A stretch of DNA of 64,000 bases from Polyangiales bacterium (lineage in GTDB: Bacteria > Myxococcota_A > Polyangia > Polyangiales > Polyangiaceae), in contig JBBRLQ010000003.1 in NCBI GenBank assembly GCA_038231275.1, positions 172,340 to 236,339 on the forward strand. The letters run 5' to 3'. This document shows positions 1 through 64,000 of this stretch, in pieces. The notes under the pieces are model-generated. The model was given only the letters and a program-made list of their open reading frames with translations, made no database searches and had not been told where the DNA came from. A program made the position numbers and the translations under genes. Within the stretch, counting starts at the first letter, position 1; every line of letters begins with the position of its first letter.

Positions 1-855
1 GGCTACACCCACCTCGCCGAGCGAATGCGCGAGCTCTTCGTCGCGAACGGGGTGCCGGTCGTCGTGGTGGAAGCGAACCGCGCGAAGGTCGACGCGCTCG
101 TGCGCGCGGAGGAGCCCGTGGTCCTCGCCTCGGGGCGTGACGCGGCGGATCTCGAGGCCGCGGGCGTCGCGCGCGCGAAGATGGTCGTCCTCGCGATGGA
201 GGAGATCGAGACTGCCGCCATCGTCGCTAGCCACGTCCGCCACCAGAACCGCGAGTGCGAGCTCCTCGTGCGCTGCTATGACGACGACGTCGGCGCGGTC
301 CTTGCGAAGACGTACGCCGCGCGCATCGTGTCGACGTCGCGCCTCGCCGCGCAGCACGTCGCCGCGCTCGCGCAGAAGAGCGGCACGACCTTTTGCGTCA
401 TCATCGGGGCCGAGAACCTGGGCCTGCGTCTCGCGCAGATCATGAAGGAGCGCGGCACCCGGTTCGTCGCCGTCGACGCGTCTCGCGCGAAGCTGGACGA
501 TCTCGCGGAGACCGATCCGGTGGTGTGCGGCTCACCGACCGATCCCGAGACGCTCGTGAAGGCGAAGGTCGCCGACTGTGACCTGGTCGTCCTCACCGGC
601 GACGATCTCGGCGCGAACATGGTCATCGCCGACCGCGTGCGCGACGTGAACACCCACTGCAAGATCGTCTGCCGCCTCTACCACGACGACTCGGCGGAGA
701 TGCTCACGCGCGCGCCGTTCTCGTGCGACGTGGTCTCGACGTCGAAGCACGCCGTGAAGATGCTCGCCGACGCCGGCGCGCTCCGGTCGGTCGGAATCGG
801 TCCTGCCGAAGCCAAGGCGACGCTGGCCGGCGCGGTGCGCAAGGCGTCGGCGTAA
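1..855 (+). CDS. TrkA-N/RCK NAD-binding domain protein (K+ channel/transporter regulatory type); 5' end lies outside window
   Basis: Reading frame open from nt 1 with no upstream stop. Translation shows RCK-N Rossmann-like segments (..FCVIIGAENLGLRLAQIMKERGTRFVAVD.., ..DCDLVVLTGDD..). GC-rich third positions. Confidence 0.6.
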   Translation, partial: GYTHLAERMRELFVANGVPVVVVEANRAKVDALVRAEEPVVLASGRDAADLEAAGVARAKMVVLAMEEIETAAIVASHVRHQNRECELLVRCYDDDVGAVLAKTYAARIVSTSRLAAQHVAALAQKSGTTFCVIIGAENLGLRLAQIMKERGTRFVAVDASRAKLDDLAETDPVVCGSPTDPETLVKAKVADCDLVVLTGDDLGANMVIADRVRDVNTHCKIVCRLYHDDSAEMLTRAPFSCDVVSTSKHAVKMLADAGALRSVGIGPAEAKATLAGAVRKASA

Positions 856-856
856 G

Positions 857-1210
857 TCAGGTCCGCATCGCGCGGCGATCGATCACGAGGAGCGCAAAGG
901 CGAAGGGCATCAGGAGAACGACGCCGAGCGACGTGACGTCGACGCGCGAGCCCTCGCTCCAGGCGTGCCAAGCGTCGGCGCCGTGGCTCACGAGCTGCTG
1001 GAGCACGAGCAGACCGAAGAGCGGAACGAAGGGCGGCGGCCGCGTCGCCATACCGAACGCGCACGCGAGGTTCAGCGCCACGAAGAGCGCGTGACGCCAC
1101 GGCGGTGACGACGGATCCATGTCGTGATCGAACGTCGCGACGAGGTGGTAGAGCGCCGCCGCACCGAAGATGGTTGCGAGTACCTTGAACGCGAAGCGTC
1201 GCCCCCTCAT
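857..1210 (-). CDS. small hydrophobic membrane protein (about 118 aa, roughly 3 predicted helices)
   Basis: ORF 857..1252, probable start at internal Met (MRGRRFAFKVLATIFGAAALY..). Its ATG overlaps the stop of the upstream ABC ATPase by 4 bp (ATGA coupling). Hydrophobic stretches; far too small for an ABC permease. Confidence 0.4.
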   Translation of the reverse strand: MRGRRFAFKVLATIFGAAALYHLVATFDHDMDPSSPPWRHALFVALNLACAFGMATRPPPFVPLFGLLVLQQLVSHGADAWHAWSEGSRVDVTSLGVVLLMPFAFALLVIDRRAMRT

Positions 1211-2658
1211 GCGGCCCCCGTCGCCTCGGCGAGGAGCGACGTCTCGGTCCATGCGCTCGTGGGCCGAGCTTCACCGAGCACGCCGCGGCGCATGACGGCG
1301 ATGCGATCGCACACGCCGAGGAGCTCGGGGAGGTGGCTCGAGACGACGAGGACCGCCTTGCCGCGCGCGGCGAGCGCGTCGATCAGCCGATAAATCTGGG
1401 CTTTGCTCGCGACGTCGATGCCGCGCGTCGGCTCGTCGAGGAGCCACACGTCGACGTCCTCGTGCAGCAGCCGCGCGAGGGCGACCTTCTGCTGGTTGCC
1501 GCCCGACAGCTCGAACGCCTTCGCGTCGGGGCCGGCGCACTTGATCGAGAGCTCCTTGATGCGCGTCTCCGCTGCGGAGCGCGTCCACGACGGCGTCACG
1601 ACGAAGCCGGGCAAGCGCGAGAGCGTCACGTTCTCGCCGATCGATCGCGCGAGGAGGATGCCCTCGCCCTTGCGATCCTCGCTCACGAGGCCCATCGAGC
1701 CGTGGGCCTTCACCGAACCACGTCGCACCGAATCGAGCCCGAAGATCGCGCGCAAGAGCTCCGTCCTCCCGGCGCCGACGAGGCCCGCCACGCCGAGCAC
1801 CTCGCCGCGACGCAAGGTCAAGCTCGCGCGCTCGGGTTTGATCGCGCCGGCCACGTCGCTCACCTCGAGCGCGACCTCGCCGGGCGTCGTCGTCGTCCGC
1901 GCGAAGAGCTGCTCGATCGCGCGCCCCGCCATTTTCTCGACCAGATCGTGCGCGCTCGTCCCCTCGATGTCGCCGCTGGCAACGGTGACGCCGTCACGCA
2001 TGACCGTCCAGCGGTTGGCCACCCGCGGCAGCTCTTCCAAAAAATGCGTCACGTAGAGGACGGTCGTCCCTGCTTCGGCGATGCGCTTCACGAGATCGAA
2101 CAGGCGCGTCGCGTCGTCCGCGGCGAGGCTGCTCGTTGGCTCATCGAGGATGAGGACACGGCACCCTTCGGCTCCTACGAGCGCGCGCGCGATCTCCACG
2201 AGCTGGCGATCGCCGCTCTTCAGGTCGGCCACCTTGTCGGTCGCCGTGAACCGCCCCTTGGCGCCGCCGAGGACCTTCGCGAGGGCGGCGTCGACCTTCG
2301 CGCGACCTTCCGCGCGGAGGAGCACGCCGCCGGTCGTGGTGGGCTCGACGCCGAGGAGGATGTTCTCTTCGACCGTGAGGTGCGCGCACAGGCTCAGCTC
2401 CTGGTAGACGACGCTCACACCCAGGTCGCGCGCCTCACGCGGCGAGCGCGGCGCGAACGGCGCGCCGTCGAGCCTGATTTCCCCGGCATCCGGAGCTTCG
2501 GCGCCGCCCAGCAGCTTCATGAGCGTGCTCTTCCCCGCGCCGTTCTCGCCGAGGACCGCGTGCACCTCTCCTGCGGCCACCGAGAGATCGACGCCCCCTA
2601 GCGCGCGCGTCGCGCCGAACGCCTTGGTGACGCCGCGGATCTCGAGCCGCGAAGTCAC
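1207..2658 (-). CDS. sugar-type ABC transporter ATP-binding protein with two fused NBDs (RbsA/MglA/XylG-like)
   Basis: Walker A GENGAGKST in NBD1; ABC signature-like LSGGNQQKVALARLL plus Walker B DVWLLDEPT in NBD2; a second signature-like DLKSGDRQLVEIARAL plus Walker B ILILDEPT in NBD1. 483 aa. 4-bp overlap with the upstream SBP gene. Confidence 0.85.
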   Translation of the reverse strand: MTSRLEIRGVTKAFGATRALGGVDLSVAAGEVHAVLGENGAGKSTLMKLLGGAEAPDAGEIRLDGAPFAPRSPREARDLGVSVVYQELSLCAHLTVEENILLGVEPTTTGGVLLRAEGRAKVDAALAKVLGGAKGRFTATDKVADLKSGDRQLVEIARALVGAEGCRVLILDEPTSSLAADDATRLFDLVKRIAEAGTTVLYVTHFLEELPRVANRWTVMRDGVTVASGDIEGTSAHDLVEKMAGRAIEQLFARTTTTPGEVALEVSDVAGAIKPERASLTLRRGEVLGVAGLVGAGRTELLRAIFGLDSVRRGSVKAHGSMGLVSEDRKGEGILLARSIGENVTLSRLPGFVVTPSWTRSAAETRIKELSIKCAGPDAKAFELSGGNQQKVALARLLHEDVDVWLLDEPTRGIDVASKAQIYRLIDALAARGKAVLVVSSHLPELLGVCDRIAVMRRGVLGEARPTSAWTETSLLAEATGAA

Positions 2659-3674
2659 TCGCCGAGCCAGGTCTTGAGATCGGGCGAGAGCAGCGCCTTC
2701 ATCTCCGCGCTCTCCATGTTGTCTTTCGTGACGAGCTTCGCGCCGGTGTCGACGCGCTTCTCGACCTTGTCGCCGCGGATGACGGCGGCCATCGTCTTGG
2801 TCGCGAGGTAGCCGATCTTGAACGGGTCCTGCAGGACGAGCCCGTCGATGTCCCCTTCCTTGAGCCCCTGCACGAGCTTCTCGGAGCTGTCGAAGCCGAC
2901 GAGGTGCACCTTCTTCGCGCGGCCCGTCTTGCGGAGCGCGAGGAGCATCCCGAAGGTCGTCGACTCGTTCGGCGTGAAGACGCCTTGCACGCCTTTTTGC
3001 GCGGACAGGAGGCTCTCGCTCGTCGAAAACGCCGTCTCGGTGGTGGCGCCGCCGTAGCGTGTGTCGCTCACGACCTTCACGTTCGGGTGCGCCTTCATCG
3101 CGTCGAGGAAGCCGTTTTCTCGATTGGTCGTGCTCGCCGAGCCCTCTTGGTAGCGGAGCATGAGGACGTCGCCCTTGTCGCCGACCGCTTTCGCGAGCGC
3201 CTCGCCGGCCATCTTTCCGGCCGCGAAGTTGTCGGTCGCGACGAAGCTCGTGTGCGCGTCGCCCTGGAGGTCCGAGTCGAACACGACCACCGGGATCTTC
3301 GATTCGGCGGCGGCCTTCACCGAGCCGACGAGGCCCTTGTCGCTGAGGGGCGCGAGCACGATGCCGTTCACCTTCTGCGCGGTGAAGCTCTGCACGACGT
3401 CGATCTGCGCCTTGAGATCGTCCTCTTTGAGCGGCCCCTTCCAGATGATCTCGACGTTCTCTTCCTTGCTCGCCTTCACCGCGCCGGCGTGCACGCTCTT
3501 CCAGAACTCGTGCGTCGTTCCCTTGGGGATGACCGCGATTTTGGGCATCGCCTTTGCGAAGGTCGCGGCGCCGCCGTCGCTAACTTCCTGGATGGCCGAC
3601 TTGTCTTTCGGACACGCGGTGAGGGCGGCGAGGGCGAGCGGCAGCGCGATGGCGGCGAGGAGGGACGAGCGCAT
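2655..3674 (-). CDS. periplasmic sugar-binding lipoprotein (PBP type I, RbsB-like substrate-binding protein)
   Basis: Signal peptide plus lipobox (LALAALTACPKD). Periplasmic-binding-protein fold motifs (KIAVIPKGTTHEFWKSVHAGA.., ..VATDNFAAGKMAGEAL..). Translationally coupled to the ABC ATPase. Confidence 0.85.
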   Translation of the reverse strand: MRSSLLAAIALPLALAALTACPKDKSAIQEVSDGGAATFAKAMPKIAVIPKGTTHEFWKSVHAGAVKASKEENVEIIWKGPLKEDDLKAQIDVVQSFTAQKVNGIVLAPLSDKGLVGSVKAAAESKIPVVVFDSDLQGDAHTSFVATDNFAAGKMAGEALAKAVGDKGDVLMLRYQEGSASTTNRENGFLDAMKAHPNVKVVSDTRYGGATTETAFSTSESLLSAQKGVQGVFTPNESTTFGMLLALRKTGRAKKVHLVGFDSSEKLVQGLKEGDIDGLVLQDPFKIGYLATKTMAAVIRGDKVEKRVDTGAKLVTKDNMESAEMKALLSPDLKTWLGE

Positions 3675-4050
3675 GTCTCGTTTGTATCGCGCATTTGGTC
3701 TACTGGGTCATCCCGTGACCGCCGACAAGACCTCCGAGCCGTCGCCCGCGCGGTCGAGGAGGACCTCCCGCACCAGCGGGACCTCCGGAACGAGCGGAGC
3801 CTCCGGCACCAGCGGGACCTCCGGAACGAGCGGAGCCTCCGGAACGAGCGGAACCACCGACGCTGGGGCCGGCGACAGCGGTTCGCCGACGGGCTTCTGC
3901 GACGTGAGCACGGCCATCCAACAAGAGCTCTACACGTTCGAGTACGCGAGCCTGACGAACCCTGTGCCATGCGTAAACAACGGAGCGTGCGCGGCGACGC
4001 AGTGTTGCTACCAGGCGGCGGCGGCACAGACCGCGTGCGTAGCGAAGTGA
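3672..4050 (+). CDS. small (TSG)n-repeat protein with Cys-rich C-terminus carrying a CCY..AAA motif; tentative
   Basis: ORF with GC-biased third positions. C-terminus (CVNNGACAATQCCYQAAAAQTAC) resembles the CCYRGDAAAT motif of the two Cys-rich paralogs at 15609..16746. No recognisable signal peptide from ATG 3672. Lies in the promoter gap of the SBP operon. Confidence 0.3.
3770..3855. repeat. tandem repeat (about 36-bp unit x2 plus partial) encoding (TSG)/(ASG) triplets
   Basis: caccagcgggacctccggaacgagcggagcctccgg repeated directly. Confidence 0.6.
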
Positions 4051-4069
4051 AGCGCCTCCACGCGCCGCT

Positions 4070-5722
4070 CTAGGTTCGCTTGATCGACGGCGGCGGGTAC
4101 TCCGGGGCTTCCGACATGATCTGCCGGTAAGCGAGCTGGTCGTCGTGCATGCGGAGCATGACGCGGTACTTCTGCTCGTAGTAGCTCGCCGCGTCGGGGT
4201 CGGGGCGTACCGTGCGGCCCGCGCGCGCCATCGCGCCCATCGCCGACAGGACGTCCTTGCGATCGCCGGACGCGACCGCACCGAGCATCGCCGCGCCGAG
4301 GAGCACCGCCTCCTGCTCTTCGGGGACGATGATGCGGCACCCCGTCGCGTCGGCGTGCGCCCGCAAGAAAATCGGGTTCTTCGCGTCGCCGCCGCACGCG
4401 ATGAGTGTCGTCGGCGCGTAGCCCTGCGCGCGCATCGCCTCGAGGATGTGGCGCGTGCCGAGCGCGATTCCTTGGATGGTTGCAAGATACACCAATGCTA
4501 GCGCGTCGTCGGTGTCCGACAGCTTGAGGCCGCTCACCATGCCGCGCAGCGTGGCGTCGGCGCGTGGCGAGCGGTTGCCGTGATGATCGGCCAGGACGTG
4601 CAGATCCTTGGTCAGCCCGAAGATCGGGCGACTCTTGGCGAGCGCGTCGAGGCGCTCCTTGAGGAGCGCGTACACGGTCGTCTCCTCGCGTTTCGCTTGC
4701 TCCACCAACGCCGCGCCGCGCGCGCTCGAATGAACGACCTGGTCGATGAGCGCGCCGGTCGCCGATTGCCCGCCCTCGGTGAGCCACAGGTCCGGCACCA
4801 TCGCCGAGAAGTACGGGCCCCACACGCCGGGGATCCACTTCGGCTCGCGCGAGACGGCCATGTGGCACGTCGAGGTCCCGCCGATGAGCGCGATGCGCGT
4901 CTCGAGCTCCGCGGCGTCGGGCGCGCCGATGCCGAGCATGCCAAGGCCGCCCGCGTGCGCGTCGATGATGGAGACGCCGACGGGAATCCCCGCGACGAGA
5001 CCCAGCTCCTTCGCCGCCGCCTCGGTGAGCGTCCCTTGCTTCTCGCCCATCGGCCGCACCGTCGCGCCGATCTTCGCCCAGCCGTCTTCCGCGAGCTCGC
5101 CGAGGCCGATCGACTCGAAGTACGCCGTGTCCCACCGCGCTTCTTTGCCGAGGTAGGTCCACTTGCACACCGTGGTGCAGAGCGAGCGCACGTCCACGCC
5201 CGTCGCGCGATACGCGAGAAAATCCGGCAAATCGAAGAATTTGCCCGCGCGCGCCCACGCCTCGGGGAGCTTCTCTTTCAGCCACGCGAGCTTCGGCGTC
5301 TCCATCTCGGGCGAGATGACGCCGCCGACGTACCGCAGGACGTCGTGCTTTCCGGCGTTGATGCGATCGGCCTGCGCCTGCGCGCGGTGGTCCATCCACA
5401 CGATCACGTTCTGCTCGTCGCTGCCGCTCGGGCTGACGGTGACCGGGCGATCGTCCTTGCCCAGCGCGACGAGGGAGCACGTCGCGTCGAAGCCAATGCC
5501 GCGCACCTCTTGGGGCTTCGCGCGCGCCTGGGCGAGGGCGTCTTTCACCGCGGCGGCGCACGCGGTCCAGATGTCGTCGCTCGACTGCTCGACGAAATCC
5601 TCCTGCAGTTTCCACGTGCGGATCGGGCACACGCCCATTCCGTGCATCTTCCCCGTTTCGTCGAAGAGTCCTGCGCGTGCGCTTCCGGTGCCGACGTCGA
5701 TGCCGAGATAAAGCTTGGTCAC
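4070..5722 (-). CDS. FGGY-family carbohydrate kinase (ribulokinase/pentulose kinase-like)
   Basis: 550 aa. N-terminal [16 protein letters not shown] actin-fold ATPase motif and FGGY C-terminal region (..[24 protein letters not shown]..). Confidence 0.85.
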
Positions 5723-5818
5723 GGAGCACCCCTCTCGGCGACGAGGCTACCGCGAACGGCCGGACGAAGGTTCGTCTTTGCGGGCGTCGTCACGACCTCC
5801 GTGCTACGCCGCCTCCCC

Positions 5819-6280
5819 ATGCGTACCCTCCTTTCGCTCTCTCTCGGGGCCTTGCTTCTCGTCGCGTCCGCGGGCGCGTGCTCATCGTCGTCGTCGTCCC
5901 CGGCGGCGCAGTGCAACACGAACCCGTACTCGTGCGCGGCAGGCACGACGTGCTGGCCCACCGATCAGAAGGCCGACTTCGCGTGCATCGCGAGCGGCGC
6001 TGGCCAAAAGGGAGACTCGTGCCTCAACACGCCGAACGCGGCGACGTGCGGGGACGGCATGCTCTGCTTGCAGCAGACGCAGACCGACGGCCACTGCGTG
6101 CCGTACTGCGACAGCACACACGGGTGCCCGACCGGGCAAGCGTGCACGCCGGCGCAGCTGATCGGGACGAGCCAAATCGCGCACGTCTGCTTCGGCGCCG
6201 GCGGCGGCACCACCGACGCGGGCTCGGGCGGCGACGCCGGGAGCGATACGGGTACGGCGAGCGACGCGGCCTCCGAGTAA
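5819..6280 (+). CDS. small secreted cysteine-rich lipoprotein (153 aa)
   Basis: Signal peptide plus lipobox (MRTLLSLSLGALLLVASAGAC); about 16 Cys in a patterned mature region; Gly/Ser/Asp-rich tail. Same strand as, and 206 bp upstream of, the giant lipoprotein gene. Confidence 0.5.
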   Translation: MRTLLSLSLGALLLVASAGACSSSSSSPAAQCNTNPYSCAAGTTCWPTDQKADFACIASGAGQKGDSCLNTPNAATCGDGMLCLQQTQTDGHCVPYCDSTHGCPTGQACTPAQLIGTSQIAHVCFGAGGGTTDAGSGGDAGSDTGTASDAASE

Positions 6281-6450
6281 AGGCTGGGCCGCGCCCGATT
6301 TCGTCCCTGCGCGCTCGCGTCGCCCGAGCTCGTCGCGATGGGCTCTGGTTCCAACGTCTCATTCGGGCTTCGACTCGAGCTCCTGAGCCACGGCCTATGA
6401 GGAGCCGCGTTACCGTCCGGTGACGGGCGCGCTACGTCACGGGAAACGTT

Positions 6451-6463
6451 CACGGTGACCGTG
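6451..6463. promoter_or_regulatory. 13-bp palindrome CACGGT-G-ACCGTG 24 bp upstream of the 6487 ATG, preceded by GGTGACGG / CGTCACGG repeats
   Basis: Read directly from sequence; candidate operator. Confidence 0.3.
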
Positions 6464-6486
6464 CATCTCCCGCTCCGTGGGCTACG

Positions 6487-9400
6487 GTGCCTCGCTCAAT
6501 GCATCGTCTTCTTCCGCTTGGACTCGTCCCCGCGTTCGTCGTCTCCTTCTTCTTCCTCGTCGCCGCTTGCAGCGGCAACGGCTCGAGCGGAGGGACCGTC
6601 GATGTCCCCGACGGAGGCGACGCCGGAGTCCCGCCCGACGGCGACGTCGACGCGTGCACTGGCGCCTGTCCGGGAGACGACGGCGGAACGAAGCCGCCCG
6701 AGGTCACATGCAAGATCTTGGCGCCGCTCGCCGCGGGCACGTGCGCGGTCACCGCGGGCAGCGCCGCGAAGTTGATCGTCGGCACGATCCTCACTTCGGC
6801 GCAGATCTTCCGCGGCGGCGCGGTGCTCGTCGACGACAAGGGAAGCATCGCGTGCGTCGGCTGCGACTGCGAGGCGAAGGCGCAAGGCGCGACGACGATC
6901 ACGTGCCCCGACGGCGTCGTCTCGGCGGCGCTCCTCAACACGCACGACCACATCACCTTCTCGCAGAACAACCCGTACACCGACACCGGCGAGCGCTACG
7001 AGCACCGCCACGACTGGCGCTCCGGCAAGAACGGACACAAGAAGCTCACGACGCCGGGCGGCGCGTCCGCCGATCAGGTCCGTTGGGCGGAGATCCGCTT
7101 CCTCATGAGCGGCGCGACGTCGACGGTCGGCTCCGGCAGCGTGGCCGGCCTCCTCCGCAACCTCGACAAATCGGCCGACGAGCTCGGGCTGAACCAGAAG
7201 CCCGTCGACTTCGAGACGTTCCCGCTCGGCGACTCGAACTCCACCCAGCTCGCCACCGGCTGCGCGTATCCGTCGATCCGCACGCCCGCGTCGATCGCAG
7301 GAGACGACGCGTTCTTGCCGCACGTCGCCGAGGGCATCAACGCCTTCGCGACGAACGAGTTCACGTGCCTCAGCACGACGACGGGCGGCGCGCAGGATCT
7401 CGTCCAGCCGAAGACGGCGATGATCCACTCCATCGGCCTCACCGCCGCCGACTACGCGGACATCGGTCAGAAGGGCGGCTCGATCATCTGGTCGCCGCGC
7501 TCCAACATCACGCTCTACGGCGACACCGCGGTCGTCACCGAAGCGGCGCGCCTCGGCGTTCGCATCGCGCTCGGCACCGACTGGATCGCCACCGGCTCGA
7601 TGAACATCGCGCGCGAGATCCGCTGCGCCGACGATTTCAACAAGACGTTCCTCGGCGGGTTCTTCTCCGACGTCGACCTGTGGAAGATGGTTACGGTCGA
7701 CGCGGCGCATGCGACGGCGACCGACGACGTGATCGGCGATCTCGCGGTCGGCAAGGTCGGCGACGTCTCGATCTTCGCAGGGAAGACGCACAAAGATCAT
7801 CGCGCGATCCTCGACGCCGCGCCGGCGGATGTCGTGCTCGTCATGCGCGCCGGTAAGGTGCTCTATGGCGACGACGATGTGGTCGTAGGCGCGGCGCCGG
7901 CCGCAGTGTGCGACGCGCTCGATGTGTGCGGCACGCCCAAGAAGATGTGCGTGCAGGACGAGTTCGGGAAGAACCTCGCGGCGGTGAAGGCGGCGGCGGG
8001 AGCCGCGATTTACCCGGCGTTCTTCTGCGGCACGCCGACGAACGAGCCTTCGTGCACGCCCAAGCGACCCACCTCGGTGTCCGGCTCCACCGTGTACACG
8101 GGCGTTCCTTCGGCGACCGACGCCGACGGCGACGGCCTCGCGGACGCCGCCGACAACTGCCCGAAGATCTTCAACCCGATCCGCCCGATGGACAGCGGAA
8201 AACAAGCCGATTTCGACGGCGACGGCACCGGCGACGCGTGCGACGTGTGCCCGCTCGACGCGAACTCGACGACCTGCAAGAAGTTCAACGGCAACGACAC
8301 CGACGGCGACGGCGTCGACAACGCGGCCGACAACTGCCCCACGGTGGCCAACGCCGATCAGGCCGACAAGGACGCGGACGGCAAGGGCGACGCGTGCGAC
8401 GCGTGCCCGGCCATCGCGAACCCCGGCGCGCTGGCGTGCCCCGCCACGATCTACGACATCAAGAAGGGGACCGTCGCGACGGGGACGTCGGTGTCGATCG
8501 CCAACACGATCGTCACCGGCAAGGCTGCGAGCGGCTTCTTCGTTCAAGCGAAGACGGGTGATCCCGGGTACGCAGGCACCGATTACTCCGGCATCTTCGT
8601 GTTCCAGAGCGCGAGCGCCGCGCAGGTAGGTGATCGCGTCACGATCACGAGCGCGACGGTGGCGACGTTCAACGGACAGATCGAGCTGACCGCGCCGGCG
8701 GTGACCGTGGTGACCTCCGCGAGCGAGGCGCCGCCCGACCCGGTGGTGGTGACCGCCGCCGACGTCGTGACGGCCGGACCGAAGGCGACCGCGCTCGAGG
8801 GCGTCGTCGTCCAGGTGAACGGCGCGACGGTGACCGACGTGGCGCCGCCGCCTGGTTCGGGCGACACCGCGCCGACGAACGAGTTCGTGCTCGATGCAGG
8901 CGTGCGCGTGAACGACTTCCTGTTCCTCGCGGCGCCGTTCCCCACCACGGGGACGCTATTTTCTTCGGTCGCCGGCGTCCTCGAGCTCAGAAACGGCAAT
9001 TCCAAGATCGAGCCGCGGAGCGCCGCGGATCTCGTCCTCGGCCCCGCGCAGCTGAGCGCGTTCAACGAGGCGTCGACGTTTGCGCGCGTCGGGCAGACCG
9101 GCGCGCCCACGTTGCCGACGCCGCTCACCGTCTCCCTCACGTCGGCGCCGACCGTCGACATGTTCGTCGCGATCGTGCCAAGCGACGCCGCGAGCCTCAC
9201 CATCGTCGGCGGTGGCGCGACGGTCACCGCCGGCCAGACGAGCGCGACGGTGCTCGTGAACGGCCTCGTGCAAGCGGCGTCGGTAACGTTGACGGCGACG
9301 CTCGGCGCGCAGACGCGGACCGCCACGGTGCGTGTCGTCGGCGCCGCGGAGGTGCCTTCGCTCACGTCGCTGACGCCGCCGAGCCTCGTCGTCGCGCCGG

Positions 9401-10188
9401 GCGGGACCACGACGTTCACCGTCGGTCTCGACCTGCCGGCGCCGGTCGGCGGGGTCACGATCGCCCTCTCCCTCGCGCCCGCGAACGCGGGGACGATCCC
9501 CGCGTCTGTGACGGTGGCCACCGATCAGACGAGCGCCACGTTCTCCTACGCCGACGCGAGCACGGTCACGAGCGCGACGGTAACCGCGACGCTCGGCGCG
9601 GCGACGTTGAACGCGACGATCACGCTGCAAGCGGCGGCGGGTGGCCTCGTCATCAACGAGGTCGACTACGACAACGTCGGCACGGACACCGCCGAGTTCG
9701 TGGAGATCTACAACGCGTCGTCCGCGCCGATCGATCTCACTGGATTTTCGCTGCTGCTCGTCAACGGCGCGAACAACGCGGTCTACCGCACCGTCGACCT
9801 CGGCCCCGCGGGGACGCTCGCCGCCGGTCAGTTCCTCGTCGTCGGCGCCACGAGCGTCGTCGCGGCGAGCGGCGCGCTCAAGATCGATCTCGGCGCCCTC
9901 ACCGACATCGTCCAGAACGGCGCGCCGGACGGCGTGGCCCTCGTCGATACGTCCACGAACAAGCTGGTCGATGCGCTGTCGTACGAAGGCTCCATCATCG
10001 CGGCGGTCATTCCGGGCGTCGGAACGGTGAGCCTCGTCGAAGGCACCGCGCTCGCCGCGACCGTCGCCGACTCGAACACGACGGCCGGCTCGCTCTGTCG
10101 CCTGCCGAACGGCGCGGACACCAACGACGCAAACACCGACTGGAAGCTCTCGTCGGCGGCGACGCCGGGCGCGGCGAACGTCAACTGA
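6487..10188 (+). CDS. large multidomain lipoprotein: metal-dependent amidohydrolase domain + thrombospondin type-3 (Ca-binding) repeats + Ig-like/low-complexity region + C-terminal lamin-tail domain (LTD)
   Basis: Signal peptide plus lipobox ([10 protein letters not shown]). Amidohydrolase HxH motif ([10 protein letters not shown]). TSP3 repeats ([20 protein letters not shown].., [38 protein letters not shown]). LTD-like C-terminus ([45 protein letters not shown]). Confidence 0.8.
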
Positions 10189-10209
10189 CGACGCCGCGCG
10201 CCCGCCGCC

Positions 10210-11763
10210 TCAGCCGAGGATGCGCACCTTGAAGCCGAGCTCCTGCGAGAGCGCGATCATTTCGCCGTAGACGTCTCCGTACGCGACGGCGACGTGGTTC
10301 GAGAGGTAGTGCGCCATGAGCGTCTCTTGCGAGATCCCCATGTCGGCGGCCATGAACGGCCATTCGCGCGTCGTGCCCTCCCACCACTGATCGCGGACGG
10401 CGGGGGGGAGTTTGACGACCTCGCCTTTGCCGACGTCCATCCAGAGCTCGCCCTTTTTGATGTAGGCGCGGGCCCAGGTCATGTTGCCGGGGAGGCTCTC
10501 GCCGGCGAGCGTGCCACCGGGCGTGGGGAAGTAGAGCGACGGTTGCCGGTAGGAGTGCGCGCCCTTCAAGGTCGACGGATCGTGGTTGAACGCGTAGGGG
10601 CCGCACGAGCCGCTGTTCAGGAGGACCCAGAGGAACCGTCCGTCGTGTTTGGCGCCCCAGCGGACGTCGTGGAACATGACGGCCTGGTGGAGCCCCTTCC
10701 TCTTGAGGAGGCGCTTCATCATCTCCATCGGCATCGCGTTGCCCTGATCGGCCTCGGTCGCCGTCGCGACCGTGTCGCCGTTCGACTCGGGGCGGCATGT
10801 GCCGTTGAGCAAGCCCTCGGCCAGATCGCTCGGCGGGCGGAGCGGGATGAGGCCGAGCTGGTATTGCCAGCCGAGGCAGTCGGCCTTGTATTCTGCAAGC
10901 AGGTCTATGACGACCAGGTAGTCACGGAGCTGTTCCTTCGTCGCCGCCTGATCGAAGTCGGCGTTGCCGTTCTCGCCCCAGTGAAATTGGAGGCCCGCCT
11001 TCACGCAGAATTCGAACGCGTCCTGGATGCGCTTGTCGGCGATGCGCTTGCCGCGGTCGATGATCCACGCCTGATCGATCTTGTGCTCGGTGAAGCCGTG
11101 CTTGTTGAGCAGGCGCGGCCCGAAGTACCCGTTGATCATCCCCATCGACGTGTCGCCGAGCATCATGAGGAGGACGCGGCGCTTCTTGATCTCGCCGGCG
11201 ACAGCGGCGGCGTGGGCGACGGCGCTCTCGGAGACGGGCGCGCTGTACCGCACCTGTTCTTCGCCGTAGCGAATCTGTCCGGAGGTGCACCACTCGTCGA
11301 GGCGCGCCATGAAGGTCGCGTCGGTCGTCCAGTCGGCGGCCTCGGTCCACGCGCGAGAGAACGGGCGATCGAGGCTCTCGAGGCACGCGCCGGTGTTGAG
11401 GAGGCCGACGAGGCCCGGCCAGCGTCCGCTGAAGTTGCTCGCGAGGAGCAGCGGGTTGTCCTTTCCGACGACGCCGTCGGTCGTGTGCGGGCCGTAGAAC
11501 CAGTGCACGCACACGCCGATCATCGGATCGTCGATGGGGCCGAGTTTGTCGATTGCCTCGTGGGGCTTCGAGAGGAAGCCGTCGACCTGGTACGGCTCGC
11601 GACCGAGCTTCTTCAGCGCGCGGACCAGCTGGCCTGTCGCTTCGATCATGTTCGGCGTCGCGAGCTCGTTGGGCTTGGCGCGCGCGTCCCCGGGCCAGAA
11701 AACGGCGATCTTCTTTGCCATGATGCGGGAGATGGTAAGCGCGAAGTCGGCCGGCGTCAGCAC
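10210..11763 (-). CDS. L-arabinose/L-fucose isomerase family protein (AraA/FucI-like)
   Basis: 517 aa. Family-like motifs (MLGDTSMGM similar to FGDNMR; C-terminal ..LMAHYLSNHVAVAYGDVYGEMIALSQELGFKV). Last gene of the minus-strand array. Confidence 0.6.
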   Translation of the reverse strand: MLTPADFALTISRIMAKKIAVFWPGDARAKPNELATPNMIEATGQLVRALKKLGREPYQVDGFLSKPHEAIDKLGPIDDPMIGVCVHWFYGPHTTDGVVGKDNPLLLASNFSGRWPGLVGLLNTGACLESLDRPFSRAWTEAADWTTDATFMARLDEWCTSGQIRYGEEQVRYSAPVSESAVAHAAAVAGEIKKRRVLLMMLGDTSMGMINGYFGPRLLNKHGFTEHKIDQAWIIDRGKRIADKRIQDAFEFCVKAGLQFHWGENGNADFDQAATKEQLRDYLVVIDLLAEYKADCLGWQYQLGLIPLRPPSDLAEGLLNGTCRPESNGDTVATATEADQGNAMPMEMMKRLLKRKGLHQAVMFHDVRWGAKHDGRFLWVLLNSGSCGPYAFNHDPSTLKGAHSYRQPSLYFPTPGGTLAGESLPGNMTWARAYIKKGELWMDVGKGEVVKLPPAVRDQWWEGTTREWPFMAADMGISQETLMAHYLSNHVAVAYGDVYGEMIALSQELGFKVRILG

Positions 11764-11778
11764 CGGGCGGAGGCCCGC

Positions 11779-13278
11779 TCAACCGTCTGTCTTGTAGGGG
11801 TTTGGACGCGGCTCGGGGGTCGTGGCCGGCGGCGGCGTCGGGGGCGCGACGGGCGGCGGCGTGGTCGCGGCGGATGGCGGCAGCGGCGGCGGCGTGCCGC
11901 GAGGGGGACGCGTTCGCGGGGGACCCGACGCGTGTGCCGGCGTGCTCGCGCTCGGCTCGGCCGCCGTGGCGGTGGTCGGGGGCACGGCCGCCCCACCGGA
12001 GCTCGCAGGTTCGGCGGCGCTGGCGGCGAGCGGCGGCGGCGCGACGGGCGCCGCGAGCGGCGTGGACGGGACGTCGGTGGTCGCGGGAGCCTCGCGTCTC
12101 TTCATTCGCGGAACGACGACGGCCGCCGCACCGCCCGCGACCACGAGCGCCGCCACGACGGCGATCGCGCCACGCCTGGACCGCGGCGGCGCTTGCCTCG
12201 GCGCGACCTGCTGCGCGGTGACGGGAGCGCCGGTCTTGGACGACGCCTCTTGCGCGTACACGAGCGTGGGCTTCGCGGCGGCCATTCGCGCCGACGGCGA
12301 CGGCGCGGCGAGCGTGGGCATCTCCCCGATCGCCTTTCCGTCGCGAGGCGTGAGGCCCGCCCTGCGCGCGTCGAGCGACTCGCCGAACGAAGACCGCACG
12401 AGCTGCGCCACCTCCCCGTGCGCCGCGAGCCCCACCGGCCGCGCCGCCGCGTAGAGCGCGTCGGCGAGCGCCTCCATCGTGGGGAAGCGATCGTCCGGCG
12501 ACTTGGCGAGCGCGCGCGCGACGATCGCGTCGAACGCGGTGCCGAGCGCCACGCGCTCCGACGAGACGGGCGGCGGCACGTAATAGAGGAGGCGCATGAG
12601 CGCTTCGGCCTCGTTTGCCGCCGCGAAGAGCTGCTTGCTCGCGAGCCCCTCCCAGAGCACGACGCCGAGCGCGAAGACGTCGGCGCGGCGGTCCACGCCC
12701 TTGCCTTGCAGGTACTCGGGCGCCATGTACCCGAGCTTCCCCTTCAGCATGTCGCCGGTGGATGCCATGCCGGTGTGCGCGACGCATTTGGCGATGCCGA
12801 AGTCGCTGACGCGCGAGACCCCGTCGACGCCGACGAGCACGTTCTGAGGAGAGACGTCGCGGTGCACGAGGCCGAGAGGGCGACCTTCGCGATCCTTCGC
12901 CTCGTGAGCGGCGTGCAGACCGCTCGCTGCGTCGAGCACGACGCGCAAGAAAATCGCCGGCGTGGGGCCCGCGTCGCCGACGGCGAGGAGCTCGGCGAGC
13001 GAGACGCCGTCGATGTACTCCATGACCATCGTGACGGACGCGCCGTCGAGCTCGACGTCCCGAACGGCGACCACGTTGGCATGGCGGATGAGCGCCGAGA
13101 CGTACGCTTCTTTGACGAACATGTCGCGGAACGACTTCTGCTCGAGCAAATGCGGATGCGGCCTCTTCAGCGCCACGAGCTGCTCGAAGCCGAGCGCGCC
13201 GCGGACGCGACCCACGTAGACCTGCGCCATCCCTCCCGACGCCAGCTTGCCGACGATCTCGTAGCGGGTCGCGGTCAC
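11779..13278 (-). CDS. Ser/Thr protein kinase (Hanks-type) with Pro/Ala-rich C-terminal tail and a single TM-like segment
   Basis: Kinase subdomains: GxGxxG (GKLASGGMAQVYVG), VALK, HRDVSPQNVL, DFG (SDFGIAK), APE (MAPEY). Probable GTG start at 13276..13278. Confidence 0.85.
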   Translation of the reverse strand: MTATRYEIVGKLASGGMAQVYVGRVRGALGFEQLVALKRPHPHLLEQKSFRDMFVKEAYVSALIRHANVVAVRDVELDGASVTMVMEYIDGVSLAELLAVGDAGPTPAIFLRVVLDAASGLHAAHEAKDREGRPLGLVHRDVSPQNVLVGVDGVSRVSDFGIAKCVAHTGMASTGDMLKGKLGYMAPEYLQGKGVDRRADVFALGVVLWEGLASKQLFAAANEAEALMRLLYYVPPPVSSERVALGTAFDAIVARALAKSPDDRFPTMEALADALYAAARPVGLAAHGEVAQLVRSSFGESLDARRAGLTPRDGKAIGEMPTLAAPSPSARMAAAKPTLVYAQEASSKTGAPVTAQQVAPRQAPPRSRRGAIAVVAALVVAGGAAAVVVPRMKRREAPATTDVPSTPLAAPVAPPPLAASAAEPASSGGAAVPPTTATAAEPSASTPAHASGPPRTRPPRGTPPPLPPSAATTPPPVAPPTPPPATTPEPRPNPYKTDG

Positions 13279-13291
13279 GGGGAGGCGCGCC

Positions 13292-14200
13292 TCACAAGGA
13301 TCCCCGTAGGCCGGCCACGGCACCCCCCGTCGTCGGGGAGAGGACGAACGCGGTCTCACCGGTCTTCCAGCGAACCGCGAACAGCGCGAGCGCGCCGGTG
13401 ACCACGGCGGCGGCGGCGGTGACTCCGAGGAGCACGTTCGTGCGCACCACCGCCGCCCGTCCGTCGTCGACGAGCCCCGCGCACCCGGTGTGCGCGGCCT
13501 GATCGCACCGGTCGGTCACGAAGACGTCGTGCTGCCGGATGGCGTCGGTCCCCGACCAGATCGTGACGCCGCCAACGACCGCGGTCACGCCGAGGCCGAC
13601 CCACACCCACGCAGGCGACAGGCCCCCCTCGGGCGCGCGGGGCGGCGGAGGCTTTGCAGGCTCTGCGGTCGGCAATACGATCTCCTCGAGGGCGCCAGCG
13701 CGGAGCTCGATGGGCCGCTCGATCGCGCGCGCACCGTCGCGAACGACCACGAGGTGCTTGCCCGCCGTGATCCACGAGATCACGTTGGGCGCCACCGCGC
13801 CGCCATCGATCGTCGCGCTGCACGTGCCGCAGGCGACGCGGACGCGGCCCACGCGACCTCCGAACTTCGCGCGGAGCTTGGCCGCGAGATCAACGGCGGC
13901 GCCCTCTCCGTTACGCGCCGCCGCGCGGGCCGTGAGGGTCATGCCGAGCGCGGCGTCGTCGGCGTGCAGCGCCGCCTCGAGCGCGGAGAGGAGCGCGACG
14001 TCGTTGGGCGCGATCTCGTCGGCGCGCGCGAACTCCTGGGCCGCGGTCGCGAAGTCTCCTCGCCGTTGCGCCTCGGCGCCGCGGTCGTACGCGTCGCTCG
14101 CCGCGCGAGAGCGCGCGGTGTCCTCCGCGCGGGCACGTGGAACGGCCGTGAATGCGGCGACGGCAAGCAGCAGACTCACGCACCGCGCGGCTCGGAACAC
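13292..14200 (-). CDS. secreted TPR-like / PEGA-like protein with C-terminal transmembrane segment
   Basis: Signal peptide (LLLAVAAFTAVPRARAED); helical TPR-like N-terminus; PEGA-like stretch (VRVACGTCSATIDGGAVAPNVISWITAGKHLVVV); TM near C-terminus. 13 bp upstream of the kinase gene. Confidence 0.55.
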   Translation of the reverse strand: MFRAARCVSLLLAVAAFTAVPRARAEDTARSRAASDAYDRGAEAQRRGDFATAAQEFARADEIAPNDVALLSALEAALHADDAALGMTLTARAAARNGEGAAVDLAAKLRAKFGGRVGRVRVACGTCSATIDGGAVAPNVISWITAGKHLVVVRDGARAIERPIELRAGALEEIVLPTAEPAKPPPPRAPEGGLSPAWVWVGLGVTAVVGGVTIWSGTDAIRQHDVFVTDRCDQAAHTGCAGLVDDGRAAVVRTNVLLGVTAAAAVVTGALALFAVRWKTGETAFVLSPTTGGAVAGLRGSL

Positions 14201-14219
14201 CGCCGAAGTATACCCCGCG

Positions 14220-15587
14220 TCAGGAGCGGTGTCCGGTCCCGTACTTGGCGAGCATTCGGCCGAGGTGCGTGCGATCGAGCCCGGCGATTCGTGCCGCCGC
14301 CGACTGGTTGCCGTGGGTTTGCGCGAGGAGCGCGCGCAGGTAGACGACGGTGAACCGCTCGATCATCGCATCCTTCAACGTCGCGTACGGCTGCGACATG
14401 TCGAGGAGCTCCGAGAAGACCATGTCGAGCTTGTCCGAGCGACGAGAGAGGACCTCGGGCAGCTCGCCGAGCGCCGCGTACGCGTACACGGCGTTCCGCA
14501 GCTCGCGGACGTTGCCGGGCCAAACGCGCGCGTGCAAGCGGGGCAGGACCTCGGGCGGCAGGCCGGTGAGCCCCGCCTCCTTCGCGAAGCGATTGGCCAA
14601 GACCTCCACGTCCTCGACGCGATCGCGCAGCGCGGGCACGTTGAGGCGGACGATCGCGAGGCGGTAGAAGAGATCCTCACGGTACTGACCGGCGCCGACC
14701 TCCGCGAGGAGATCGCGGTTGGTCGCCGCGACGACGCGCACGCGCACCTTGCGCACCGAGTCGCCGCCGACCGGGCGGATTTCGCCTTCCTCGAGCGCGC
14801 GGAGGAGCATCGGCTGCACGTCGAGCGGGAGCTCGCCGATCTCGTCGAGGAAGAGCGTGCCGCCGTCGGCCGACTCGAACGCGCCGCGCCGCGCCTCCGA
14901 GGCGCCGGTGAACGCCCCTTTTTTGTGGCCGAACAGCTCGCTGGCGATGAGCTCGCGCGAGAACGCGCCGCAGTTGACGGCGACGAACGGCGCCTTCGCG
15001 ACCTTGGAGCGCGCGTGGAGCGCGCGGGCGACCAGCTCCTTGCCGACGCCGGACTCCCCCTCGACCAGGATCGGCACGAGCGACCCTTCGAGCCGAATGA
15101 GCGCGGCGAACAGCCGCTGCATCGCCGGCGAGTGCCCGAGGATGCCCGCGTACTCGGTCACCGGGAACGGGATCTTCGCGTCCAGTCCTTCGGTGTCGGC
15201 GCCGATGAGGACGCTCGGGCGACCGACCGAGATGCGACTTCCCGGCGCCAGCACCATCCCCTCCACGCGCTGGCCGAGGTAGAACGTGCCGTTGCGGCTC
15301 CCCAGATCGCGGACGAGCACGCCTTCGGGCGCGAGCTCGAGCTCGAGGTGGCGGCGCGAGACCGTGGGATCCGCGATGACGATGTCACAGTCCGGCGCCG
15401 ATCCGATGACGCACTTGCCGCTCGTCAGGCGGAACGCCTTGGGCTCCGCCGCGGCGTCCACGCACCGCAGCACCACCCCGAGCGGGCCGTCCATCTTCGC
15501 CGCGCTTCGCGGCATCACGTCGGTCACCGCCACAGCCGCGCCCGGCGGATGGGGCGGCGGCGGCTCGTCGCGAGGCCTTCGGGTCAT
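14220..15587 (-). CDS. sigma-54-dependent transcriptional activator with N-terminal FHA domain (FHA-AAA+-HTH bacterial enhancer-binding protein)
   Basis: FHA core (IGSAPDCDIVIADPTVSRRHLELE..GSRNGTFY). AAA+ Walker A GESGVGKE, GAFTGA, ESELFGH. Sigma-54 contact motif matching consensus GAFTGA. Arg-finger region. C-terminal Fis-type HTH (AARIAGLDRTHLGRMLAKYG). Confidence 0.9.
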   Translation of the reverse strand: MTRRPRDEPPPPHPPGAAVAVTDVMPRSAAKMDGPLGVVLRCVDAAAEPKAFRLTSGKCVIGSAPDCDIVIADPTVSRRHLELELAPEGVLVRDLGSRNGTFYLGQRVEGMVLAPGSRISVGRPSVLIGADTEGLDAKIPFPVTEYAGILGHSPAMQRLFAALIRLEGSLVPILVEGESGVGKELVARALHARSKVAKAPFVAVNCGAFSRELIASELFGHKKGAFTGASEARRGAFESADGGTLFLDEIGELPLDVQPMLLRALEEGEIRPVGGDSVRKVRVRVVAATNRDLLAEVGAGQYREDLFYRLAIVRLNVPALRDRVEDVEVLANRFAKEAGLTGLPPEVLPRLHARVWPGNVRELRNAVYAYAALGELPEVLSRRSDKLDMVFSELLDMSQPYATLKDAMIERFTVVYLRALLAQTHGNQSAAARIAGLDRTHLGRMLAKYGTGHRS

Positions 15588-15608
15588 CTGCCAGAGTCTA
15601 CTTCATCG

Positions 15609-16178
15609 CTACCGGCAGACCGTGAACGGAGTAGGGGCGGAGGTGGTCGTCGCGCAGGTGACGCCGGCGTCGATGGCGGCGCACTCGTCGTAGCTCGCGC
15701 AGAGGATTACGCCGCCCGCGCCGTTGCAATCCTTGGGCGTCTTGCACACGGCGCTCGGCGGCTTGCTCTCGGAGGTCCAGCCCGAGAAACAGCACACCGA
15801 GCCCGCCCCGCAGTTGGCGGCGGACAGGCAGTCGTACACCGAGCACGTGAAAGCTCCGCTGCTGCACTCGAAGGTCGTCGCCGCCGCGTCGCCGCGATAG
15901 CAGCACGTCTTCGGGCTCGCGCACCCAGGGCACGGCGGCTGCGGGCCCGCGTCGATGTCGGCGTCAGTGACCGCGTCGCCGCCGGCATCGCCCGCGTCCG
16001 AACCGCGCGGGCCCGCGTCTCCCTGCGCGTCTACGACCGTCGAGTCGGACGGCGCGTCCGCCGCGGCGTCGGGGCTCGGCCCGAGGTTGAAGTCGACGCC
16101 GCATCCGGCGCACGTCGCAGCGGCGACAATCGCCACGAACGAGGAGACCGGCAAGAGGACCACGTCATTGGCAAACAT
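15609..16178 (-). CDS. secreted cysteine-rich protein, CCY-motif family, paralog 2 (189 aa)
   Basis: Start MFANDVVLLPVSSFVAIVAAATCAGC (signal plus lipobox-like). About 20 Cys; motif TCCYRGDAAATTFEC shared with the adjacent paralog. 14-bp overlap with the upstream paralog. Confidence 0.55.
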   Translation of the reverse strand: MFANDVVLLPVSSFVAIVAAATCAGCGVDFNLGPSPDAAADAPSDSTVVDAQGDAGPRGSDAGDAGGDAVTDADIDAGPQPPCPGCASPKTCCYRGDAAATTFECSSGAFTCSVYDCLSAANCGAGSVCCFSGWTSESKPPSAVCKTPKDCNGAGGVILCASYDECAAIDAGVTCATTTSAPTPFTVCR

Positions 16179-16746
16179 AGAAAGGCTCCCGTGGCTTCGT
16201 GCAGGTGATGAAGCTCGCGGACTTCGGACAGTCCTGGTCGAAGCTCTGGCAGAGGACTTGTCCGGTGACCCCGCCCTCGGTGCCGAGGCACGAGTCGACG
16301 GTCTCGCACGCCGCCAGGAATGCGAAGTTGGGCGAGAGGCTGGGCCGCTTGCAGCACACGCCGGGGTAACACTGGCTCGTGGCCGTGCAGCGGTAGTACT
16401 CGTCGCAGGAGACGGGCGCCGTGCACTCGAACGGCGTGGCGGCCGCGTCGCCGCGGTAGCAGCAGCCGGCGTCGCATGCTCTGCCGATGCAGATGAGGTC
16501 GCTCGCGGCGTCGCGTTCGTCGCCGGGCAGCGGCGCGCCGTCCTCACCGGCGGAGACGTCGGAGCCTGCGTCTGCGTGAGCGTCGGGGCGCGCGTCCGCT
16601 GCGCCGTCCTCGCCGCCATCGACACCGACCGTGTTCGCGTCCGGCGCGGGGTCGAACGACAACATGCACCCGACGCCCACCGTCGCGACCGCCACCATGA
16701 TGGTGACGGCGACGAGCACGCGGCGACGAGGACGAAAGCGCGCCAT
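16165..16746 (-). CDS. secreted cysteine-rich protein, CCY-motif family, paralog 1 (193 aa)
   Basis: Signal peptide plus lipobox (MARFRPRRRVLVAVTIMVAVATVGVGC). Motif GCCYRGDAAATPFEC; about 20 Cys; Asp/Gly-rich linker. Confidence 0.55.
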   Translation of the reverse strand: MARFRPRRRVLVAVTIMVAVATVGVGCMLSFDPAPDANTVGVDGGEDGAADARPDAHADAGSDVSAGEDGAPLPGDERDAASDLICIGRACDAGCCYRGDAAATPFECTAPVSCDEYYRCTATSQCYPGVCCKRPSLSPNFAFLAACETVDSCLGTEGGVTGQVLCQSFDQDCPKSASFITCTKPREPFYVCQ

Positions 16747-16795
16747 TATGGTGAGTCTAGCTCCAGCGGCTGCGCGCGACCTTCGGCATCTCGGT

Positions 16796-18619
16796 TCATT
16801 GGCCGACGAAGCTCCGGTAGAGGATCTTGGCGATCTGGGCGCGCGTGAGGCTCGCGTTCGGCCGGAACGTGCCGTCGCCGTAGCCGTCGATGAGCTGGTG
16901 CGAGTGCGCCGCCTCGACGTACCCGTAGAACGCGTTGTCGCGCGGCACGTCGGTGAACGTCGGCGTCTGCGGATCCTCGGGAGCCCAGCCTTTGCCGAGG
17001 ACGAACATCTTCACGGCTTGCCCGCGCGTCAGCGTGTTCTGCGGCCGGAAGGTGCCGTCCGAATACCCGCCGATGATCCCGTTCGCGGCCAGGGTCTCGA
17101 CGTACTGGAAGCGCGGGTCTCCGGTCGACACGTCCGAGAACGTCGCCCCGCTCGGGCTCGCGAGGGGCAACGTGCCGTAGCGATGACCGGACGCGGCGAT
17201 CGTGCCGTACGTGAGCGCGCGCCCCAGCGCGGTGGCGAGCTCGCCGCGCGTCGGCAGGTGGCCGGCGCCGAAGTTGCCGTCGGGCTGGCCGTCGAGAATT
17301 CCGTCGGCGGCGAGCCCTTCGACGAACGTGTACGCCCAGTCGTTGGGCGGCTCGTCGAGGAACTTCTGGCCACTCCAGAACTCATCGGGCACGCCACGCG
17401 ACGGATCGCCGGTGAGGCCGCGCAGCTTCTGCCAGACGTCGTCCCGCACGGCGCCCCCCGCCAGGCGCGTGCCGAAATGCTTGGGGCCCGGATCGTCGTC
17501 GATCGCGTCGTACCAAAGCGCCGCGTGGACCGACCACGCCCACGGGCTGTCGGTGTGGAACGCCTCGTACGACGCCTGCATCGCCGCGCGCATTTGGTCG
17601 GGCGTGCGCACGCAGTTGTGGAAGACGCCCATGTCGTCGGGGCACGGCTGCGACCAGCCGGTGGGGGGCGATTGCCAGCCGAACTCGGTGACCATCAGCT
17701 CGGTGCGCGTGCCGCTCACCTGCTGGAGGCGGTCACGCACGTGCGCGATGTCGTCCTTGACCCACTGCTTCCAGCCGCCGAAGCAGTCCACGCGATCGGG
17801 GGACGTCGCGTTCACGCAGGCCAGGTCGACCTTCGCGCCGTCGTACGGGTGCACCGCCATGAAGTCGAACGGCATGAACGCGGCGTTCTCGGCGCAGCCG
17901 TACAGGGCCGGCGCGGGCGCGACGCAACGGAACGCGCCCGACGTGAAGAACGGCTCGTACCAGCCTGTCTCGTCGCGCGCGTACGTGTTCGCGGTTCCCG
18001 CGGAGACGACCTTGATGTCGCTCCATCGCCCGCCGGCGAGCAGGTGCTCCTTCACGCGACGCGCGAGCCACGCGGTCATGTTGCCGCCCCATCGGCTGCC
18101 GTTGATTTCGTTGCCGGTCTCGATTGCGTCGGGGTGCGCGGCGTTCGACGCGAAGGCTTCCTGCAGGAGTGGGTCGAGACGGTTCTGCACGTAGTCCTGG
18201 ATGTCGGCGTCGGCGGCCGGGCAGGGGACGTGCTGGCCGGGCGGGCAATCGAGCGGCGCCTGGAGGACGACGACCACCTGGAGACCGTGGGCGTGCGCCT
18301 TCTCCACGAGCTGGCCGAGGAGCGCGTTCGAGAGACCGCCCCAGCCGGCCTCCACGCGAATCCATCCCACGCCGAGCCCCGTCGTGATCTCGCCGAAGAA
18401 CGCGTCGCCGTTCGCGTCGAGGCGGTGCGCGCCGGACTGGTAGATGCCGCCGGTGACGACGCCGAACCGCGTGCCCTCGGCGCCGGAGGCGTGGGCGTCG
18501 AGCGGCGTCGCGCCGACGGCGTTCCCTTCGCCCGGTCCTTGGCCTTCGCAGGCGGCGACGATCGCCAGCGCGACACAGGAGAGGGCTCGACCGAAAAGAC
18601 CACGATTCGGATTCGGCAT
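16796..18619 (-). CDS. secreted glycoside hydrolase (GH5-like/clan GH-A) with three C-terminal S-layer homology (SLH) domains
   Basis: Signal peptide plus lipobox (VALAIVAACEG). Clan-A catalytic motifs (IETGNEINGS; VTEFGWQ). Three SLH-like repeats (..DGYGDGTFRPNASLTRAQIAKILY). Start chosen at internal Met with signal peptide (18619). Confidence 0.75.
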   Translation of the reverse strand: MPNPNRGLFGRALSCVALAIVAACEGQGPGEGNAVGATPLDAHASGAEGTRFGVVTGGIYQSGAHRLDANGDAFFGEITTGLGVGWIRVEAGWGGLSNALLGQLVEKAHAHGLQVVVVLQAPLDCPPGQHVPCPAADADIQDYVQNRLDPLLQEAFASNAAHPDAIETGNEINGSRWGGNMTAWLARRVKEHLLAGGRWSDIKVVSAGTANTYARDETGWYEPFFTSGAFRCVAPAPALYGCAENAAFMPFDFMAVHPYDGAKVDLACVNATSPDRVDCFGGWKQWVKDDIAHVRDRLQQVSGTRTELMVTEFGWQSPPTGWSQPCPDDMGVFHNCVRTPDQMRAAMQASYEAFHTDSPWAWSVHAALWYDAIDDDPGPKHFGTRLAGGAVRDDVWQKLRGLTGDPSRGVPDEFWSGQKFLDEPPNDWAYTFVEGLAADGILDGQPDGNFGAGHLPTRGELATALGRALTYGTIAASGHRYGTLPLASPSGATFSDVSTGDPRFQYVETLAANGIIGGYSDGTFRPQNTLTRGQAVKMFVLGKGWAPEDPQTPTFTDVPRDNAFYGYVEAAHSHQLIDGYGDGTFRPNASLTRAQIAKILYRSFVGQ

Positions 18620-18669
18620 GCGCAGGGGCTCCTTGGAAGGGCGCGCTCGACGTCGCGCGGAGACACCTT

Positions 18670-18686
18670 CAGCAGCCGGCATGCCA
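18670..18686 (-). promoter_or_regulatory. candidate sigma-54 promoter (minus strand reads TGGCATGCCGGCTGCTG) upstream of the SLH-glycosidase gene
   Basis: Matches the TGGCAC-N5-TTGCW architecture, with GG and GC dinucleotides at the canonical spacing. About 40 nt upstream of the 18619 start. Confidence 0.4.
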
Positions 18687-18760
18687 CGACGCGTTCGTGG
18701 GAGAACGCAGCACACTTCAGGTTGCGCCGCGATCCGATTGCGGCATCCACCCCGACGATC

Positions 18761-18778
18761 TGCGGCATCGATGCCGCA
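18761..18778. promoter_or_regulatory. 18-bp perfect palindrome TGCGGCATC|GATGCCGCA, with an upstream half-site copy at 18738..18747; candidate enhancer/UAS between divergent sigma-54-like promoters
   Basis: Exact inverted repeat read from sequence. Lies between the promoter candidates at 18670..18686 and 18821..18836. Confidence 0.4.
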
Positions 18779-18820
18779 GACTCGAAATCGAAATCGTCTC
18801 TATTTTGCCTGAGGATCGCG

Positions 18821-18836
18821 TGGCGCGCGGTGTGCA
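18821..18836 (+). promoter_or_regulatory. candidate sigma-54 promoter TGGCGCGCGGTGTGCA upstream of the 18850 gene
   Basis: GG/GC elements at -24/-12-type spacing. The -12 GC is 14 nt before the ATG, implying a near-leaderless transcript if real. Confidence 0.35.
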
Positions 18837-18849
18837 GAAATGAACCGAA

Positions 18850-19761
18850 ATGCACCACCCCACTCGTCGAACCGCATCGGGTCCTCTGCTCCTCTCCTTC
18901 TTCTCGATCGCATGCGCGACCGGCGCCCCCGCGTGCTCGAGCGACGCCGCCGCGCCCGAGGCGCCGACCGAGCAAGCCCAGGCCTGGGGCACCCCGTGGA
19001 CGATGGACGGCGCGTTCGCCGACGAGCTCCGCGAGGTCACCGGGGACGATCCCGTCGGGCTCACCGCGTTCTGGCGCGGCACGAACGCGAGCGGCCGCTA
19101 CGACGGCGCGTACTTCCAGACGTGGCCCGGCGAGCGCATCCACGTCGGAGCGCTCGTCATCACCGGCTCGGGCAAGGCCGATGCGGGGCAGAACGATCTG
19201 AAGACGTTCCCGTTCCCCGACGGCGCCACCATCATCCCGTGTCTGCAATCGGTCGGCGGCATCCAGAGCGCGTACATGATCCGCACGAGCAACGGGATCG
19301 AAGCGCGCAAGCGCCTCGCGCAGTACGACGTCACCGGCTCGGAGCTCTTCGGGCACAGCGCCGGCGCGTGGGTCGCCGTCGTGATGGGCATCCTCGGTCG
19401 CGCGTCGCGCGTCGACGTGTACGGCGTCCCGTTCTTCTTCCCCATCCACGGCGAGCTCACGTGGGGGAGGACGACCATCGGCTTCCACACGCACGCGCAC
19501 GATCCGGTCGGCTTCGGGTTCGACGTGCCGGCGATGCTCGGTGCGATGGAGTACAACCAGATCCGGTACGGAGACGCGCAGCGCGAGCACGACACCTACC
19601 GCGATCCGGAGCCGGCCCAGACCCCGCTCACGGAAGACGAGTGGACGCGCGTTCGCGAGTACCTGGTCATCCGGCTGGAGATCGCGCTCGGGAAACTCCC
19701 CATCGACACGTGCTGGGGCAAGCCGTGCGTGGCCGATCACATGGGCGGTTCGGGCCTTTGA
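18850..19761 (+). CDS. secreted alpha/beta-hydrolase-like lipoprotein (GxSxG serine motif)
   Basis: Signal peptide plus lipobox (LLLSFFSIACATG). GHSAG nucleophile-elbow-like motif. Downstream His/Asp-rich region. Confidence 0.5.
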   Translation: MHHPTRRTASGPLLLSFFSIACATGAPACSSDAAAPEAPTEQAQAWGTPWTMDGAFADELREVTGDDPVGLTAFWRGTNASGRYDGAYFQTWPGERIHVGALVITGSGKADAGQNDLKTFPFPDGATIIPCLQSVGGIQSAYMIRTSNGIEARKRLAQYDVTGSELFGHSAGAWVAVVMGILGRASRVDVYGVPFFFPIHGELTWGRTTIGFHTHAHDPVGFGFDVPAMLGAMEYNQIRYGDAQREHDTYRDPEPAQTPLTEDEWTRVREYLVIRLEIALGKLPIDTCWGKPCVADHMGGSGL

Positions 19762-19837
19762 ATCGTCCGACGGCACCGCGAGCCGTGCCGCGTGATATCC
19801 AGCGGTGGCGGCGCCGGGTGTACGCGCCGGGTGAGGA

Positions 19838-21370
19838 ATGCCGATGGGGCCTGGTGCGTCGAGGGTTGGAGCAGGCGCGGCCGTCGTGCTCGCGGTGCTC
19901 GCGTCGTTACCCGTCGCGCGGGCGCAGGGAAATTACCGCGCGACGCCGACCGGCGGACGTTCTGCGCTCCTCGGGGACACCGGCATCGCGCTCGCCACCG
20001 ACGGCGCGTCGCCGTTCTTGAACCCCGCCACGATCGTCCGAATCCACGACGCGAGCCTCGCGTTCTCGGTGAGCTTCTTCTCGTTCACGAGCGCCACGTT
20101 CGCGGGGTGGCACCAGCCGGGCCCGGTCGACACCGGGCGCTTCGGTCCGCTCTCCGTCGACGCGTCGCGCGAGTCGACGAGCCGCTTCGACGCGATCCCG
20201 TCCACGCTCTGTCTATTTTTCACGGTCGCCGGCTGGGGCGATCCCAGCGACGCCAGCCTGGCGAAGGAGCCGCGCTTCTGGGCCGCGCCGCGCACCGGCC
20301 GACAGAAGCTCGCCGCGTGCCTCGGGACGACCGAGCAGCAGGAGCTCGATCTCCCCGCGGTGAACCTCCGCACGAGCGCGCCCGGCGGCATTTCGCACGC
20401 CGCGCAGTCGTTCCACCAGACGTTCCGCCGCGTCCACGTCGGCCCCAGCTACGGCATCGACGTGACCGACGCGCTCACGTTCGGCGTCTCGCTGCACGGC
20501 GTGATCACGTCGTACGCGTACCTCTGGTCGTCGAGCGCCATCACCAGCGACGCCTCCGGCGCCCCCGTCGCCACGAGCCTCGACGCGACGGGGAATGGGC
20601 GCTCGATCGATCTCGACGCGATCTTCGGCGCGACGTACCGCGCGGGGCGTCTCACCTTCGGCGCCTCGGCCAAGCCGCCCGCCCTCCATGCCGGCGGGAG
20701 CTACGACGCGAGCCTTCATCAGCAGGCGGGCGCCACCGGCCTCTCGAGCGCGCTGCTCACCACCGCGTCCGGGGATTTTCGTGCGCCGTCGCCCGGTCGC
20801 GTCGGCGTCGGCGTCGGCGCCGACCTCGGTCGCGCGAAGCTCGAGGTCGACGGGACCTACTTTTTTCCGCTCGATCGCGCGATGAGCGCGGATCTCCACG
20901 TCGACACCACCACGATCGCCAACGGCGTGGCGACGCCTTCGTCCAGCGACGCGGTGTACTCGGCGCGCGCGCGCCCGGTCGTCGACGGCGCGGCGGGCGT
21001 CGAATATTTCGTGTCGCCGACGTTGAGTGTCTTGGGCGGCGCGAGCTCCGACATCACGAGCGCGTCGGAGCTGAGCACGGCGTCGTCGGTCGGCGCGTTC
21101 CATCAAGCGCGCGTGAGCCGCGTCGGCGTGTCGGCGGGGCTCGGGTCGTACGGCTCCGGCGGCACGCTCCTCATCGGCGTGCGGCTGTCGACCGGGTGGG
21201 GCCAGGCGCTCGCCGTGAACCCGTACGTCGTTCCCAACGACTACGCCACCGTGGACACGCGCACGTACGGCGCGATGCTCGTCGTCGCGGGCTCCACGAG
21301 CTTCCGCGCCATCCGCGGCGTCGTCGACTCGGTCGGCGAGATCGTGAAGCCGAAGCGTGACGAGCCCTGA
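19838..21370 (+). CDS. secreted hypothetical protein (possible outer-membrane beta-barrel), 510 aa
   Basis: N-terminal signal peptide (AAVVLAVLASLPVARAQG). Alternating hydrophobic/polar Ser/Gly/Ala-rich composition throughout. Chosen over the overlapping alternative frame 19792..21360. Confidence 0.5.
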   Translation: MPMGPGASRVGAGAAVVLAVLASLPVARAQGNYRATPTGGRSALLGDTGIALATDGASPFLNPATIVRIHDASLAFSVSFFSFTSATFAGWHQPGPVDTGRFGPLSVDASRESTSRFDAIPSTLCLFFTVAGWGDPSDASLAKEPRFWAAPRTGRQKLAACLGTTEQQELDLPAVNLRTSAPGGISHAAQSFHQTFRRVHVGPSYGIDVTDALTFGVSLHGVITSYAYLWSSSAITSDASGAPVATSLDATGNGRSIDLDAIFGATYRAGRLTFGASAKPPALHAGGSYDASLHQQAGATGLSSALLTTASGDFRAPSPGRVGVGVGADLGRAKLEVDGTYFFPLDRAMSADLHVDTTTIANGVATPSSSDAVYSARARPVVDGAAGVEYFVSPTLSVLGGASSDITSASELSTASSVGAFHQARVSRVGVSAGLGSYGSGGTLLIGVRLSTGWGQALAVNPYVVPNDYATVDTRTYGAMLVVAGSTSFRAIRGVVDSVGEIVKPKRDEP

Positions 21371-21384
21371 CCGCGCGAGGCGAT

Positions 21385-22713
21385 CTACGGCAAGAACTCG
21401 CGCGTCAGGTTGCGGATCGACTCCGCGCCGCCGGTGACGACGACGTCGTCCTCGATGCGGACCCCGCCCATCTTGGCGAGCTCGTTCACGAGTGCCCAGT
21501 CGATCGCGCCCTCGTGCGGACCTTCTTTGAGCGGCGCGAGGAGCGCGTCGATGAAGTAGATCCCCGGCTCGATCGTGAAGACCTGCCCCTCGGCAATGAC
21601 CGACGTGTTGCGGAGGAACGGGTTCTCCGCCTTCGGCTTCACCAGCGCGCAGCCGACGTCGTGGCACTGGAGGCCGAGCGAGTGGCCGAGCCCGTGCGGG
21701 AAGAACGCGCGCGTGATCCCCGCGGAGACCGCCTCCTCCGCGCTCAAGGTCGTCACGCCCGCTTCGCGCAAGGTCGCGCCGACGTGGCGGTGCGCCTCCT
21801 CGTGGAGCGCCTCGTAGTTGTTTCCGACCGCGACGTCCGTGCACAGCTTCTTTTGGAACCGCTCGACGCCGTCGACGAGGCTCGCGAACGCGCTCGCCGC
21901 CGCGCCGGAGCCCTTCACGAAGGTGCGCGTGATGTCGGAGCAGTAGCCCTGGAACGTGGCGCCGGCGTCGAGGAGGAGCGCCTGTGAGCCGGGCGCGCCG
22001 GGGGAGTGGCGGCCGTACTTGATGTGGTGGAGCGTCGCGGCGTTCTCGCCGAGCGCGACGATGTTCTTGTACGGCGTCTCTGGATCGTCCTGTCCGGTCA
22101 CGCGCAAATAGAGGAGGTGTAGCTCGAGCTCGCTCGCGTCGCCCGCGCGGAATGCCCGCCCGACCGCGTCGTGTCCGCGCGCGGCGCGTCGGTTTGCCTC
22201 CTCGAGGCACATGATCTCGTACGGCGTCTTCGTCACGCGCAACTGATCGAGGCGCTCCACGAGCCCCTTCGGGTTCACGTCGGCCGCCGCGAAGCCCCAC
22301 GCCTCGCCGCGCAATCGCTCCTCGCCGACGAACGCCGCGCGCTTCTTCGGCAGGTGCTCGTCGGCCTCTTCCGGCGTCGTCACGTGCACGATGTCGAACG
22401 CGGGCAGCCAATGATCTGTCTCCGGCGTCGCCGGCTTCTCCCAGAAGCTTCCGTCGCGCAGCCACACGAGCTTCGGCTTCTTTCCGTTCGCGACGACGAG
22501 CGCGCACTCCGGCTCGTCGAGGGGGAGCCAGTGTTGGAAATGCGGCGTCGCGCGCAGCGGCCAGTACTGGTCGTCGAAGTCGCTGCGCTTCTTCAGCGCG
22601 CCGGAGTGAATGACGACGGCGTCGTACGCCGCGCCCACGAGCGCTTCCTCGTACTTGCCTTGCAGGTGGGCGACGTGGGCGATGTAAAGGCGCGCCAGCT
22701 TTTCGAGGTTCAC
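21385..22713 (-). CDS. Xaa-Pro dipeptidase / aminopeptidase P family (M24B metallopeptidase)
   Basis: 442 aa. M24 pita-bread metal-ligand motifs (LLLDAGATFQGYCSDITRT; FPHGLGHSLGLQCHD; VFTIEPGIY; GVRIEDDVVV). Confidence 0.85.
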   Translation of the reverse strand: MNLEKLARLYIAHVAHLQGKYEEALVGAAYDAVVIHSGALKKRSDFDDQYWPLRATPHFQHWLPLDEPECALVVANGKKPKLVWLRDGSFWEKPATPETDHWLPAFDIVHVTTPEEADEHLPKKRAAFVGEERLRGEAWGFAAADVNPKGLVERLDQLRVTKTPYEIMCLEEANRRAARGHDAVGRAFRAGDASELELHLLYLRVTGQDDPETPYKNIVALGENAATLHHIKYGRHSPGAPGSQALLLDAGATFQGYCSDITRTFVKGSGAAASAFASLVDGVERFQKKLCTDVAVGNNYEALHEEAHRHVGATLREAGVTTLSAEEAVSAGITRAFFPHGLGHSLGLQCHDVGCALVKPKAENPFLRNTSVIAEGQVFTIEPGIYFIDALLAPLKEGPHEGAIDWALVNELAKMGGVRIEDDVVVTGGAESIRNLTREFLP

Positions 22714-22779
22714 GCGGAGAGCCTAGTCCCCGCGGCCTTCTTCGCCAAGGCGGAGCGGGCCGCGCGTGTCCAATCCATC

Positions 22780-23382
22780 GTGAAAATAAGGCGATTGTTC
22801 GTCACAGTCCTCCTCGCGAACGCGACGATCGGAGCGACACCCGGGTCGCCGCCTTCGCCTCCGCCTTCGCCTCCGCCCTCGCCTCCCGCGGCCCCGGTCT
22901 TGGCCCCCAAGCTCAAGAATCAGGCGCTCCACAGCCCGATCCCCGGCGGCGTCCTCGGCGGCTGGAACGGCGACACCGGTCTCGACATCTCGGCGAGCTT
23001 CCGCACGGTCCACGCGATCGCAGCCGGCACGCTCGACTACTCGGAGACGGGACACACGGTGTGGACGCGCGGCAAGGACACGCCGAACAGCGTGCGCCTC
23101 GCCCTCGACGCGCCGATCGCCTGGAAAGATCGTCGAATCACGCATGTATATTACACGCATATGTCACGCCTCGAAACCGTGCAGCACGAAGGGGACACCC
23201 CGAGAAAGCACGTCGAGGCCGGCGAAAAGCTCGGAGTGTCAGGCATCGGCAACGGCGTGCCGCACCTCCACGTCGGGCTGCTCCTCGACGGCAACGTGGA
23301 GCAGGACTCGTGGGACACGCTCCTCGTCGAGGGGGACATCCGCAAGGTCTTCGGCGGCTACCGCAATGGCGAGCGGATCTGA
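22780..23382 (+). CDS. secreted M23 family (LytM-like) peptidase domain protein
   Basis: GTG start with signal peptide (VKIRRLFVTVLLANATIGA). (SPP)n linker. M23 motifs (HVYYTHMS..; GNGVPHLHVGL). Confidence 0.7.
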   Translation: MKIRRLFVTVLLANATIGATPGSPPSPPPSPPPSPPAAPVLAPKLKNQALHSPIPGGVLGGWNGDTGLDISASFRTVHAIAAGTLDYSETGHTVWTRGKDTPNSVRLALDAPIAWKDRRITHVYYTHMSRLETVQHEGDTPRKHVEAGEKLGVSGIGNGVPHLHVGLLLDGNVEQDSWDTLLVEGDIRKVFGGYRNGERI

Positions 23383-23451
23383 GCGCCCTGGGTGTGCCGC
23401 AACGTGTGCCATGGGAATCGTCGAAACCCCGAGAAAGTGCACGTGACGTCG

Positions 23452-23467
23452 CGGCACGGCCGTTGCT
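23452..23467 (+). promoter_or_regulatory. candidate sigma-54 promoter CGGCACGGCCGTTGCT upstream of the (SSG)n lipoprotein gene
   Basis: 15 of 16 matches to TGGCACG-N4-TTGCW. The -12 GC is 14 nt before the ATG at 23480. Confidence 0.45.
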
Positions 23468-23479
23468 GATGGACAGGGG

Positions 23480-24982
23480 ATGCGCCTCTCTCTCGTCGTC
23501 GCCCTGCTTCCTCTCCTGTCGGTCGCCGCGTGCGGCGGGCGCTTCCAAGCCATCGACGATGGGTCGAGCGGCAGCAGCGGGTCGAGCGGCAGCAGCGGGT
23601 CGAGCGGCAGCAGCGGGTCGAGCGGCAGCAGCGGGTCGAGCGGCAGCAGCGGATCGAGCGGCAGCAGCGGATCGAGCGGCAGCAGCGGATCGAGCGGGGA
23701 CGTGGGGGGCCTCACGCTGGGCTCGTACGATCTGACATTTTCTCTGGTGACGCAGGACACGCAAGGTGGCCTCTTTGGGCCGCCGCCGTCGATCAACCAC
23801 GCGTTCCGCGTGGATCTCGTAGAGAGCAAGGGGACCGTGCTCGGGCTGGTGACGCCACGATGGGGCGCGCCGTCGATCTACTCCGTGGCGATCGAGCCGA
23901 GCTCCGTGGTGCTGAGCGGCAAGGGGAAGTACAGCGAGAATTTTTCGACCGACACGTGGAGCACGATCACGATCTGGCGCGTCCACTCCGGCGGGCTTTC
24001 GGCGAGCTTCGACGCGACCGGCGTGGAGGACGCGAGCGGTGGCGACATCATCGCGCACGGCAACATCCGCGGGAGCGGCTTCCTTACCGTCGACGCGCTC
24101 GCGCCGGAGGTCCGCATCGGCGCGACGTCGCCCATGGGGCCCGAGGGCGCGCTCCTCCCCTGGGATCCGATCACGCTCACGTTCGCCGAGACGGTGTCGA
24201 GCGCCGGCGATCCGTTCGCCAGTTTCGCCATCACCTCGAACGGCGGCGCGCCCGTCGGTCTGAAGGTCGACGCTCCGGTGAACGCCCCGGCCCCGTTCGC
24301 CGGAGTCATCGCCGGCGCAGCGCGCCTCACGAGCTTCGCCCCGATCGGCGCCTCGACGGTCGCGTGGCCCAATGGCCTCGCCGATCCCGCCGGGCACGCG
24401 CTCGGCGCCGTGAAGCAGCCGCTTTCGTTCCTGCCGCTGCCGGTCTCCCTGAAGCAGCACACCTTCGACGGCGACGTCGTGACCGTCGGCACCTGGGGCT
24501 CCACGACGCTGCTCGGCGGGCTCGGCGGCCCCGACGCGTCGTGCGAGAGCGGCGGCTGCGCGCAGATCGGCTCCTTCCTCGATGGGTATTGCCAGGGGCA
24601 GACGCAGCGCCTCGGCGTCGCCGCGCGCCTCGATACGAGCGCGGCGACCGGCATCTCGATTCGCTACCGCGTCTTCGTCGAGGACAAGGGTAGCGGCGCG
24701 CCGTACATTCCTGCGGCATTCGCGGTGCAGACGGCGGCGCCGGGCTCGAACGTCCACACCGAAAGCGTCAACCCGACGCCTAGCGATTGGAAGAAGCTGG
24801 CCGCGCCGTGGAAGGGAATGGGCTGGGCGACCGACTGGACCACCATGAGCTTCGGCGTGCCCATCGCGAAGGAGACCGGCGTAGGCATCATCGCGGGCAG
24901 CGGCCCCAACTCGAGCCCGTGCGGCCTCGTCCCCGCGCCGTCGAACGTGATCGTCCTCGTCGACTCGATCTCCGCGAACTAG
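23480..24982 (+). CDS. lipoprotein with long (SSG)n linker and about 430-aa C-terminal domain of unknown function
   Basis: Signal peptide plus lipobox (LLPLLSVAACGG); (SSG)x~17 run; remaining sequence has no motif recognised by eye. Confidence 0.65.
   Translation: MRLSLVVALLPLLSVAACGGRFQAIDDGSSGSSGSSGSSGSSGSSGSSGSSGSSGSSGSSGSSGSSGSSGSSGDVGGLTLGSYDLTFSLVTQDTQGGLFGPPPSINHAFRVDLVESKGTVLGLVTPRWGAPSIYSVAIEPSSVVLSGKGKYSENFSTDTWSTITIWRVHSGGLSASFDATGVEDASGGDIIAHGNIRGSGFLTVDALAPEVRIGATSPMGPEGALLPWDPITLTFAETVSSAGDPFASFAITSNGGAPVGLKVDAPVNAPAPFAGVIAGAARLTSFAPIGASTVAWPNGLADPAGHALGAVKQPLSFLPLPVSLKQHTFDGDVVTVGTWGSTTLLGGLGGPDASCESGGCAQIGSFLDGYCQGQTQRLGVAARLDTSAATGISIRYRVFVEDKGSGAPYIPAAFAVQTAAPGSNVHTESVNPTPSDWKKLAAPWKGMGWATDWTTMSFGVPIAKETGVGIIAGSGPNSSPCGLVPAPSNVIVLVDSISAN
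23561..23696. repeat. 18-bp tandem DNA repeat (about 7.5 copies; GGGTCGAGCGGCAGCAGC with a G/A variant) encoding (SSG)n
   Basis: Near-perfect copies; two sub-variants (gggtcg.. x5 then ggatcg.. x3). Confidence 0.8.
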
Positions 24983-25022
24983 TGGAGCGGAGCGCAGCCG
25001 ACCGAAGCGACTCATGACGGAG

Positions 25023-25051
25023 AGGCCTGACCGGCTTTTTCGGTCAGGCCT
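25023..25051. terminator. 11-bp-stem hairpin (AGGCCTGACCG-gcttttt-CGGTCAGGCCT) between convergent genes; probable bidirectional terminator
   Basis: Perfect inverted repeat in the 82-bp convergent gap (24983..25064). Confidence 0.55.
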
Positions 25052-25064
25052 TGAGACGCGTCGA

Positions 25065-25655
25065 TCACACCGCGATGAGGTGGCCGGAGCGGCGCGCCTT
25101 GGTCGCGAGGTACGACGCGTTGTGGTGGCCGGCCGGCATCGCGTGCGGCACGCGCTCCGCGATCACGATCCCGCACGCCTCGAGCTGCCGGAGCTTGTCG
25201 GGGTTGTTGGTGAGCAGGCTCACCGAACGGACGCCGAGGATCCGCAGCATTCCTGCGGCCGGCGAGTAGTCGCGCTCGTCGTCCTTGAAGCCCAGCGCGA
25301 GGTTCGCGTCGACGGTGTCGAACCCTTGCTCCTGCAGCCGGTAGGCGCGCACCTTGTTGACGAGCCCGATGCCGCGCCCTTCTTGCCGCATGTAGAGCAG
25401 CACGCCGCGCGGCGCCGCGCCGATGCGCTCGAGCCCGCGTTCCAGTTGGTCGCGGCAGTCGCAGCGGAGCGACCCCATGACGTCGCCCGTCAAGCACTCC
25501 GAGTGCATGCGGGTCAGGACTCCCTCCTCGCCGAACACGTCGCCGTGCACGAGCGCGACGTGCTCCTTCTTGTCCTTCGCGTCGACGAAGACGTGGATAC
25601 GGAAGCGTCCGAAGCGGGTTGGCAGCTCGGCAATGCTCGCGAGGTCGATGGTCAT
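25065..25655 (-). CDS. ribA: GTP cyclohydrolase II (riboflavin biosynthesis)
   Basis: 196 aa. Zinc Cys cluster and catalytic motifs (HSECLTGDVMGSLRCDCRDQL; YMRQEGRGIGLVNKVRAY). Confidence 0.9.
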   Translation of the reverse strand: MTIDLASIAELPTRFGRFRIHVFVDAKDKKEHVALVHGDVFGEEGVLTRMHSECLTGDVMGSLRCDCRDQLERGLERIGAAPRGVLLYMRQEGRGIGLVNKVRAYRLQEQGFDTVDANLALGFKDDERDYSPAAGMLRILGVRSVSLLTNNPDKLRQLEACGIVIAERVPHAMPAGHHNASYLATKARRSGHLIAV

Positions 25656-25684
25656 GGGGTCTTTCGCTTCGGTCGGTTACGCGT

Positions 25685-26215
25685 TCACTTGGGGAGGAGG
25701 ACCGTGTCGACGACGTGGATGACGCCGTTGGTGCACTCGATGTCGGCCTTGGTGACCTTGGCGCCGTTGATCATGACGTTGCCGCCGCTGGCGTTGATGG
25801 TCACCTCGCCGCCCTGCACGGTCTTCGCGCTCTTCAGCGTGACGACGTCGGACGAGCCCACGTGTCCGGATACGACGTGGTACGTGAGCACAGCCTTCAG
25901 CTTGGCCTTGTTCTCCGGCTTGAGCAGGTCGTCGACGGTGCCGGCCGGGAGCTTGGCGAACGCCTCGTCGGTCGGCGCGAAGACGGTGAACGGACCGGGT
26001 CCTTTGAGCGTGTCGACGAGGTCGGCGGCCTTGAGCGCCGTCACGAGCGTCTTGAAGGAGCCGGCACCGACCGCGGTGTCGACGATGTCGCTCTTTGCGG
26101 TCGCGCTGGTGGGAGAGGCCATGCCGGGCTCGGCCGAGTTAGCCCCACCGCACGCCGCGAGCGCGAGCATGGACAGCGTGGAGGCGGCGAGGAGCGTTCG
26201 GAGCAAGGGATTCAT
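25685..26215 (-). CDS. fasciclin (FAS1) domain lipoprotein
   Basis: Signal peptide plus lipobox ([16 protein letters not shown]). FAS1 motifs ([11 protein letters not shown]..; VLTYHVV..; [14 protein letters not shown]). Confidence 0.8.
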
Positions 26216-26271
26216 CGTGGGGACCTCTTTCGGGTGGTTGGTGAGTTTCGAGTCCCCCATTGTTTAATGCT

Positions 26272-26304
26272 TGTCCAATTATTGTCAAGGATTGGTCTTA
26301 GACG
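26272..26304. promoter_or_regulatory. three tandem 11-bp direct repeats (TTGTCCAATTA TTGTCAAGGAT TGGTCTTAGAC); candidate CarH-type operator in the divergent promoter region
   Basis: Direct repeats at exact 11-bp phasing, 22-54 bp upstream of the GTG start of the MerR/B12 gene. Bottom strand reads TAATTGGACAA/ATCCTTGACAA, resembling the reported nAnnTnnACAn half-sites. Confidence 0.45.
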
Positions 26305-26325
26305 AAACCGTGCTAGTCTCTCCTT

Positions 26326-27252
26326 GTGCCTGCCCACGAATCCCGCGCGCGAGCGCGTAGCGCCGAGCCCGGGTACTCGATCCGCGTCGCCTCGCGTCTC
26401 ACGCAGATCGAGCCCGACACCCTCCGCATGTGGGAGCGCCGTTACGGCTTCCCGGTGCCAACGCGCACGGCGGGAGGAAGCCGCGTCTACACCGAGGCGG
26501 ACGTCCAGACGCTCCTCCTCGTGAAGCGCGCGATGAAGGCGGGCTACCGGCCCGGCGAGATCGTCGGCCGCCGCGCCGAAGAGATCGCGCAGATGATCGC
26601 GCGCAGCGGTCCGGTGGCGGAGGACGCGCCGGCGCAGCCCGCGTCGATGGACGCCGTCCTCACCGCGCTCGCGCGCGACGACGCGAGGCAGGTACGCCTC
26701 GAGATCAAGAACCTCGCGCTCGTGCTCGGCCCCAAGCGCTTCGTCACGGACCTCGCGTATCCGCTCGCGAAGAAGGTCGGCGAGCTGTGGCAAGCGGGGA
26801 AGCTGGAGGTGCGGCAAGAACACCTCCTCTCCGAGTCGCTCGCGACCCAGCTGCGCGTTCTCCTCTCCGCGTTCGAGGACGCGCAAGAGGGGCCGAACGT
26901 GGTCTTGACGACGCTCCCCGACGAGCCGCACGGCCTCGGCCTCACCATGATCGCGCTCTACTGCGCGATCCATCAGGTCGTGCCGCGCCTCCTCGGCGTG
27001 AACACGCCTCCCGAGCAGATCGTCGCGGCGGCGACGGCGCTCGACGTGTCGGCGGTCGGCCTCTCGGTGGTGCTCCCGCCCGATCCGGCGCGCGCGGCGA
27101 AGCAAATCCGCTGGATCGCCGGCGAGCTCCCGCGAAAGGTGCGCTTGTGGGTCGGCGGCATGGGCACGCCTGCCCTAGGCCTCAAGGGAGACTCGGTCGA
27201 CGTCGTGCAGACGTGGGCGCAGCTCGACGACGTGATCGCGGCGCTGCGCTGA
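26326..27252 (+). CDS. MerR-family HTH regulator fused to a cobalamin (B12)-binding domain (CarH/LitR-like light-responsive repressor candidate)
   Basis: N-terminal MerR HTH (YSIRVASRLTQIEPDTLRMWERRYGFP). C-terminal B12-binding Rossmann region with lower-axial-His motif E-P-H-G-L-G (ExHxxG) within VVLTTLPDEPHGLGLTMIAL. Confidence 0.8.
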   Translation: MPAHESRARARSAEPGYSIRVASRLTQIEPDTLRMWERRYGFPVPTRTAGGSRVYTEADVQTLLLVKRAMKAGYRPGEIVGRRAEEIAQMIARSGPVAEDAPAQPASMDAVLTALARDDARQVRLEIKNLALVLGPKRFVTDLAYPLAKKVGELWQAGKLEVRQEHLLSESLATQLRVLLSAFEDAQEGPNVVLTTLPDEPHGLGLTMIALYCAIHQVVPRLLGVNTPPEQIVAAATALDVSAVGLSVVLPPDPARAAKQIRWIAGELPRKVRLWVGGMGTPALGLKGDSVDVVQTWAQLDDVIAALR

Positions 27253-27276
27253 GAGCGCGGTCCGCCACGGCTCCCG

Positions 27277-28560
27277 CTACACCTTCCGCTTCGCCTCGCT
27301 CGGCACGTTCGGGTGCTGGAGGATCATGTTGCGGATGTGCACCTGCCGCTTCACGAGCGGCTGACGGAGCATGTGCGTGAGGATCGAAGGCGGCGTCGCC
27401 GGGAAGCGGGAGAACGCCTGGATGAGCACCACCGACGTGAAATTGCGCGCGCAGAAGAGCGCCGCCGTCTTCATGTTGATCGTCTGTCCGAGCAGGTGCG
27501 GCAGCACGCGACCCTCGGTGTTCCATATGATCTCGAATTTTTCCTCGGGCGTCGCGCGCGAGAACTTTCCCTTGAAGAGGCCCTTCGCGGTGGTGCGCGT
27601 CCGGTCGGTGACGTCGCGATCCATCGAAGCTTTGTAGATCTCGAGGAGCCGCTTCGGCGTCAAGATCTTCCGCACCAGCGCTTCTGTGACCTGGATGTTG
27701 CGGAGGAGCATGCGCTGCACGCGCGCGTCGTTCAGGATCGACACGCGCTCGCACAGCGCCGCGAGGCCGACGGGGTTGCGGTGGTGCGCGGCGATGAGGC
27801 GCGCGTGATCGAGGTTCGCGCGATCGTTCTCGAGGATCGCCTTGATGACGTGCGGATCGGGATCGAAGCACAGCGCGAACAGATTCGCGCCCGACTCGTT
27901 GCGCGCCGCGTGGATGCGCTGATCGGGCGACATCCTGTGGTACTTCGTCTCGAAGAGCTTCCGGTAGTTTTGGACCTCGTTCGGCTGCGCCTCGTTTGGA
28001 TCGGTGACGTCGCCCTCGGCCGGCACCAGCGACGCGTGCTTCTTCTCTTCGCCGTCGCCCTCGGGAGCGTCGGGATCTTCGGGGAGGTTCTCGAGGCTGT
28101 CGGGTCCTTCGGGGACCATCGCGCTCGCGTCGGCTGCGGTGTCCCAGTCGTCCTCCGAAGGGAGCTCGAGCTGCGAGTCGATCGGATCGTCCGCCCCCCC
28201 TTCGTCGAGCGGCTCGAGCATGACCGGCGGCGGCTCAGGCAGGTCTTCGGCGATCCATGAGACGGGCGGCGGTGGGATCTCTCCCGGCACTTCCTCGACG
28301 ATCTCGTGCGCGTGCGCCATTGGCTCGTCCGCGAGCAGCTCGTCGAGCTGGGGCACGCTCGGATCCTCGGCGACCTCGATCGCCCCGCGCTCGGTCAGGC
28401 GCGTCAGGATCTGATCCACCTGCGGCGCCGCGAGGCCCGTGAGATCGACGAGATCTCGCACCGAGAGCTGCCCGTTCACGCGGGAGAGCACGAACTTCTC
28501 GAGGCGCGACAGCGGGGGACCCGGCGCGTCGCCCTGGATCCGGCGCGGCGTCTTCTTCAT
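27277..28560 (-). CDS. hypothetical protein with acidic/Pro-rich central region (427 aa)
   Basis: Long ORF with coherent composition. N-terminal winged-helix-like segment; no catalytic motifs recognised. Confidence 0.5.
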   Translation of the reverse strand: MKKTPRRIQGDAPGPPLSRLEKFVLSRVNGQLSVRDLVDLTGLAAPQVDQILTRLTERGAIEVAEDPSVPQLDELLADEPMAHAHEIVEEVPGEIPPPPVSWIAEDLPEPPPVMLEPLDEGGADDPIDSQLELPSEDDWDTAADASAMVPEGPDSLENLPEDPDAPEGDGEEKKHASLVPAEGDVTDPNEAQPNEVQNYRKLFETKYHRMSPDQRIHAARNESGANLFALCFDPDPHVIKAILENDRANLDHARLIAAHHRNPVGLAALCERVSILNDARVQRMLLRNIQVTEALVRKILTPKRLLEIYKASMDRDVTDRTRTTAKGLFKGKFSRATPEEKFEIIWNTEGRVLPHLLGQTINMKTAALFCARNFTSVVLIQAFSRFPATPPSILTHMLRQPLVKRQVHIRNMILQHPNVPSEAKRKV

Positions 28561-28894
28561 CTCCAGCGTTCATCGTATCCGTCTCCGCGGGCTCGTCGGC
28601 GGACTGATTCTCGACGTGGGGACGATCCCGACATCCGAGCCGAAATCACGGCCTGGCGCGCCGGGCCAATTCACTGACCCACGGTCACCCAGTCGGCCTG
28701 CGGGCCGGGGAAACAAGCCGTACGCGCGGGCAGGGCGCGCGGATCAAAAAAAAACGACACGGGTGCATCCGTTCGTAGGGGCCCGCACGAAGTGCTCATC
28801 GGGTTGGCGATGGGATCCCGCGGCATGTGGCCCGGGATCGAACCGCTTCGAAGCGTGCGCGCGATCGCGGACGTGAACGAGGCCCTGCTTTGTC

Positions 28895-30421
28895 GTGGAG
28901 GACAACATGAAGAAGTCGATTGGCGTTTCGTTCGTGGCGCTTCTTGCAACGTTTGCGTTCGGGTGCAGCTCGCAGAGCGGACCGTCGTCCGATCCCTCGG
29001 GCAACGGAACCGGCGGGGGTGGCGGCGGCGGTGCGAGCAGCAGCGGCGGTGGCGGCGCGAGCAGCAGCGGCGGATCGGTGACCCCGCCCACCGGCGAGGT
29101 CGCGCGCATCCGCGTCGTGCACGCGTCCCCCGACGCACCGGCCGTCGACGTCTACGCGGTGGGCGTCGCGCAGCCGCTCCTCAAGGGCCTCTCCTACGGC
29201 GACACCTCCGCGTACCTCGACGTGCCGGCGGGCGCGTACCAAATCGAGCTGCGCGCCTCGCCGTCGACGGCGAACGATCTGCCGGTCTTCAGCGCGGGCC
29301 CGCTCGATCTGAAGAAGGGCACGATCTCGATGATCGCCGCGGCGGGCCTCGCGGGATCGAAGACCGCCACCGACAAGCTTCGCCTCCTCGCGTTCGACGA
29401 GATGCCGGCGGCGATCGGCCTCGGCAAGGCGCGCCTTCGCCTCGTGCACGCCTCACCCGATGCGCCGACGGTGGGGATCGACGTAGGGAACGACGATCCG
29501 ACGAAGCCCGAGCTCGCGAGCCTCGCGCGCTTCGCCGACCAGGGCGGCGTCGAGCTGCCGGCCGACACCGAGCTCCAGGTGGGCGTCGACGCGAGCGGCG
29601 CGCGTGTCACGGCGTTCAGCGTGCCGAAGCTCCCCAACGGGCAGGCGTTCACGGTCTTCGCGACCGGGCTCGTCGCGAAATCCGCGCGTGACGCCGCCGG
29701 TTTCGCCCTGCTCGTCGTCGGGCCCAACGGCACCGTGGGCTTCCTCAAGCAGAACCCGATCGTCTATGCCCTCCACGCGGGCGTCGACGCGCCGGCGGTC
29801 GACGTGTGCGCAGGCGGCGCGCGCGTCATCGACAACCTCGCGTTCGGCAAGATCGCAGGGCCGCTGCAGGTCCCGGTCGGCGATCTAGCGCTCTCCATCT
29901 TCGCGCACGCGGACGGCACGGGATGCCCGTCGACGCCTGCCGCGGCGAGCGCGAAGCTCGCAGGTCTCGCGGCCGGCGAGCGCTACCTCGGCATCGCCAC
30001 CGGTTACCTCGCGCCTCCCTCCGGCGGTCAGCCGTTCGGCCTCCTCGCGTTCTCCGACGGCTTCGCCGCCGACGCGGCCTCCACGCGCGCGCGCGTCGTT
30101 CACGCGTCGCCCAACGCGCCGACGGTCGACGTCGGTCCTGTCGCGAGCGGCACCGTGACGCCTGCAGTCCGCGCCCTCGCGTTCGGCAAGGCGAGCGACT
30201 CCGCGGGGCTCGCGCTTCCGCCTCCGCTCCTCGACATCGGCATCACGCCCGCCGACGAGAACACGACGATCGTCGGCAATTATGGCGTTCCTACGCCTGC
30301 CGGCACCCGCGCGTTCGTGATCGCGATGGGCGCCCTCGGCCACTCGACGCGCCCGCTGCGCCTCGCCGTGATCGACACCGCGCCGACGCCGTGGACCGTC
30401 AGCCACATCTTCACGCACTGA
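28895..30421 (+). CDS. DUF4397 domain lipoprotein (repeated ..R(I/L)VHASPDAP.VDV.. modules)
   Basis: Signal peptide plus lipobox (LLATFAFGCSS); Gly-rich linker; four copies of the VHASP(D/N)AP motif. Confidence 0.7.
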   Translation: MEDNMKKSIGVSFVALLATFAFGCSSQSGPSSDPSGNGTGGGGGGGASSSGGGGASSSGGSVTPPTGEVARIRVVHASPDAPAVDVYAVGVAQPLLKGLSYGDTSAYLDVPAGAYQIELRASPSTANDLPVFSAGPLDLKKGTISMIAAAGLAGSKTATDKLRLLAFDEMPAAIGLGKARLRLVHASPDAPTVGIDVGNDDPTKPELASLARFADQGGVELPADTELQVGVDASGARVTAFSVPKLPNGQAFTVFATGLVAKSARDAAGFALLVVGPNGTVGFLKQNPIVYALHAGVDAPAVDVCAGGARVIDNLAFGKIAGPLQVPVGDLALSIFAHADGTGCPSTPAAASAKLAGLAAGERYLGIATGYLAPPSGGQPFGLLAFSDGFAADAASTRARVVHASPNAPTVDVGPVASGTVTPAVRALAFGKASDSAGLALPPPLLDIGITPADENTTIVGNYGVPTPAGTRAFVIAMGALGHSTRPLRLAVIDTAPTPWTVSHIFTH

Positions 30422-30455
30422 TCGGTCGCCGTAAAAATCCGGGCGGCGCCCGCAG

Positions 30456-32222
30456 CTACTTGCGGGCCGCGCGGCGGAAGACGACGGTGCGCCTCTGTTC
30501 CTTGGGCACCGTCGGAGGCTGAACGCTGGAGAGGACGGCGCGCTCGCCGGGTTTGAGCTCCACCACGCGGGGCTCCCCGGCGAGCTGCCATTCGTCGCCG
30601 TCCGAGTAGGGGAAAACCCACGGCGCCTTGGGGCCGAGCCCGACGGCTACGACGGCGTCGTCCCCGCCGCGTCCCGTGACGCTGACGCCGCTCTGCTCTT
30701 CGGCCACGCCGGCGAGCGTCGTGGGCTCGAAGCCGTCGCCCTGAAGGCGGCGCGCGAGGATGAGGAGCGCGACGAGGCTCTTGACGAGCTCGGGCTCCTT
30801 CACCTCGGCGAAGACCGTGAGCCAGAAGGGGAGGGGCGCCTGCGCGAGGCCGACCGAGCCGAGCGCGCCGGTCTGGCGCCATGTCTGCGGACGGAGCTGC
30901 GCGCAGAGCGTCTCGAGTGCGCCGCTGTCCGGCTTGGGGTGGCAGAAATACGGCACGTCCCCGCGTCGATCGGCGACGAACGAGCCGCCCTGGAGGATCG
31001 ACACGGCGACGAGGCGCGGATCGCCGCCGGCCTTCGATTCGGTCTCGGTGCCTTGCAGCGCGACGTCGGCGTCGCTCACGGCGCTCCCGCGAAGCGTCTG
31101 CACCGCGTCCCACGCGAGATCCTCGGCGGCGACCCACGCGGTGAACGGCGAGAAAATCGCGCCCCTCTGCACCCGCTCCTTCAGGCCGAGCAGACCCGCG
31201 ATGCGCGCCGCCTGCGTGCGCGCGACGGTGACGTGACCCTTGCCCTGCCGCCAGAGCGTGACGAGCCGCGCCGACGCCGAGCACCACGCGATCCCGCCTT
31301 TTTCCCCTACGATCGGGCGCGCTCCGCCGGCCAGGCGCACCGTGAGCGTGTCCGCCTCGTCGCGGCTCCACGCGAGAAAGCAGCTCTCGCCGCCGCCGTC
31401 GATGAGCGCGAACGAGCGCTCCGCGGGGAGTGTCGCCACCGGCACGAGCCCGGTCACGCGCAGGGGCGCGAGCTTCTCGTCCTTGTCCAGCGCCGCCGGA
31501 TCGACCGGCGCCGCGGGCAGCTTCTTCTCCGCGAGCCACGCGTCCAGCTGCTCGGCCGCGCAGTCTTCCGTGCGCTGCGAGAGGGTCGCCGGTCGTGGCT
31601 CGACGGCGCCGAGACCGTCGAGGTTGCCGACGAGCTTGCCTTCGACGCGGAGCAGCCTCACCGCGCCGTCGCCGCGAACGCTGACTTTTTCGGGTGTGCA
31701 CGCGCAAAATCCAACCGAGCGCGCGCCGGACAGCGTCTCGCCGCCGTGCTCGACCTCCAGCTTTCCGTCGCCGTCCGCGGGCGTCACCGCCACGTAGCAT
31801 CCCGGCTCGACCGATTCGTCGAGCCGCCCTTCGCCGGTCGCGGCCGGCGCGAAGCCGCGCGGGGCGAACGTCGCCGTCGGTCCCTCCAGCGCGCGCTCGA
31901 TCGCCGCGGCGTGCGCGTATCGACCCCAGCCGAGGTACCCCACGAGGGCGACGGCGCCGGCCACCGCGGCACCGATCGCGAGCCGCTTGCGGAGCTCCTT
32001 GGACGCCACCGCGGCCGCGCCGTGCCCCTCCACCTGCTTCTTCTTCATCGCCTCGGTCACCTCGCGCCGCGCGCGCTCGTGCTCGGGGTGATGGCCGCCC
32101 AGGACGGAAAGCGCGCGCTCGACCTCTGCCAGGTCGTCCTTTTTGGGCTTGGAGGGGGGCTCCGGCGCGGTGATCTCCGCCTTCTTGGGCGGTCGCCGGT
32201 CGGGCGACTTGGGCTTCGTCAC
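30456..32222 (-). CDS. hypothetical membrane-anchored protein (588 aa)
   Basis: Basic/Pro-rich N-terminus, one TM (LAIGAAVAGAVALVGYLGW), large C-terminal domain with no recognised motif. Divergent from the 32296 gene. Confidence 0.5.
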   Translation of the reverse strand: MTKPKSPDRRPPKKAEITAPEPPSKPKKDDLAEVERALSVLGGHHPEHERARREVTEAMKKKQVEGHGAAAVASKELRKRLAIGAAVAGAVALVGYLGWGRYAHAAAIERALEGPTATFAPRGFAPAATGEGRLDESVEPGCYVAVTPADGDGKLEVEHGGETLSGARSVGFCACTPEKVSVRGDGAVRLLRVEGKLVGNLDGLGAVEPRPATLSQRTEDCAAEQLDAWLAEKKLPAAPVDPAALDKDEKLAPLRVTGLVPVATLPAERSFALIDGGGESCFLAWSRDEADTLTVRLAGGARPIVGEKGGIAWCSASARLVTLWRQGKGHVTVARTQAARIAGLLGLKERVQRGAIFSPFTAWVAAEDLAWDAVQTLRGSAVSDADVALQGTETESKAGGDPRLVAVSILQGGSFVADRRGDVPYFCHPKPDSGALETLCAQLRPQTWRQTGALGSVGLAQAPLPFWLTVFAEVKEPELVKSLVALLILARRLQGDGFEPTTLAGVAEEQSGVSVTGRGGDDAVVAVGLGPKAPWVFPYSDGDEWQLAGEPRVVELKPGERAVLSSVQPPTVPKEQRRTVVFRRAARK

Positions 32223-32295
32223 AGCCGATCAGCCTACATCACCTGTCGACGGTTTGGCGGGCGGGCCCTCCTTCATAGACAATGGGGGGCCGCAG

Positions 32296-34824
32296 ATGGC
32301 GAACGTTCCCGCCGACCCCAAGCTCAGCGCCGACGATCCGACGGAGTCGCTCACCACGACGACCGCCGGCGACGTCGACCGCATCGCGCGCGATTCGCTA
32401 CGCGCGTGGGCCAAGCGGACGATGGGGGCCCCGCGTCGCCTCGACAAGATGGTGTCGCTGGTGCGGCAGGACGAGCAGGACTTCGTCCGCATCGCGACCG
32501 AGATCCACAGGCGCGAAATCGTCGAGCAACGCGGCCCCGCGCCGCCCGACGTGCAGCGGCGACCCCCGGCGCCGATCTTCTTCGATCTGCGAACCGTCGA
32601 TCCGTGGTCGATTTCGCCCGAGGAGCTGCGCTCGTCCACCGAGAAGGTCGACACGTGCAGCGCGTGCGGAGGTCGAGGCTCGACGTCGTGCCCGACCTGT
32701 GGCGGCAGCGGTCGCTCTCCGTGCGCGGCGTGCGGCGGCTCGGGTCGCGCGCAGAACGGCGCGGCGTGCCCTACGTGCGCAGGCGCAGGCGCGATCGGGT
32801 GCGGCCCGTGCGGCACTGGCGGCGTCGTGGGCTGCGCGGGCTGCGCCGGTCAGGGCATGCAGCTCGTGTGGCTCACCTACAACCAAGACGCGCGGCTCGA
32901 CGTTCGCGTCGCGCCCGAGGGGAAGATCACGGAGCTCTACCCTCAGCTCGCCGAACAGAAGATTCTCACGCGCACGGACCTGTCCCCGTTCGTCGTGTAC
33001 GGCGCGACGCTCTCGAGCGGCCTCGTCACGAGCGGCGCGCTGGCGCTCGAAGAGCACGAGCGCCTCCAGCGCCTGCGCCCGCAGATCGACAAGCGCCTCG
33101 AGCGGGTGAGCCAGCAGCAGTACGTCCGCTTCGGCGCGGTGCGCCGCGAGCTCGCGTACGAGATGGCCGGGAAGCGTGGCAAGCTGGTCCTGTCGGGCGC
33201 GCGCTGCGCCGTCGAGGTCGGCCCCGACACGCTGACGCCGGTGCGCGCGCGCGTCGCGATTTGGGCGGCGGGGGCCGGCGTCTGGGCGCTCCTCCTCGGC
33301 GCGTCCTATTTCGCGCTCCGCGGATCGACTGTCTATTTCCGCGCGTCGAACCTGATGCTCGGCGTCTTCTTCTTCGCCGCGTTCGTGGGTCTGGTCGGCG
33401 CGACCGGCGCGCTCCTCCGCATGCTCGGCGTCGGCTTCAAGCTGCAGCGCCCGATGCCGCTCGAGCTCGCGTATCCGCTCGTCCTGATCGCCGCGCTGGT
33501 TGGAATCATGTCCGTGAAGGCGGCGTCGCGACCCAGCGTCGTCGAAGCGCAGGCCCAGATCACCGCCGGAAACGTCGCGCGCGCCGCGATCGTGGTCGAC
33601 GCGCTCGAATCGGTGGGCACCGATCCGGCCGAGGTCTCGGCGTTGCGCGACGATCTCGCCATCCTCGAAGCGCAGCGCCTGAACGGGGACGAGCGGGTCG
33701 CGCGGCTCGACGAGATCGCCGCGCAAGGGGGCACCCGCGCCGCCGACGCCGCGAAGCTCGCGCGCGAGGATAAGCTCAAGCGGGTCCGCGCGCTCGTCGC
33801 CGCCAAGAAGCTGACCGAGGCGCTCGATCTCGCCGAGCACATCTTCGTCGGCGCCGATCGCGAGCTGCCGGAGGTCCTCGAGGTGCGCGCCGCCGTCTTC
33901 GACGCCGAGTACGCGCAATGCGCCGCCGACCCGTGTCGCTTCATCGCCGCGCGAAAATCCGAGCGCGCCGCGACCAGCCCCGAGCGCGCCGCCCGCGCCC
34001 GTGATCTGCGCGTCAAGCTGCTCGACGCCGTCACCATCGACGATCGTCCCACCGAGTCCACCGTCGCGCGCCTCCGTCGTGCGCGCACCCTCGATGCCGC
34101 GTCGCAAGCGCTCGCGGGCGTGGCCGGCGACGATCGCGAGCTCGTCGACAAGGCCCGCGACGCGCAAAAATGGGCGCAAAAGGCCCGGGAATCGGTGCCG
34201 CTGCTCGGCGCGACGCGTGAGGTGGCCGAAGAGGTCCTCGGCAAGATCGAGGAGGAGGACGGCAAGCTGCGCACCGTCATCGAAGGCGTCGCGGTGTACC
34301 TCTCGATCGATCGCAAGACCGAGACGATCGGCGGCGTCTACATCGTCGGCGAGTCGAAGGACACGCGCCAGCAAGGGCTCAAGATCGACTACCTCCCGTC
34401 GCTGCTCCTCGCGAAGGCGGTTGGTCACCCCGCGCAGGTCCTCGCGCCGCCCAAGCCCGTCGCGACCACCGCGAAGGAGCCCGCCGTCACGCAGACGGCG
34501 TGGAGCGAGGCCGGCGTCCCCGTCGCCGCGCGCTGGCGGGACGGCGTCTTCGTCGAGCTGCGCGTCGGCGACGCCAACCCGGGTGGCACGCCTCCTCCGC
34601 CGCGCACTGCGGGGTTCGGGCGCGGCGCGCTCCTTCGCTTCACGGCGTTTCCTGGTGGCCTCATCACCGTCGACGGCGTCGCCTACGGCCGCGACTCGGC
34701 GGGGCCCCTCCGCGTGCGCGCCGGCAAGCACGAGGTGAAGGTCAAAAATCGTTTCCTCGGCGACTTCGTCCACCCCATCGACGTCAAGGACGGGCAGAAC
34801 GACGAGATCGTGCTCGTCTGGTGA
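32296..34824 (+). CDS. large membrane protein with six DnaJ-type CxxCxGxG zinc-finger repeats, multiple TM segments and C-terminal PEGA-like domain
   Basis: CSACGGRG/CPTCGGSG/CAACGGSG/CPTCAGAG/CGPCGTGG/CAGCAGQG. Several TM helices. C-terminus ITVDGVAYGRDSAGPLRVRAGKHEVKVKN (PEGA-like). Confidence 0.6.
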   Translation: MANVPADPKLSADDPTESLTTTTAGDVDRIARDSLRAWAKRTMGAPRRLDKMVSLVRQDEQDFVRIATEIHRREIVEQRGPAPPDVQRRPPAPIFFDLRTVDPWSISPEELRSSTEKVDTCSACGGRGSTSCPTCGGSGRSPCAACGGSGRAQNGAACPTCAGAGAIGCGPCGTGGVVGCAGCAGQGMQLVWLTYNQDARLDVRVAPEGKITELYPQLAEQKILTRTDLSPFVVYGATLSSGLVTSGALALEEHERLQRLRPQIDKRLERVSQQQYVRFGAVRRELAYEMAGKRGKLVLSGARCAVEVGPDTLTPVRARVAIWAAGAGVWALLLGASYFALRGSTVYFRASNLMLGVFFFAAFVGLVGATGALLRMLGVGFKLQRPMPLELAYPLVLIAALVGIMSVKAASRPSVVEAQAQITAGNVARAAIVVDALESVGTDPAEVSALRDDLAILEAQRLNGDERVARLDEIAAQGGTRAADAAKLAREDKLKRVRALVAAKKLTEALDLAEHIFVGADRELPEVLEVRAAVFDAEYAQCAADPCRFIAARKSERAATSPERAARARDLRVKLLDAVTIDDRPTESTVARLRRARTLDAASQALAGVAGDDRELVDKARDAQKWAQKARESVPLLGATREVAEEVLGKIEEEDGKLRTVIEGVAVYLSIDRKTETIGGVYIVGESKDTRQQGLKIDYLPSLLLAKAVGHPAQVLAPPKPVATTAKEPAVTQTAWSEAGVPVAARWRDGVFVELRVGDANPGGTPPPPRTAGFGRGALLRFTAFPGGLITVDGVAYGRDSAGPLRVRAGKHEVKVKNRFLGDFVHPIDVKDGQNDEIVLVW

Positions 34825-34845
34825 CGCCGTGCTAGCGAGGCGCTC

Positions 34846-35562
34846 ATGAAGAAGATCACGATGGGCGGGCTCGATGCCGTGCTCGCCGGCGGCACCGATC
34901 GCCAAGGGGGCGGAGACGGCCCGCTGCTCGTGCTCCTCCACGGCTTCGGCGCTCCGGGGGACGATCTCGTCTCGCTCCATCGCGTCATCGACGCGCCGTC
35001 TGGCACCCGCTTCCTCTTCCCGGTCGCGCCCGTAACGCTGCCTCCGCACTACGGCGCCGGTCGCGCCTGGTGGCACATCGACATGGTCGCCCTCGACCGC
35101 GCCGTGCGCGAGGGAAGGTCGCGGGACCTCTCTCGCGACGTCCCCGACGGGCTCGCCGACGCGCGCGCGAAGCTCGTCGCGATGCTCGACGAGGCAAAGG
35201 TGATCCTGTCGCCGTCCGCGATCGTGCTCGGCGGATTTTCCCAAGGCGCGATGCTCTCGTGCGACGTCGCGCTCCACTCCGACATGCCGCTCGCCGGTCT
35301 GGTGCTGCTATCGGGCACGTTGCTCGCGGAAGCGGAGTGGACCTCGCGGATGCCTTCGCGCAAGGGATTGCCGGTGCTCCAGTCGCACGGCCGTCAGGAT
35401 CCGATGCTTCCGTTCGACATGGCGGAGCGCTTGCGTGATCTCTTGAAGGAGGCCGGGCTCGCCGTCACGTTCGTCCCGTTCAACGGCGGTCACAGTATCC
35501 CGCCCGCCGCTCTCGACGGCTTGCGCCCGTTCCTCGCGAGCGCGTTCAGCCGTACTGGTTGA
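34846..35562 (+). CDS. phospholipase/carboxylesterase family alpha/beta hydrolase
   Basis: 238 aa. LLHGFGA, nucleophile elbow GFSQGA, Asp/His downstream (..GGHSIP). Confidence 0.85.
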   Translation: MKKITMGGLDAVLAGGTDRQGGGDGPLLVLLHGFGAPGDDLVSLHRVIDAPSGTRFLFPVAPVTLPPHYGAGRAWWHIDMVALDRAVREGRSRDLSRDVPDGLADARAKLVAMLDEAKVILSPSAIVLGGFSQGAMLSCDVALHSDMPLAGLVLLSGTLLAEAEWTSRMPSRKGLPVLQSHGRQDPMLPFDMAERLRDLLKEAGLAVTFVPFNGGHSIPPAALDGLRPFLASAFSRTG

Positions 35563-36478
35563 CGCGGTTTCTTCCGCCGCGCTTCGCCGCGTAGAGCGCC
35601 TCGTCGGCGGCGGCGACGAGCTGCACCGACGACTCGGCCGCGAACTCCGGCATCCCGGCCACCCCGAGGCTCACCGTCACGCCGACGCGTGTGCCGGCGG
35701 CGTCGAGCGGGGACGCCGCGACGTGCCCGCGGATGCGCTCGGCGAGGACGCACGCCTGATCGCGCGAGACGCCGCGGCAAATCACGGCGAACTCCTCTCC
35801 TCCGTACCGCGCTAACACGTCCTCTGCTCGAAGCGTGCGGGCAACGATCTGCGTGAGCGTGACGAGCACCGCGTCGCCCGCGAGGTGCCCGAGCGTGTCG
35901 TTGACGCGCTTGAAGTGATCGACGTCGAGCATCACGAGCGACAAGTTCGTGCGGTGTCGCCGCGCGTACGCGAGCTCGGTGTCGAGTCGGGTGAGGAAGT
36001 ATTTCTTGTTGAAGATGCCGGTGAGGCCGTCCCGGAGCGCGGCGTCGTACATCTGCTTCTGGAAGTTTTCTTCGAGCTCGTCGTGCAGCGTGAACTTGAC
36101 CAGCGTGTTCGGCCCGAGCTGGATCTTGTCCTCGGCGCGGAGCGCGTGGGTCATGGTGCGCTCGCCGTTGACGAGCATCCCGTTCGCGCTCTTCAAGTCC
36201 TCGATGATCCACTCGCCGCCCGGCGCGCTCCACAGGCGCGCGTGCCGACGAGAGACGCCGTCGTCGTCGAAGCGAATCGTGGAGGAAGGCGAGCGCCCCA
36301 AGATGAGCTCGCCTTCCTCCAAGCGAAACGTCTCGCCGACGTTCGCGCCGATGAGCACGATCAGGTACGGCGTCAGCTTGCGCGCCCGCGCTTTCTCCGC
36401 GCTGCCGATGGACGAGATCCTCGTGATCGAGGTCGCTTCCTCTTGCTCGTCGTCGGGATTCCGCGGTGGCGGGGACAT
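35546..36478 (-). CDS. FHA domain-GGDEF diguanylate cyclase
   Basis: FHA (LGRSPSSTIRFDDDGVSRRHARL). GGDEF domain with RYGGEEF active site and DxLTG/KRVND motifs. Confidence 0.9.
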   Translation of the reverse strand: MSPPPRNPDDEQEEATSITRISSIGSAEKARARKLTPYLIVLIGANVGETFRLEEGELILGRSPSSTIRFDDDGVSRRHARLWSAPGGEWIIEDLKSANGMLVNGERTMTHALRAEDKIQLGPNTLVKFTLHDELEENFQKQMYDAALRDGLTGIFNKKYFLTRLDTELAYARRHRTNLSLVMLDVDHFKRVNDTLGHLAGDAVLVTLTQIVARTLRAEDVLARYGGEEFAVICRGVSRDQACVLAERIRGHVAASPLDAAGTRVGVTVSLGVAGMPEFAAESSVQLVAAADEALYAAKRGGRNRVNQYG

Positions 36479-36549
36479 GCGTGTTACCGTGATCGTCGCA
36501 CCCTGCCCTCCACACGGTCAAGGGCGGGTCCGGCCAGGAGAAATGCGTC

Positions 36550-37329
36550 GTGTGTGAGCTCCTCGGAATGGAGTGCAACGTCCCAACCGACATCGTCTTT
36601 TCGTTCTCGGGGCTCGCCCTTCGCGGCGGCCGTAAAGGGCCACACGGCGACGGCTGGGGTCTGTGCCTCTACGAAGGTCAGGCCGTTCGCGCCTTCCTCG
36701 AGCCGGCCGCCGCCGCCGCCTCGCCGCTCGCGACGTTCCTCCGGCAAAACCCCATCAAGACGCTCCTCGCGGTCGCGCACGTGCGGAAGAAGACGCGCGG
36801 AAAGGTGTCGCTGGCGAACACTCATCCGTTCGTCCGTGAGCTGTGGGGGCGGACGTTCGTCTTTGCCCACAATGGCACCGTGAAGGAGGCGCGCCGGCAC
36901 CCGCTCGGGCGTTTCCGGCCGATCGGCGAGACCGACAGCGAGCACGCGTTCTGCGTGATCATGGACGCGCTCGCGCGCGCGTTCCCGCGGTATCCACGCG
37001 TAAAGCGAGACCTATGGGAGGCGGTCGCAGAGGTCGGAGGTCGACTGGGTAAGGACGGGACCTTCAACTTCCTGCTGGGCGACGGCACGCACCTCTTCGC
37101 GCGCTGCGCGACGAAGCTCCACTACATCGTGCGCAAGGCGCCGTTCAAGCACGCGACCTTGGCGGACGACGATCTGGTCGTGGACTTCTCCGCCGTCACG
37201 ACGCCGCGCGATCGCGTCGCGGTCGTCGCCACGATGCCGCTGACGCGCGACGAGGTGTGGACGCAGGGCAAGCCCGGTCACATGTGGGTCTTCGATCACG
37301 GCGCATTACGTGCGACGCTGCGGTCGTGA
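36550..37329 (+). CDS. class II glutamine amidotransferase domain protein (YafJ-type, N-terminal Cys nucleophile)
   Basis: Begins MCELLG (Cys2 nucleophile); ..HVRKKTRGKVSLANTHPF.. typical of GATase-2 family. Confidence 0.8.
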   Translation: MCELLGMECNVPTDIVFSFSGLALRGGRKGPHGDGWGLCLYEGQAVRAFLEPAAAAASPLATFLRQNPIKTLLAVAHVRKKTRGKVSLANTHPFVRELWGRTFVFAHNGTVKEARRHPLGRFRPIGETDSEHAFCVIMDALARAFPRYPRVKRDLWEAVAEVGGRLGKDGTFNFLLGDGTHLFARCATKLHYIVRKAPFKHATLADDDLVVDFSAVTTPRDRVAVVATMPLTRDEVWTQGKPGHMWVFDHGALRATLRS

Positions 37330-38101
37330 GGCCTGTCCGTATCTTTTTCGCGGCCGCGACGTCTATGATCGGTACACGGTCTTGAACGACGACTCGCCCA
37401 TCCACCGGCTTCTTGCGAACCGCGATCTGTTCGTCGTGTTCCAGCCGATCGTCGACATTCGCACGCACGCGACGTTCGCGTACGAGGCGCTGGTGCGCAC
37501 CAAATCGAAGGACTTCGACGGTCCGCCGGCGATGTTCAACGCGGCGGTGCAGGGCGACTGCGCGGGGCGGCTCGGACGGCTGATTCGCGAGGTGGCGGTC
37601 GAGGGGTGCTCGACGCATCCGCTCTTCTTGAACGTGCACCCGAGCGAGCTGAACGAGCACTACATCGTGCAGCCCGACGATCCGATCTTCCAGCACTCGG
37701 AAGAGGTGTTCCTGGAGATCACCGAGGCAGTGCCGCTCAGCCACTTCCGGCTCTGCCAGAACGTGCTCCACGAGGTGCGCGGGCGCGGGGTCTATCTGGT
37801 CGTCGACGATCTCGGCGCCGGCTACTCCAACCTGAAGTACATCGCCGATCTCCACCCGCGCATCGTGAAGCTCGATCGCGGCCTCATCGCCGGCTTGTCG
37901 CTTCACTCGCGGCTCTTCAAGCTCGTGAAATCGATCGTCGTTCTGTGCCGCGATCTGGGCGCGCAGGTCGTCGCCGAAGGCATCGAGACGCGCCAAGAGC
38001 TCGAGGCCGCGCGCGAAGCCGGGGCGCACTATGCGCAGGGCTACCTGTTGGCGCGGCCTGCGTTTCCGATGCCGCAGGCGGTTTGGCCGGACGGGCTCTA
38101 G
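37310..38101 (+). CDS. EAL domain c-di-GMP phosphodiesterase (stand-alone EAL)
   Basis: FQPIVD, YEALVR, NVHPSEL, VDDLGAGYS, KLD, EGIET motifs. 20-bp overlap with the GATase gene; true start may be a downstream GTG/TTG. Confidence 0.8.
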   Translation: MRRCGREACPYLFRGRDVYDRYTVLNDDSPIHRLLANRDLFVVFQPIVDIRTHATFAYEALVRTKSKDFDGPPAMFNAAVQGDCAGRLGRLIREVAVEGCSTHPLFLNVHPSELNEHYIVQPDDPIFQHSEEVFLEITEAVPLSHFRLCQNVLHEVRGRGVYLVVDDLGAGYSNLKYIADLHPRIVKLDRGLIAGLSLHSRLFKLVKSIVVLCRDLGAQVVAEGIETRQELEAAREAGAHYAQGYLLARPAFPMPQAVWPDGL

Positions 38102-38192
38102 AACGCATTCCATAACCCGCCGCGTCTCGTAAGCGATCTCGCCATGCGACGCGGAACGCCTTGATGCGCACGAGTGAGGCGCGACGTCGAGA

Positions 38193-39356
38193 TCAGAGCG
38201 TCAGAATCCACGCCTTGAGCGCCTCCACCCCCGCGTCGTCGACGAGGTGGGTCACGAGCGGCGGCATCTGGATGAGTTGTGCGTCGTCGCGCGTCGAAGC
38301 GCGGATGACGACGGCGCTGCGACCGGGATCGCCCGCGGCAATTCGAAGCACGGTACCGCCATCGGCAGGCTGCCAGGTGGACCCCCAGTTGACCGCGGTC
38401 TTGTACGTGTCGGTCGCGCTCGGGCTGGCGAGGCCGCCCACGTTCAATCGAAAGTACATGTACGTGAAGTTGGCGACGGATTGCGGTGAAGCGTTGTGGC
38501 ACGCCGTGCCGCAGTTGGCGTGGAGCCACACGAGCGCCGCCTTCGTCACGACGTCCCCCGGCACGGTCAGAGGAGCGGTAGGGGCCTTCGTCACCAAATC
38601 GCGAAGGACCAGCTCGTCCATCGTCAGCCCCGTCGCGTCCGGCCCGGCGAGGCTCATCGCCTCGAAGCCGAGGACGTTGTCGATCCGGCCCGAATGGCAG
38701 ACGTTGCACGCGCTCGCCGGCGGGATCTCGTAGGTGCCGCCGTCGACGTGCCGTTGTCCGTTGACGAGCTCGGTGGCGTGCGTCTCGCCGTCCAACCATT
38801 GAAACGTCCGCATCGACCACGTGCCATCGTCCCTTTTTTGCAGCATCCGGGTTTCGATGCGCTGCCCACCGACGACGAACTCTTTCCAAAGAGTCGTCCC
38901 CTTTGGAAAGACCCACTCGTCCATGTCGGACGTGTCGATCTTCGTCGCGGGCGGTAGGCGGATCCACCGCGATTTGACCGCCCCATCGCTCCAGAAGGCG
39001 TACGAGGGTTTGTACGCGACGACGTCGGGGGCGATCGTCTTCGCGAGAATGTCACGGTAAAGACCCGTGCACTCGAGCTCCGTGCTCACCCCGCCATCGG
39101 GACAGGCGCGGGCGGCGTCGTCGGCGTCGGCGTGCGACTCGTCCCCAACGTCTTCGGCGTCGACGCCCGCTTCGGTCGCGCCAACGTCCGAAGCCGCGTC
39201 CTGCCCAGCGTCCGTCGATGCACCGCCGCTCGTCCCCGTGCATTGAACGAGGGCGGCGACCGCGAGAAGACCCGCGATCGCCGCCTCGATCGAACGAATG
39301 TGCGTCCGTGACGCCACGCGACGATCGCCGTTCAGTTCGCCGTGATGACCCCGCAC
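38193..39356 (-). CDS. secreted lipoprotein with CxxCH heme-binding motif (possible Planctomycete-type cytochrome-c-like domain)
   Basis: Lipobox-like LLAVAALVQCTG. Canonical CNVCH plus a CGTACH variant. C-terminal ..LIQMPPLVTHL... Start may be downstream of 39356. Chosen over the overlapping frame 38098..38967. Confidence 0.5.
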   Translation of the reverse strand: MRGHHGELNGDRRVASRTHIRSIEAAIAGLLAVAALVQCTGTSGGASTDAGQDAASDVGATEAGVDAEDVGDESHADADDAARACPDGGVSTELECTGLYRDILAKTIAPDVVAYKPSYAFWSDGAVKSRWIRLPPATKIDTSDMDEWVFPKGTTLWKEFVVGGQRIETRMLQKRDDGTWSMRTFQWLDGETHATELVNGQRHVDGGTYEIPPASACNVCHSGRIDNVLGFEAMSLAGPDATGLTMDELVLRDLVTKAPTAPLTVPGDVVTKAALVWLHANCGTACHNASPQSVANFTYMYFRLNVGGLASPSATDTYKTAVNWGSTWQPADGGTVLRIAAGDPGRSAVVIRASTRDDAQLIQMPPLVTHLVDDAGVEALKAWILTL

Positions 39357-40045
39357 CCGCTGATGGGCGGGGGGAGTGGCGTGCCCGCTTCGCTCAGCTC
39401 CGGACCGCCGTCAGGAAGCAGCACGGGAGCGCCGTGAATGGCGAGGACGCGCCCGACGACCCCGGGGCCGCCATCGGCGGCAACGTCCAGTGTGAGCGCG
39501 GGCGTTCCGGTTTTGGTCGACACGTTGTGCCCGACCCCCGCGTCGTCGACCGGCGTGTTGGCGAACTCCGCGTTGCGGTTCGTCGTGTCGAGATTGAAGT
39601 GCGCGCCCGGCGCGCCGACTGCGCAGGACGTGCCGACGTGGATGTGCGTCCCGCGTGCGCCCGGCACGGCGTTCGTCACGTCGATCGTGAGCGCGAGGCC
39701 GCCATTGACCTCCACCAACTTCGCGGTTCCGGTGGCCGTCCCGTTGGCGCCGTACGGCGCGATCGTGATGCTCGCCTTGCGCCCCGCGTCGCCGCTGGAG
39801 CCAGAGCTCCCGCTGGAGCCAGAGCTCCCGCTGCTGCCGCTCGACCCGGAGCTCCCGCTGGAGCCAGAGCTGCCGCTGGAGCCAGAGCTGCCGCTGGAGC
39901 CAGAGCTGCCGCTCGATCCGGAGCTACCGCTCGATCCGGAGCTGCCGCTCGACGATGCCGGCGACGACGAATCCGAGCACGCGTAGATACCCCCCGTCGC
40001 AAAGATGAAAGCCCCAACGAGACCGATGGTCCGAGTTCGCTTCAT
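39332..40045 (-). CDS. Cu/Zn superoxide dismutase-like (SodC family) lipoprotein with (SSG)n linker
   Basis: Good RBS (GGAGGAAACCAATG). Signal plus lipobox (FIFATGGIYACSD). (SSG)x~17. SodC-like motifs THIHVGTSC, GAHFN, ISGCGVI; some Zn-ligand positions not obvious. Confidence 0.65.
   Translation of the reverse strand: MKRTRTIGLVGAFIFATGGIYACSDSSSPASSSGSSGSSGSSGSSGSSGSSGSSGSSGSSGSSGSSGSSGSSGSSGSSGSSGSSGDAGRKASITIAPYGANGTATGTAKLVEVNGGLALTIDVTNAVPGARGTHIHVGTSCAVGAPGAHFNLDTTNRNAEFANTPVDDAGVGHNVSTKTGTPALTLDVAADGGPGVVGRVLAIHGAPVLLPDGGPELSEAGTPLPPPISGCGVITAN
39790..39950. repeat. about 21/18-bp tandem DNA repeat (GCTGGAGCCAGAGCTSCCGCT-like) encoding (SSG)n on the minus strand
   Basis: At least 7 near-identical units read directly. 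Confidence 0.8.
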
Positions 40046-40217
40046 TGGTTTCCTCCCAAGGTGAGTCCAGAAAGGGTACGCGACGCGATCTCGACGGCAA
40101 GGACTTGCGAAGGAAAAGAGCCGGTGGGGAAACGGCGATCCGGGGCAGCAACGATCTAGGTCGCCCGCAAAAGCGCGGGGTTGGCGCGTTGGCAACGCCT
40201 CGCACGACGGCACCGGC

Positions 40218-41351
40218 TCAAGGATTGGGGCCGAAGGCGATCGACGCAATTCCGTTCGGATCGACGAGGCCGTCGAACACCATCGTCCACTCGCGGCTGT
40301 TGGTCGAACGGTAAACTTTGCTGTTCCACACGAGCGAGAGATACACGCCGTGGCCGTACGTCAAATCGCCGTGCGGAGCCGTCGGCGCGACCTGATCGGT
40401 CCACGTCTGTCCGTCGGGGGAGGTCAAGACGTGCCCCAACCCGACGGCCGTGAAGTGCCCCTGCGCATGGACGAGGCTTGCCGCCTGCGCTCCGAGTGCA
40501 TGATTGGAGGTCCATGTTGCGCCGCCGTCGGTCGAACGCACGCTCTCGGTGCCCGACGGCAGCAGGCCGACGAAGACGCCGTTGCCATAGACGAATTGGG
40601 TTCCCCACGTAGTGCCCGCGGGCACGATCGGAGCTCCCGTCGAGGGGAGCCACGTCTTGCCGTCGTTCGCGTGGAAGATCTCGCCGGCGTCGTTCACGAC
40701 CACGTAGGCGTCGATGCCGTTGACCTTGCCGTACGCGAGAGCATTGCGCGAGTGGTGTGCCGTCGTGTAATCGGCGCGCGGCGGGTGCTGTGTCCAGCTC
40801 GCGAGATCATTCGTCGTGGTCGCGAGCCACCCGTACCCGCCCGAGGAGACGTACTGTCCTTGCGCATACACCATCGACGCGAGCCACTGGCCGTCGTGCT
40901 TCCACTCCGTCCACGTCTTGCCGTCGGGTGATGACGCGATCTTCGCGGCGAACGCGATGAACTGATTGTTCAGCCACACGGTCGTTCGAATGCCGGTTGC
41001 GTCGCCCGCCGCCGCGTCAGGCGCGATGTCGGTCGCGTCGTCGACCCACGTGAGGCCATCGTCGAGCGAACGGACATGCCGGAGAGAGTTGCCGACTGCC
41101 GCAAAGATGCCGGCGCGGTCCCGCGGATCGCCCGGCGCGCTCGCGTCACCTCCGTCGCCCGGCGCGATTGCGTCACCTCCGTCGCTCGGCGACGCGTCCA
41201 CGAGGACCGACGCCTCGACGGCGCCGTCTGCGTTGCCGCTGCCTCCCGCGTCATCGATGGGTGCCGACGGAGACGAAGGGGTGGCCGGGTCGCCGCACGC
41301 GCAGAAGACGGCGAACAGACCCGCGCACGTGAGAGAGGCAAGAGCCTTCAT
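40218..41351 (-). CDS. BNR/Asp-box repeat beta-propeller lipoprotein (sialidase-fold-like)
   Basis: Signal plus lipobox (LTCAGLFAVFCACGD). Repeated S-x-D-G-x-TW motifs (SPDGKTW, NDGKTW, STDGGATW, SPDGQTW). Start at internal Met 41351. Confidence 0.6.
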   Translation of the reverse strand: MKALASLTCAGLFAVFCACGDPATPSSPSAPIDDAGGSGNADGAVEASVLVDASPSDGGDAIAPGDGGDASAPGDPRDRAGIFAAVGNSLRHVRSLDDGLTWVDDATDIAPDAAAGDATGIRTTVWLNNQFIAFAAKIASSPDGKTWTEWKHDGQWLASMVYAQGQYVSSGGYGWLATTTNDLASWTQHPPRADYTTAHHSRNALAYGKVNGIDAYVVVNDAGEIFHANDGKTWLPSTGAPIVPAGTTWGTQFVYGNGVFVGLLPSGTESVRSTDGGATWTSNHALGAQAASLVHAQGHFTAVGLGHVLTSPDGQTWTDQVAPTAPHGDLTYGHGVYLSLVWNSKVYRSTNSREWTMVFDGLVDPNGIASIAFGPNP

Positions 41352-41439
41352 CGCGCTCAGCAAAGCACACGGATCTCGAAAACCAAGCGTCGGACCCGCA
41401 GAAAAATAAATTGAGCCGATTGCCTGCGCACGAGGCCTC

Positions 41440-43209
41440 TTGTTTTGCGTAAGGCTCATGATTGCGAAGTTTCCCAAGAGCGCACTGCTCGCCTTTGCGA
41501 CGGTGCTTGCCGCGTGCACGGGGGTCATCGGCGACGGGGTCGACCCGGGCCCGACCGTGGATGGCCCGTCCGCGCCGACGCCGCCGCCGGCGCCCGCGGT
41601 TGGGTCCACGCGCGTCCTTCGCCGGCTCTCGAAGGCCGAGTACACGAGCTCGATCCGTGCCCTCATCACTCTCGTCGCTCCGTCCGAAGCGGAGGCGCTG
41701 CAGAAAGCGCTCGCACCGACCCTGGACCGCTTCCCCGACGACCTGCTCGTCGCCGCGACACACGAGCGGCGCGGCGGCTACCACCGACTCGATCAGAACG
41801 TCCAGCAGACGCATGCGGACATCGCCTATGCGGTAGCGAACGAAATCGGCAAACAGCTCACGAGCTCGCCCGCGCGCCTCCAGGTCGTGATCGGTGACTG
41901 CATCACGGGACCGGATCCCGAGGGATGCGTGGCGGCCTTCCTCCGCCGGTTCGGGGAGCACGTGCTCCGCCGGCCCTTGACCGACGCGGACGTCACGTTC
42001 TACGAGACGCCGCTCTCGGGCGGGCCCGCTTCTCCCGAGGCGCTCGCCGACGTCATCGCGCTCCTCTTCGCGGCGCCGGACGTGCTGTACCTGATCGAGC
42101 GAGAGGGCGGAGATGGGACCGTGCGGAAGCTTTCGCCGTACGAGCTCGCGAACCGGCTCGCGTTTCACTTCTCCGAGACGCTCCCGGACGAGGAGCTCTT
42201 CGCGCTGGCGCGGAGCGGTGAGCTCGCGAAGGAGGATGTCTACGCGAAGCAGGTCGATCGGCTCGCACAGGGCCCACGTGCTCGCGCGATCATGGACGAG
42301 TTTTTCCACGAGTGGCTTCGCCTCGACGAGCTCGAGCGCCTCGACTCTCGCCTCGGGGATCGCGTGTTCGACGCGTTCGTCGGCACCGATACCCCGACGG
42401 CGGAGCTTCGCGGCAACATGTTCGCGGACGTCCTCGATGCTGCTGCATGGGTGACCGCGCACGGCGGCACGCTCCGCGATCTCCTCCAGAATCGGCAGTC
42501 GTTCGCGCGAACGCCGGACGTGGCGAAGCTCTACGGCGTTCCGGTATGGGACGGCGTGAGTGAGCCGCCGACGTTCATCGAGCCGAGTCGCGCAGGCCTC
42601 ATCACGCGAGCGGCATTTCTCGCGACCGCCTCGGGCAATACGCGGCCCGTCATCAAAGGTGTTCGGATTCGGATGGGCCTTCTCTGCGACAATCTCCCTC
42701 CGCCTCCTCCGAACGCTGCGGGCGCGCATATCGATCTAAGTCCCACGCAAACGACCCGGCAGGTCGTCGAGCAGCTGACGGAGTCGCAAGGGAGCTCGTG
42801 TCCGACGTGCCACGCCACGTTGATCAACCCGCTCGGCTTTGCGACGGAGAACTTCGATGCTTTGGGACGGTTTCGCTCCGTCCAGCGTCTGTTCGATCGG
42901 TTCGGTAACGAGGTCGCGGAGCGTGATGTCATGACGGCGGCCGTGTCGCGGGTCACGCCTTCGGATGTACGGGTGGCGCAGGATGCGTCCGATCTCGTGC
43001 GCTATCTCGTCGAGAGCAAAAAGGTCGCGCCTTGCTTTGCGAGGAACCTCTTCCGCTTCGCGATGGCGCGGAACGAGAGCGACACCGACGATGCCGCGCT
43101 CCTCAAGGCGCTGGGTGACGACGCCGAGCAAAAGCCGCTCGCCGATGTCTTCAAATCGATCGCGCTTCGTCCGGAGTTCAAGTCTCGAGTGGTGAAGGAG
43201 GGAATGTGA
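41440..43209 (+). CDS. DUF1592/DUF1588/DUF1587/DUF1585/DUF1595-family (Planctomycete PSD-type) secreted protein
   Basis: Lipoprotein signal (LLAFATVLAACTG); about 590 aa. Typical partner of DUF1552, with 4-bp overlap to the next gene. Family assignment by architecture and pairing, not alignment. Confidence 0.6.
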   Translation: MFCVRLMIAKFPKSALLAFATVLAACTGVIGDGVDPGPTVDGPSAPTPPPAPAVGSTRVLRRLSKAEYTSSIRALITLVAPSEAEALQKALAPTLDRFPDDLLVAATHERRGGYHRLDQNVQQTHADIAYAVANEIGKQLTSSPARLQVVIGDCITGPDPEGCVAAFLRRFGEHVLRRPLTDADVTFYETPLSGGPASPEALADVIALLFAAPDVLYLIEREGGDGTVRKLSPYELANRLAFHFSETLPDEELFALARSGELAKEDVYAKQVDRLAQGPRARAIMDEFFHEWLRLDELERLDSRLGDRVFDAFVGTDTPTAELRGNMFADVLDAAAWVTAHGGTLRDLLQNRQSFARTPDVAKLYGVPVWDGVSEPPTFIEPSRAGLITRAAFLATASGNTRPVIKGVRIRMGLLCDNLPPPPPNAAGAHIDLSPTQTTRQVVEQLTESQGSSCPTCHATLINPLGFATENFDALGRFRSVQRLFDRFGNEVAERDVMTAAVSRVTPSDVRVAQDASDLVRYLVESKKVAPCFARNLFRFAMARNESDTDDAALLKALGDDAEQKPLADVFKSIALRPEFKSRVVKEGM

Positions 43210-44735
43210 AGCTCTCACGCCGTCAGGTCCTGAGGGGTGCATTCGGCGCGACGTTGGCGCTGCCCTTTCTCCCGTCTCTCTTCGGGAACGAGAAAGAGGC
43301 GCGGGCGGCTTACAGCACGCGCAAGTTCTTCGTGAGCATGCAGACCGAGCATGGCGGGGCATGGGGGAAGAACATGTTCCCCGCCGACACGACGCTCACG
43401 AGCAAGCTGACCTACGCTGGCCACGAGATCCGCAGCGGTACGCTCGTTGGCGCGAAGGGGGACGGCAAGAACACGCTCTGTCCGATCCTCGGCGCGAACG
43501 CCACCACATTGACCGATACGCTGATTGGCAAATTGAACGTCATCCGCGGGCTCGACTGCCAGATGAACGTCGGCCACAACAGCGGGGTCGCGCTCGGGAA
43601 CTACGGTCGCAATGACAAGGATGCCGACCACGGCATGCTTCCAGACGAGCCGTATATCCCGACGATCGATCAGCTCATGGCGTGGTCGCCGAACTTTTAC
43701 TCCGATCTGTCGTCGATTCGTGAACGCTCGCTCGTCGCGGCGCCTGGCGCATCCTGGAACTACTCCAATCCGCAGGCGCGCTCCGGCCCCGTCCAGGCGA
43801 CGGGGTCCACGTTCGACAGCGAGGAGCTCTTCAAACGCATCTTCGTCTCCAACGAGCCGACGGGCCGGAAGCCGATCGCAGACTTGGTCCTCGCGGACTA
43901 CAAGCGCATGCGGGGCTCGTCGGGCCTATCGAAGGAGGATCAACGCAGGCTCGACGATCACGTCCAGCGCGTGACGGAGCTCCAGCGCCGACTCAGCGTC
44001 CGCGCAAGCTGTGGCGCCGTCAAAACGCCCACCGGCAAATCGCTCGACTACATGAACCAGCCTACCTACTTGGTAGATGCCAATCTCCAGAGCACCGCGT
44101 GGGAGCTCTTGAATGACGTCCTCGTCGCGGCGTTCATGTGCGGCACGTCACGGATCGCCGTCCTGCGTCCGGGCGACGAGAACAACGTGTTCTTCTCGAG
44201 CTACGCGGGGTCCTGGCATCAGGACGTGGCTCACCAGGCGCACCTCCCCGACGGGATCAAGCAAGGAATGCTCGCGAGCGCGCTCCAGAAATTTTTCGAG
44301 AGCGTGTTCGTGGACCTGGCGGCGAAGCTCGATGCCGTCGACGACGGTTCGGGAGGTCGCACCCTCCTCGACAACTCCCTCATGATGTGGTCGCAGGAAG
44401 CCGGCGCGTACACGCACGAGCCCGTGTCGCTGCCGGTCGTGACCGCAGGCAGCGCGGGAGGCTTCCTCAACACGGGGCTCTACTGCGACTACCGCAACCT
44501 CTTTCGCCAGATCAATTCCGGCGGGTTCCAGGGTTCCACGGAGGTCACGCACGCGGGTCTCCTCCAGGGCCAGTGGCTCGGTACGGTGTGTCAAGCGATG
44601 GGGCTCGAGCGAAGCGAGTACGAGACGACCCCGCACGGTGGCTACGGCCTCGAGAACCTCGAGGCTGTGAGAGCCAGCGCCTACCCGGACTCGGTCTTCG
44701 CGGCCCGCAACGACCTTCTTCCGTTCCTCAAATGA
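43206..44735 (+). CDS. DUF1552 family protein with twin-arginine (Tat) signal
   Basis: N-terminal MKLSRRQVLRGAFGATLALPFLP (SRRxVLRG Tat motif). 509 aa. Overlaps neighbours on both sides by 4 bp. Confidence 0.75.
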   Translation: MKLSRRQVLRGAFGATLALPFLPSLFGNEKEARAAYSTRKFFVSMQTEHGGAWGKNMFPADTTLTSKLTYAGHEIRSGTLVGAKGDGKNTLCPILGANATTLTDTLIGKLNVIRGLDCQMNVGHNSGVALGNYGRNDKDADHGMLPDEPYIPTIDQLMAWSPNFYSDLSSIRERSLVAAPGASWNYSNPQARSGPVQATGSTFDSEELFKRIFVSNEPTGRKPIADLVLADYKRMRGSSGLSKEDQRRLDDHVQRVTELQRRLSVRASCGAVKTPTGKSLDYMNQPTYLVDANLQSTAWELLNDVLVAAFMCGTSRIAVLRPGDENNVFFSSYAGSWHQDVAHQAHLPDGIKQGMLASALQKFFESVFVDLAAKLDAVDDGSGGRTLLDNSLMMWSQEAGAYTHEPVSLPVVTAGSAGGFLNTGLYCDYRNLFRQINSGGFQGSTEVTHAGLLQGQWLGTVCQAMGLERSEYETTPHGGYGLENLEAVRASAYPDSVFAARNDLLPFLK

Positions 44736-45871
44736 AGGCGCTGCTCCCAGCTTCCGTCCTGTTGCTCGTGCTCGTGCCCCTGGCGTGCTCCCCGGCGAGC
44801 CCGGGAGACCCCGCCACGAACGCGACGCCCCCGCCCGCACCGTCGGCAACGGCGCAGGATGCGTCGCCTCCTCCCGACGCCGCCATCGACGACGGCGGCA
44901 TCATCGGCGACGGAGGTGCGCTGCGACTCACCTGTCCCAAGAAAGCCCCGTTCGACACGACCATCCCCGGTCTGCTCGAGCAGTGCACCAAGCGTGTTCT
45001 CATCGCTGCTCTCGATGGTGCGAAGCTTTCGCTGTCGAGCAACGACGGTGCAACGTGGACCGACCCCGTTTCGCTCGACCCCGCGATGGTCGACCCGCAC
45101 GTGTTCAACTTCGCGACCGGCAACGGGCTCGTCGTCGCGATGACACGCGGCGGACTTTACACGAGCACGGACGCCAAGACGTGGACGCTGGCCCCGTCGA
45201 CGGCGCCTGCAGCGTACAACTACTCGGGGTTCGTCCTCTTCGCCGACGGCCGGTTTGCTTCGAGTGGCAACGGCGGCTCGTTCGGCTCCGACGATGGAAT
45301 CAGTTGGATGGGGTACGGAGCGAGAGAGAAGTATCCCTCGGGCGCCACCGCAGGGGTCGAGACCTTCGGAATGGGGTTCTTCGCCGGGCAATGGATCCTC
45401 GCGGGTCGCGAGCGCGACACCAACGTCGCCCTCTACCGCACGTCGAGCGACGGACTCGGCTGGAGCGTGGACAAGAACGTCGGGACGGCTCCACGACAGG
45501 GAGCCTATGGCTCGGTCAACGTGGTGCAGGACCAGGTCTTCGTCGTCGGCGCCGGCATCGTTGCACGAACTACGGATGGCTCGCTGTGGTCCGAGAGCGC
45601 CAACACCACGGTCAATTTCGCCGTCTCGGACGGCAAGCGGAGCGTTGGGTTCGCGGCGAGCCAAACCTTCACCTCCACAGACGGGATCACCTGGACGAAG
45701 CTCGGTGACGCACCGACCCTCTACAACGCCATCTTCGTCGAAGGCACGTGGTTCGGGTTGGATGAGAGATCCTGGTACACGTCGCCCGACGCCGTGAAGT
45801 GGACTGCGGTTCTCACGCCGCCAACGAGCAACTATGTTGCCACCCTCGGTTACGCGCGCATCCTGAAGTAA
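44732..45871 (+). CDS. BNR/Asp-box repeat beta-propeller lipoprotein, paralog of 40218..41351
   Basis: Signal plus lipobox (LLLVLVPLACSPAS). Motifs SNDGATW, STDAKTW, SDDGISW, SSDGLGW, TTDGSLW, STDGITW. Confidence 0.65.
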   Translation: MKALLPASVLLLVLVPLACSPASPGDPATNATPPPAPSATAQDASPPPDAAIDDGGIIGDGGALRLTCPKKAPFDTTIPGLLEQCTKRVLIAALDGAKLSLSSNDGATWTDPVSLDPAMVDPHVFNFATGNGLVVAMTRGGLYTSTDAKTWTLAPSTAPAAYNYSGFVLFADGRFASSGNGGSFGSDDGISWMGYGAREKYPSGATAGVETFGMGFFAGQWILAGRERDTNVALYRTSSDGLGWSVDKNVGTAPRQGAYGSVNVVQDQVFVVGAGIVARTTDGSLWSESANTTVNFAVSDGKRSVGFAASQTFTSTDGITWTKLGDAPTLYNAIFVEGTWFGLDERSWYTSPDAVKWTAVLTPPTSNYVATLGYARILK

Positions 45872-45912
45872 GAGGCTCGTCTCCCCTGAAGAAAATCCCC
45901 TGAAGAAAACCA

Positions 45913-45944
45913 AAAGGCGGTCTCCTTTCGGAGACCGCCTTTTG
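45913..45944. terminator. rho-independent bidirectional terminator (AAAAGGCGGTCTCC-tttc-GGAGACCGCCTTTT)
   Basis: 14-bp perfect stem, 4-nt loop, flanked by an A-run and a T-run, 42 bp after the TAA of the BNR gene. Also a 13-bp direct repeat CCCCTGAAGAAAA x2 at 45883..45909. Confidence 0.75.
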
Positions 45945-45952
45945 CGTTTCGG

Positions 45953-46036
45953 GCGCAGGCGAAGGAGTCGAACCTTCTCGAGTCATCGAACACCCTGGAG
46001 GGCGGCTCCCCCGAGCCCTTTCCGTCGATGCCTGCG
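45953..46036 (-). ncRNA. tRNA-like element: canonical T-arm (GAAGG-TTCGACT-CCTTC) plus perfect 7-bp acceptor helix (CGCAGGC/GCCTGCG); 5' half is non-canonical. Possible tRNA pseudogene or att-site remnant
   Basis: Folded by hand on the minus strand. T-loop fits TΨCRANN, and a discriminator plus CC follows. D and anticodon arms could not be fitted (A at position 8, no 7-nt anticodon loop found). Confidence 0.3.
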
Positions 46037-46156
46037 TGCTTCACCCATAAGCATCGCGCGTGCCGCGGGCAAATTACGCGCAAGTGCGCGAGGTGACGTA
46101 GCGGCGCCGACGGCCCAGCGCCAGGGTTTTGTCGTCGTGCGTCGACGCGCCGTGGA

Positions 46157-46708
46157 TCAGTTGGTGTCTTTGGCCTGGAACTCGGTGTCGACGGTGATGT
46201 CGGGCTTCACCGCCACGCCGAGGTACGACGGGGTCTTGATGCCGTAGTCGTTGATGTTGAGGGCGACGTTGCCCTTCACGGAGAACGTGTCGCCGTCCAG
46301 CTTCGCGGAGTAGTGGACGGTGACGTCCTTGGTCACGCCGTGGATCGTCATCGTCCCCTTCGCGTCGCCCGACGACTCCTTGCCGGCCGCGGGGAACTTC
46401 AGGCTCGCCCGAGGGACCTTCAGCGTCGCGGTGGGGTACGTGTCGGCTTCGAGGTAGTTCCGCGTGTGCTTGTCGCGGAGCCCGATGCCGGTCGAGATCG
46501 CCCCGAGCTTCACGACGACGGAGACGGTCGTGCCGTCGTCGGTCACGTCGACCTCGCTCGTGGTGCCGTTGATCGCGAGGCCGGCGGGGCCGGAGGCGTG
46601 GAACGCCCCCTTCGCGTTGCCCGTCTTGGCGAGCTTCGCGTCGGCGACGCCGGGGATTGCGAGCGCGAGCGCCAGGGTTGCGAACGCGAGAATGCTTCGT
46701 GCCTTCAT
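46157..46708 (-). CDS. YceI-like periplasmic protein
   Basis: Signal peptide (ILAFATLALALAIPGVADA); YceI-like beta-barrel sequence pattern; start at internal Met 46708. Confidence 0.75.
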   Translation of the reverse strand: MKARSILAFATLALALAIPGVADAKLAKTGNAKGAFHASGPAGLAINGTTSEVDVTDDGTTVSVVVKLGAISTGIGLRDKHTRNYLEADTYPTATLKVPRASLKFPAAGKESSGDAKGTMTIHGVTKDVTVHYSAKLDGDTFSVKGNVALNINDYGIKTPSYLGVAVKPDITVDTEFQAKDTN

Positions 46709-47205
46709 TTGTGCTCCTTCAGCCACTGATTGAGAAACTCTGCGCTCTTGTCCCATCCCGAACGGAGGCTCTTCTCGAACGCCGACTCGAGGATGCCGCC
46801 GATGGCGAAGACCTTCGCCTCGAATTGAAAGTCCGAGACGCGACGAACCTTGCCTTCGCCGGCCGGCTCCGCCTTGATCGTTCCCTTCGTCGTCACCTTG
46901 TCGGCGAGGGAGCTCGGCGTCGTCTTCCACGTGACGACCTTGGTGGCCTTGTCGAACGTCGCGTCCTCCACGTACGAGAACGACGAGCCGAGCGCCTTGG
47001 CGACCGGCCCCGGGGCGTCCATCTTCGGCGTCACCTTCACGCGGCGGACGATCTCCTTGTCGCCGTCCTTGAAGTCCAAGACCTCGTAGTGCGGGAACTG
47101 GAGGCCGTCGCGGAAGAGCGCTTCGTTGAAGGTCTTGTCGAAGAAGATCTTCCAGAAGGTCGCCTCGTCGCAGTGAATCTCGTGTGAAAGGGAGAAGCTT
47201 TTCAT
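46705..47205 (-). CDS. hypothetical protein (SRPBCC/DUF2505-like?), 166 aa, translationally coupled to the YceI-like gene
   Basis: ATGA overlap with the downstream gene. Only the last 166 codons of the long ORF 46705..48474 are taken as real (the rest is Arg-rich antisense of the phosphoesterase gene). Confidence 0.5.
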   Translation of the reverse strand: MKSFSLSHEIHCDEATFWKIFFDKTFNEALFRDGLQFPHYEVLDFKDGDKEIVRRVKVTPKMDAPGPVAKALGSSFSYVEDATFDKATKVVTWKTTPSSLADKVTTKGTIKAEPAGEGKVRRVSDFQFEAKVFAIGGILESAFEKSLRSGWDKSAEFLNQWLKEHK

Positions 47206-47271
47206 GTGAAACGAGCCTAGCGCGGGGAAGCGCGCGGCAAAAGCCGACGTTTTCACCTGCGAGGTGACCCG

Positions 47272-48438
47272 ATGTTCCCCCCGCTCGCCGCCGACACGAC
47301 CTTGCACATCTTCTTGGTACTGCTGACCGTCGGAATTGTTTCGCTGCGCCTGCTGATTCCTGCGTGGTGGCGTATTGCGCCCGTGCGGTGGGGGGCGGCG
47401 GCCGCGGCGTGTGCGATCGGCGTCGGCTTCGCGATGTGGGTCGGAGGACCGAAGATCGGCGCGTACGGCGTCTCGTACTGGGGCGTCGTGCTGGCGTGGG
47501 GTCTCATGACGCTCCTCGCGCCGGCGGTCCTCACGCTGCCCGTCGTCGCCGTTGCGTGGAAGGCAGCGAGCCGCGATCGGCAGCTCCCGCGGCGCAAGGT
47601 GCTTCAGGCCGGCGTCGCGATGGTGCCGGCGGCGGCGATCGGGGCCAGCGGCGACGGGCTCGTCTCCGCGCGGGCGCCGACCAAGGTGGTTCCCATCCCG
47701 ATGCGCTTTCCCGATCTGCCCAACGACCTCGAGGGGCTGCGCATTCTTCAGCTGAGCGATCTGCACCTCGGCGCGTGCCTTCAGCTCGCCGATTTCGAGC
47801 GCTTCCTGGAGCGCGCCGCTGCCGCGAAGCCGGATCTCGTCCTGTTCACGGGCGACGTCGCCGACGACGTGCGCCAAATCACGCCCGCGCTCGAGCTCGC
47901 GTACGGTCTGCGGCCGCGCTTCGGCGTCTTCGCGTCGCTGGGTAACCACGAGTACCTGCACGACATCCGCGTGACGCGACCGCTCTACGAAAAATCGAGG
48001 GTGCCGTTGCTCGTCGACGAAGGGCAGGCGATCCGCGTCGGGACGTCCACGCTCTGGCTCGCGGGCGCCGACGAGCCGTCGGGCCATCCCGGGACGTTCG
48101 AGGCGCCGGGCGCGCGCTTCGACGACGGCGTGCGTGCGTGCCTGGAGCGATCGCCGAAGGACGCCTTCAAGGTGCTCATGTGCCACCGCCCCGAAGGATT
48201 TCCCGTCGCGGCTCGCGAAGGGTTCGACCTCACGCTCTCGGGGCACACGCACGGCGGACAGGTCGGGCTCTTCGGCCGGAGCGTGCTCGCGTCGTCCGAA
48301 CGGCACCCCTATTGGTGGGGTACCTACGCCCGCGGCGCGGGACGTCTCTATACGACGAGCGGTTTCGGGCACTGGTTTCCGTTTCGGCTGGGCTGCCCTG
48401 CGGAAGCCCCGTTGATCGTCCTCGGACGAGGCCAATGA
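47272..48438 (+). CDS. membrane-anchored metallophosphoesterase (calcineurin-like)
   Basis: N-terminal TM helices. Motifs LSDLHLG, GDVAD, GNHE, GHTHGGQ. Confidence 0.85.
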   Translation: MFPPLAADTTLHIFLVLLTVGIVSLRLLIPAWWRIAPVRWGAAAAACAIGVGFAMWVGGPKIGAYGVSYWGVVLAWGLMTLLAPAVLTLPVVAVAWKAASRDRQLPRRKVLQAGVAMVPAAAIGASGDGLVSARAPTKVVPIPMRFPDLPNDLEGLRILQLSDLHLGACLQLADFERFLERAAAAKPDLVLFTGDVADDVRQITPALELAYGLRPRFGVFASLGNHEYLHDIRVTRPLYEKSRVPLLVDEGQAIRVGTSTLWLAGADEPSGHPGTFEAPGARFDDGVRACLERSPKDAFKVLMCHRPEGFPVAAREGFDLTLSGHTHGGQVGLFGRSVLASSERHPYWWGTYARGAGRLYTTSGFGHWFPFRLGCPAEAPLIVLGRGQ

Positions 48439-48484
48439 GGCCCCACCGTTCGACGGGGACCCGGGCCCCTTCATTCACGCGAAA

Positions 48485-49645
48485 TCAGGCGGCAAGTCGG
48501 TCGGGCAGCTTGAACTCGGCGGTGGCTCCGGCGAGGCCCACCTCGACCACGCGGTCCCAGTAGCGCGTGCCCGTCGTCAACGCCGTGCGATCGACGCCGG
48601 GTACCCGATCGCGCAGTGTCTCTGCCGCGCCGATGACGCGCTTGAGGAGGGGGACGGTCAATCGCCAGCGCGTGCGCTCGACGCCGAGCTGATCGGCCAG
48701 CTCGTCGCCGAGCAGCTCGCGGCAGACCGCCTTCGAGAACTCGACGCGCCTCTCGAGCATGGCGCGCTCACGCGGCGATCGCGCGAGGGAGAGCGGCGTC
48801 TCGATCAGCGTGCGCGTGAGCTCGCGTCCGTCGGCGTCGGCGGGCGCGGTCGTGGCGCGGATCAGATCGGCGAGCCTTCGACCCTCGGCCTCGCCGGCCG
48901 GAAGAATCTCCGGATCGACACCCATGAGGAGCCCCGTCGTGCGCCACAGCTGCGTGTACGCCTCCGCGTCCTCCGCCGAGACGCGCACGCCGAGCGTGCG
49001 GAGGCCCTCGAGGAGCACCATCGAGAAGAGGAGCGTTGTCGCCGCCATGTCGTGCTGGTTGATGGGCTGGCCCCACGCGCCCGTGTCCCACTTGCCGCTC
49101 GCGAGGAGCATTTGGCGGACCTGCGCGTGCATGAGGCGAACGCGAAGCGTGATCTGGTAGCCGTCGGCGCCGGGGCGCATGCCGCCCGGACGGCAGACGG
49201 CCTGCACGAAGCGCGCGGTCTCGTTGAGCCTTCGCGGCGCTTGCTCGCGCATTCGTCCGGAGAAGACGAGCGGCTTGTTCCCGCCCGGCGACGCGTACCC
49301 GTGCGGCAGCGACGAGAGCCCGAGGACGAGGCCGCCCAGGAGCCCAGCGCGCATCAGCACGCGACCGCCGCGATCGAGCGTGGGATAGTCGACCCACGGC
49401 GGCACGCGCTCGGTCTCCGCGAAAAGCGCGCGCATCTCCTCCGGCGCGCCTGAGACGTTCGCGATGCCCCGCGCCGCCGCATCGGTGAACGTGGCCCAGC
49501 CGCGCCCCGGCGGCATCGCGGCGATGCACTTCACCACCGCGTCGGCCGGCTCGTCCACGCGGAGGAGCCACGGCCCGAGGCGGTCCACGCGGTCGCCGAA
49601 GCGAATTCGCGCCTGATTCAGCTGGACAAAGCGTGTAGGATACAT
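48485..49645 (-). CDS. MpaB/DUF2236-family oxygenase-like protein
   Basis: 386 aa. Pattern ..GLLGGLVLGLSSLPHGY.. and conserved Arg/His-rich mid-region typical of DUF2236; by-eye assignment only. Confidence 0.5.
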   Translation of the reverse strand: MYPTRFVQLNQARIRFGDRVDRLGPWLLRVDEPADAVVKCIAAMPPGRGWATFTDAAARGIANVSGAPEEMRALFAETERVPPWVDYPTLDRGGRVLMRAGLLGGLVLGLSSLPHGYASPGGNKPLVFSGRMREQAPRRLNETARFVQAVCRPGGMRPGADGYQITLRVRLMHAQVRQMLLASGKWDTGAWGQPINQHDMAATTLLFSMVLLEGLRTLGVRVSAEDAEAYTQLWRTTGLLMGVDPEILPAGEAEGRRLADLIRATTAPADADGRELTRTLIETPLSLARSPRERAMLERRVEFSKAVCRELLGDELADQLGVERTRWRLTVPLLKRVIGAAETLRDRVPGVDRTALTTGTRYWDRVVEVGLAGATAEFKLPDRLAA

Positions 49646-49658
49646 TAATTGGCGGAGA

Positions 49659-50195
49659 TCAACCGAAGAGCGTCTCCTGGACGTCGGCCAGGATCTCTTG
49701 GGACTCTTCGGGCGTCAGGGCAAGGGCTGCCGCGAGCGCGTCGATGCCTGCGGCCTCCGCATGGGCCACGTGATCGTCGACGAACGCGACCGCCGCGGCG
49801 AGCCGGATCGCGAACGAGCGCGCCTCTGGCGAGCGCGGCCGAAGCCGATGGGCCACCGCGTCGAGGCGCGCCTTCCACCCTTCCTTGGCGAGGACCGCGT
49901 TGAGCTCGCCGAGGAGCTTCCCGATCTTCACGGGCTGCGAGCGCGCGCCGGTCAGATCGATCATCGCCTCACAGCTCGCCGCGAGCTGGCCGAGCTCGGC
50001 GTCCGACACGTTGCCGTCGACCGCGGCCATGAGGAACATCGCCTCGATCGTGGCCTCGAGCTCGCCGGCGAGCGCGCGCTGATCGTCGCGCATGCTCTTT
50101 GGATCCGACTGGCTCAGCGCGTAGGCGTCGACGACGTCACGCGACGAAAGACCTTGAGCCAGCTTGTCGATGCGATCGCCGAGGATCATGGGCAC
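49659..50195 (-). CDS. TerB-like (tellurite-resistance TerB/DUF533-type) helical protein
   Basis: 178 aa, all-helical. ..LMAAVDGNVSDAELGQL.. resembles the TerB metal-binding helix pair. Confidence 0.45.
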   Translation of the reverse strand: MPMILGDRIDKLAQGLSSRDVVDAYALSQSDPKSMRDDQRALAGELEATIEAMFLMAAVDGNVSDAELGQLAASCEAMIDLTGARSQPVKIGKLLGELNAVLAKEGWKARLDAVAHRLRPRSPEARSFAIRLAAAVAFVDDHVAHAEAAGIDALAAALALTPEESQEILADVQETLFG

Positions 50196-50215
50196 AAAGT
50201 AGCAGCTTCCGAACG

Positions 50216-50632
50216 TCAGAGCTTGGTCTTGGCCGCCGACAGGACCGCCTTGAATTCGGCGGGCGTCACCGGCACGACCGACAGGCGCGACTTCTTCACG
50301 AGCGCCATCTTCACGAGCTCCGCGTCCTTCTTGATCGCGGCGAGCGTGACCGGCTCCTTCAGCGGCGCGACCGGTTCGAGATCGACGGCGCTCCAGTCTT
50401 CGTCGGTCGTCGGGTCTTGGTAGGCCTCACGCTTCACGCGCGCGACGCCGACGATCTCTTTGCCCTCGTTCGAGTGATAGAAGAGGACGGTGTCGCCGGC
50501 CTTCATCGCGCGCAGGTTGTTCCGCGCCTCGAAGCTACGGATGCCGTCCCAAGTGGTGCGCTTGTCCTTCACGAGCTGCGCGAAGGGGTATTTGTAGGGC
50601 TCGCTCTTGACGAGCCAATAGGCCGGTTTCAT
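50216..50632 (-). CDS. EVE (PUA-like) domain protein
   Basis: 138 aa. MKPAYWLVKSEPYKY..WDGIRSFEARNNLRAMKAGDTVLFYHS.. matches the EVE-domain pattern. Confidence 0.8.
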   Translation of the reverse strand: MKPAYWLVKSEPYKYPFAQLVKDKRTTWDGIRSFEARNNLRAMKAGDTVLFYHSNEGKEIVGVARVKREAYQDPTTDEDWSAVDLEPVAPLKEPVTLAAIKKDAELVKMALVKKSRLSVVPVTPAEFKAVLSAAKTKL

Positions 50633-50703
50633 TGGTCTCTTTGTACATCAACCGCGCGGGAAGAAACATCCGTCCTGGGCGTAATACTGGGCAACCCTTT
50701 CCC

Positions 50704-51438
50704 ATGCATAACCCGGCTTCACCCCCACCTTTCCCTGCTTCGGATAACTCGTCGAAATCAGAGGGCGGCGGCTTCGATCTCGCCGCTTCTCCCCGGCCGC
50801 GGGCCGACTCGCATGTCCGCGTGCGCCCCGCCGCCACCGGCTTCGGCGCGATCGCCCGCGGGCAAATCGGACCCCGCCGCCGCGAGCGCCAGACGCGCGC
50901 GCCGTCGTGCATCGAGGACATCGCGCGCGAGCACCACGCGCTCGCGGACGCGCTCCGCCGGTTCGATCTCGACGCGATGGACCTCCCGCGCGATCCGTCG
51001 GCGCACGCCGCGGCGCAGTCGATGACCGAGCGCCTCGCCGATCTCGGAGAGCTTCGCAGCACGCTCGGCTCCGTCTACCTCGACGCGACCGATCCGCGCA
51101 TGCAGGAGATCCTCCAGAGCGACTCGCCGCTCAGCGAGTATCTGCGCGGCATCTACAGCTGGTGCGGCGGCGTCCTCCGCGCGTTCGACGAGCTCGCGCG
51201 CGGCCTCCGCACGTTGCATCCGGACTGGTCGCTCCTGCGCAGCCGCCTCGACGACGCGCGCGCGTTCTACCTCGAGGAGCTCGAAGGCCAGATCCCGCTC
51301 GAGATCGCGCGCCTGCGCGTTCACTTCCCGGCGCTCTCCGCGGCGAGGGATCCGCTCTCGGAGCTCGACGGACACCTGGAGGAGCTCTTTTGGGCCGCCG
51401 GCCACTTCGCGCGAAGCCTCGAGAAGCGCTTCGGCTAG
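50704..51438 (+). CDS. hypothetical helical protein (244 aa)
   Basis: Start at internal Met (MHNPASPPPF..). Downstream portion has coherent helical composition. Confidence 0.45.
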   Translation: MHNPASPPPFPASDNSSKSEGGGFDLAASPRPRADSHVRVRPAATGFGAIARGQIGPRRRERQTRAPSCIEDIAREHHALADALRRFDLDAMDLPRDPSAHAAAQSMTERLADLGELRSTLGSVYLDATDPRMQEILQSDSPLSEYLRGIYSWCGGVLRAFDELARGLRTLHPDWSLLRSRLDDARAFYLEELEGQIPLEIARLRVHFPALSAARDPLSELDGHLEELFWAAGHFARSLEKRFG

Positions 51439-51448
51439 ACAGAGCCTC

Positions 51449-54445
51449 TCACGGCGCGCGTGTGACGCGGCTGTCGATGTCGGCGAGCCACGTGTCGACG
51501 GCGGCCAGGCGCTCTTTGAACCACGCGGGGCCGTCGAAGGTCGCGCGCGCGTCCTTGGCGAGCTTGCGGGCGCGGTCCTTCTCTTTGCCGCTCGCCCACA
51601 AGGCCTGTGCCAGCGCGAAGCGTGCGTCGGCGAGATCCTTCGGGTCGACGTGGTGCGTCTCGCGGATTTTGACCGCGTGCTCGAGCGGCTCGAGCGCCGA
51701 CGCGGTCGGGCCGATTCGCAGGCGCGCCCTCCCGATGCCCGAGAGGATGCGCGCGGCCGCCGGTGAGTCGGGCCCTTGCGCCTTGTCGACGATCTCGAGC
51801 GCCTGCAGATCCTGGGCGAGGGCCTCCTTGGCCTTGCCGACGGCGAACAGCGCCTCGCCGACGCGGAAGAGCGTCATCCCGTAGTCCTGGTGGTCTTTGC
51901 CGAGGACCCTCTCCACGATCGCGAGCGCCTCGTGGTGGTGCGCCGCCGCCGAATCCGCGCGCCCACGCGCGAGCTCCGCCTCGCCGAGATCGTTCAAGAC
52001 CGCCGCGTAGTCGGGCGTGTCCTTCCGGTTCGCCTTCTCGAGCGTGGTCTTCGCCCGCGTGAGCAGCTGCACCGCTTCTTCGGCCTTTCCCATCGACACG
52101 AGGACCGTCCCCATCGTGTCGAGCGGCGGCACGGTCTCCGGATGATCGCCTCCGGCGGTCTTCTCCGCGAGCTCCAGCGCGCGCCGCAGGTCCTTCAGCG
52201 CCTCGTCGTAGCGACCGATGCTGAGGAGCTCGTTCCCCATGTTGTTGAGGTAGAGCGACAGCTGCGGGTGATTTCCGCCGAGGGCGCGCTCGGCGATGTC
52301 GAGCGCCTGCTTGTCGAGATCGTAGGCGTCCTCGAGTCGGCCCTGGTCGAAGTACACCGACGCGACGCCGTCCATCGCGTGCGCGACCTTGACGTGATCG
52401 GGTCCCAGCACCTTCTTGTAGATCGCGATCGCCCGATCGAGCGCAGCGAGCGACTCGTCGTTCTTCCCCTGACGCCACGAGATGATGCTGAAGGACTCGA
52501 GGCGATCGGCCTCCAGCTCGTCGTTGCCGCCGAGGCGCTGGATCGCCAGCTCCGCGTAGCGCGCCCACTGCCGCGCGTCCTCGTAGCGCGCCTCCTTGTC
52601 GCCGATGAAATAAACGAGATCGATGAACGCGCGCGCCGCCACCGCGTCGTGTCCCGCCGCGAGCGCCGCCTCCGCCCCTTGACGGAGCGAGCGTTCGGCG
52701 CGGCGCGTGTCGTCGAGGCGTCCCGAGACGCGCCCGTCGAGCGCCAAGGCCTCGGCCTCCAGCGGCAGGTACGCGAGGTCGCGCGCCTCGGCGACGACCG
52801 GCTCCACGAGCAGGCGCGCCTCGTCGTATTTTCCCGCGTCGTCGAGGGCCTTGGCGCGCGCCAGGTGGATACGTGCATTTTGCACACGATCGGCCTTTGC
52901 CGGATCGGAGGGCGGGCGGACGCCGGCCTTCAGGGCGACGACGTTCGAGCAGTCGGACAGGCTCGGCAGGGCGAGGGACGCTTCGAGCGCGCGCGCGACG
53001 ACGTCCCCGTCGGCCTCGGCGAAGAGCTTGGTCAGCGCTCCGAGCTGGCGAAGATGCGCGTCGAGGCACTCCACACGGCGGTCGAGCATCTCTTCGCTCT
53101 GCTCGCCGCGAACACGCGTCGCGACGCAGGCCTCGGTGCGCGTCGCGACCCAGCCGGCCGTGTACGCGTCGAGCGTCTTCTCGGTCCCGCGCCACGCGTC
53201 GGCGGCGTACGCGCGGCCGCTCTTGTCGAACGCCGAGCGGATTTGCGCGCGCCGTGGAGCGTCCCAGACTCCGGTGAGCTTTTGCTCGGCGCCCGTGCAC
53301 AGCTGCGGCTCCCGCCTCGCGCCGCGGTACCCGAGGACGGCGGCGAGCACGATGCCGAGCACGCCGATCAGCGCGATCACGCGGCGCCGCATCTGGTAGC
53401 GCCGCGGCTGCACGGCGAAGAGGAGCTCGTCGATCGACGCGTACCGCTCGCTCGGATCGGGCCGGAGGCCGCGCAAGAGCGCCGTTCGCACGCGCGCGGG
53501 GACCTCGGTGTCCTTCGGCGCTTCGCGCACACGGCCTTTCGCCGTCTCGCGCACGAGCTCTTCGAAGTCATGCGCGTCGAACGGACGCTGGTCGTAGAGC
53601 CCCTCGTAGAGCGAGACGCAGAAGCTGTACTGATCGGTGAGGACGTTCGCCGGCTTTCCGTCGAGTTGCTCGGGCGACATGTACGCGGGGGTGCCTGCGA
53701 TCGCGCCGGCCTCGGTGAGCGCCTCGTCCGTCTTCCCGTGCTGGCCGCGGAGGCGCGTCAGCTGCAGACTCGTGGAGTCGAGCGTTCGCTCCACTGGACG
53801 CGCGAGACCGAAGTCGGTGACGAGGACGCGGCCGTCGGACCCCACCATGACGTTTTCGGGCTTGAAATCCCGGTGAACGAGCCCCGCGGCGTGCGCGGCG
53901 GCGAGGCCGTGGCCGGCCTTCGTGTACACCTCGAGCACCTCGCGCCAGCTGCGCGGCGACGCCTCGAGCCACTTGCCGAGGCTCTGCCCCTGCACGAACT
54001 CCATCGCGACGAAGACCTGGCCGTCGGCCGTCGAGCCCGCGTCGTACACGCTCACGACGTTGGGATGCGACAGCTTCGCCATCGACTGCGCTTCGCGGAG
54101 CAGCCGCTTGCCGAGCTCGCCCACCGACGTGGTCGCCGCGGTCGTGACGTCGCGGCGGAGGAGCTTGACGGCGATCTTCCGATCGAGCTCCGGATCGTAG
54201 GCCGCGTACACGACGCCCATGCCGCCCGCGCCGACGACGTCGAGGATCACGTAGCGTCCGATCGCGTTGCCGCGCGTCAGCTGGCTCGGCGCGTCGTCGT
54301 CGGGCGGCATGGCGCGCGCGAGCTCGGACACCAGCTCGCGGCACGCGTCGCATCCCGCCACGTGGCTCCTGGCCGTCGCGTCCTCGTCCGGGGTCAGCCG
54401 CCCCTCGAGAAAGTCGGCGATTTGCCCTTCGTCGAGGCAGTCCAC
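51449..54445 (-). CDS. Ser/Thr protein kinase with N-terminal zf-HC2 (anti-sigma ZAS-like HxxxCxxC) motif and C-terminal TPR array
   Basis: SHVAGCDACREL (H-x3-C-x2-C). Kinase motifs GAGGMGVVY, VAVK-like AVKLL, HRDFKPENVM, DFGLAR, SPEQ. One TM; at least 10 TPR-like repeats. Confidence 0.9.
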   Translation of the reverse strand: MDCLDEGQIADFLEGRLTPDEDATARSHVAGCDACRELVSELARAMPPDDDAPSQLTRGNAIGRYVILDVVGAGGMGVVYAAYDPELDRKIAVKLLRRDVTTAATTSVGELGKRLLREAQSMAKLSHPNVVSVYDAGSTADGQVFVAMEFVQGQSLGKWLEASPRSWREVLEVYTKAGHGLAAAHAAGLVHRDFKPENVMVGSDGRVLVTDFGLARPVERTLDSTSLQLTRLRGQHGKTDEALTEAGAIAGTPAYMSPEQLDGKPANVLTDQYSFCVSLYEGLYDQRPFDAHDFEELVRETAKGRVREAPKDTEVPARVRTALLRGLRPDPSERYASIDELLFAVQPRRYQMRRRVIALIGVLGIVLAAVLGYRGARREPQLCTGAEQKLTGVWDAPRRAQIRSAFDKSGRAYAADAWRGTEKTLDAYTAGWVATRTEACVATRVRGEQSEEMLDRRVECLDAHLRQLGALTKLFAEADGDVVARALEASLALPSLSDCSNVVALKAGVRPPSDPAKADRVQNARIHLARAKALDDAGKYDEARLLVEPVVAEARDLAYLPLEAEALALDGRVSGRLDDTRRAERSLRQGAEAALAAGHDAVAARAFIDLVYFIGDKEARYEDARQWARYAELAIQRLGGNDELEADRLESFSIISWRQGKNDESLAALDRAIAIYKKVLGPDHVKVAHAMDGVASVYFDQGRLEDAYDLDKQALDIAERALGGNHPQLSLYLNNMGNELLSIGRYDEALKDLRRALELAEKTAGGDHPETVPPLDTMGTVLVSMGKAEEAVQLLTRAKTTLEKANRKDTPDYAAVLNDLGEAELARGRADSAAAHHHEALAIVERVLGKDHQDYGMTLFRVGEALFAVGKAKEALAQDLQALEIVDKAQGPDSPAAARILSGIGRARLRIGPTASALEPLEHAVKIRETHHVDPKDLADARFALAQALWASGKEKDRARKLAKDARATFDGPAWFKERLAAVDTWLADIDSRVTRAP

Positions 54446-54477
54446 CCCGAGATGCTACTCTCGGAACGGGACGAAGG

Positions 54478-55275
54478 ATGGCAGAACCCGATCTGAGCGC
54501 GATCCTGGAGAAGTGCGCGGCGGCGTGGCCGGGCATCAAGGTAAGCCGAGACGAGCTCGTCGCGCACGTGGCCCGCGTGTCACCGAGCGGCTTCGACGGC
54601 CTCCACGTCGAGGACCTCTACCTCGCGTGCGCGTGCGCGAAAAAGGACGACCGCGCGATCCTCGCCTTCGAATCGAAATACCTCCACGAGGTGCCGAGCT
54701 ACGTGGGGCAGATCGATCGCTCGGCGCCGTTCATCGACGAGGTCGGCCAGCAGCTCCGCGAGAAGCTCTTCGTGACGACCGGCGAGGACGGTCGCCTAAA
54801 AATTTGCGAGTACACCGGGCGCGGGCCGCTCGGCGCGTGGGTCCGGGTCGTGTGCGTGCGGCTGGCCTTGAACCTGCGCCGGCGGCCGAAGAACACCGTC
54901 GAGACCGACGGAGAGCGCGCCCCCGTGCTTCGGTCAGCGGCCCCCGATCCCGAGGTCGATTTCCTCAAGTCCAAGTACAAAGAGGAGTTTCGGGAGGCGT
55001 TCCAGGCGACCCTCACCGATCTGTCGAGCGACGAGCGCGCCGTCCTCAAGATGCACTACATCGACGGCCTCAACATCGACCAGATCGGGACGGCCTACCG
55101 TGTGCATCGTGCGACGGTGGCCCGTTGGCTCGCGCACTCGCGCGAGAAGATCATGGAGGAGACGAAGAAGCGGCTGGAGCAGCGACTCAAGATGCAGGCG
55201 GCGGAAGTCGACAGCGTGATCGGCCTCGTCCGCAGCCAGCTCGACGTGTCGATCTACAAATTTCTGAAGAGCTGA
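54478..55275 (+). CDS. sigma-70 family (ECF-like) RNA polymerase sigma factor
   Basis: Region 4 HTH (LSSDERAVLKMHYIDGLNIDQIGTAYRVHRATVARWLAHSRE); region-2-like N-terminus. Divergent from the zf-HC2 kinase. Confidence 0.7.
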   Translation: MAEPDLSAILEKCAAAWPGIKVSRDELVAHVARVSPSGFDGLHVEDLYLACACAKKDDRAILAFESKYLHEVPSYVGQIDRSAPFIDEVGQQLREKLFVTTGEDGRLKICEYTGRGPLGAWVRVVCVRLALNLRRRPKNTVETDGERAPVLRSAAPDPEVDFLKSKYKEEFREAFQATLTDLSSDERAVLKMHYIDGLNIDQIGTAYRVHRATVARWLAHSREKIMEETKKRLEQRLKMQAAEVDSVIGLVRSQLDVSIYKFLKS

Positions 55276-55455
55276 CGAACCTCGAGACCGGGCATCCCGT
55301 CCCGCGCGGCGTGCGCGCACGGGATGATCCGTCGCATGGTTCGGTCGCTCGAGGTGCCGCTCGAGCTGCAAAACGCTAGACTGAGCGCCTTCCTCGTTGG
55401 GCATGGGAACTGCTGTGCCTGACGACGCCGGTGCGCGACGATCGGCGGAGGCGTC

Positions 55456-56757
55456 ATGCAAAAGCTCAACATCACCGCATTCGCCACCCTCCTGCTCGCC
55501 GTCGCGGCGTGCGGTCGAACGGGGCTCCTCGAAGACGGTGAAGGCGGAGGGATCGGAGGCGGCAGCTCGGGGACCGGAGGCGACGACGGTGGGCGCACCG
55601 ACGCCGCGGACGGGAGCACCGAACCCGACGCGCTCGACCCCGACGCCGATCCTCCGACGGTCCACATCGGCGGCAAGTCGGTGCCCAACGTGCAGCAGAT
55701 CGTCGCGGGCGAGTCGCACGCGTGCTTGCGCGACAAGAAGAGCCGGGTCTTTTGTTGGGGCGTGAACGAGCAAGGGCAGCTCGGGAACGGCACGACGAAT
55801 GAAGCCTCCACAGCGGTGCGCGTCGAAGGGCTGCCGGAGATCGTTCGTCTCGCCTCCGGACAGCACCACGTCTGCGCTCTCGGCGTCGATCAGACCGTGT
55901 GGTGCTGGGGCGAGGACATCGACGGCCAGCTCGGCAACGGGAAGCGCCTCCCCCTCGTCGCCACGCCGCAGCGGGTCACCGGCATCGTCTCGCCGCCGGT
56001 CGCGATTGCGGCGAATGGCTGGCACACGTGCGTGCTGGACGCGGCGGGGACGCTCTCGTGCTGGGGCCGCAATACGAGCGGCGAGTGCGGGGTGCTCGGA
56101 TCCGATCGCTTCTTGACGCCGGTCCCCGTGCCGGCCTTCGGCGAAGGCCTCACCGCGCTCGCGCTCGGGACGTGGCATACGTGCGTCGTCCTCGCCGACA
56201 CGAGCGTTCGCTGCGTCGGCCGCAACGCGGACGGTCAGCTCGGGATGGGTGGAACCGGCCCGTTCGAGACGCTGCCGCAGACCGCGCGCGACCTGTCGGG
56301 CGCGTCCGCGCTCATGGCGGGCGACGACCATACCTGCGCCATCCTCCGCAACGGCAACATGATGTGCTGGGGCGACGGCTTTCTCGGCGAGCTCGGCAAC
56401 GGCACCGGCCAGGGCAACTCGACGCCCACGCCGCTGCCCAACATCAAGGGCGCGATCCACGCCGCCGGCGGCCTCGAGCACACGTGCGCGGTGCTCGGCA
56501 ACGGCGTCGCGCGATGCTGGGGCAAGGGTCTGCAAGGCCAGCTCGGAAACAGCGACACGCCGCTCATGTCGTCACTACCCATGGACGTGCGCGGCATTCA
56601 CGACGCCGTGCAGGTCGCGGCGGGCTCGTCGTTCTCGTGCATCGCGCACGCGGACCACGGAGCGGCGTGCTGGGGAGCGAGCGCCAACGGAGAGCTGGGG
56701 CATGGCCTGGGCGACGACGAGTTCCAGACCACACCGGTCGAAGTGCAGGGCCTCTAG
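55456..56757 (+). CDS. RCC1-repeat (beta-propeller) lipoprotein
   Basis: Signal plus lipobox (LLLAVAACGRTG). Seven or more RCC1-like repeats (..HACLRDKKSRVFCWGVNEQGQLGNG.., ..HTCVLDAAGTLSCWGRNTSGECG..). Confidence 0.85.
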   Translation: MQKLNITAFATLLLAVAACGRTGLLEDGEGGGIGGGSSGTGGDDGGRTDAADGSTEPDALDPDADPPTVHIGGKSVPNVQQIVAGESHACLRDKKSRVFCWGVNEQGQLGNGTTNEASTAVRVEGLPEIVRLASGQHHVCALGVDQTVWCWGEDIDGQLGNGKRLPLVATPQRVTGIVSPPVAIAANGWHTCVLDAAGTLSCWGRNTSGECGVLGSDRFLTPVPVPAFGEGLTALALGTWHTCVVLADTSVRCVGRNADGQLGMGGTGPFETLPQTARDLSGASALMAGDDHTCAILRNGNMMCWGDGFLGELGNGTGQGNSTPTPLPNIKGAIHAAGGLEHTCAVLGNGVARCWGKGLQGQLGNSDTPLMSSLPMDVRGIHDAVQVAAGSSFSCIAHADHGAACWGASANGELGHGLGDDEFQTTPVEVQGL

Positions 56758-56815
56758 ACGCCCTCTAGACGCCCTCTGATTCAAGGTCTCGGCGGCGCTC
56801 CCGTTCAGCGGGATC

Positions 56816-57124
56816 GTGGACTTCGCGCACTTCCTCGCCGACGCAGTGGCCCGCCAGACGGCGCCGACGCCCTTCGCGGACGCGGTCGCGGCCTTCGAGC
56901 AAGGGCTCATGCGCGCGGCGGCGCAGGTGGCACGGAGCGAGGTTCCAGTGTGGGCGCGCATCCTCCAGGTCTTCCCGGATTGCTCCGAGCGTGACCTTCG
57001 CGCCGCGTTTCGTCGTCGCGCGTTCGAGACGCACCCGGATCGCCCGGGTGGCTCGCAGGCGGCGTTCCTCGAAGCGCAGCGGGCGCTGACGATGGGCCTC
57101 GCCGTCCTCGCGCGACGCACCTGA
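56816..57124 (+). CDS. small J-domain (DnaJ-like) protein
   Basis: HPD tripeptide in J-domain helix context (AFRRRAFETHPDRPGGSQAAFLEAQRA). Short ORF; start may be an upstream GTG. Confidence 0.45.
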   Translation: MDFAHFLADAVARQTAPTPFADAVAAFEQGLMRAAAQVARSEVPVWARILQVFPDCSERDLRAAFRRRAFETHPDRPGGSQAAFLEAQRALTMGLAVLARRT

Positions 57125-57137
57125 TACGCTCCGTCGC

Positions 57138-58328
57138 GTGAGCCATCGCGTCAGCCATCGAGCTGCTTTCCGGCGCTTTCTCGCGGCCGATCCCGAGCGC
57201 GTGCACTTCGCCGCGCACAGCCATCATCTTTGGCCCGACGTCAGCTTCGACGCGCAGATGCAGGCGTGGCTCGACGCCGCCGCATTGGCCGATCGCAAGT
57301 GGGACAAGATCTTCGGCGAGATCGTGCCGCGCGCGCAGGCGAGGATCGCGCGCCTCCTCGGGCTGCCGAACGGAGAGTCGCTCGGCTTCGCGCCCAACGT
57401 CCACGAGCTGATGATGCGCGTGGTGTCGTGCGTGAGACGACCCGAGCCAGGGCGACCGCTCCGCGTGCTATCCACCGACGCCGAGTTCCATTCCTTCGCC
57501 CGGCAGAGCGCGCGCCTCGAGGAGGACGGTGAGATGGCGGTCACGCGCGTCGCGGCCGAGCCGTTCGATACGTTCACCGAGCGCTTCGCGGCGGCGGCGG
57601 CGTCCGGCGAGTGGGATCTCGTCTACCTCTCCCATGTCTTCTTCAGCTCCGGCTACGTCGTCCCCGATCTGGCGCGCATCGTGGGCGCGGTGACGTCGAA
57701 AGAGACGTTCATCGTGGTCGACGGGTACCACTCGTTCGCCGCGATGCCGGTGGATCTCTCGGCGATCGCGGCGCGCGTCTTCTTCGTCGCCGGCGGATAC
57801 AAATACGCGATGGGCGGCGAGGGCTGTTGCTTCATTCACGCGCCGCCGAGCTACGGCGAGCGGCCGCGCGACACCGGTTGGTTCGCGGCGTTCGGCGCGC
57901 TCGAGAAGCAGCAGACGAAAGGGACCGTCCCCTACGCGTCGGGCGGCGCGCGATTCATGGGGGCGACGTTCGATCCCACGTCGATCTATCGCCTCGACGC
58001 CGTGCTCGGCTGGCTCGAGGAGGTCGGCCTCACGCCTGCGTCGATCCACGCACACGCGCACGCAATGCAAGAGGTCTTCGTGCGCGAGATCGGCAAGTCC
58101 CCGTGCGCGCTCGACGCCTCGCAGCTCGTGCTGTCGCTCCGCGAGCCGAACCGCGGACAGTTCCTCACGTTCAAGACGCCGCGCGCCGGCGAGCTCCACG
58201 CGCGTCTCCTCGCCGCCAACGTCGTGACCGACGTGCGCGCCGATCGCCTTCGCTTCGGCTTCGGCGTCTACCACGACGAGGCGGACGTCGTTCACGGCGC
58301 GGCCCGCGTCCTCGCCGCGCTCGCCTGA
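57138..58328 (+). CDS. PLP-dependent class-V aminotransferase-fold enzyme (kynureninase-like)
   Basis: 396 aa. ..GGYKYAMGGEGCCF.. lysine-containing region typical of the fold-type I class V / kynureninase family. Confidence 0.65.
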   Translation: MSHRVSHRAAFRRFLAADPERVHFAAHSHHLWPDVSFDAQMQAWLDAAALADRKWDKIFGEIVPRAQARIARLLGLPNGESLGFAPNVHELMMRVVSCVRRPEPGRPLRVLSTDAEFHSFARQSARLEEDGEMAVTRVAAEPFDTFTERFAAAAASGEWDLVYLSHVFFSSGYVVPDLARIVGAVTSKETFIVVDGYHSFAAMPVDLSAIAARVFFVAGGYKYAMGGEGCCFIHAPPSYGERPRDTGWFAAFGALEKQQTKGTVPYASGGARFMGATFDPTSIYRLDAVLGWLEEVGLTPASIHAHAHAMQEVFVREIGKSPCALDASQLVLSLREPNRGQFLTFKTPRAGELHARLLAANVVTDVRADRLRFGFGVYHDEADVVHGAARVLAALA

Positions 58329-58488
58329 CGCGCACGCCTCGTACGTCGCGGCGCCCGGTTTCTCCCCAGGGAAATCGCGCCCGACGCGTTCCATGAGGAG
58401 AAGGGGAACTCCGGGCAGCCGTCCGTGTCACGACGACGACGCCGGACGGAATCCCAGATCGACCCCGCGCGTAGGACGTAGGTAGAAC

Positions 58489-60651
58489 ATGCCGGCTCTC
58501 GCTTGGAAGATTTCCACGTTCGCGGCGCTCGGGGCCGCTGCCTACTTCGCCCTCCATCCCGTCCGCGGGTCGGCCAACACCGCCGGAAAGGCCGCCTTCG
58601 CGGGAGCGCCGTCGACGACGTCCGCGCCGGGCTCGTTGTTCGGCTGGTTTGGCGGGAGCCCCGCTTCTGCCGCGGCGCAGGCGCCGGCCGGATCGCCGGA
58701 GAAGCTCCTCGCGCAGCTCCGCGCGGCACACAACGCCACGGTCATCTGCGACACGCTTCGCTCGCTCGGGCCGGTGGCCGACGAAGAGGCGACGTCGGCG
58801 ATCGCGGACGTCGCGCAAAAAGGGCGCATCGGAGCGCGCGAGTGCGCGGTCACGACGCTCGGGGGCATCCGCCTCGCGGCGGCGCGCAGCTGGCTCGCCG
58901 AGCTCGTCTCCGACAAGGACGCGTCGATCCGCCGTGCCGCGGTCGAGGCCCTGGCCGCGCGTCCCGACGATCCCGAGGCGCGAAGCATCGTCCTCACCGT
59001 CGCGACGACGGCCGAGCCGGAGCTCAAGATGGCCGCCACGCTCGCGCTCGGGAACGCGCACGCGACCGAGGCGACGCCGCTCCTCCTCGCGGCGATGGAT
59101 AACGCGGATCTGGGGACGCAGCGTCAGATCGTGGCCGCGCTCGGCGCGACCGGCGATGCCGGCGCCGTGGAGGCTCTCGCCAAGATCTCGCGCGAGGGGT
59201 CGACCGGCGTCCGGACCGAGGCGCTCACGGCGCTCGGAAAGATCGGCGGCCCGCAAGCGGTCACGTTGCTCTCGGCGGCGCTGCTCGATGCGTCGGGCGC
59301 CGACGTGCGCTCCGCGGCGACGGCGCTGGCCGAAATGGACGATCCGGGGGCAAAAAAGGCTCTCCTCACGGCCGCAGAGTCCGATCGCCGCGACGTCTCC
59401 GGAGCCGCGATGGACGCGCTCGCCGACGTGGACGGCGACGACGTGCGCGCGCTCATGTTGAAGAAGCTCGGCCCGGGCTCGCCCGACGCCCATGCCGCGG
59501 CCGCGCGCTATTTCCGGTCGCACCCCGACGAGGCGGTCGTCGCCGATCTCTCGTCGATGGCGCGTCACGGCGGGCGAGAGGCGAGCGCCGAGGCCTTGAC
59601 CGCGCTGGCGGCGATCGGTGGCAAAGACGCGCTCGCGGCGATCACCGAGCTCGCCTCCGAGCCAGGGACGTCGCAAAACGGCGCGCTCTCGCAGCTCGCG
59701 TCGATGCCGGGCGGTCGCGAAGGCGCGCGAAAAATCGCGCTGTCGCTCCTTCGCAGTGGCGGGCCGGCAGCGCACACCGCGGTGTCGCTGCTCTCCGAGG
59801 ACGCCTCTCCCGAAGGCCGGCAGGCGTTGCTGGACGCCGCGCGCGCCGGCGACGGGACGAGCGCCGAGGCGATGAGCGCGCTCGCGCGGCGCGGCGATCC
59901 GGCGTCGGTGAAGGCGCTCTCCGATCTCGCGCAGACCGGAAAAGATGCGCGCACGAAGGCCGAGGCGTTGTCGGCGCTCGGTCAGTCCGGCGATCCGCAG
60001 GTCGCCGGGACGCTGACGCGCGCGCTCAAGGACTCCGATCCGCAGGTGCGCCGCGCGGCGATGGATGGCCTCTCGACGATCGGTGGGCCCGAGGCCGAGA
60101 AGGCCGTCCTCGACGCGACCTCGAGCAACGATCACGATCTTCGCACCGCGGCGGTCCACGCGCTCGGGCGCAACGCGTCGTCGCCGGCGGCGGCCGCGCG
60201 CCTCGAGAAGCTGGCGGCCGACCCCGATCGCGAGGTCGCGAACGCCGCGTTTTGGGGCCTCGCGTCGACGTCCCCCGACAAGGCCGCGAAGATCGCCGAG
60301 GGACAGATGAAGAGCGCGGACGTCGACGTGCGGAGGTCCACCATGCAGGTCTGCCACATGCTCGAGCCCGAGCGCGCGCGCGAGCTCTTGCTCGGCGGAC
60401 TCGCGGACGCCGATCCGACCGTGGCGGTCACCGCCGCGCACAACCTCACGCAGATCGGCGACACGGCGTCTCAGAACGCGCTCGCGGCCCTGCTCACGAG
60501 GGACGACGCGAACCCGCAAGTGCGCCGCGCGGCGGCGGATGCCCTCGGCGAAATCGGCGGAGAGACTGCGCGACGCTTCGCGGATCTCATCGCGCAGCAC
60601 GGCAGCGCGGGGCGCGGAGACGGCGCGGTCATCATCGACCGAGAGGAGTAG
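58489..60651 (+). CDS. HEAT/PBS-lyase-like repeat protein (720 aa)
   Basis: N-terminal TM/signal; about 15 repeats of the ..DxDxxVRxxAxxALGxIG.. pattern. Confidence 0.8.
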   Translation: MPALAWKISTFAALGAAAYFALHPVRGSANTAGKAAFAGAPSTTSAPGSLFGWFGGSPASAAAQAPAGSPEKLLAQLRAAHNATVICDTLRSLGPVADEEATSAIADVAQKGRIGARECAVTTLGGIRLAAARSWLAELVSDKDASIRRAAVEALAARPDDPEARSIVLTVATTAEPELKMAATLALGNAHATEATPLLLAAMDNADLGTQRQIVAALGATGDAGAVEALAKISREGSTGVRTEALTALGKIGGPQAVTLLSAALLDASGADVRSAATALAEMDDPGAKKALLTAAESDRRDVSGAAMDALADVDGDDVRALMLKKLGPGSPDAHAAAARYFRSHPDEAVVADLSSMARHGGREASAEALTALAAIGGKDALAAITELASEPGTSQNGALSQLASMPGGREGARKIALSLLRSGGPAAHTAVSLLSEDASPEGRQALLDAARAGDGTSAEAMSALARRGDPASVKALSDLAQTGKDARTKAEALSALGQSGDPQVAGTLTRALKDSDPQVRRAAMDGLSTIGGPEAEKAVLDATSSNDHDLRTAAVHALGRNASSPAAAARLEKLAADPDREVANAAFWGLASTSPDKAAKIAEGQMKSADVDVRRSTMQVCHMLEPERARELLLGGLADADPTVAVTAAHNLTQIGDTASQNALAALLTRDDANPQVRRAAADALGEIGGETARRFADLIAQHGSAGRGDGAVIIDREE

Positions 60652-60702
60652 CGCGTCGTCGTCGCGGAGGCGTGGGAGCCTCCGCGACGTAACGCTGCAA
60701 CG

Positions 60703-61281
60703 TCACTTCGCCGAGAAGGTCACATGGAACGCGCTGGTGGTGCCGTTCTTCTTGCCGAGCGCGATGGGGCGCTCGACGCCGTGCACTGCGTCGATGGCGC
60801 CGATGACCTGCGCGTAGCTCGCGGCGTCGTCGGTGTGGAGGACGAGGCGATCGAGCTCGCGATCCGACGCGTCCTTGTGCTTGCCCCACTCTTTCCACTC
60901 CTTCGCGATTTCGTCGGTGAGACCGGGGAAGCGGACGAACTTCGCCTTGCCGACCGTGTCGACGAGATCCTTGCGCGGGATCTCCGTGCGTGCGAGCTCG
61001 CGGCCGCCTTCGCTCCAAAAGAGCGTGAATTTGTCCGGATCGCGCATCTCGACGTGGAGGAACCGCGGCGGCGCGCACTCCGCGCCTTCGCACGGCGGCG
61101 CAGTATCGCTCCCCGGCACCTGCGCGTTCGCCTCGACGCGGCTCATGTGGACCCACACCGCCGTGATGAGCAAGAACGAGATCGTCACCATCAGCAAATC
61201 GATCATCGGGATCATGTTGATCTCCGTGTCGAGCGCTTTCCTGCCGCCTTTACCGCCCGATACCGCGACCGCTCCAGCCAT
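60703..61281 (-). CDS. exbD: ExbD/TolR biopolymer transport protein
   Basis: EINMIPMIDLLMVTISFLLI TM segment plus periplasmic domain; start at internal Met. Confidence 0.75.
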   Translation of the reverse strand: MAGAVAVSGGKGGRKALDTEINMIPMIDLLMVTISFLLITAVWVHMSRVEANAQVPGSDTAPPCEGAECAPPRFLHVEMRDPDKFTLFWSEGGRELARTEIPRKDLVDTVGKAKFVRFPGLTDEIAKEWKEWGKHKDASDRELDRLVLHTDDAASYAQVIGAIDAVHGVERPIALGKKNGTTSAFHVTFSAK

Positions 61282-61398
61282 GATCACACCTCCACGGCGA
61301 TGGACACGCGCCTCGTCCGTAGGCATGGGCCTCGCCAGGGAAAATCGCCCGTTCGGCGATCACGGGAACTTTCGGCGTCGGGCCGTGTCGAGCTTCGG

Positions 61399-62481
61399 AT
61401 GGACCCCTCGTTCCGGCCGTCGCTTCATGACCGCCTGCGCGACTCGGGGGCCGAGGGGCACCTGGCGTCGCTGGCGCTTCACGCGGCGCTCCTCTTCATG
61501 TTCGCGACGGCGATGGCGTCGATGGGCGAGGAAGACCGCGAGGAGGTCGAGCGAGACCGGATCGCGACCATGCGCGCGTACCTCGACGCGCCGTCGTCGC
61601 CCGAGCCGGATCGCGAGATGCCGATGGACGACATGACCAAGGGAAAACCCGGTGTCGGCGATCCTCGCAAGCCGCCGGGGCGCGACGGGTGGGGAAACAA
61701 AGGGGAGATGGGCAAGCGCGAGGCCTCTACGCAAGGTCACTGGAGCGCGAAGGGCAGCGCGTCGAAAGAGTCGGCGACGTTGGCCCGCGAGCGCGCGCGC
61801 GAAGAAGCGGCGACGTTCGGCATCATCGGCATCCTCGCCGCCCGCGACGTACCCGACAGCAACGCGCCCGTCGCGCCGTGGGGCTCGGTCTTGAACGGCG
61901 CCGACGCCGAGAGCCACATCGGCAACGACTGGGCACCGACGATCGACGACGCGTTCGGTGACGGCCTCGGCCTGTCGGGCGGCGGCGAAGGCGGAGGCGG
62001 GCGCGGCGAAGGGATCGGGCTCGGCAACATCGGCACGATCGGTCACTGCCGCGGGCCCAGCGGGTGCGGCAACGGCGTCGGCACGGGACGCCTCGGCGGC
62101 GAGCACGTGACGAAGTCGCCGTCGATCCGCTGCGGGAGGACGGACCCCGTCACGCACGAGCACCTCGGCGGCTGCACGACGACGGTCAACGGACGCATGC
62201 CGCCCGAAACAATCCAGCGCATCGTTCGGCAGAATTTTGGCCGATTCCGCATGTGCTACGAGCCGGCGCTCCACGCGTCGCCGCAGCTGACGGGGCGCGT
62301 GAGCGTCAAGTTCGTGATCGACCGCTCGGGCGCCGTCGCGGTCGCGCAAGACGCGGGCAGCGATCTCCCGAACGCCGACGTCGTCGCGTGCACGGTGAAG
62401 GCGTTCGCCGGCCTCTCGTTCCCGGAGCCGGAGGGCGGGATCGTCACGGTGGTCTACCCGCTCGTGTTCTCGCCCGAGTGA
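61399..62481 (+). CDS. TonB-like energy-transducer candidate (N-terminal TM anchor, Pro/Gly-rich spacer, conserved C-terminal domain, myxobacterial type)
   Basis: TM (LASLALHAALLFMFATAMA); Gly/Pro/charged low-complexity middle; C-terminus ..RIVRQNFGRFRMCYE..GRVSVKFVIDRSGAV..VVYPLVF. Divergent from exbD. Confidence 0.45.
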   Translation: MDPSFRPSLHDRLRDSGAEGHLASLALHAALLFMFATAMASMGEEDREEVERDRIATMRAYLDAPSSPEPDREMPMDDMTKGKPGVGDPRKPPGRDGWGNKGEMGKREASTQGHWSAKGSASKESATLARERAREEAATFGIIGILAARDVPDSNAPVAPWGSVLNGADAESHIGNDWAPTIDDAFGDGLGLSGGGEGGGGRGEGIGLGNIGTIGHCRGPSGCGNGVGTGRLGGEHVTKSPSIRCGRTDPVTHEHLGGCTTTVNGRMPPETIQRIVRQNFGRFRMCYEPALHASPQLTGRVSVKFVIDRSGAVAVAQDAGSDLPNADVVACTVKAFAGLSFPEPEGGIVTVVYPLVFSPE

Positions 62482-62514
62482 CGAGACGAGACGAGACGCG
62501 ACGCGACGCGACGA
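62481..62514. repeat. pentanucleotide microsatellite (ACGAG)3(ACGCG)3ACGA in the convergent gap
   Basis: Read directly. Confidence 0.7.
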
Positions 62515-63078
62515 TCAGCCGTATGCGCGCAGCATCGCGAAGACGAGCACGCCGGTGACCGACACGTAGAGCCACACCGGCAGCGTGAAGCGCGAGATCT
62601 TCTTGTGTTGCGGGAAACGCCCCGAGAGCGAAAAGAAGAAGCTCGAGAAGATGAGCGGCAGGACGACGGCCGACAAGAGCACGTGCGAAATCAAGACGAA
62701 GAAGTAGAGCGGGCGTAGGGCGCCCGTGCCTTGGAACTTCGAGTCGCCGTGCACCGAGTGGTAGACGATGTACGAGACGAGGAAGAGCGCCGAGGAACCC
62801 AGCGCGACCAGCATGCGACGCGCGTGCTCTGCGATCTTTCGTTGCTTGATGCTGACAAGCGCGAGGACGAGGAACACAGCGCTCGTCCCGTTGAAGAACG
62901 CGTTCAGCACGGGGAGGGCAGAGACCCACGCGGGGGCCGACGTCGCGCGGCCGTGGCCGTAGATGACGGCGACGAGGAGCGCCAGCGCCGCGAGGCTCAC
63001 GCCAAGGATGACGGTGACGGCTCGCTTCGGGCTCACGCCCTTCAGCGCGGCGAGCTGGACGGGATTTTGCGGCGACAT
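62515..63078 (-). CDS. DUF420 family membrane protein
   Basis: 187 aa, 4-5 TM helices; pattern ..LNAFFNGTSAVFLVLALVSIK.. and ..HVLLSAVVLPLI.. typical of DUF420. Confidence 0.7.
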   Translation of the reverse strand: MSPQNPVQLAALKGVSPKRAVTVILGVSLAALALLVAVIYGHGRATSAPAWVSALPVLNAFFNGTSAVFLVLALVSIKQRKIAEHARRMLVALGSSALFLVSYIVYHSVHGDSKFQGTGALRPLYFFVLISHVLLSAVVLPLIFSSFFFSLSGRFPQHKKISRFTLPVWLYVSVTGVLVFAMLRAYG

Positions 63079-63161
63079 CCTGGGGTTCTCTAGGGAAAGA
63101 AGGGTGCGGGCACAAGCCCCGCCGGTGACGACGCCCCGGATCTGGCGCTAGAGTCCGGCCC

Positions 63162-64000
63162 ATGAGCGAGCCGGCCTCGGTAAAAAGCGCGCACGTCGAC
63201 ACATTCGCGCGGGACCGCCTGCCTCCTCCCGAGCAGTCGCCCGACCTCGATCTGTCGAAGTGTCCGTCGTACCCGCCGCGCATGAACGCGGCGACCGAGC
63301 TCCTCCGGGGAGCCCTCACGCGCGGCTGGGGAGACCGCGTCGCGTTTCGTCACGAGGGAACCGCGATGACCTACGCCGAGCTCGACGCGCGCGCATGCCG
63401 CGTCGCGCGCGTGCTCGTCCGAGACCACGGGCTCGTTCCCGGCGGGCGTGTTCTTCTTCGCGCGCCCAACAACCCGGCGCTGGTCGTCGCGTGGTTCGCG
63501 GTGCTCAAGGCCGGCGGGATCGTCGTCGCCACGATGCCGATGCTGCGATCTCGCGAGCTCGCGTACATCGTCCAAAAGGCGCAGGTGCCGCTCGCGCTCT
63601 GCGACCCTGCGCTTGCCTCCGAGATGGAGCACGCCAAGTGCCCCAACCTGCTCTTGACCGATGCGCTCGAAGCGAGCGCCGCCGCCGAGCCCGCCACCTT
63701 CGACGACGTCGACACCGCCGCCGACGACATCGCGCTCATCGCGTTCACCTCTGGAACTACGGGCCTCGCGAAGGGGGCGATGCACGTCCACCGCGATTTG
63801 ATCGTGGTCGCCGATCTCTTCCTGCCGGAAATCCTGAAGCCGACCGCGGACGACGTCTTCTGCGGCTCGCCTCCGATCGCCTTCACGTTCGGCCTCGGCG
63901 CGCTTCTGCTCTTCCCGATGCGCGTCGGCGCATGCACCGTCCTCGTGGAGCGACCGACGCCCGACGCACTGCTCGTCGCCATCCAGAAAGATCGCGCGAC
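63162..64000 (+). CDS. AMP-dependent synthetase/ligase (acyl/aryl-CoA ligase); 3' end outside window
   Basis: Not in the ORF track because there is no stop before the window end. ATG 63162. AMP-binding motif TSGTTGLAKGAMH. Confidence 0.8.
   Translation, partial: MSEPASVKSAHVDTFARDRLPPPEQSPDLDLSKCPSYPPRMNAATELLRGALTRGWGDRVAFRHEGTAMTYAELDARACRVARVLVRDHGLVPGGRVLLRAPNNPALVVAWFAVLKAGGIVVATMPMLRSRELAYIVQKAQVPLALCDPALASEMEHAKCPNLLLTDALEASAAAEPATFDDVDTAADDIALIAFTSGTTGLAKGAMHVHRDLIVVADLFLPEILKPTADDVFCGSPPIAFTFGLGALLLFPMRVGACTVLVERPTPDALLVAIQKDRA

Follow-up and report, generated by a model that had tools for sequence, protein, structure and literature searches.

Sigma-54 activators and divergent promoters

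In myxobacteria, sigma-54 activators number in the dozens and Ser/Thr kinases in the hundreds, and very few of them, to our knowledge, have known targets. FHA-domain enhancer-binding proteins (bEBPs) of Myxococcus xanthus were reportedly described by Jelsbak, Givskov and Kaiser in 2005 as developmental regulators of Myxococcia (cited in PMC12288465). The sites of NtrC at glnAp2 have the form TGCACCA-N3-TGGTGCA and lie at about -100 to -140, with more than one site in helical phase. The M. xanthus bEBP PexR, which has a GAF sensor, binds tandem interrupted palindromes (CACCG-n6-CGGTG, in three full repeats) upstream of a validated sigma-54 promoter at katB/ahpC, and there regulator and target are divergent, with intergenic regions of <300 bp (PMC12754779). 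Divergent sigma-54 promoters under one activator are also found in E. coli and Salmonella, where ZraR controls those of zraP and zraSR; the two promoters share the activator-binding region, the products act on the envelope (PMC4987338) and, as one of the transcription units encodes the activator, the system is autoregulated.

The locus considered here lies in a window of 64,000 nucleotides from a Polyangiales bacterium, a soil myxobacterium, the term window denoting the whole stretch of DNA that was analysed, and centres on a gap of 230 bp (18620-18849) between two back-to-back genes in DNA of 69% G+C. This gap is probably a bidirectional sigma-54 control region, in which the enhancer of a bEBP would lie between outward-facing promoters and an FHA-domain bEBP would feed back on its own gene array. 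The architecture resembles that of zraP/zraSR, with outward-facing promoter-like sites around a shared palindrome and the activator gene in one of the units, one of the promoters being marginal and co-transcription of the bEBP gene being judged from gene spacing. ZraR, however, is a response regulator phosphorylated by the histidine kinase ZraS, whereas the input domain here is of the FHA type, with a Ser/Thr kinase encoded in the same array. The two systems have unrelated DNA motifs, and one of the promoters here would yield an mRNA with almost no leader. As with PexR, the palindrome is G+C-rich and interrupted, but there is one full palindrome (TGCGG-N8-CCGCA) with an additional half-site, and an FHA rather than a GAF sensor. 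The likeness to the NtrC sites extends to 7-bp arms of the form TGC...GCA, to dyad symmetry, to position and to the presence of more than one site in helical phase, while the inner bases differ, the spacer is of 4 rather than 3 nt, and NtrC is a receiver-domain regulator. With the FHA-domain bEBPs of M. xanthus the protein shares its myxobacterial origin, the order of its FHA, AAA+ sigma-54 interaction and HTH domains and a presumed Ser/Thr kinase input; those are developmental regulators of Myxococcia, whereas here a bEBP, its partner and a kinase form a Polyangia-wide module for which a candidate enhancer motif and an autoregulated operon are proposed. The type of switch is familiar, and in this case it would be tied to a widespread regulator that is probably under kinase control.

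Organisation of the locus

The gap is bordered on the minus-strand side by a seven-gene array with operon-like spacing (gaps of -14 to 49 nt) and headed by an SLH-anchored glycosidase-like gene (Table 1). The SLH match of this first gene is strong (Pfam, 8.8e-36) and the invariant N-E and TEFGW motifs are present, with weak Foldseek matches to GH30, GH51, GH53 and GH5. The initial annotation had placed an FHA-domain bEBP with a Fis-type HTH in the downstream array, and it is indeed found there, with Pfam matches to PF00498 (1.5e-17), PF00158 (6e-65) and PF02954 (8.5e-5), readable GAFTGA, Walker A (GESGVGKE) and SRRH/SRNGT motifs, and a domain order of FHA, AAA+ and C-terminal Fis-type HTH. No second bEBP was found when the other genes of the 64-kb window were scanned for domains. 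The Ser/Thr kinase, which is likely to provide the input to the FHA domain, is 47-55% identical to the kinases of five homologous loci (L005, L006, L165, L166 and L167), and the FucI-C-like gene is possibly the last gene of the array. The bEBP gene lies 3 kb from the promoter, and the short gaps suggest that it is co-transcribed.

On the other side of the gap, what had been taken for a divergent hydrolase gene proved to be a gene for an orphan lipoprotein; it is the hydrolase-like gene that heads the bEBP array. The lipoprotein retrieved only itself among 5.8 billion proteins, with no family and no PDB relative, and its single-sequence structure model (pLDDT 34) was unusable. The gene for a 510-aa protein that follows it after 76 nt is probably co-transcribed with it.

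Table 1. Positions of genes and sequence elements in and around the divergent gap (window coordinates)
Feature	Positions	Strand	Sequence	Remarks
FucI-C-like protein, 517 aa	10210..11763	-		15-nt gap after kinase gene
Ser/Thr protein kinase	11779..13359	-		Pfam Pkinase; start codon uncertain (13359, 13323 or 13278)
302-aa secreted protein, partner of bEBP and kinase	13292..14200	-		32-37% identical to gene at same position in L004, L005, L006, L165, L166, L167
FHA-domain bEBP	14220..15587	-		FHA, Sigma54_activat (GAFTGA) and HTH_8; Pfam, NCBIfam, sequence
Cys-rich secreted protein 2	15609..16178	-		14-nt overlap between its start (ATG 16178) and end of preceding gene
Cys-rich secreted protein 1, 193 aa	16165..16746	-		aligns with its paralogue and with 118-aa protein of L165
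First array gene, 607-aa lipoprotein	16796..18619	-		clan GH-A-like TIM-barrel domain and three SLH domains
Shine-Dalgarno sequence	18629..18634	-	AAGGAG	9 nt before ATG 18619; read from sequence
Sigma-54-type promoter	18671..18687	-	GTGGCATGCCGGCTGCT	GG 18685-84, GC 18673-72; PWM 11.1
Third half-site	18739..18747	+	TGCGGCATC	direct repeat of left palindrome arm, 22 bp (about two helical turns) towards minus-strand promoter
Perfect palindrome, 22 bp	18759..18780		TCTGCGGCATC/GATGCCGCAGA	proposed enhancer (UAS) for bEBP dimer
TCGAAA x2.5 direct repeat	18783..18797	+	TCGAAATCGAAATCG	between palindrome and plus-strand promoter
Weaker sigma-54-type match	18820..18836	+	GTGGCGCGCGGTGTGCA	GG 18822-23, GC 18834-35; PWM 7.5
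303-aa orphan lipoprotein	18850..19761	+		signal peptide ending SIAC
510-aa protein, no family assigned	19838..21370	+		76-nt gap after lipoprotein gene

Promoter-like sites in the gap

The Barrios consensus for sigma-54 promoters is yTGGCACGrnnnTTGCw, as quoted in PMC12754779. An approximate PWM, rebuilt from this consensus, was used to score about 128,000 positions in the window. The minus-strand site (TGGCAT-GCCGG-CTGCT) ranked third among them with a score of 11.1; the first Gs of its two doublets are exactly 12 nt apart and it fits the extended consensus. It corresponds to a -24/-12 match annotated earlier at 18686..18670, which reads TGGCATGCCGGCTGCTG and has the right spacing. Transcription is predicted to start at about 18660, giving a leader of 41 nt to the ATG at 18619. 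The plus-strand site (TGGCGC-GCGGT-GTGCA) also has the right spacing, but its score is only 7.5 and its rank 19 of about 128,000, 18 other positions being as good or better, and it has a G in place of the usual A at -22 and of the usual T at -14. The scan suggested in the initial annotation bears out the minus-strand match; the plus-strand match, noted at 18821..18836 and reading TGGCGCGCGGTGTGCA, is correctly spaced but marginal in score. Its predicted start at about 18847 is 3 nt before the ATG at 18850, so that the transcript would be nearly leaderless with no room for a ribosome-binding site, and no Shine-Dalgarno sequence lies upstream of this ATG. What supports the marginal plus-strand site would be the similar geometry at three other loci (L046, L002 and L170) rather than its own strength.

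The loose core TGGC-N8-TGC occurs 15 times in the window against 8.3 expected, so that the bare GG/GC spacing is not rare in DNA of 69% G+C, and the weight therefore rests on the extended match and the position of the sites rather than on the spacing. One further PWM match, at 57230, was set aside as a false positive since it is inside a gene. Searches of the 230-bp gap revealed no match to an Rfam family, no terminator and no sigma-70-type promoter. As an inverted pair of 21 nt, the minus- and plus-strand promoter-like sites are 71% complementary to each other.

The palindrome, half-site and repeat

Between the promoter-like sites lies a perfect palindrome, at first described as one of 18 bp (18761..18778); TGCGGCATCGATGCCGCA is an exact palindrome at that position, although the full symmetry extends to 22 bp. 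Its core is TGCGG-N8-CCGCA with TCGA at the centre, and the frame GCGG-NN-TCGA-NN-CCGC recurs in L002, L165, L170 and L046. When the 230-bp gap was shuffled 20,000 times, a perfect palindrome of such length appeared twice. All other zero-spacer palindromes in the 64 kb are shorter, and only one of them has arms of at least 8. The centre of the 22-bp palindrome is at -109.5 from the minus-strand promoter and -77.5 from the plus-strand promoter, both within the range of about 70-200 bp expected of a bEBP enhancer. Of the four copies of the half-site's exact 9-mer in the window, three lie in the gap. The extra half-site had been placed 14 bp upstream of the palindrome; it is present, with 13 nt between the copies (22 bp start-to-start). 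The TCGAAA repeat is likewise present as annotated, and it is not conserved in L002, L046, L165 or L170 and has no support as a functional element. When up to two mismatches are allowed, the looser pattern TGCGG-N8-CCGCA is depleted in the window (69 observed, 98.7 expected) and is thus useless for finding a regulon at that stringency.

Related loci

A single orthologue of the first array gene was found in the databases searched; its product (L002) is 63% identical. Upstream of it is a -24/-12 site, ACGGCACGCGCTGTGCT, with 47 nt from the C of the -12 GC to the A of the ATG, and a palindrome, GCGGACTCGAGTCCGC, that matches that of the window at 12 of 16 positions with symmetric changes. A 16-bp palindrome such as this arose in 83 of 20,000 shuffles. 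It is centred at -107.5, compared with -109.5 in the window, and at -89.5 from the other side, and an extra half-site is again found, 20 bp from the promoter-nearest arm. L003 was considered as a further orthologue of the first gene and rejected, with 30% identity and an unrelated, A+T-rich upstream region. In L046, a Polyangiales MAG, an intergenic copy of the identical 18-mer lies at -76.5 relative to a sigma-54-like site (score 10.3), and the predicted leader before a lipoprotein ATG is of 3 nt, as at the plus-strand site of the window. There is no bEBP gene on the short contigs of L002 and L046, and linkage in cis is therefore not universal.

The bEBP, a partner of about 300 aa and the kinase form a three-gene module across Polyangia, with several hundred orthologues, and among the best-matching family members the HTH of the bEBP is nearly invariant (GNQSAAARxAGLDRT[HY]LGRL). 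Ten orthologous bEBP loci were compared, the window included. In four of them, namely the window, L165, L170 and L004, palindromes of the family lie upstream of the bEBP gene or operon and at no other position; in the other six (L005, L006, L166, L167, L168 and L169) none was found within 10 kb. L165 has TGCGGACTCGAGTCCGCA upstream of its bEBP operon, together with a half-site, another inverted repeat and the sigma-54-like site CCGGCATACCGGTTGCA, which scores 10.9. In L165, as in L002, AC/GT takes the place of the CA/TG of the window's palindrome. The operon runs lipoprotein, Cys-rich protein, bEBP, partner and kinase, the centre of the palindrome is at -163.5, and the arrangement is one-directional. 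In L170, GAAGCGGACTCGACTCCGCTTC is flanked by two divergent sigma-54-like sites just upstream of the bEBP operon, with an extra half-site 20 bp from the promoter-nearest arm; the -24 element on the operon side has GC in place of GG, and no more than 56 bp separate the palindrome from the predicted start. L002 and L170 thus both have sigma-54-like sites on either side of the palindrome. Two related palindromes, TGCTGCATCGGTGCAGCA and TGCGGCACGGGTGCAGCA, occupy a 138-bp gap directly before the bEBP gene of L004, downstream of that locus's only sigma-54-like site, and a second palindrome is a feature of both L165 and L004. Throughout the approximately 300 kb of Polyangia DNA examined, GCGG-NN-TCGA-NN-CCGC was confined to intergenic regions of this kind, with an estimated chance expectation of about 0.1.

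Distribution of the exact 18-mer

An exact scan for the 18-mer gave 83 stretches in a genome collection (without the source genome) and 75 in a metagenome collection. In all, 158 stretches from other phyla contain the exact 18-mer, some copies lying between convergent genes, and most matches are single chance copies inside genes (e.g. L030, L041, L050 and L057). Across all matches there was no clear enrichment of sigma-54 sites scoring at least 10 at distances of 60-160 bp (6 observed, 2.4 expected), nor were bEBP genes enriched near the 18-mer (2 of 158 stretches). A site with a palindrome in Rhodanobacter (L072) was dropped, as few genes lie around it over a long distance and none is an obvious target. 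A bEBP also accompanies the identical 18-mer in the acidobacterial locus L052; the recognition helix of this bEBP is unlike that of the window's protein, and the comparison of the two does not argue in either direction. An Rfam scan of ten palindrome loci found nothing.

A model of the control region and its alternatives

In the reading that we favour, a dimer of the FHA-domain bEBP would bind the 22-bp palindrome through its Fis-type HTH, and the third half-site, two helical turns away, may aid a higher oligomer. The AAA+ ring would contact the sigma-54 holoenzyme by way of its GAFTGA loops, the holoenzyme being parked in a closed complex at the -24/-12 element at 18687-18671 with the enhancer at about -110. 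Transcription of the minus-strand operon would then yield the hydrolase-like protein, the two Cys-rich proteins, the bEBP, the 302-aa partner, the Ser/Thr kinase and probably the FucI-like protein, and, as the bEBP gene would be inside its own target operon, positive feedback would result. From about -78 the same enhancer probably also serves the weaker plus-strand element, at which transcription would start 0-3 nt before the ATG of the orphan lipoprotein. The activity of the bEBP is probably gated by the co-encoded kinase, with the FHA domain recognising phosphothreonine. Autoregulation by the bEBP, as proposed in the initial annotation, gains from the palindromes that precede the bEBP gene itself in L004 and lie upstream of the orthologous bEBP operons in L165 and L170, and from the conserved distance to the -24/-12 site upstream of the orthologous first gene in L002; its plus-strand arm is weakened by the marginal score, and the assignment of the hydrolase gene to that side was wrong.

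It is rather unlikely that only the minus-strand sigma-54 promoter is real, in which case the plus-strand match would be a chance or vestigial inverted copy, the lipoprotein gene would use a housekeeping or ECF promoter and the palindrome would serve the hydrolase-bEBP operon alone. In favour of this are the low PWM score of 7.5, equalled or exceeded at 18 other positions of the window, the one-directional arrangement in L165 and a predicted start 3 nt from the ATG, for which a literature search found no documented sigma-54 precedent; leaderless mRNAs of myxobacteria have been proposed to arise from sigma-A-type promoters (PMC12754779). However, no sigma-70-like site was found in the gap, L046 reproduces the palindrome, the distance of -77 and the promoter-to-ATG spacing, and the palindromes of L002 and L170 are likewise flanked on either side by sigma-54-like sites. 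Furthermore, a PWM score of at least 7 at 14-15 nt before the start is found for 2 of about 50 genes in the window, against an estimated chance expectation of about 0.03. A different question is whether the palindrome belongs to this bEBP at all. It is improbable that it is the operator of some other DNA-binding protein, such as a repressor or a second bEBP whose gene lies elsewhere in the genome, and that the FHA-domain bEBP of the array is a passenger with its targets elsewhere. The palindrome does occur on contigs devoid of a bEBP gene (L002 and L046), six of the ten orthologous bEBP loci lack it, and L052 combines the identical 18-mer with a bEBP of different recognition helix, but the window, L165, L170 and L004 carry palindromes of the family in the intergenic DNA that immediately precedes the bEBP gene or its operon and at no other place, the HTH of the bEBP family is nearly invariant and the 64 kb contain no other bEBP.

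The palindrome could also be a copy of a dispersed or structural element of hairpin type (a REP-like or MITE-like repeat or an RNA hairpin) and play no part in activation, and it is in other phyla that the case for this very improbable alternative is to be found. There, TGCGGCA-N4-TGCCGCA hairpin pairs are bounded by long inverted repeats, and the same 18-mer is accompanied by a second palindrome with the same arms in L024/L055, L049, L102, L109/L131 and L123. In L049, L102, L109 and L123 the palindromes are inside units of 230-290 bp with inverted repeats of 15-49 nt at their ends, none being found in L024, and two such loci are between convergent genes; the inverted pairing of the two promoter-like sites in the window would also fit an element of this kind. 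Against this, the window has a single copy of the palindrome in 64 kb, with no second full palindrome or long flanking repeat, the window, L002 and L046 share a fixed spacing between the palindrome and the -24/-12 sites, and the palindrome is linked to bEBP operons. As the enhancer of the FHA-domain bEBP, the palindrome would make the locus a source of a testable motif (TGCGG-N8-CCGCA with central TCGA), a promoter pair and a cell-surface regulon, all tied to a module of bEBP, partner of about 300 aa and kinase that is conserved across Polyangia and whose recognition helix hardly varies. Signalling from a kinase through an FHA domain to sigma-54 would thereby become directly testable outside Myxococcus.

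Possible near-leaderless transcripts

A literature search found no documented leaderless sigma-54 transcript and no description of an activator-dependent open complex coupled to Shine-Dalgarno-independent translation. We tentatively suggest, as a possibility rather than an expectation, that in this Polyangia lineage sigma-54 promoters routinely give rise to mRNAs with no leader, or almost none, from genes for secreted lipoproteins. If so, activator-dependent open-complex formation would be directly coupled to Shine-Dalgarno-independent translation, and such transcripts would be of wider interest if confirmed by start-site mapping. Taking the first ATG of each ORF gave a weak indication only of leaderless geometry, a test of insufficient precision, since most of the hand-curated starts escape it. 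Individually, starts are predicted 1-5 nt before a lipoprotein-type ATG at two places in the window (site and ATG at 18820/18850 and 23451/23480), the same near-leaderless geometry is seen in L002, L046, L170 and L167, and in L004 it is found before a 33-codon upstream ORF.

Sequence elements of the gap and its flanking genes

The 230-bp region between two divergent genes (18620-18849) holds a palindrome and two sigma-54-type promoter matches, and all the sequence features ascribed to it in the initial annotation were found in place, except that the perfect palindrome, given there as 18 bp, is actually 22 bp long (TCTGCGGCATC/GATGCCGCAGA). This is the longest zero-spacer palindrome within the 64 kb, and one of that length arose in only 2 of 20,000 shuffles of the gap. 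Exact copies of the 9-mer half-site number four in the window, three of them in the gap. At a window G+C content of 69% a bare GG-N10-GC is cheap, and the loose core TGGC-N8-TGC was counted 15 times where 8.3 would be expected; a 17-position matrix was therefore scored, an approximate one based on the Barrios consensus, which PMC12754779 gives as yTGGCACGrnnnTTGCw. Among some 128,000 positions the minus-strand site (GTGGCATGCCGGCTGCT) ranked 3 with a score of 11.1, in support of the promoter first proposed by eye, but its plus-strand counterpart (GTGGCGCGCGGTGTGCA) is marginal, with a score of 7.5 and a rank of 19. No sigma-70-type promoter match, terminator or Rfam family was found in the 230-bp gap.

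The gene picture was drawn from third-position G+C and Pfam (see table). The first ATG of the minus-strand array is preceded by AAGGAG, and the array's genes, with intergenic gaps of -14 to 49 nt, are probably co-transcribed; they include the only bEBP (bacterial enhancer-binding protein) gene of the window. The assignment of a TIM-barrel domain to the first gene product is based on invariant N-E and TEFGW motifs and weak Foldseek matches to GH30, GH51, GH53 and GH5. The hydrolase gene had been assigned to the divergent side, but it actually heads the activator-containing array, and the divergent gene encodes an orphan lipoprotein for which a protein search gave no homologues apart from the source genome itself. 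No Shine-Dalgarno sequence precedes its ATG.

Coordinates of features in the window and in comparison loci
Feature	Sequence	Position	Strand	Remarks
Minus-strand promoter match	Window	18687-18671	minus	faces array
Plus-strand promoter match	Window	18820-18836	plus	faces orphan lipoprotein gene
Perfect palindrome	Window	18759-18780		inner 18-mer 18761-18778
First array gene	Window	18619 (ATG)-16796	minus	607-aa lipoprotein; three SLH domains; N-terminal clan GH-A-like TIM barrel
Cys-rich secreted protein 1	Window	16746-16165	minus	paralogue of protein 2
Cys-rich secreted protein 2	Window	16178-15609	minus	gene overlaps that of protein 1 by 14 nt
FHA-domain bEBP	Window	15587-14220	minus	GAFTGA loop; HTH_8
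Secreted partner protein	Window	14200-13292	minus	302 aa; conserved
Ser/Thr kinase	Window	about 13359-11779	minus	start codon uncertain
FucI-C-like protein	Window	11763-10210	minus	possibly last gene of array
Orphan lipoprotein	Window	18850 (ATG)	plus	303 aa; divergent from array
510-aa gene	Window	downstream of orphan lipoprotein gene	plus	family unknown
Three-gene module	Window	15587-11779	minus
CarH-like MerR regulator	Window	26326-27252	plus	B12-binding domain; signalling gene nearby
FHA-GGDEF diguanylate cyclase	Window	35546-36478	minus	signalling gene nearby
EAL protein	Window	37310-38101	plus	signalling gene nearby
Sigma-54-like site with predicted start 1-5 nt before ATG	Window	18820-18850; 23451-23480
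Same geometry	L002	5192-5163
Same geometry	L046	4580-4550
Same geometry	L170	9557-9585
Same geometry	L167	9283-9315
Same geometry	L004	7872-7901
Sigma-54-like site, Pendulispora type	L166	9806-9790
Sigma-54-like site, Pendulispora type	L168	9772-9756
18-mer and second hairpin	L049	1526-1813
18-mer and second hairpin	L102	about 1786-2033
18-mer and second hairpin	L109	1798-2028		also L131
18-mer and second hairpin	L123	1885-2127
18-mer and second hairpin	L024	133-169		also L055
GTGGCAACATAGTTGCT	Window	45843-45827	minus	within 44735-47221
TGGGCATGGGAACTGCT region	Window	55350-55456

Conservation in orthologous loci

The only useful orthologue of the first array gene, P0003 (63% identity), lies on the 8.5-kb contig L002, the intergenic DNA of which has otherwise diverged from that of the window but keeps three features, a -24/-12 site (ACGGCACGCGCTGTGCT), a palindrome and an extra half-site. 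The palindrome (GCGGACTCGAGTCCGC) is perfect over 16 bp and has the frame GCGG-NN-TCGA-NN-CCGC in common with the window's, the inner CA/TG being symmetrically swapped for AC/GT; its centre is at -107.5 relative to the predicted start (placed 12 nt beyond the C of the -12 GC), compared with -109.5 in the window, and the extra half-site is 20 bp nearer the promoter. The divergent gene on the palindrome's other side is not that of the window but encodes an FAD oxidoreductase with SLH; it is preceded by GCGGCATGGGAGTTGCG, with a predicted start 2 nt ahead of an in-frame ATG, the first codon of a lipoprotein signal peptide.

The Polyangia family of the window's bEBP is very large (5,500 matches at E up to 1e-60 among scored candidates), the top matches being 58-65% identical and the HTH almost invariant among the best-matching members (GNQSAAARxAGLDRT[HY]LGRL). 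In eight of the nine fetched loci the bEBP gene is followed by the genes of the same partner protein, about 300 aa long, and of a Ser/Thr kinase; the order differs in L169, where a roughly 330-aa protein and the kinase are encoded upstream. Identity to the window's partner protein is 32-37% in the six loci compared, and to its kinase 47-55% in five of six (L005, L006, L165, L166, L167). The module of FHA-bEBP, secreted or membrane protein of roughly 300-350 aa without a Pfam family, and kinase is conserved in the window, L004, L005, L006, L165, L166, L167, L168 and L170, usually at the end of an operon with variable first genes (secreted hydrolases, cytochromes, small Cys-rich proteins).

Three of these orthologous bEBP loci carry the palindrome family. 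L165, the bEBP of which has the HTH most similar to the window's, has in the 309-bp gap upstream of its operon the exact L002 variant (TGCGGACTCGAGTCCGCA), a second inverted repeat (TGCGGAatgaagTCCGCA) and an additional half-site, and then CCGGCATACCGGTTGCA (score 10.9), with AGGAGG and the ATG behind it; encoded in the operon are a GxSxG-motif lipoprotein, a small Cys-rich protein, bEBP, partner and kinase. Upstream of the bEBP operon of L170, GAAGCGGACTCGACTCCGCTTC and a half-site 20 bp away lie between two divergent sigma-54-like sites, one facing a 294-aa gene with a 22-nt leader and AAGGAG, the other, which is weak, facing the operon of a Cys-rich protein gene and then the bEBP gene. In L004 the bEBP gene is preceded by a gap of 138 bp that is taken up by a pair of neighbouring palindromes (TGCTGCATCGGTGCAGCA and TGCGGCACGGGTGCAGCA). 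Within roughly 300 kb of Polyangia DNA the motif GCGG-NN-TCGA-NN-CCGC is confined to these upstream gaps (chance estimate about 0.1). It is absent from six bEBP loci (L005, L006, L166, L167, L168, L169), and the arrangement is not universal. In two of these, the Pendulispora-type loci L166 and L168, the gap preceding the bEBP gene contains a conserved sigma-54-like site that points away from this gene towards a divergent 94-101-aa gene, with no member of the palindrome family present.

Occurrence of the 18-mer elsewhere

Scans for the exact inner 18-mer gave 83 stretches from a genome collection and 75 from a metagenome collection, most of them single copies within genes of unrelated phyla, and across these stretches neither sigma-54 sites (6 observed, 2.4 expected) nor bEBP genes (2 of 158) were clearly enriched. 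Two occurrences stand out as exceptions. In L046, a Polyangiales MAG, the 18-mer lies in intergenic DNA at -76.5 from TCGGCTCACGGCTTGCT (score 10.3), with a predicted start 3 nt before a lipoprotein gene ATG; the plus side of the window has this arrangement too (-77.5, 3 nt). In L052 (Acidobacteriaceae MAG CAVWVA010000002.1, 1-1150) it lies at -97.5 from a very strong sigma-54 site (score 17.1), but this locus is treated as an illustration only, because its bEBP HTH differs from the window's. The order there is bEBP gene, TGCCGCAccTGCGGCA, the identical palindrome and the near-consensus promoter ATGGCATCAGGATTGCA, followed by the operon for an extracellular contractile injection system (Pvc16, sheath, tube).

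The 18-mer is accompanied, in Planctomycetota MAGs and further metagenome contigs rich in G+C, by a second hairpin with identical arms and another loop (TGCGGCA-N4-TGCCGCA). In L049, L102, L109 and L123 both hairpins lie inside intergenic units of 230-290 bp bounded by inverted repeats of 15-49 nt, the sequence of which varies from locus to locus; none were found at L024. Some units lie between convergent genes. They match nothing in Rfam, show no association with bEBP genes or sigma-54 sites, and may represent a structured element, of RNA or DNA, that has not been described before.

Proposed control of the array

The best-supported reading of these sequences is that the gap is a bidirectional sigma-54 control region. 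A dimer of the FHA-bEBP would bind the palindrome, with the third half-site aiding oligomerisation, and would activate the holoenzyme at the minus-strand promoter and hence its own operon; the weaker plus-strand promoter would probably be activated by the same bEBP, and the co-encoded kinase would gate bEBP activity via the FHA domain. The sequence elements, the genes present and their conservation are established by the comparisons, and binding, sigma-54 dependence, start sites, co-transcription and control by the kinase are inferred. Autoregulated divergent sigma-54 control regions are an already known type, of which the window's would be another instance. ZraR controls the divergent sigma-54 promoters of zraP and zraSR (PMC4987338), the myxobacterial bEBP PexR binds interrupted palindromes arranged in tandem ahead of a sigma-54 promoter (PMC12754779), and a third precedent is found in the FHA-domain bEBPs of M. 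xanthus, cited in PMC12288465.

The marginal plus site, with a predicted start that leaves no leader, might suggest that the minus promoter alone is real and that the plus site is not a sigma-54 promoter, but this is unlikely, given that the plus-side geometry recurs in L046, L002 and L170 and that the gap offers no sigma-70-like site. It is still less probable that a protein other than the array's FHA-bEBP binds the palindrome; the short contigs L002 and L046 carry no bEBP gene and six bEBP loci are without the motif, but in four loci it stands immediately ahead of the bEBP gene or of the operon that contains it. The hairpins of other phyla raise the question of whether the palindrome is an element of that kind, a very improbable explanation for a palindrome that is single-copy in 64 kb and at a fixed distance from the promoters. 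With bidirectional control by the FHA-bEBP as the preferred reading, the conserved kinase, FHA-domain and bEBP module of Polyangia gains a candidate DNA motif and candidate target genes. The latter encode cell-surface proteins, which fits the idea that sigma-54 governs the exterior of the cell (PMC3162934).

Further observations

Where a sigma-54-like site gives a predicted leader of 1-5 nt, most of the genes code for lipoproteins and lack a Shine-Dalgarno sequence, and a class of leaderless or nearly leaderless sigma-54 transcripts may exist. In L004 the ATG concerned belongs to an upstream ORF of 33 codons, which runs up to the bEBP start and has both palindromes inside it. The highest-scoring matrix match in the window, GTGGCAACATAGTTGCT (score 14.4), falls within 2.5 kb of DNA that has no ORF with normal codon bias, and no start codon is obvious downstream of it. 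Another sigma-54-like site, TGGGCATGGGAACTGCT (score 13.4), precedes an RCC1-repeat lipoprotein gene with the ribosome-binding site GGAGG, the C of its -12 GC being 43 nt before the ATG, and about 35 nt upstream of this site there are two copies of the direct repeat CGCTCGAG.

Follow-up and report, generated by a model that had tools for sequence, protein, structure and literature searches.

The 64,000-nucleotide stretch of Polyangiales DNA analysed here (the window) carries a gene for a MerR-type regulator with a cobalamin-binding domain, which faces a fasciclin gene across a short divergent gap. The locus raises the question of whether this regulator is a B12-dependent photoreceptor of the CarH type and, if so, which genes it controls and through which operator.

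The CarH-type regulator

The gene in question, carH (26326..27252, + strand), encodes a 308-aa CarH-type protein composed of a MerR helix-turn-helix (HTH), a four-helix bundle and a Rossmann B12-binding domain. Its GTG start is backed by the N-termini of orthologs and by an in-frame stop at 26314-16; the public annotation (P0001) starts the protein at M35, which would cut into the HTH. The sequence-only reading had described a MerR HTH fused to a cobalamin-binding domain with an EPHGLG motif, and three Pfam domains confirmed this, all scoring above the curated cut-offs: MerR_1 at aa 17-79 (E 2.8e-15), B12-binding_2 at aa 127-179 and B12-binding at aa 191-295 (37.4 bits against a cut-off of 32.1).

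Within the DNA-binding domain (aa 17-79; 26374..26562, + strand), a regular-expression search located the recognition-helix motif RxWERRY at aa 34-40, where it reads RMWERRY, and residues W36, E37, R38, R39 and Y40 are invariant among 35 homologs. The Wx9EH motif (W155...E165 H166; 26788..26823, + strand), which in Thermus thermophilus CarH (TtCarH) caps the upper-axial adenosyl group (PMC9304148), is intact as WQAGKLEVRQEH at aa 155-166, aligns to the TtCarH motif WHRGEIGVAEEH and is likewise invariant in 35 homologs. The classic B12-binding motif was found, again by regular expression, as ExHxxG-x41-SxV-x27-GG at aa 200-278 (26923..27159, + strand), in agreement with the published definition D/ExHx2G/P-x41-SxT/V-x22-27-GG (PMC9304148). 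Its first element, EPHGLG, occupies aa 200-205 (nt 26923-26940), and His202 is predicted to be the lower axial ligand. Exactly these three motifs (RxWERRY, Wx9EH and ExHxxG...SxV...GG) have been used to assign myxobacterial CarH proteins (PMC9304148).

Comparisons with known structures gave the same picture. The best PDB sequence match of the window protein was TtCarH (5c8d, E 2e-27, over aa 15-260), the top 50 PDB fold matches of its AF2 model (pLDDT 87.7) found with Foldseek were all TtCarH chains, and the B12-binding module of the model reached a TM score of up to 0.82 against TtCarH when normalised by the target chain. Identity between the two proteins is only about 28-30%. The CarH/LitR architecture proposed at first sight of the gene is thus borne out, and the evidence supports an ordinary-looking CarH family member that carries every sequence-level feature used in the literature. 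Such a protein would bind AdoCbl and DNA, and its oligomeric state and light response would be those of a CarH. One position calls for care: H132 of TtCarH, the His after the Trp of Wx9EH, gives rise to the bis-His light-state adduct and is present in many CarH proteins, though not all (PMC9304148). The equivalent residue is Gln156 in window CarH and varies across the 35 homologs (A, E, Q, S, V, G or R), so that the light state of window CarH may differ.

Predicted operator and promoters in the divergent gap

The gap between the fasciclin ATG (26215..26213, - strand) and the carH GTG spans 26216-26325 and has the 110 bp originally assigned to it. The AT-richness ascribed to the region is also real, the GC content being 0.38 at 26260-26319 and 0.69 in the window as a whole. 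Here we predict a CarH operator of four tandem 11-bp repeats (26260..26303, - strand), read on the bottom strand from 26303 to 26260. A CarH repeat is defined as 5'-nnnnTnnACAn-3' (PMC9304148). Unit 1, GTCTAAGACCA (26303..26293, - strand; TGGTCTTAGAC on the top strand), matches 2 of the 4 defined positions and is a pseudo-repeat (dr), and is followed by three full repeats (DR): unit 2, ATCCTTGACAA (26292..26282, - strand), unit 3, TAATTGGACAA (26281..26271, - strand), and unit 4, GCATTAAACAA (26270..26260, - strand; TTGTTTAATGC on the top strand).

The sequence-only reading had placed three contiguous 11-mers at 26272..26304 and taken them for a three-repeat CarH operator. The 11-mers are present exactly as written, but each begins one base lower, at 26271-81, 26282-92 and 26293-303. 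A tandem array overlapping a promoter likewise stands, with a different composition: since TGGTCTTAGAC is only a pseudo-repeat, and since an additional full repeat at 26260-26270 had been missed, the operator becomes dr-DR-DR-DR, with four units in total.

The 64 kb hold a single array of three full TnnACA repeats, and 200 shuffles that preserved local composition produced none. A pattern of the nTGTnnAnnTn type is rare (0.08 expected), and the 2 occurrences of the loose pattern TGTC-N7-TGTC-N8-GTC, against 1.47 expected, carry no significance alone. No further CarH operator arrays were found within the 64-kb window; a one-mismatch match at 3910-3934 (- strand) was dismissed as a second CarH site, TnnACA not being fitted in three units. 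In relatives, the degenerate fourth unit (unit 1 above) is better read on the opposite strand (ATGGACAA), which makes its role as a pseudo-repeat uncertain. We kept a model of two direct repeats and one inverted repeat (ATGGACAA, top strand in relatives) as a caveat only, and did not adopt it because the window copy, TAGACGA, is unsupportive and because the element doubles as the carH -35 in relatives.

The predicted fasciclin-ribA promoter (26261..26288, - strand) lies wholly within the operator. It consists of a -35 element TTGACA (26288..26283), a 16-bp spacer and a -10 element TAAACA (26266..26261), each inside one full repeat; a consensus scan, which paired the same -35 with an alternative -10, AACAAT, over an 18-bp spacer, returned 1 site against 0.0 expected. 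This TTGACA-N16-TAnACA design recurs in three orthologous loci (L081, L084 and L086) and before a pair of SRPBCC and ribA genes in a further relative (L089), and a -35 inside a repeat has been described for Myxococcus xanthus and other CarH operators (PMC9304148).

On the other strand, the predicted carH promoter (26292..26319, + strand) is weak as placed. Its -35, TTGGTC (26292-97), matches at 3 of 6 positions and overlaps the pseudo-repeat, and a 16-bp spacer separates it from a -10, TAGTCT (26314-19), that ends 6 nt before the GTG. In 4 of 4 orthologs the homologous GTG is preceded, at a distance of exactly 6 nt, by a TAnnnT hexamer; in the window, the segment from the repeats to the carH -10 is about 8 bp shorter than in relatives. 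The sequence before the carH GTG contains no Shine-Dalgarno, and with the -10 ending so close to the start codon the carH mRNA may be leaderless or nearly so. The predicted transcription start sites are at about 26254 (- strand) for the fasciclin-ribA unit and about 26326 (+ strand, leaderless) for carH.

The asymmetry between the two promoters bears on whether both are repressed. The same protein and operator could act on the leftward fasciclin-ribA promoter only, with carH constitutive or transcribed from another promoter and no autoregulation, given that the three full repeats fall on the leftward -35, spacer and -10, while the rightward promoter, with its poor -35 in the window, touches just the degenerate fourth unit. 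In relatives, however, the carH -35 (TGGACA) abuts or overlaps this unit at a conserved distance, and in one of them (L090) carH comes first in a tandem gene row with an array ahead of it. In addition, experimental mapping in Sorangium cellulosum has placed CarH operators between divergent promoters, and these are reported to control both sides (PMC9304148). We therefore regard repression of the leftward unit alone as unlikely, and favour control of both units.

The divergent unit and its conservation

The first gene of the leftward unit (25685..26215, - strand) encodes a 176-aa fasciclin (FAS1) lipoprotein with a signal peptide and the lipobox LAAC, and has an AAGAGG Shine-Dalgarno 9 nt before its ATG. 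Its product matches Pfam Fasciclin with an E-value of 5e-44, and its PDB matches are FAS1 domains. Only 29 bp downstream on the same strand lies ribA (25065..25655, - strand), and no terminator was found between the two genes on that strand. The 196-aa product is a monofunctional GTP cyclohydrolase II, as judged by Pfam GTP_cyclohydro2 (E 4e-66), TIGR00505 (240.1 bits against a cut-off of 205.85) and NF001591 (262.3 against 148). It aligns to E. coli RibA (2bz0, E 2e-59) with HSECLTGD...LRCDC and RAY kept, and retains the equivalents of the zinc-binding triad Cys54/65/67 and of Tyr105; the catalytic Tyr tells GTP cyclohydrolase II from its formamidopyrimidine-forming paralogues. The fasciclin lipoprotein, first proposed as the sole divergent target, is indeed encoded divergently, but the unit comprises fasciclin plus ribA.

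No crt (carotenoid) or photolyase genes were detected by Pfam in the 64-kb window, including 36 further ORFs, and no tRNAs were found. The lack of crt genes agrees with the earlier claim that the carotenoid genes are not the targets, a claim that reaches further than 64 kb of a genome allows one to conclude. A second, specialised CarH paralogue may be present in the same genome; one MAG has two, and the surveyed Sorangiineae have one.

We then compared the locus with its relatives. The close orthologs in L081, L084 and L086 (72-77% protein identity) came from exact-protein look-ups, and a scan of a genome collection gave at least 80 loci, the closest among the matches listed being 53% identical. 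At lower-GC MAG loci GC3-based gene calling was patchy, and gene content was taken from tblastn and Pfam-annotated look-ups. The sequence-only reading had called for conservation of the repeats in orthologous promoters, and this is what we see: in the three close orthologs no part of the intergenic region is as well conserved as the repeat block, and each keeps three full repeats. More widely, 13 of 21 distinct Polyangia-type loci have an array in the 250 bp upstream of carH, on the opposite strand to the gene, and the same criterion revealed none in the other 8. Beyond those 13, only 4 arrays were present in about 177 kb, 2 of them before SRPBCC-ribA in L089. Scanning metagenomes for the 20-bp core of the operator returned 19 matches, mostly chance, in contigs of 34-47% GC; a single one (L106) has a carH, a distant one, beside the core, and the scan yielded no further close orthologs.

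The gene divergent from carH encodes fasciclin in the three close orthologs and in L006. ribA adjoins carH in 10 of the 21 Polyangia-type loci, against 0 of 64 other loci, and is the more widely conserved partner. In L090, carH, SRPBCC, ribA and an epimerase-like gene follow one another on one strand, abutting or overlapping, in what looks like one operon. In L089, a three-repeat promoter (TTGACA-N16-TATACA) sits directly before SRPBCC-ribA, just downstream of a photolyase gene. For this part of the regulon taken alone, we lean slightly towards control of ribA by light and B12. A fuller reading, in which the Polyangia CarH heads a light regulon that is not pigment-centred (ribA, SRPBCC, NAD-epimerase-like and photolyase genes) and which in the clade of the window adds a light-induced FAS1 lipoprotein that binds carotenoids or lipids in the envelope, like the algal photoprotective fasciclin AstaP, is distinctly unlikely to hold in full.

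The prominence of ribA also suits a different signal. Window CarH could serve mainly as a sensor of B12 (AdoCbl) sufficiency, not of light, and repress ribA as feedback on the conversion of FMN to dimethylbenzimidazole via BluB; the riboflavin pathway supplies the synthesis of dimethylbenzimidazole, the lower ligand of cobalamin, and ribA is the conserved target. Nor does the locus carry a cobalamin or FMN riboswitch: at Rfam gathering thresholds, neither the complete window nor any of five orthologous loci gave a riboswitch or other RNA, and the sequence searched took in the gaps of 166-171 bp between fasciclin and ribA in L081 and L084. Against such a sensor, Pfam searches of the window ORFs revealed no cob or bluB genes near carH, and ribA lies beside a photolyase gene in L089. 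Moreover, Wx9EH is intact, a motif that goes specifically with the adenosyl group and a photoreceptor role, and all characterised proteins with the same motif set are light-responsive (PMC9304148). This makes a B12 sensor very unlikely, and we retain the light-responsive repressor as the preferred reading.

Related systems and a proposed mechanism

The best-scoring NCBIfam model for window CarH was NF052513, 'HTH-type transcriptional repressor CarH', at only 121.8 bits against a cut-off of 400; this places the protein outside that narrow orthologous group, the cut-off being a threshold of one model and not a biochemical feature. A low score of this kind might be expected of a CarA-like protein or a LitR outside class I, whose DNA binding would not depend on B12 and whose signal would come from an antirepressor, singlet oxygen or a partner photoreceptor, and the family does include B12-independent or LOV-partner-dependent members (PMC9304148, PMC9758184). 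Myxococcus xanthus CarA resembles window CarH in its MerR DNA-binding domain, its B12-binding-type C-terminal domain and its similar operator. However, the Trp of Wx9EH and its flanking residues are lost in CarA, which is B12-independent and belongs to a pathway confined to the Cystobacterineae (PMC9304148), while class II LitR has the four-helix bundle only, without a Rossmann domain, and needs a LOV partner (PMC9758184). Window CarH has both the intact motif with its Trp and the Rossmann domain with its His motif, which renders this alternative extremely unlikely. Least credible of all is that the repeats are a by-product of two back-to-back AT-rich promoters in a chance 11-bp register, with no binding site: 2 of the 3 ACA triplets are indeed part of promoter hexamers, and the loose TGTC pattern carries no significance by itself, but the middle repeat lies in the spacer, free of promoter constraint, and its TTGGACA is nevertheless conserved in 4 of 4 orthologs, local shuffling never produced the array, and the 13 loci with the same arrays upstream of carH have otherwise unrelated surroundings.

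Among the systems that the CarH reading brings to mind, that of Thermus thermophilus CarH/LitR (PDB 5C8D, 5C8E, 5C8F, 3WHP) has the same three modules and motifs, and its operator also consists of tandem 11-bp nnnnTnnACAn repeats with the -35 embedded in one of them. The window operator has four units (three of them full) where that of Thermus has three, and Thermus CarH controls carotenoid genes, whereas the adjacent candidate targets in the window are the fasciclin gene and ribA. Sorangium cellulosum and Haliangium ochraceum, like the window, have a CarH outside the Cystobacterineae (Perez-Castano et al. 2022, PMC9304148). In these species a single operator of 3-4 tandem full or pseudo-repeats covers the -35/-10 between divergent promoters, and repression depends on AdoCbl and light (PMC9304148). 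Their operators lie between carotenoid genes (crtI-carH and crtE-crtD), in contrast to the fasciclin-ribA setting of the window, with no crt within 64 kb. In Labilithrix luteola, carH shows no linkage to carotenoid genes, and its sole detected site, with two full repeats and one pseudo-repeat, is upstream of carH (PMC9304148); this arrangement may be the same as that of the window. Neither fasciclin nor ribA is mentioned in that paper (PMC9304148). In unit count and composition, the window operator also matches the CarH operators of Bacillus megaterium, with four tandem repeats, or three full and one pseudo-repeat, over the -35 or -10 (PMC9304148), a likeness of operator description, not of sequence, with a distant lineage whose targets are carotenoid genes. 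Finally, class II/III LitR proteins of Pseudomonas and Burkholderia are of the MerR type and have regulons that are not carotenoid-centred, including photolyase and folE, which encodes GTP cyclohydrolase I (PMC9758184). Where the window has ribA as a candidate target these proteins have folE, a precedent for light-induced cofactor supply.

Overall, we consider it probable that the window encodes an AdoCbl-dependent photoreceptor repressor of the CarH type that acts at a four-repeat operator on both divergent units. In the dark, AdoCbl-loaded CarH would oligomerise, as a tetramer or a pair of dimers in characterised homologs, and the oligomer would occupy the four tandem 11-bp repeats from 26303 to 26260 along one face of the DNA. 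Because the leftward promoter elements lie inside the repeats and the pseudo-repeat lies over the carH -35, binding would be expected to shut off both fasciclin-ribA and carH. Near-UV to green light would then break the Co-C bond of AdoCbl, upon which the oligomer would disassemble and leave the DNA, allowing transcription of fasciclin-ribA and carH. The cell would then make a surface FAS1 lipoprotein, additional GTP cyclohydrolase II and further CarH. As to the physiological role of these targets, we infer that the extra GTP cyclohydrolase II would most plausibly provide flavin for photolyase or other flavoproteins, or replace photodamaged flavin.

The sole unusual aspect of window CarH appears to be its control of a fasciclin lipoprotein and a riboflavin-synthesis gene instead of pigment genes, that is, a predicted non-carotenoid regulon with light-induced flavin supply. 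No link between CarH and either GTP cyclohydrolase II or fasciclin was found in the literature searched. The understanding of the CarH system itself is unchanged by this locus. CarH is, nonetheless, the reference B12-based photoreceptor and is widely used as an optogenetic and biomaterial module, which gives its natural diversity a practical interest; with the -35, spacer and -10 each occupying one repeat, the predicted operator would offer a clean natural template for testing the number of repeats that CarH needs. Across the Polyangia, no gene is tied to CarH as consistently as ribA, whose product catalyses the first step in making riboflavin, and a photolyase gene sometimes accompanies it. 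If the proposed regulation is true, B12-based light sensing would have a further output in light-induced flavin supply, besides the synthesis of carotenoids and the induction of photolyase, in parallel to the light-induced folE of Pseudomonas LitR regulons.

The carH gene and its product

The carH gene (26326..27252, + strand) begins with a GTG codon and encodes 308 aa. We favour this start because an in-frame TAG stop at 26314-16 leaves no other, because the longer N-terminus is common to orthologs in the homolog alignment, and because a -10-like hexamer lies exactly 6 nt upstream of the GTG in all four orthologs. The public gene call (P0001, 274 aa) starts at Met35 (MWERRYGF...; region 26326-26430), which removes part of the HTH, including its first helix.

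The sequence-only reading had described a CarH-like fusion of a MerR HTH to a B12-binding domain. Consistent with this architecture, the Pfam models MerR_1, B12-binding_2 and B12-binding each scored over their cut-offs, the last supplying the HMM check of the B12-binding domain that this reading had proposed. The closest solved structure in a PDB sequence search was Thermus thermophilus CarH (TtCarH; 5c8d, E 2e-27, aa 15-260). When an AlphaFold2 model built on a 35-homolog alignment (mean pLDDT 87.7) was compared with the PDB using Foldseek, the best 50 matches were all TtCarH chains, with TM-scores for the B12-binding module of up to 0.82 (normalised by target chain).

Motifs of the RxWERRY, Wx9EH and ExHxxG type separate myxobacterial CarH from the B12-independent CarA (Perez-Castano et al. 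2022, PMC9304148). Regular expressions located RMWERRY at aa 34-40, Wx9EH (WQAGKLEVRQEH) at aa 155-166 and a complete ExHxxG-x41-SxV-x27-GG at aa 200-278. Wx9EH and ExHxxG are in register with TtCarH in the alignment to 5c8d, and all 35 homologs keep W155, E165, H166, E200, H202, G205 and the residues of WERRY. The residue after the Trp of Wx9EH is His in TtCarH and Gln in the window protein, and is variable across the clade; this His is found in 'many' CarH proteins, not all (PMC9304148). The NCBIfam CarH equivalog model was the best NCBIfam match, but its 121.8 bits fall short of the 400-bit cut-off, placing the product outside that narrow orthologous group. By every sequence-level criterion, the window regulator is CarH.

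Predicted operator repeats and promoters

The 110-bp gap between carH and the divergent fasciclin gene (26216-26325) had been called unusually AT-rich, and indeed its core has 38% GC compared to 69% for the window. Three 11-mers reported there were recovered with the same sequences, each one base lower (26271-81, 26282-92 and 26293-303). CarH operators consist of three or four tandem units overlapping the -35 or -10 element, and are built from full repeats (DR, 5'-nnnnTnnACAn-3') and pseudo-repeats (dr) in which TnnACA is incomplete (PMC9304148). On the bottom strand, in the direction 26303 to 26260, the gap contains a dr (GTCTAAGACCA, 26303..26293, 2/4 defined positions) followed by three full repeats: ATCCTTGACAA (26292..26282), TAATTGGACAA (26281..26271) and GCATTAAACAA (26270..26260). 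Two of the three proposed CarH-type repeats are thus full, the third being the weak dr, while the full repeat at 26260-70 had been overlooked. Three full repeats in an array were found at one place only in the 64-kb window, and 200 shuffles keeping local composition gave no such array; of the looser patterns used previously, one is expected 0.08 times and the other 1.47 times, the latter not significant. Judged by its repeats, the predicted operator is of the same kind as those mapped for CarH of B. megaterium, S. cellulosum and H. ochraceum (PMC9304148).

All promoter assignments at the locus are predictions. A consensus scan of the gap returned a sole sigma-70-like promoter, on the - strand, whose -35 TTGACA (26288..26283) falls inside the first full repeat. 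Taking a 16-bp spacer, its -10 would be TAAACA (26266..26261), which falls inside the third, with the middle repeat filling the spacer. The same TTGACA-N16-TAnACA layout is present in three orthologous promoters and precedes an SRPBCC-ribA gene pair in a more distant genome (L089). On the fasciclin side, an AAGAGG Shine-Dalgarno lies 9 nt upstream of the ATG. On the carH side, the hexamer ending 6 nt from the GTG conforms to TAnnnT in 4/4 orthologs (TAGTCT, TATGTT, TAGGTT, TATGTT) and no Shine-Dalgarno is present upstream of the GTG, which together suggest that the carH mRNA is leaderless. The predicted carH -35 is TGGACA with a 17-bp spacer in the relatives and a poor TTGGTC with a 16-bp spacer in the window, since about 8 bp are missing there in the intergenic alignment; in the window and its relatives alike it adjoins or overlaps the dr, the fourth unit. 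The weakness of this -35 in the window speaks for an operator that controls the leftward promoter only, a reading we consider unlikely; we prefer an operator that would act on both transcription units.

Exact-protein look-ups led to orthologs at 72-77% identity (L081 from MAG GCA_025359105.1, L084/L085 and L086), all with fasciclin-(epimerase)-ribA divergent from carH. In the alignment of the intergenic regions the repeat block stands out as a conserved island (TGTnTA…TGTCCAAnnATTGTCAAGGAnnnGTCnTnGACnAA), and three full repeats plus the pseudo-repeat are kept in each close ortholog, so that the predicted operator withstood the refutation test posed by the sequence-only reading, conservation in orthologous promoters. 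Among the matches listed, 13 of 21 distinct Polyangia-type loci (43-56% identity) carry an array (two or more full repeats and one additional unit) no more than 250 bp upstream of carH, always on the strand opposite carH except in one palindromic case. Elsewhere in the approximately 177 kb of DNA flanking those loci we found only four arrays: two upstream of SRPBCC-ribA in L089, one upstream of an operon with an NmrA/epimerase-like gene in L015, and one in L016. In addition, a distant CarH homolog (L106, 29% identity, 609-1091) has an identical 20-bp core, TGTCCAAnnATTGTCAAGGA, just upstream at 543-562 in the opposite orientation to carH, and in L093 and L099, where no carH was detected, this core lies amid other TTGACA/TGTCAA repeats.

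The fasciclin gene, ribA and their surroundings

The fasciclin gene (26215..25685, - strand) encodes a 176-aa protein with a lipoprotein signal peptide (…LALAAC). Among the matches listed, only the window's clade and L006 have this partner of carH. PDB matches were to FAS1 domains generally (TGFBI, R. sphaeroides Fdp, CupS), with weak matches to the algal carotenoid-binding AstaP (E 1e-13 to 1e-12). According to the AstaP structure paper, only a subset of FAS1 proteins bind carotenoids and each other member requires experiment; carotenoid binding by the window fasciclin is therefore no more than a speculative lead. Neither carotenoid nor photolyase genes were found in the 64-kb window; the exclusion of carotenoid genes from CarH control in the sequence-only reading would apply to this stretch at most. 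Perez-Castano et al. (PMC9304148) described a carH without linked crt genes in Labilithrix luteola, where the only site lies upstream of carH, and the window may represent the same situation. A second, independent fasciclin co-occurrence with the CarH/LitR family is betaproteobacterial: in Cupriavidus pinatubonensis (L028), a CarH/LitR-family gene is followed, about 1 kb downstream, by two tandem fasciclin-domain stretches (5881-6714).

The gene for GTP cyclohydrolase II, ribA (25655..25065, - strand, 196 aa), follows 29 bp past the fasciclin gene, with no terminator found between them on that strand. Its product, which scores above the TIGR00505 cut-off and retains the zinc-binding cysteines and the counterpart of Tyr105 when aligned with E. 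coli RibA, appears to be a genuine GTP cyclohydrolase II. Among the matches listed, ribA adjoins carH in 10/21 Polyangia-type loci and in 0/64 other, mostly betaproteobacterial, loci. It is divergent from carH in L006, L009, L012 and the close clade, and downstream of carH in L002 and L004. In L090 (1568-4299), carH, an SRPBCC gene, ribA and an epimerase-like gene abut or overlap in tandem on one strand, apparently as one operon, while in L089 (3449-5612) a photolyase gene is followed by a three-repeat operator and then SRPBCC-ribA. Since the linkage has outlasted such rearrangement and an operator accompanies it each time, the comparison gives good evidence that ribA is a CarH target.

Apart from ribA, three gene types recur beside carH or behind arrays (L089 3449-5612, L090 1568-4299, L086 1573-2490, L015 1289-2977), namely SRPBCC/polyketide-cyclase-like, NAD-binding epimerase/NmrA/DUF1731 and photolyase genes, all of them candidate members of a broader CarH regulon in Polyangia. 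Between the fasciclin gene and ribA, L081 (4226-4391) and L084 (2780-2950) have a gap of 166-171 bp where the window has 29 bp, with no Rfam match in either relative. An epimerase/DUF1731 gene occupies this position in L086, and the longer gaps may be its remnants.

Convergent with carH, and kept as its neighbour in all close orthologs, is a gene (27277-28560, - strand) for a 427-aa protein with a sub-threshold MarR/IclR-like HTH (aa 24-67), a long linker of acidic character and no family match for its C-terminal part; adjacency alone ties it to the CarH system. On the other side, adjoining ribA, ORF 23480-24982 (+ strand; about 60% identity in orthologs) contains an 18-bp tandem repeat (23561-23697, 7.6 copies, 99% identity) encoding a (GSS)n linker that follows a lipoprotein-type signal peptide; a Pfam 'Collagen' match arose spuriously from this repeat. 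Further away are two FHA-domain proteins, one a sigma-54 activator and one a GGDEF cyclase, as well as a stand-alone EAL protein (14220-15602, -; 35546-36517, -; 37244-38101, +), and a Ser/Thr kinase with TPR repeats (51449-54454), typical of myxobacterial signalling content. Two regions of about 2.4 kb (11779-14200 and 44736-47220) have no ORF passing the GC3 coding filter and gave no match in Rfam and tRNA scans.

Proposed light control of flavin supply

In the dark, AdoCbl-bound CarH would oligomerise on the four phased repeats and occlude the entire fasciclin-ribA promoter together with the carH -35. Light would cleave the Co-C bond and dissociate the oligomer, allowing expression of both units. 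Most plausibly, the extra RibA would provide more flavin for photolyase and other flavoproteins, or replace photodamaged flavin. The nearest precedent we found comes from Pseudomonas LitR regulons, in which light induces the GTP cyclohydrolase I gene folE (PMC9758184).

The intact Wx9EH motif and the photolyase neighbour in L089 argue against the carH product being a sensor of B12 sufficiency that feeds back on the flavin-to-DMB supply, which we regard as quite improbable. Still less probable is a B12-independent protein resembling CarA or class II LitR, as the losses that define those proteins are absent here. That the repeats are a by-product of two promoters is scarcely credible given the conserved spacer repeat, the shuffles without an array and the recurrence of arrays in unrelated promoters.

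Surveyed Sorangiineae have a single CarH each (PMC9304148). The Myxococcales MAG GCA_025359105.1 has two CarH paralogues, barring bin contamination: L081 (JANYHK010000061) and L091 (JANYHK010000007) encode proteins whose identity to that of the window is 77% and about 52%, and of the two genes one is linked to fasciclin-ribA while its counterpart adjoins two-component sensor genes.

Among the papers searched, none named both CarH and GTP cyclohydrolase II, nor did any link CarH with fasciclin. The light-dependent mechanism proposed for this CarH is itself unsurprising; the novelty lies in the predicted targets, a regulon prediction that is solid and testable, and in the apparent pair of CarH paralogues in one MAG.

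Follow-up and report, generated by a model that had tools for sequence, protein, structure and literature searches.

Probable two-unit organization of a DUF1592-family/DUF1552 locus in a genome of the Polyangiales

Proteins with PSCyt and PSD domains that are paired with DUF1501 or DUF1552 proteins were described between 2012 and 2017 and are encoded in up to dozens of copies per genome in Planctomycetes and Verrucomicrobia (PMC3542564; PMC5615132). No function is assigned to them in the literature searched. In the window analyzed here, a stretch of 64,000 nucleotides from a Polyangiales bacterium (contig JBBRLQ010000003.1), such a pair lies beside genes for two beta-propeller lipoproteins (BNR1 and BNR2), a lipoprotein resembling Cu/Zn superoxide dismutases (SOD) and a cytochrome, which raises the question whether these six genes form one system. 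A first-pass annotation had described a planctomycete-type neighborhood and, counting the SOD-like protein and the heme-motif lipoprotein as partners of the pair, had suggested an extracytoplasmic redox or oxidative-stress function.

All six open reading frames that had been placed between positions 38193 and 45871 were confirmed. Their coding-strand GC3 of 0.81–0.85 is as expected in a window of ~69% GC, and the starts of the genes for the DUF1592-family protein (583 aa), the DUF1552 protein (509 aa), BNR2 (379 aa) and BNR1 (377 aa) are in all four cases exactly those of the NCBI gene calls. Judging from four lipoboxes and an SRRxVLRG leader, an extracytoplasmic location of the gene products is plausible. 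The genes very probably fall into two separate extracytoplasmic units, Module A (40218–45871) and Module B (38193–40045), with the anatomy given in Table 1. For this split taken together with the working proposed below for Module A, our confidence is about 50%.

Table 1. Features of the locus, with positions counted in the window.
Feature	Position	Strand	Basis
Module B gene 2, diheme cytochrome c, lipoprotein-type (putative)	38193..39317	-	TIGR03806 match, identical NCBI product
Module B gene 1, copper-only SOD-like lipoprotein (putative)	39332..40045	-	Sod_Cu and PDB Cu/Zn SOD matches
Module A, BNR1, divergent Asp-box beta-propeller lipoprotein	40218..41351	-	NCBI product P0244, iterated propeller HMM
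Divergent intergenic region, 106 bp, between BNR1 and operon	41352..41457	.	Sequence read
Module A operon gene 1, DUF1592-family lipoprotein (PSD5-PSD4-PSCyt3-PSD2)	41458..43209	+	Pfam
Module A operon gene 2, DUF1552 (HXXSHH), twin-arginine leader, predicted alkaline-phosphatase-superfamily core	43206..44735	+	
Module A operon gene 3, BNR2, 7-blade Asp-box beta-propeller lipoprotein	44732..45871	+	DUF6242, Asp-box motifs, NCBI product P0243
Palindromic hairpin, 15-bp stem and T runs	45911..45944	.	Terminator scan

A myxococcotal operon of the group III type

The product of the first operon gene exceeds the Pfam cut-offs for PSD4 (87 bits, cut-off 23.3), PSCyt3 (79 bits, cut-off 27) and PSD2 (29.8 bits, cut-off 25.8), with PSD5 just below its own (31.5 bits, cut-off 34.2). 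The product of the second matches HXXSHH/DUF1552 (PF07586) with 76.1 bits (E 4.7e-21, cut-off 30), a match shared by all 88 aligned DUF1552 homologues, so that the initial assignment of both proteins to these families is confirmed. In public data, the DUF1552 profile by itself matches 6,743 cluster representatives. With PSCyt3 and PSD4 together on one protein, the DUF1592-family protein belongs to the ‘group III’ PSCyt proteins, whose domains were first defined in Rhodopirellula baltica and which are paired with DUF1552 in Verrucomicrobia and Planctomycetes (PMC5615132). PSCyt3 genes usually adjoin DUF1552 genes, and PSCyt proteins often carry carbohydrate-binding (CBM) or protein-interaction domains (He et al., 2017; PMC5615132); the proteome of a lignocellulose-degrading community included a DUF1592 protein with a CBM2 (PMC6004670). 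Like these pairs, Module A has PSD5, PSD4, PSCyt3 and PSD2 in a single protein, with DUF1552 immediately downstream. Unlike them, it resides in Myxococcota, and its PSCyt protein is not fused to a CBM or a protein-interaction domain; separate genes for Asp-box propeller lipoproteins are attached instead in 38–43% of the loci. The label planctomycete-type does not fit this neighborhood: the organism is myxobacterial, and the related genome loci belong without exception (80/80) to Myxococcota or unclassified MAGs. Judged by its domain content, Module A is a Myxococcota version of the group III PSCyt3/PSD4–DUF1552 pair. Similarly, the module of DUF1501 and PSCyt1/PSCyt2/PSD1 proteins in the PVC superphylum, which has been duplicated many times, pairs a twin-arginine protein with a CxxCH-containing multi-domain ‘Planctomycete-specific’ protein, but its Pfam families differ (Kamneva et al., 2012; PMC3542564). 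The pair itself has thus been described before, and what is added here, namely a recurrent propeller partner and a fold assignment for DUF1552, is modest.

The DUF1592-family gene is situated directly upstream of the DUF1552 gene in all 81 of the 81 related loci for which upstream sequence is available. In the window, the translational coupling noticed at first sight holds for both junctions of the operon, with a 4-bp GTGA overlap at 43206–43209 between the DUF1592-family and DUF1552 genes, preceded by AAGGAGG, and a 4-bp ATGA overlap at 44732–44735 between the DUF1552 and BNR2 genes. The closest relatives retain all three genes of the operon (75% and 69% identity), and the coupled third gene, encoding a propeller, is common to the loci L001–L004 among them. 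The strong hairpin behind BNR2 is likely to be a bidirectional terminator that closes both the operon and a convergent YceI gene, and the divergent intergenic region presumably holds the promoters of BNR1 and the operon. No sigma-70-like site was found in 38000–46300 and no sigma-54-like −24/−12 site in 41352–41457, the window-wide count of the latter type of site corresponding to chance. Genes for ECF sigma factors (9 loci), FecR/TPR anti-sigma factors (13 loci) and sigma-54 activators (10 loci) recur beside the pair in related loci; no regulator gene stands beside the operon in this window.

Possible working of the DUF1592-family/DUF1552 pair

The DUF1592-family protein carries a CxxCH motif at residues 448–452 (nucleotides 42799–42813), of which C448, C451 and H452 are invariant in 90 homologues, and most likely binds one c-type heme by means of it. 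The structural model of the protein has neither a solved structural relative nor a cytochrome-like fold relative, so that it is the motif which carries the case for heme binding. For the DUF1552 protein, export by the Tat pathway is suggested by SRRQVLRG at residues 4–11, with R5 and R6 nearly invariant and a Pfam TAT_signal match of only E 0.095. Invariant in its 88 homologues are H49, D117, H124, H338, H343, E398 and H404. Two motifs appear to set the protein apart from the DUF1552 proteins of the group III pairs. The family-naming HxxSHH, presumably equivalent to H338-Q-D-V-A-H343, reads HQDVAH, with the serine and the middle histidine replaced and the outer histidines invariant; and the otherwise conserved GHH[TR]GGH has lost two of its three histidines in the clade of the window, which could mean altered or lost catalysis.

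According to structure prediction, the core of the DUF1552 protein is an alpha/beta domain of the alkaline-phosphatase superfamily. The fold matches hydrolases and transferases of this superfamily; YejM/PbgA is among the matches, and none of the 60 listed is a redox enzyme. At the sequence level, the only PDB match is to the TorA signal peptide (E 0.71), and none of the 88 DUF1552 members matches a Pfam family of the alkaline-phosphatase clan. Compared with S1 sulfatases, NPP phosphodiesterases, PafA/PhoK phosphatases and EptA/MCR-1 transferases, identity is ~10%, and the predicted likeness is one of fold only; no serine, threonine or formylglycine nucleophile was identified in DUF1552, His-rich motifs replace the Asp-rich ones, and a large helical insertion spans residues 225–376. 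The formylglycine motif of sulfatases sits after the first core strand. C312-x-T-S-R316, considered as a sulfatase-like CxPxR motif, was rejected because it lies not there but within the insertion, where a long helix ends. The predicted fold argues for hydrolysis or transfer of esters and not for redox chemistry. Most likely, the protein is an enzyme that depends on metal and has a substrate of the phospho- or sulfo-ester type; the fold assignment suggests phospho-, sulfo- and phosphono-esters as substrates to screen.

From what was observed, namely the order and coupling of the genes, their families, the conserved motifs and the recurrence of the propeller, and from the predicted folds, we infer that the proteins of Module A form a complex, that heme and metal are bound and what the chemistry is, in a scheme that is tentative and somewhat doubtful as a whole. 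The DUF1592-family lipoprotein would be exported by the Sec pathway, anchored to lipid and furnished with one c-type heme, while the DUF1552 enzyme would be loaded with metal in the cytoplasm and then exported in the folded state by Tat. The heme lipoprotein may hold the enzyme at the membrane and tune or sense its activity, or supply an electron. One or two propeller lipoproteins could serve as substrate-binding or docking subunits that present a polymeric substrate, standing in for the CBM or protein-interaction domains that are fused to PSCyt proteins in other phyla. As a long shot, the DUF1592-family protein, DUF1552 and a propeller might form a membrane-anchored complex in which a metal center of alkaline-phosphatase fold is coupled to a c-type heme in a fold that has no solved relative, a new class of enzyme that would cleave or modify an esterified extracellular polymer with the help of redox chemistry; if true, this would give a chemistry to the large PSCyt, DUF1501 and DUF1552 gene families.

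The pair could instead be an electron-transfer module, with the PSCyt3 heme protein shuttling electrons to or from DUF1552, which would be a redox enzyme that bears a cofactor and has a sugar or a protein as its substrate. This hypothesis has been published for the sister DUF1501/PSCyt system (PMC3542564), and it agrees with the invariant CxxCH of the DUF1592-family protein and with the twin-arginine leader, which implies cytoplasmic folding or cofactor loading. We nevertheless consider it unlikely, given the lack of redox enzymes among the listed fold matches and the finding that none of the 88 DUF1552 members matches an Fe-S, flavin or molybdopterin family. A little less likely still is a non-catalytic role in sensing or scaffolding, in which DUF1552 would be a ligand-binding pseudo-enzyme like YejM/PbgA that reports, together with the heme lipoprotein and the propeller, to envelope signaling. 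The alkaline-phosphatase fold of YejM/PbgA, the two motif histidines lost in the clade of the window and the regulator genes recurring beside the pair would all be in line with such a role. Yet the seven invariant His, Asp and Glu positions suggest a retained metal site, and adjacent regulators, which the operon of the window does not have, would be no less expected beside an inducible enzyme system.

The adjoining SOD-like/cytochrome operon

The SOD-like lipoprotein matches Sod_Cu (PF00080) with E 1.3e-5 and 26.1 bits, below the cut-off of 28.9, which is exceeded by its three orthologues (30.1–39.8 bits), and PDB entries of Cu/Zn SODs with E 5e-4. When it is aligned with human SOD1, the four copper histidines (H46, H48, H63 and H120) and the disulfide cysteine C146 are invariant, whereas the zinc loop has 9 aa fewer and none of H71, H80 and D83, and the position of R143 is taken by proline. 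The initial description as Cu/Zn-SOD-like holds for the copper ligands and not for the zinc site, and the protein appears to be a copper-only SOD-like lipoprotein. It also contains a (Ser-Ser-Gly)n linker, encoded by a tandem repeat at 39791–39949. Homology in the SOD beta-barrel, the four copper histidines, the disulfide cysteine, the missing zinc site and a lipid anchor liken it to the copper-only SODs M. tuberculosis SodC (Spagnolo et al., 2004, cited in PMC13017621) and fungal SOD5. From these it differs in its score below the Pfam cut-off, in the replacement of Arg143 and in that its gene shares an operon with that of a putative diheme cytochrome c.

The cytochrome, which is 100% identical to a 374-aa NCBI product, aligns with profile positions 7–313 of 314 of TIGR03806, the SO2930 family (E 1.4e-31), at a score of 109.9 bits, one third of the cut-off of 313.3. 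The CxxCH motif seen initially (C204/C207/H208) is conserved, being invariant in 44 homologues together with M351-P-P, and the lipobox Cys26 is nearly invariant. The first description of this heme lipoprotein requires two corrections: a second motif, CGTACH (CX3CH; H266-x2-C269-x3-C273-H274), is likewise invariant in the 44 homologues, and the annotated start is 39317 in a reading frame open back to 39356, so that there is no overlap with the SOD-like gene. Such features suggest a lipoprotein-type diheme cytochrome c that is distant kin of the SO2930/TIGR03806 family, with which it shares the full-length profile alignment and two heme-type motifs; the CX3CH form of the second motif, the lipoprotein N-terminus and, in this clade, the SOD-like protein as partner distinguish it.

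Whether both proteins are working partners of the DUF1592-family/DUF1552 pair, all six genes forming one redox or oxidative-stress system, can be judged from their neighborhoods. Physical adjacency and predicted export or lipid anchoring of all six products speak for such a system, as does one distant locus (L088), where a cytochrome homologue lies divergently beside a weak propeller, a protein with PSD2 and a DUF1501 protein. In hhalign comparisons, weak tests against single sequences, neither the DUF1552 alignment against the one DUF1501-like neighbor in L088 nor DUF1592 against the PSD2 protein of this locus gave profile similarity. Reciprocal HMM searches were empty: across 84 related loci, the SOD-like and cytochrome models gave no match up to 10 kb to either side of the pair, and neither did the DUF1552 and DUF1592 models in 86 cytochrome-bearing loci. 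Moreover, in the three closest relatives of the cytochrome (L085, L086 and L087), the SOD-like orthologue lies directly upstream of the cytochrome gene without Module A and without a propeller beside it, and the closest relatives of the operon have different genes upstream. In 80 metagenome loci of the wider cytochrome family, neighborhoods were heterogeneous, and SOD-like, propeller, DUF1592 and DUF1552 genes were not found. These observations largely refute a single system, which we regard as very improbable; Module B is an independent two-gene operon that adjoins Module A only in this genome. Of the function first proposed, the extracytoplasmic location remains plausible. With the SOD-like protein and the cytochrome not being partners of the pair, the case for oxidative stress comes down to a juxtaposition in a single genome, and any redox role of the pair must rest on the CxxCH of the DUF1592-family protein. 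A misleading lead is removed in this way, both proteins lying outside the PSCyt3/DUF1552 system.

Propeller lipoproteins as recurrent neighbors

BNR2 contains 7 Asp-box-like motifs (S-x-D-x-G-x-T-W) at a spacing of 35–52 aa (0.23 expected by chance), and BNR1 has 4 strict motifs and 3 relaxed ones recognized by eye. The Pfam family DUF6242 (PF19755, cut-off 29) is matched by BNR2 (30.9 bits) and missed by BNR1 (13.4 bits); in relatives, matches to BNR (PF02012), BNR_2 (PF13088) and DUF6242 were all sub-threshold. An iterated HMM groups both propellers in one family (E 1e-72 and 1e-76; BNR1 2.8e-76), which agrees with the paralogy initially assigned to them, but in a direct BLASTP comparison they share only ~31% identity over 138 aa (E 1e-4). 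By this measure, they are distant and not close paralogues.

The recurrence of a propeller beside the pair had been named beforehand as a test, and it was borne out. Six-frame HMM searches place a propeller gene right beside the pair in 36 of the 84 related loci and, after dereplication at 70% identity, in 16 of 42 clusters, in four different arrangements; the position is upstream and divergent, as for BNR1, in 13 loci and downstream, as for BNR2, in 21. Adjacent positions hold 41 propeller matches, compared with 5 in the ~694 kb of remaining flank of the same loci, from the density of which ~2.4 would be expected (~17-fold enrichment). The propeller is by far the commonest recurrent neighbor family of the pair. 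That this adjacency is incidental, such lipoproteins being abundant in large myxobacterial genomes, is barely credible: the share of loci below one half and the distant kinship of BNR1 and BNR2 would suit it, but the enrichment, the persistence after dereplication in four arrangements and the 4-bp overlap of propeller and DUF1552 genes, here and in relatives, argue against it.

It does count against the working proposed for Module A that a propeller is missing beside the pair in over half of the related loci. As a recurrent third component, the propeller offers a handle for pull-downs and genetics. Relatives of Module A are present in cultured Myxococcota, namely Polyangium, Sorangium, Archangium, Myxococcus and Pyxidicoccus, and for Myxococcus genetic tools are established.

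Gene content and recurrence of the propeller

The six-gene arrangement described by the first-pass annotation was confirmed with small corrections only, based on GC3, NCBI gene models, Pfam families, gene overlaps and propeller motifs. At a window GC content of about 69%, the six open reading frames have GC3 values of 0.81–0.85, which is high and typical of real genes. The models of the DUF1592-family protein (583 aa), the DUF1552 protein (509 aa) and the Asp-box beta-propeller lipoproteins on either side, BNR2 (379 aa, downstream) and BNR1 (377 aa, upstream and divergent), are identical to the products called on the NCBI contig (548,799 bp); the annotated cytochrome (374 aa, start at 39317) is 13 codons shorter than the open frame. 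The claimed family memberships of the pair hold in Pfam, with PSD4, PSCyt3 and PSD2 above and PSD5 just below threshold in the protein encoded at 41458-43209, and a DUF1552/HXXSHH match of 76 bits for the one at 43206-44735. These two genes overlap in a GTGA (43206-43209) preceded by AAGGAGG, and the DUF1552 and BNR2 genes in an ATGA (44732-44735). BNR2 contains seven Asp-box-like motifs at blade spacing, and BNR1 four strict and three relaxed ones, the latter assigned by eye. The proposed paralogy of both propellers is supported in so far as an iterated HMM places them in one family, but direct comparison yielded only about 31% identity over 138 residues.

The metagenomic sequences with the most similar DUF1552 proteins (75% and 69% identity) retain the three-gene operon with a propeller as coupled third gene. 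Upstream of it, these relatives encode a thiolase and a small unknown protein, and neither a propeller nor the SOD-like protein nor the cytochrome was found there. A scan with one genome per species added 80 loci with 42-52% identity, all from Myxococcota or unclassified MAGs. DUF1592 is located directly 5′ of DUF1552 in every locus that has upstream sequence. Searching six-frame ORFs of all 84 related loci with the iterated propeller HMM revealed a directly adjacent propeller gene in 36 of them (20 upstream, 21 downstream, five on both sides). As the remaining flank of about 694 kb contained only five matches, its density would, by our own arithmetic, predict about 2.4 adjacent matches, compared to the 41 observed. 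After dereplication of the DUF1552 proteins at 70% identity, 16 of 42 clusters retained an adjacent propeller, and these 16 comprise four arrangements: downstream co-directional, upstream divergent, upstream co-directional and downstream convergent. The suggested association of propellers with the pair is therefore a recurrent one. In an all-against-all clustering of neighbours, the propeller likewise recurred far more often than any other family, the next being FecR/TPR anti-sigma factors (13 loci), Ser/Thr kinases (12), sigma-54 activators (10) and ECF sigma factors (9). BNR1 belongs with the operon, since 13 loci have a propeller in this upstream, divergent position and a search beside the SOD-like/cytochrome pairs of L085-L087, the three closest relatives of the cytochrome, yielded none. 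The searchable literature yielded nothing on propellers that recur in Myxococcota as a third component and are in some cases translationally coupled.

The SOD-like/cytochrome unit

Alignment of the cytochrome to the SO2930 diheme cytochrome family spans the whole profile, but the score is far below the cut-off; the protein has the invariants CxxCH, HANCGTACH and Met-Pro-Pro. In the SOD-like domain, the four copper histidines and Cys146 are kept, the zinc loop is nine residues shorter and without the three zinc-only ligands, and Arg143 is missing. Judged by the hallmarks described for copper-only SODs (PMC13017621), the sequence follows this design, with copper ligands kept and the zinc site gone. 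The linker of this lipoprotein consists of about 18 (Ser-Ser-Gly) repeats; the repeat is imperfect in the DNA (78% matches), and is therefore not a recent expansion by slippage but preserved at the protein level. Because of this repeat, a spurious ORF with high GC3 also appears on the complementary strand.

The heme and SOD-like proteins had been taken as partners of the DUF1592/DUF1552 pair, pointing to an extracytoplasmic redox or oxidative-stress function. This association turned out to be coincidental. With HMMs for both proteins, the window copy was the sole match among 85 sequences carrying the pair. In each of the three relatives closest to the cytochrome for which long contigs exist (59%, 60% and 54% identity), a co-directional Sod_Cu gene directly precedes the cytochrome gene, separated from it by 15 bp or 2 bp or overlapping it by 4 bp, and neither DUF1592 nor DUF1552 nor a propeller is nearby. 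Since this unit recurs without the operon and vice versa, their juxtaposition is unique in our sample and gives no support for a shared function. The window and these three relatives share a conserved unit of two genes, the SOD-like gene and directly after it a predicted diheme (CxxCH and CX3CH) cytochrome c gene. This unit is absent from the wider cytochrome family: 80 more distant metagenome loci contained neither the SOD-like gene nor any gene of the propeller operon or BNR1. The pairing of a copper protein with a cytochrome hints at a role other than plain superoxide dismutation.

At L087, DUF2505 and metallophosphoesterase genes flank the unit, and in the window such genes are located on the far side of the operon, which is consistent with an insertion of the operon, BNR1 and a YceI gene between them by rearrangement. 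At L088, a distant cytochrome locus, a 45%-identical homologue is divergent from a 342-aa protein with a weak PQQ_2/BamB-like propeller match and stands beside a 681-aa PSD2-containing protein and a DUF1501 protein. This layout is analogous to that of the window but made of sister families, a single case and an unexplained lead.

Positions of features in the window and at related loci
Feature	Position	Remark
Hairpin	window 45911-45944	15-bp stem; closes operon
SOD-like/cytochrome unit	window 38193-40045; L085 4243-6102; L086 7306-9083; L087 7417-9080	minus strand in window
SOD-like linker repeat	window 39791-39949	
Spurious ORF	window 39438-39986	
DUF2505 and metallophosphoesterase genes	window 46705-48438; L087 4232-4738, 9110-10255	
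YceI gene	window 46157-46708	
Distant cytochrome locus	L088 273-6296	
Altered GHH[TR]GGH motif	window 43575-43592	DUF1552 residues 124-129
ECF sigma/FecR-TPR/propeller clade	L033, L034, L044, L059, L063, L079, L082 (about 5500-8100); L007 12837-14033; L080 3321-4454	
Extra pair or DUF1592-like gene	L038 4531-11512; L073 3852-5432; L076 907-2409	
Diguanylate cyclase, amidotransferase and phosphodiesterase	window 35546-38101	
MpaB/Lcp-type protein	window 48485-49645	
Two large ORFs	window 30456-34824	588 aa minus, 893 aa plus

Predicted structures and possible function

The AlphaFold model of the DUF1552 protein is confident (pLDDT 87.5). H49, D117, H124, H338, H343, E398 and H404 are invariant across 88 homologues and, placed after the core strands of the model, would resemble the metal motifs of the alkaline-phosphatase superfamily. 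Sequence methods did not reveal this link, and no mention of such a fold for DUF1552 was found in the searchable literature. The second and third histidine positions of the motif GHH[TR]GGH are His in 72-79 of the 88 relatives, whereas GHN[ST]xxA replaces it in the window's own clade; both histidines are lost (H125N, H129A) in the window protein and its seven closest homologues. Four contigs of these homologues were examined, and all contain a translationally coupled downstream propeller. The DUF1592 protein was also modelled with confidence (pLDDT 90), as a mostly helical structure for which no solved relative was found; nothing on this lack for the PSCyt3/PSD protein was found in the searchable literature. 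All 90 homologues keep its CxxCH, and the lipobox cysteine is nearly invariant.

The operon encodes a lipid-anchored CxxCH protein, a twin-arginine protein with a modelled alkaline-phosphatase-like fold and a propeller lipoprotein, and this trio recurs. In the favoured reading, the DUF1552 protein would be an enzyme that acquires its metal in the cytoplasm and is exported in folded form. The heme partner would hold it at the membrane, and the propeller would present a polymer with an ester-type group on which the enzyme acts. The propeller's role is proposed from two published observations: in other phyla, carbohydrate-binding or protein-interaction domains are often fused to PSCyt proteins (PMC5615132), and a lignocellulose-degrading community was found to contain a DUF1592 protein with a CBM2 (PMC6004670). 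By analogy to an idea published for DUF1501/PSCyt (PMC3542564), DUF1592/DUF1552 may instead be a true electron-transfer enzyme pair. The module may also be a non-catalytic sensing unit. The locus gives practical handles on a long-standing unknown; it does not reveal the function.

Regulators, neighbours and duplications

One clade shows the order ECF sigma factor, FecR/TPR anti-sigma factor, propeller, DUF1592 and DUF1552, sometimes followed by a second propeller, a layout suggestive of induction in response to an envelope signal. In L001-L004, the closest relatives, a convergent FHA/sigma-54 activator takes the place of these regulators, and neither set is present at the pair in the window. 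Just left of the cytochrome, the window encodes an FHA-GGDEF diguanylate cyclase (minus strand), a class-II glutamine amidotransferase and an EAL phosphodiesterase. Two large ORFs with good coding GC3 yielded no Pfam match at E <= 0.001, and a protein with an MpaB/Lcp-type oxygenase domain is also encoded in the window. Some genomes contain another DUF1592/DUF1552 pair, or another DUF1592-like gene, arranged back to back with the first, which shows that these modules undergo duplication and form local clusters.
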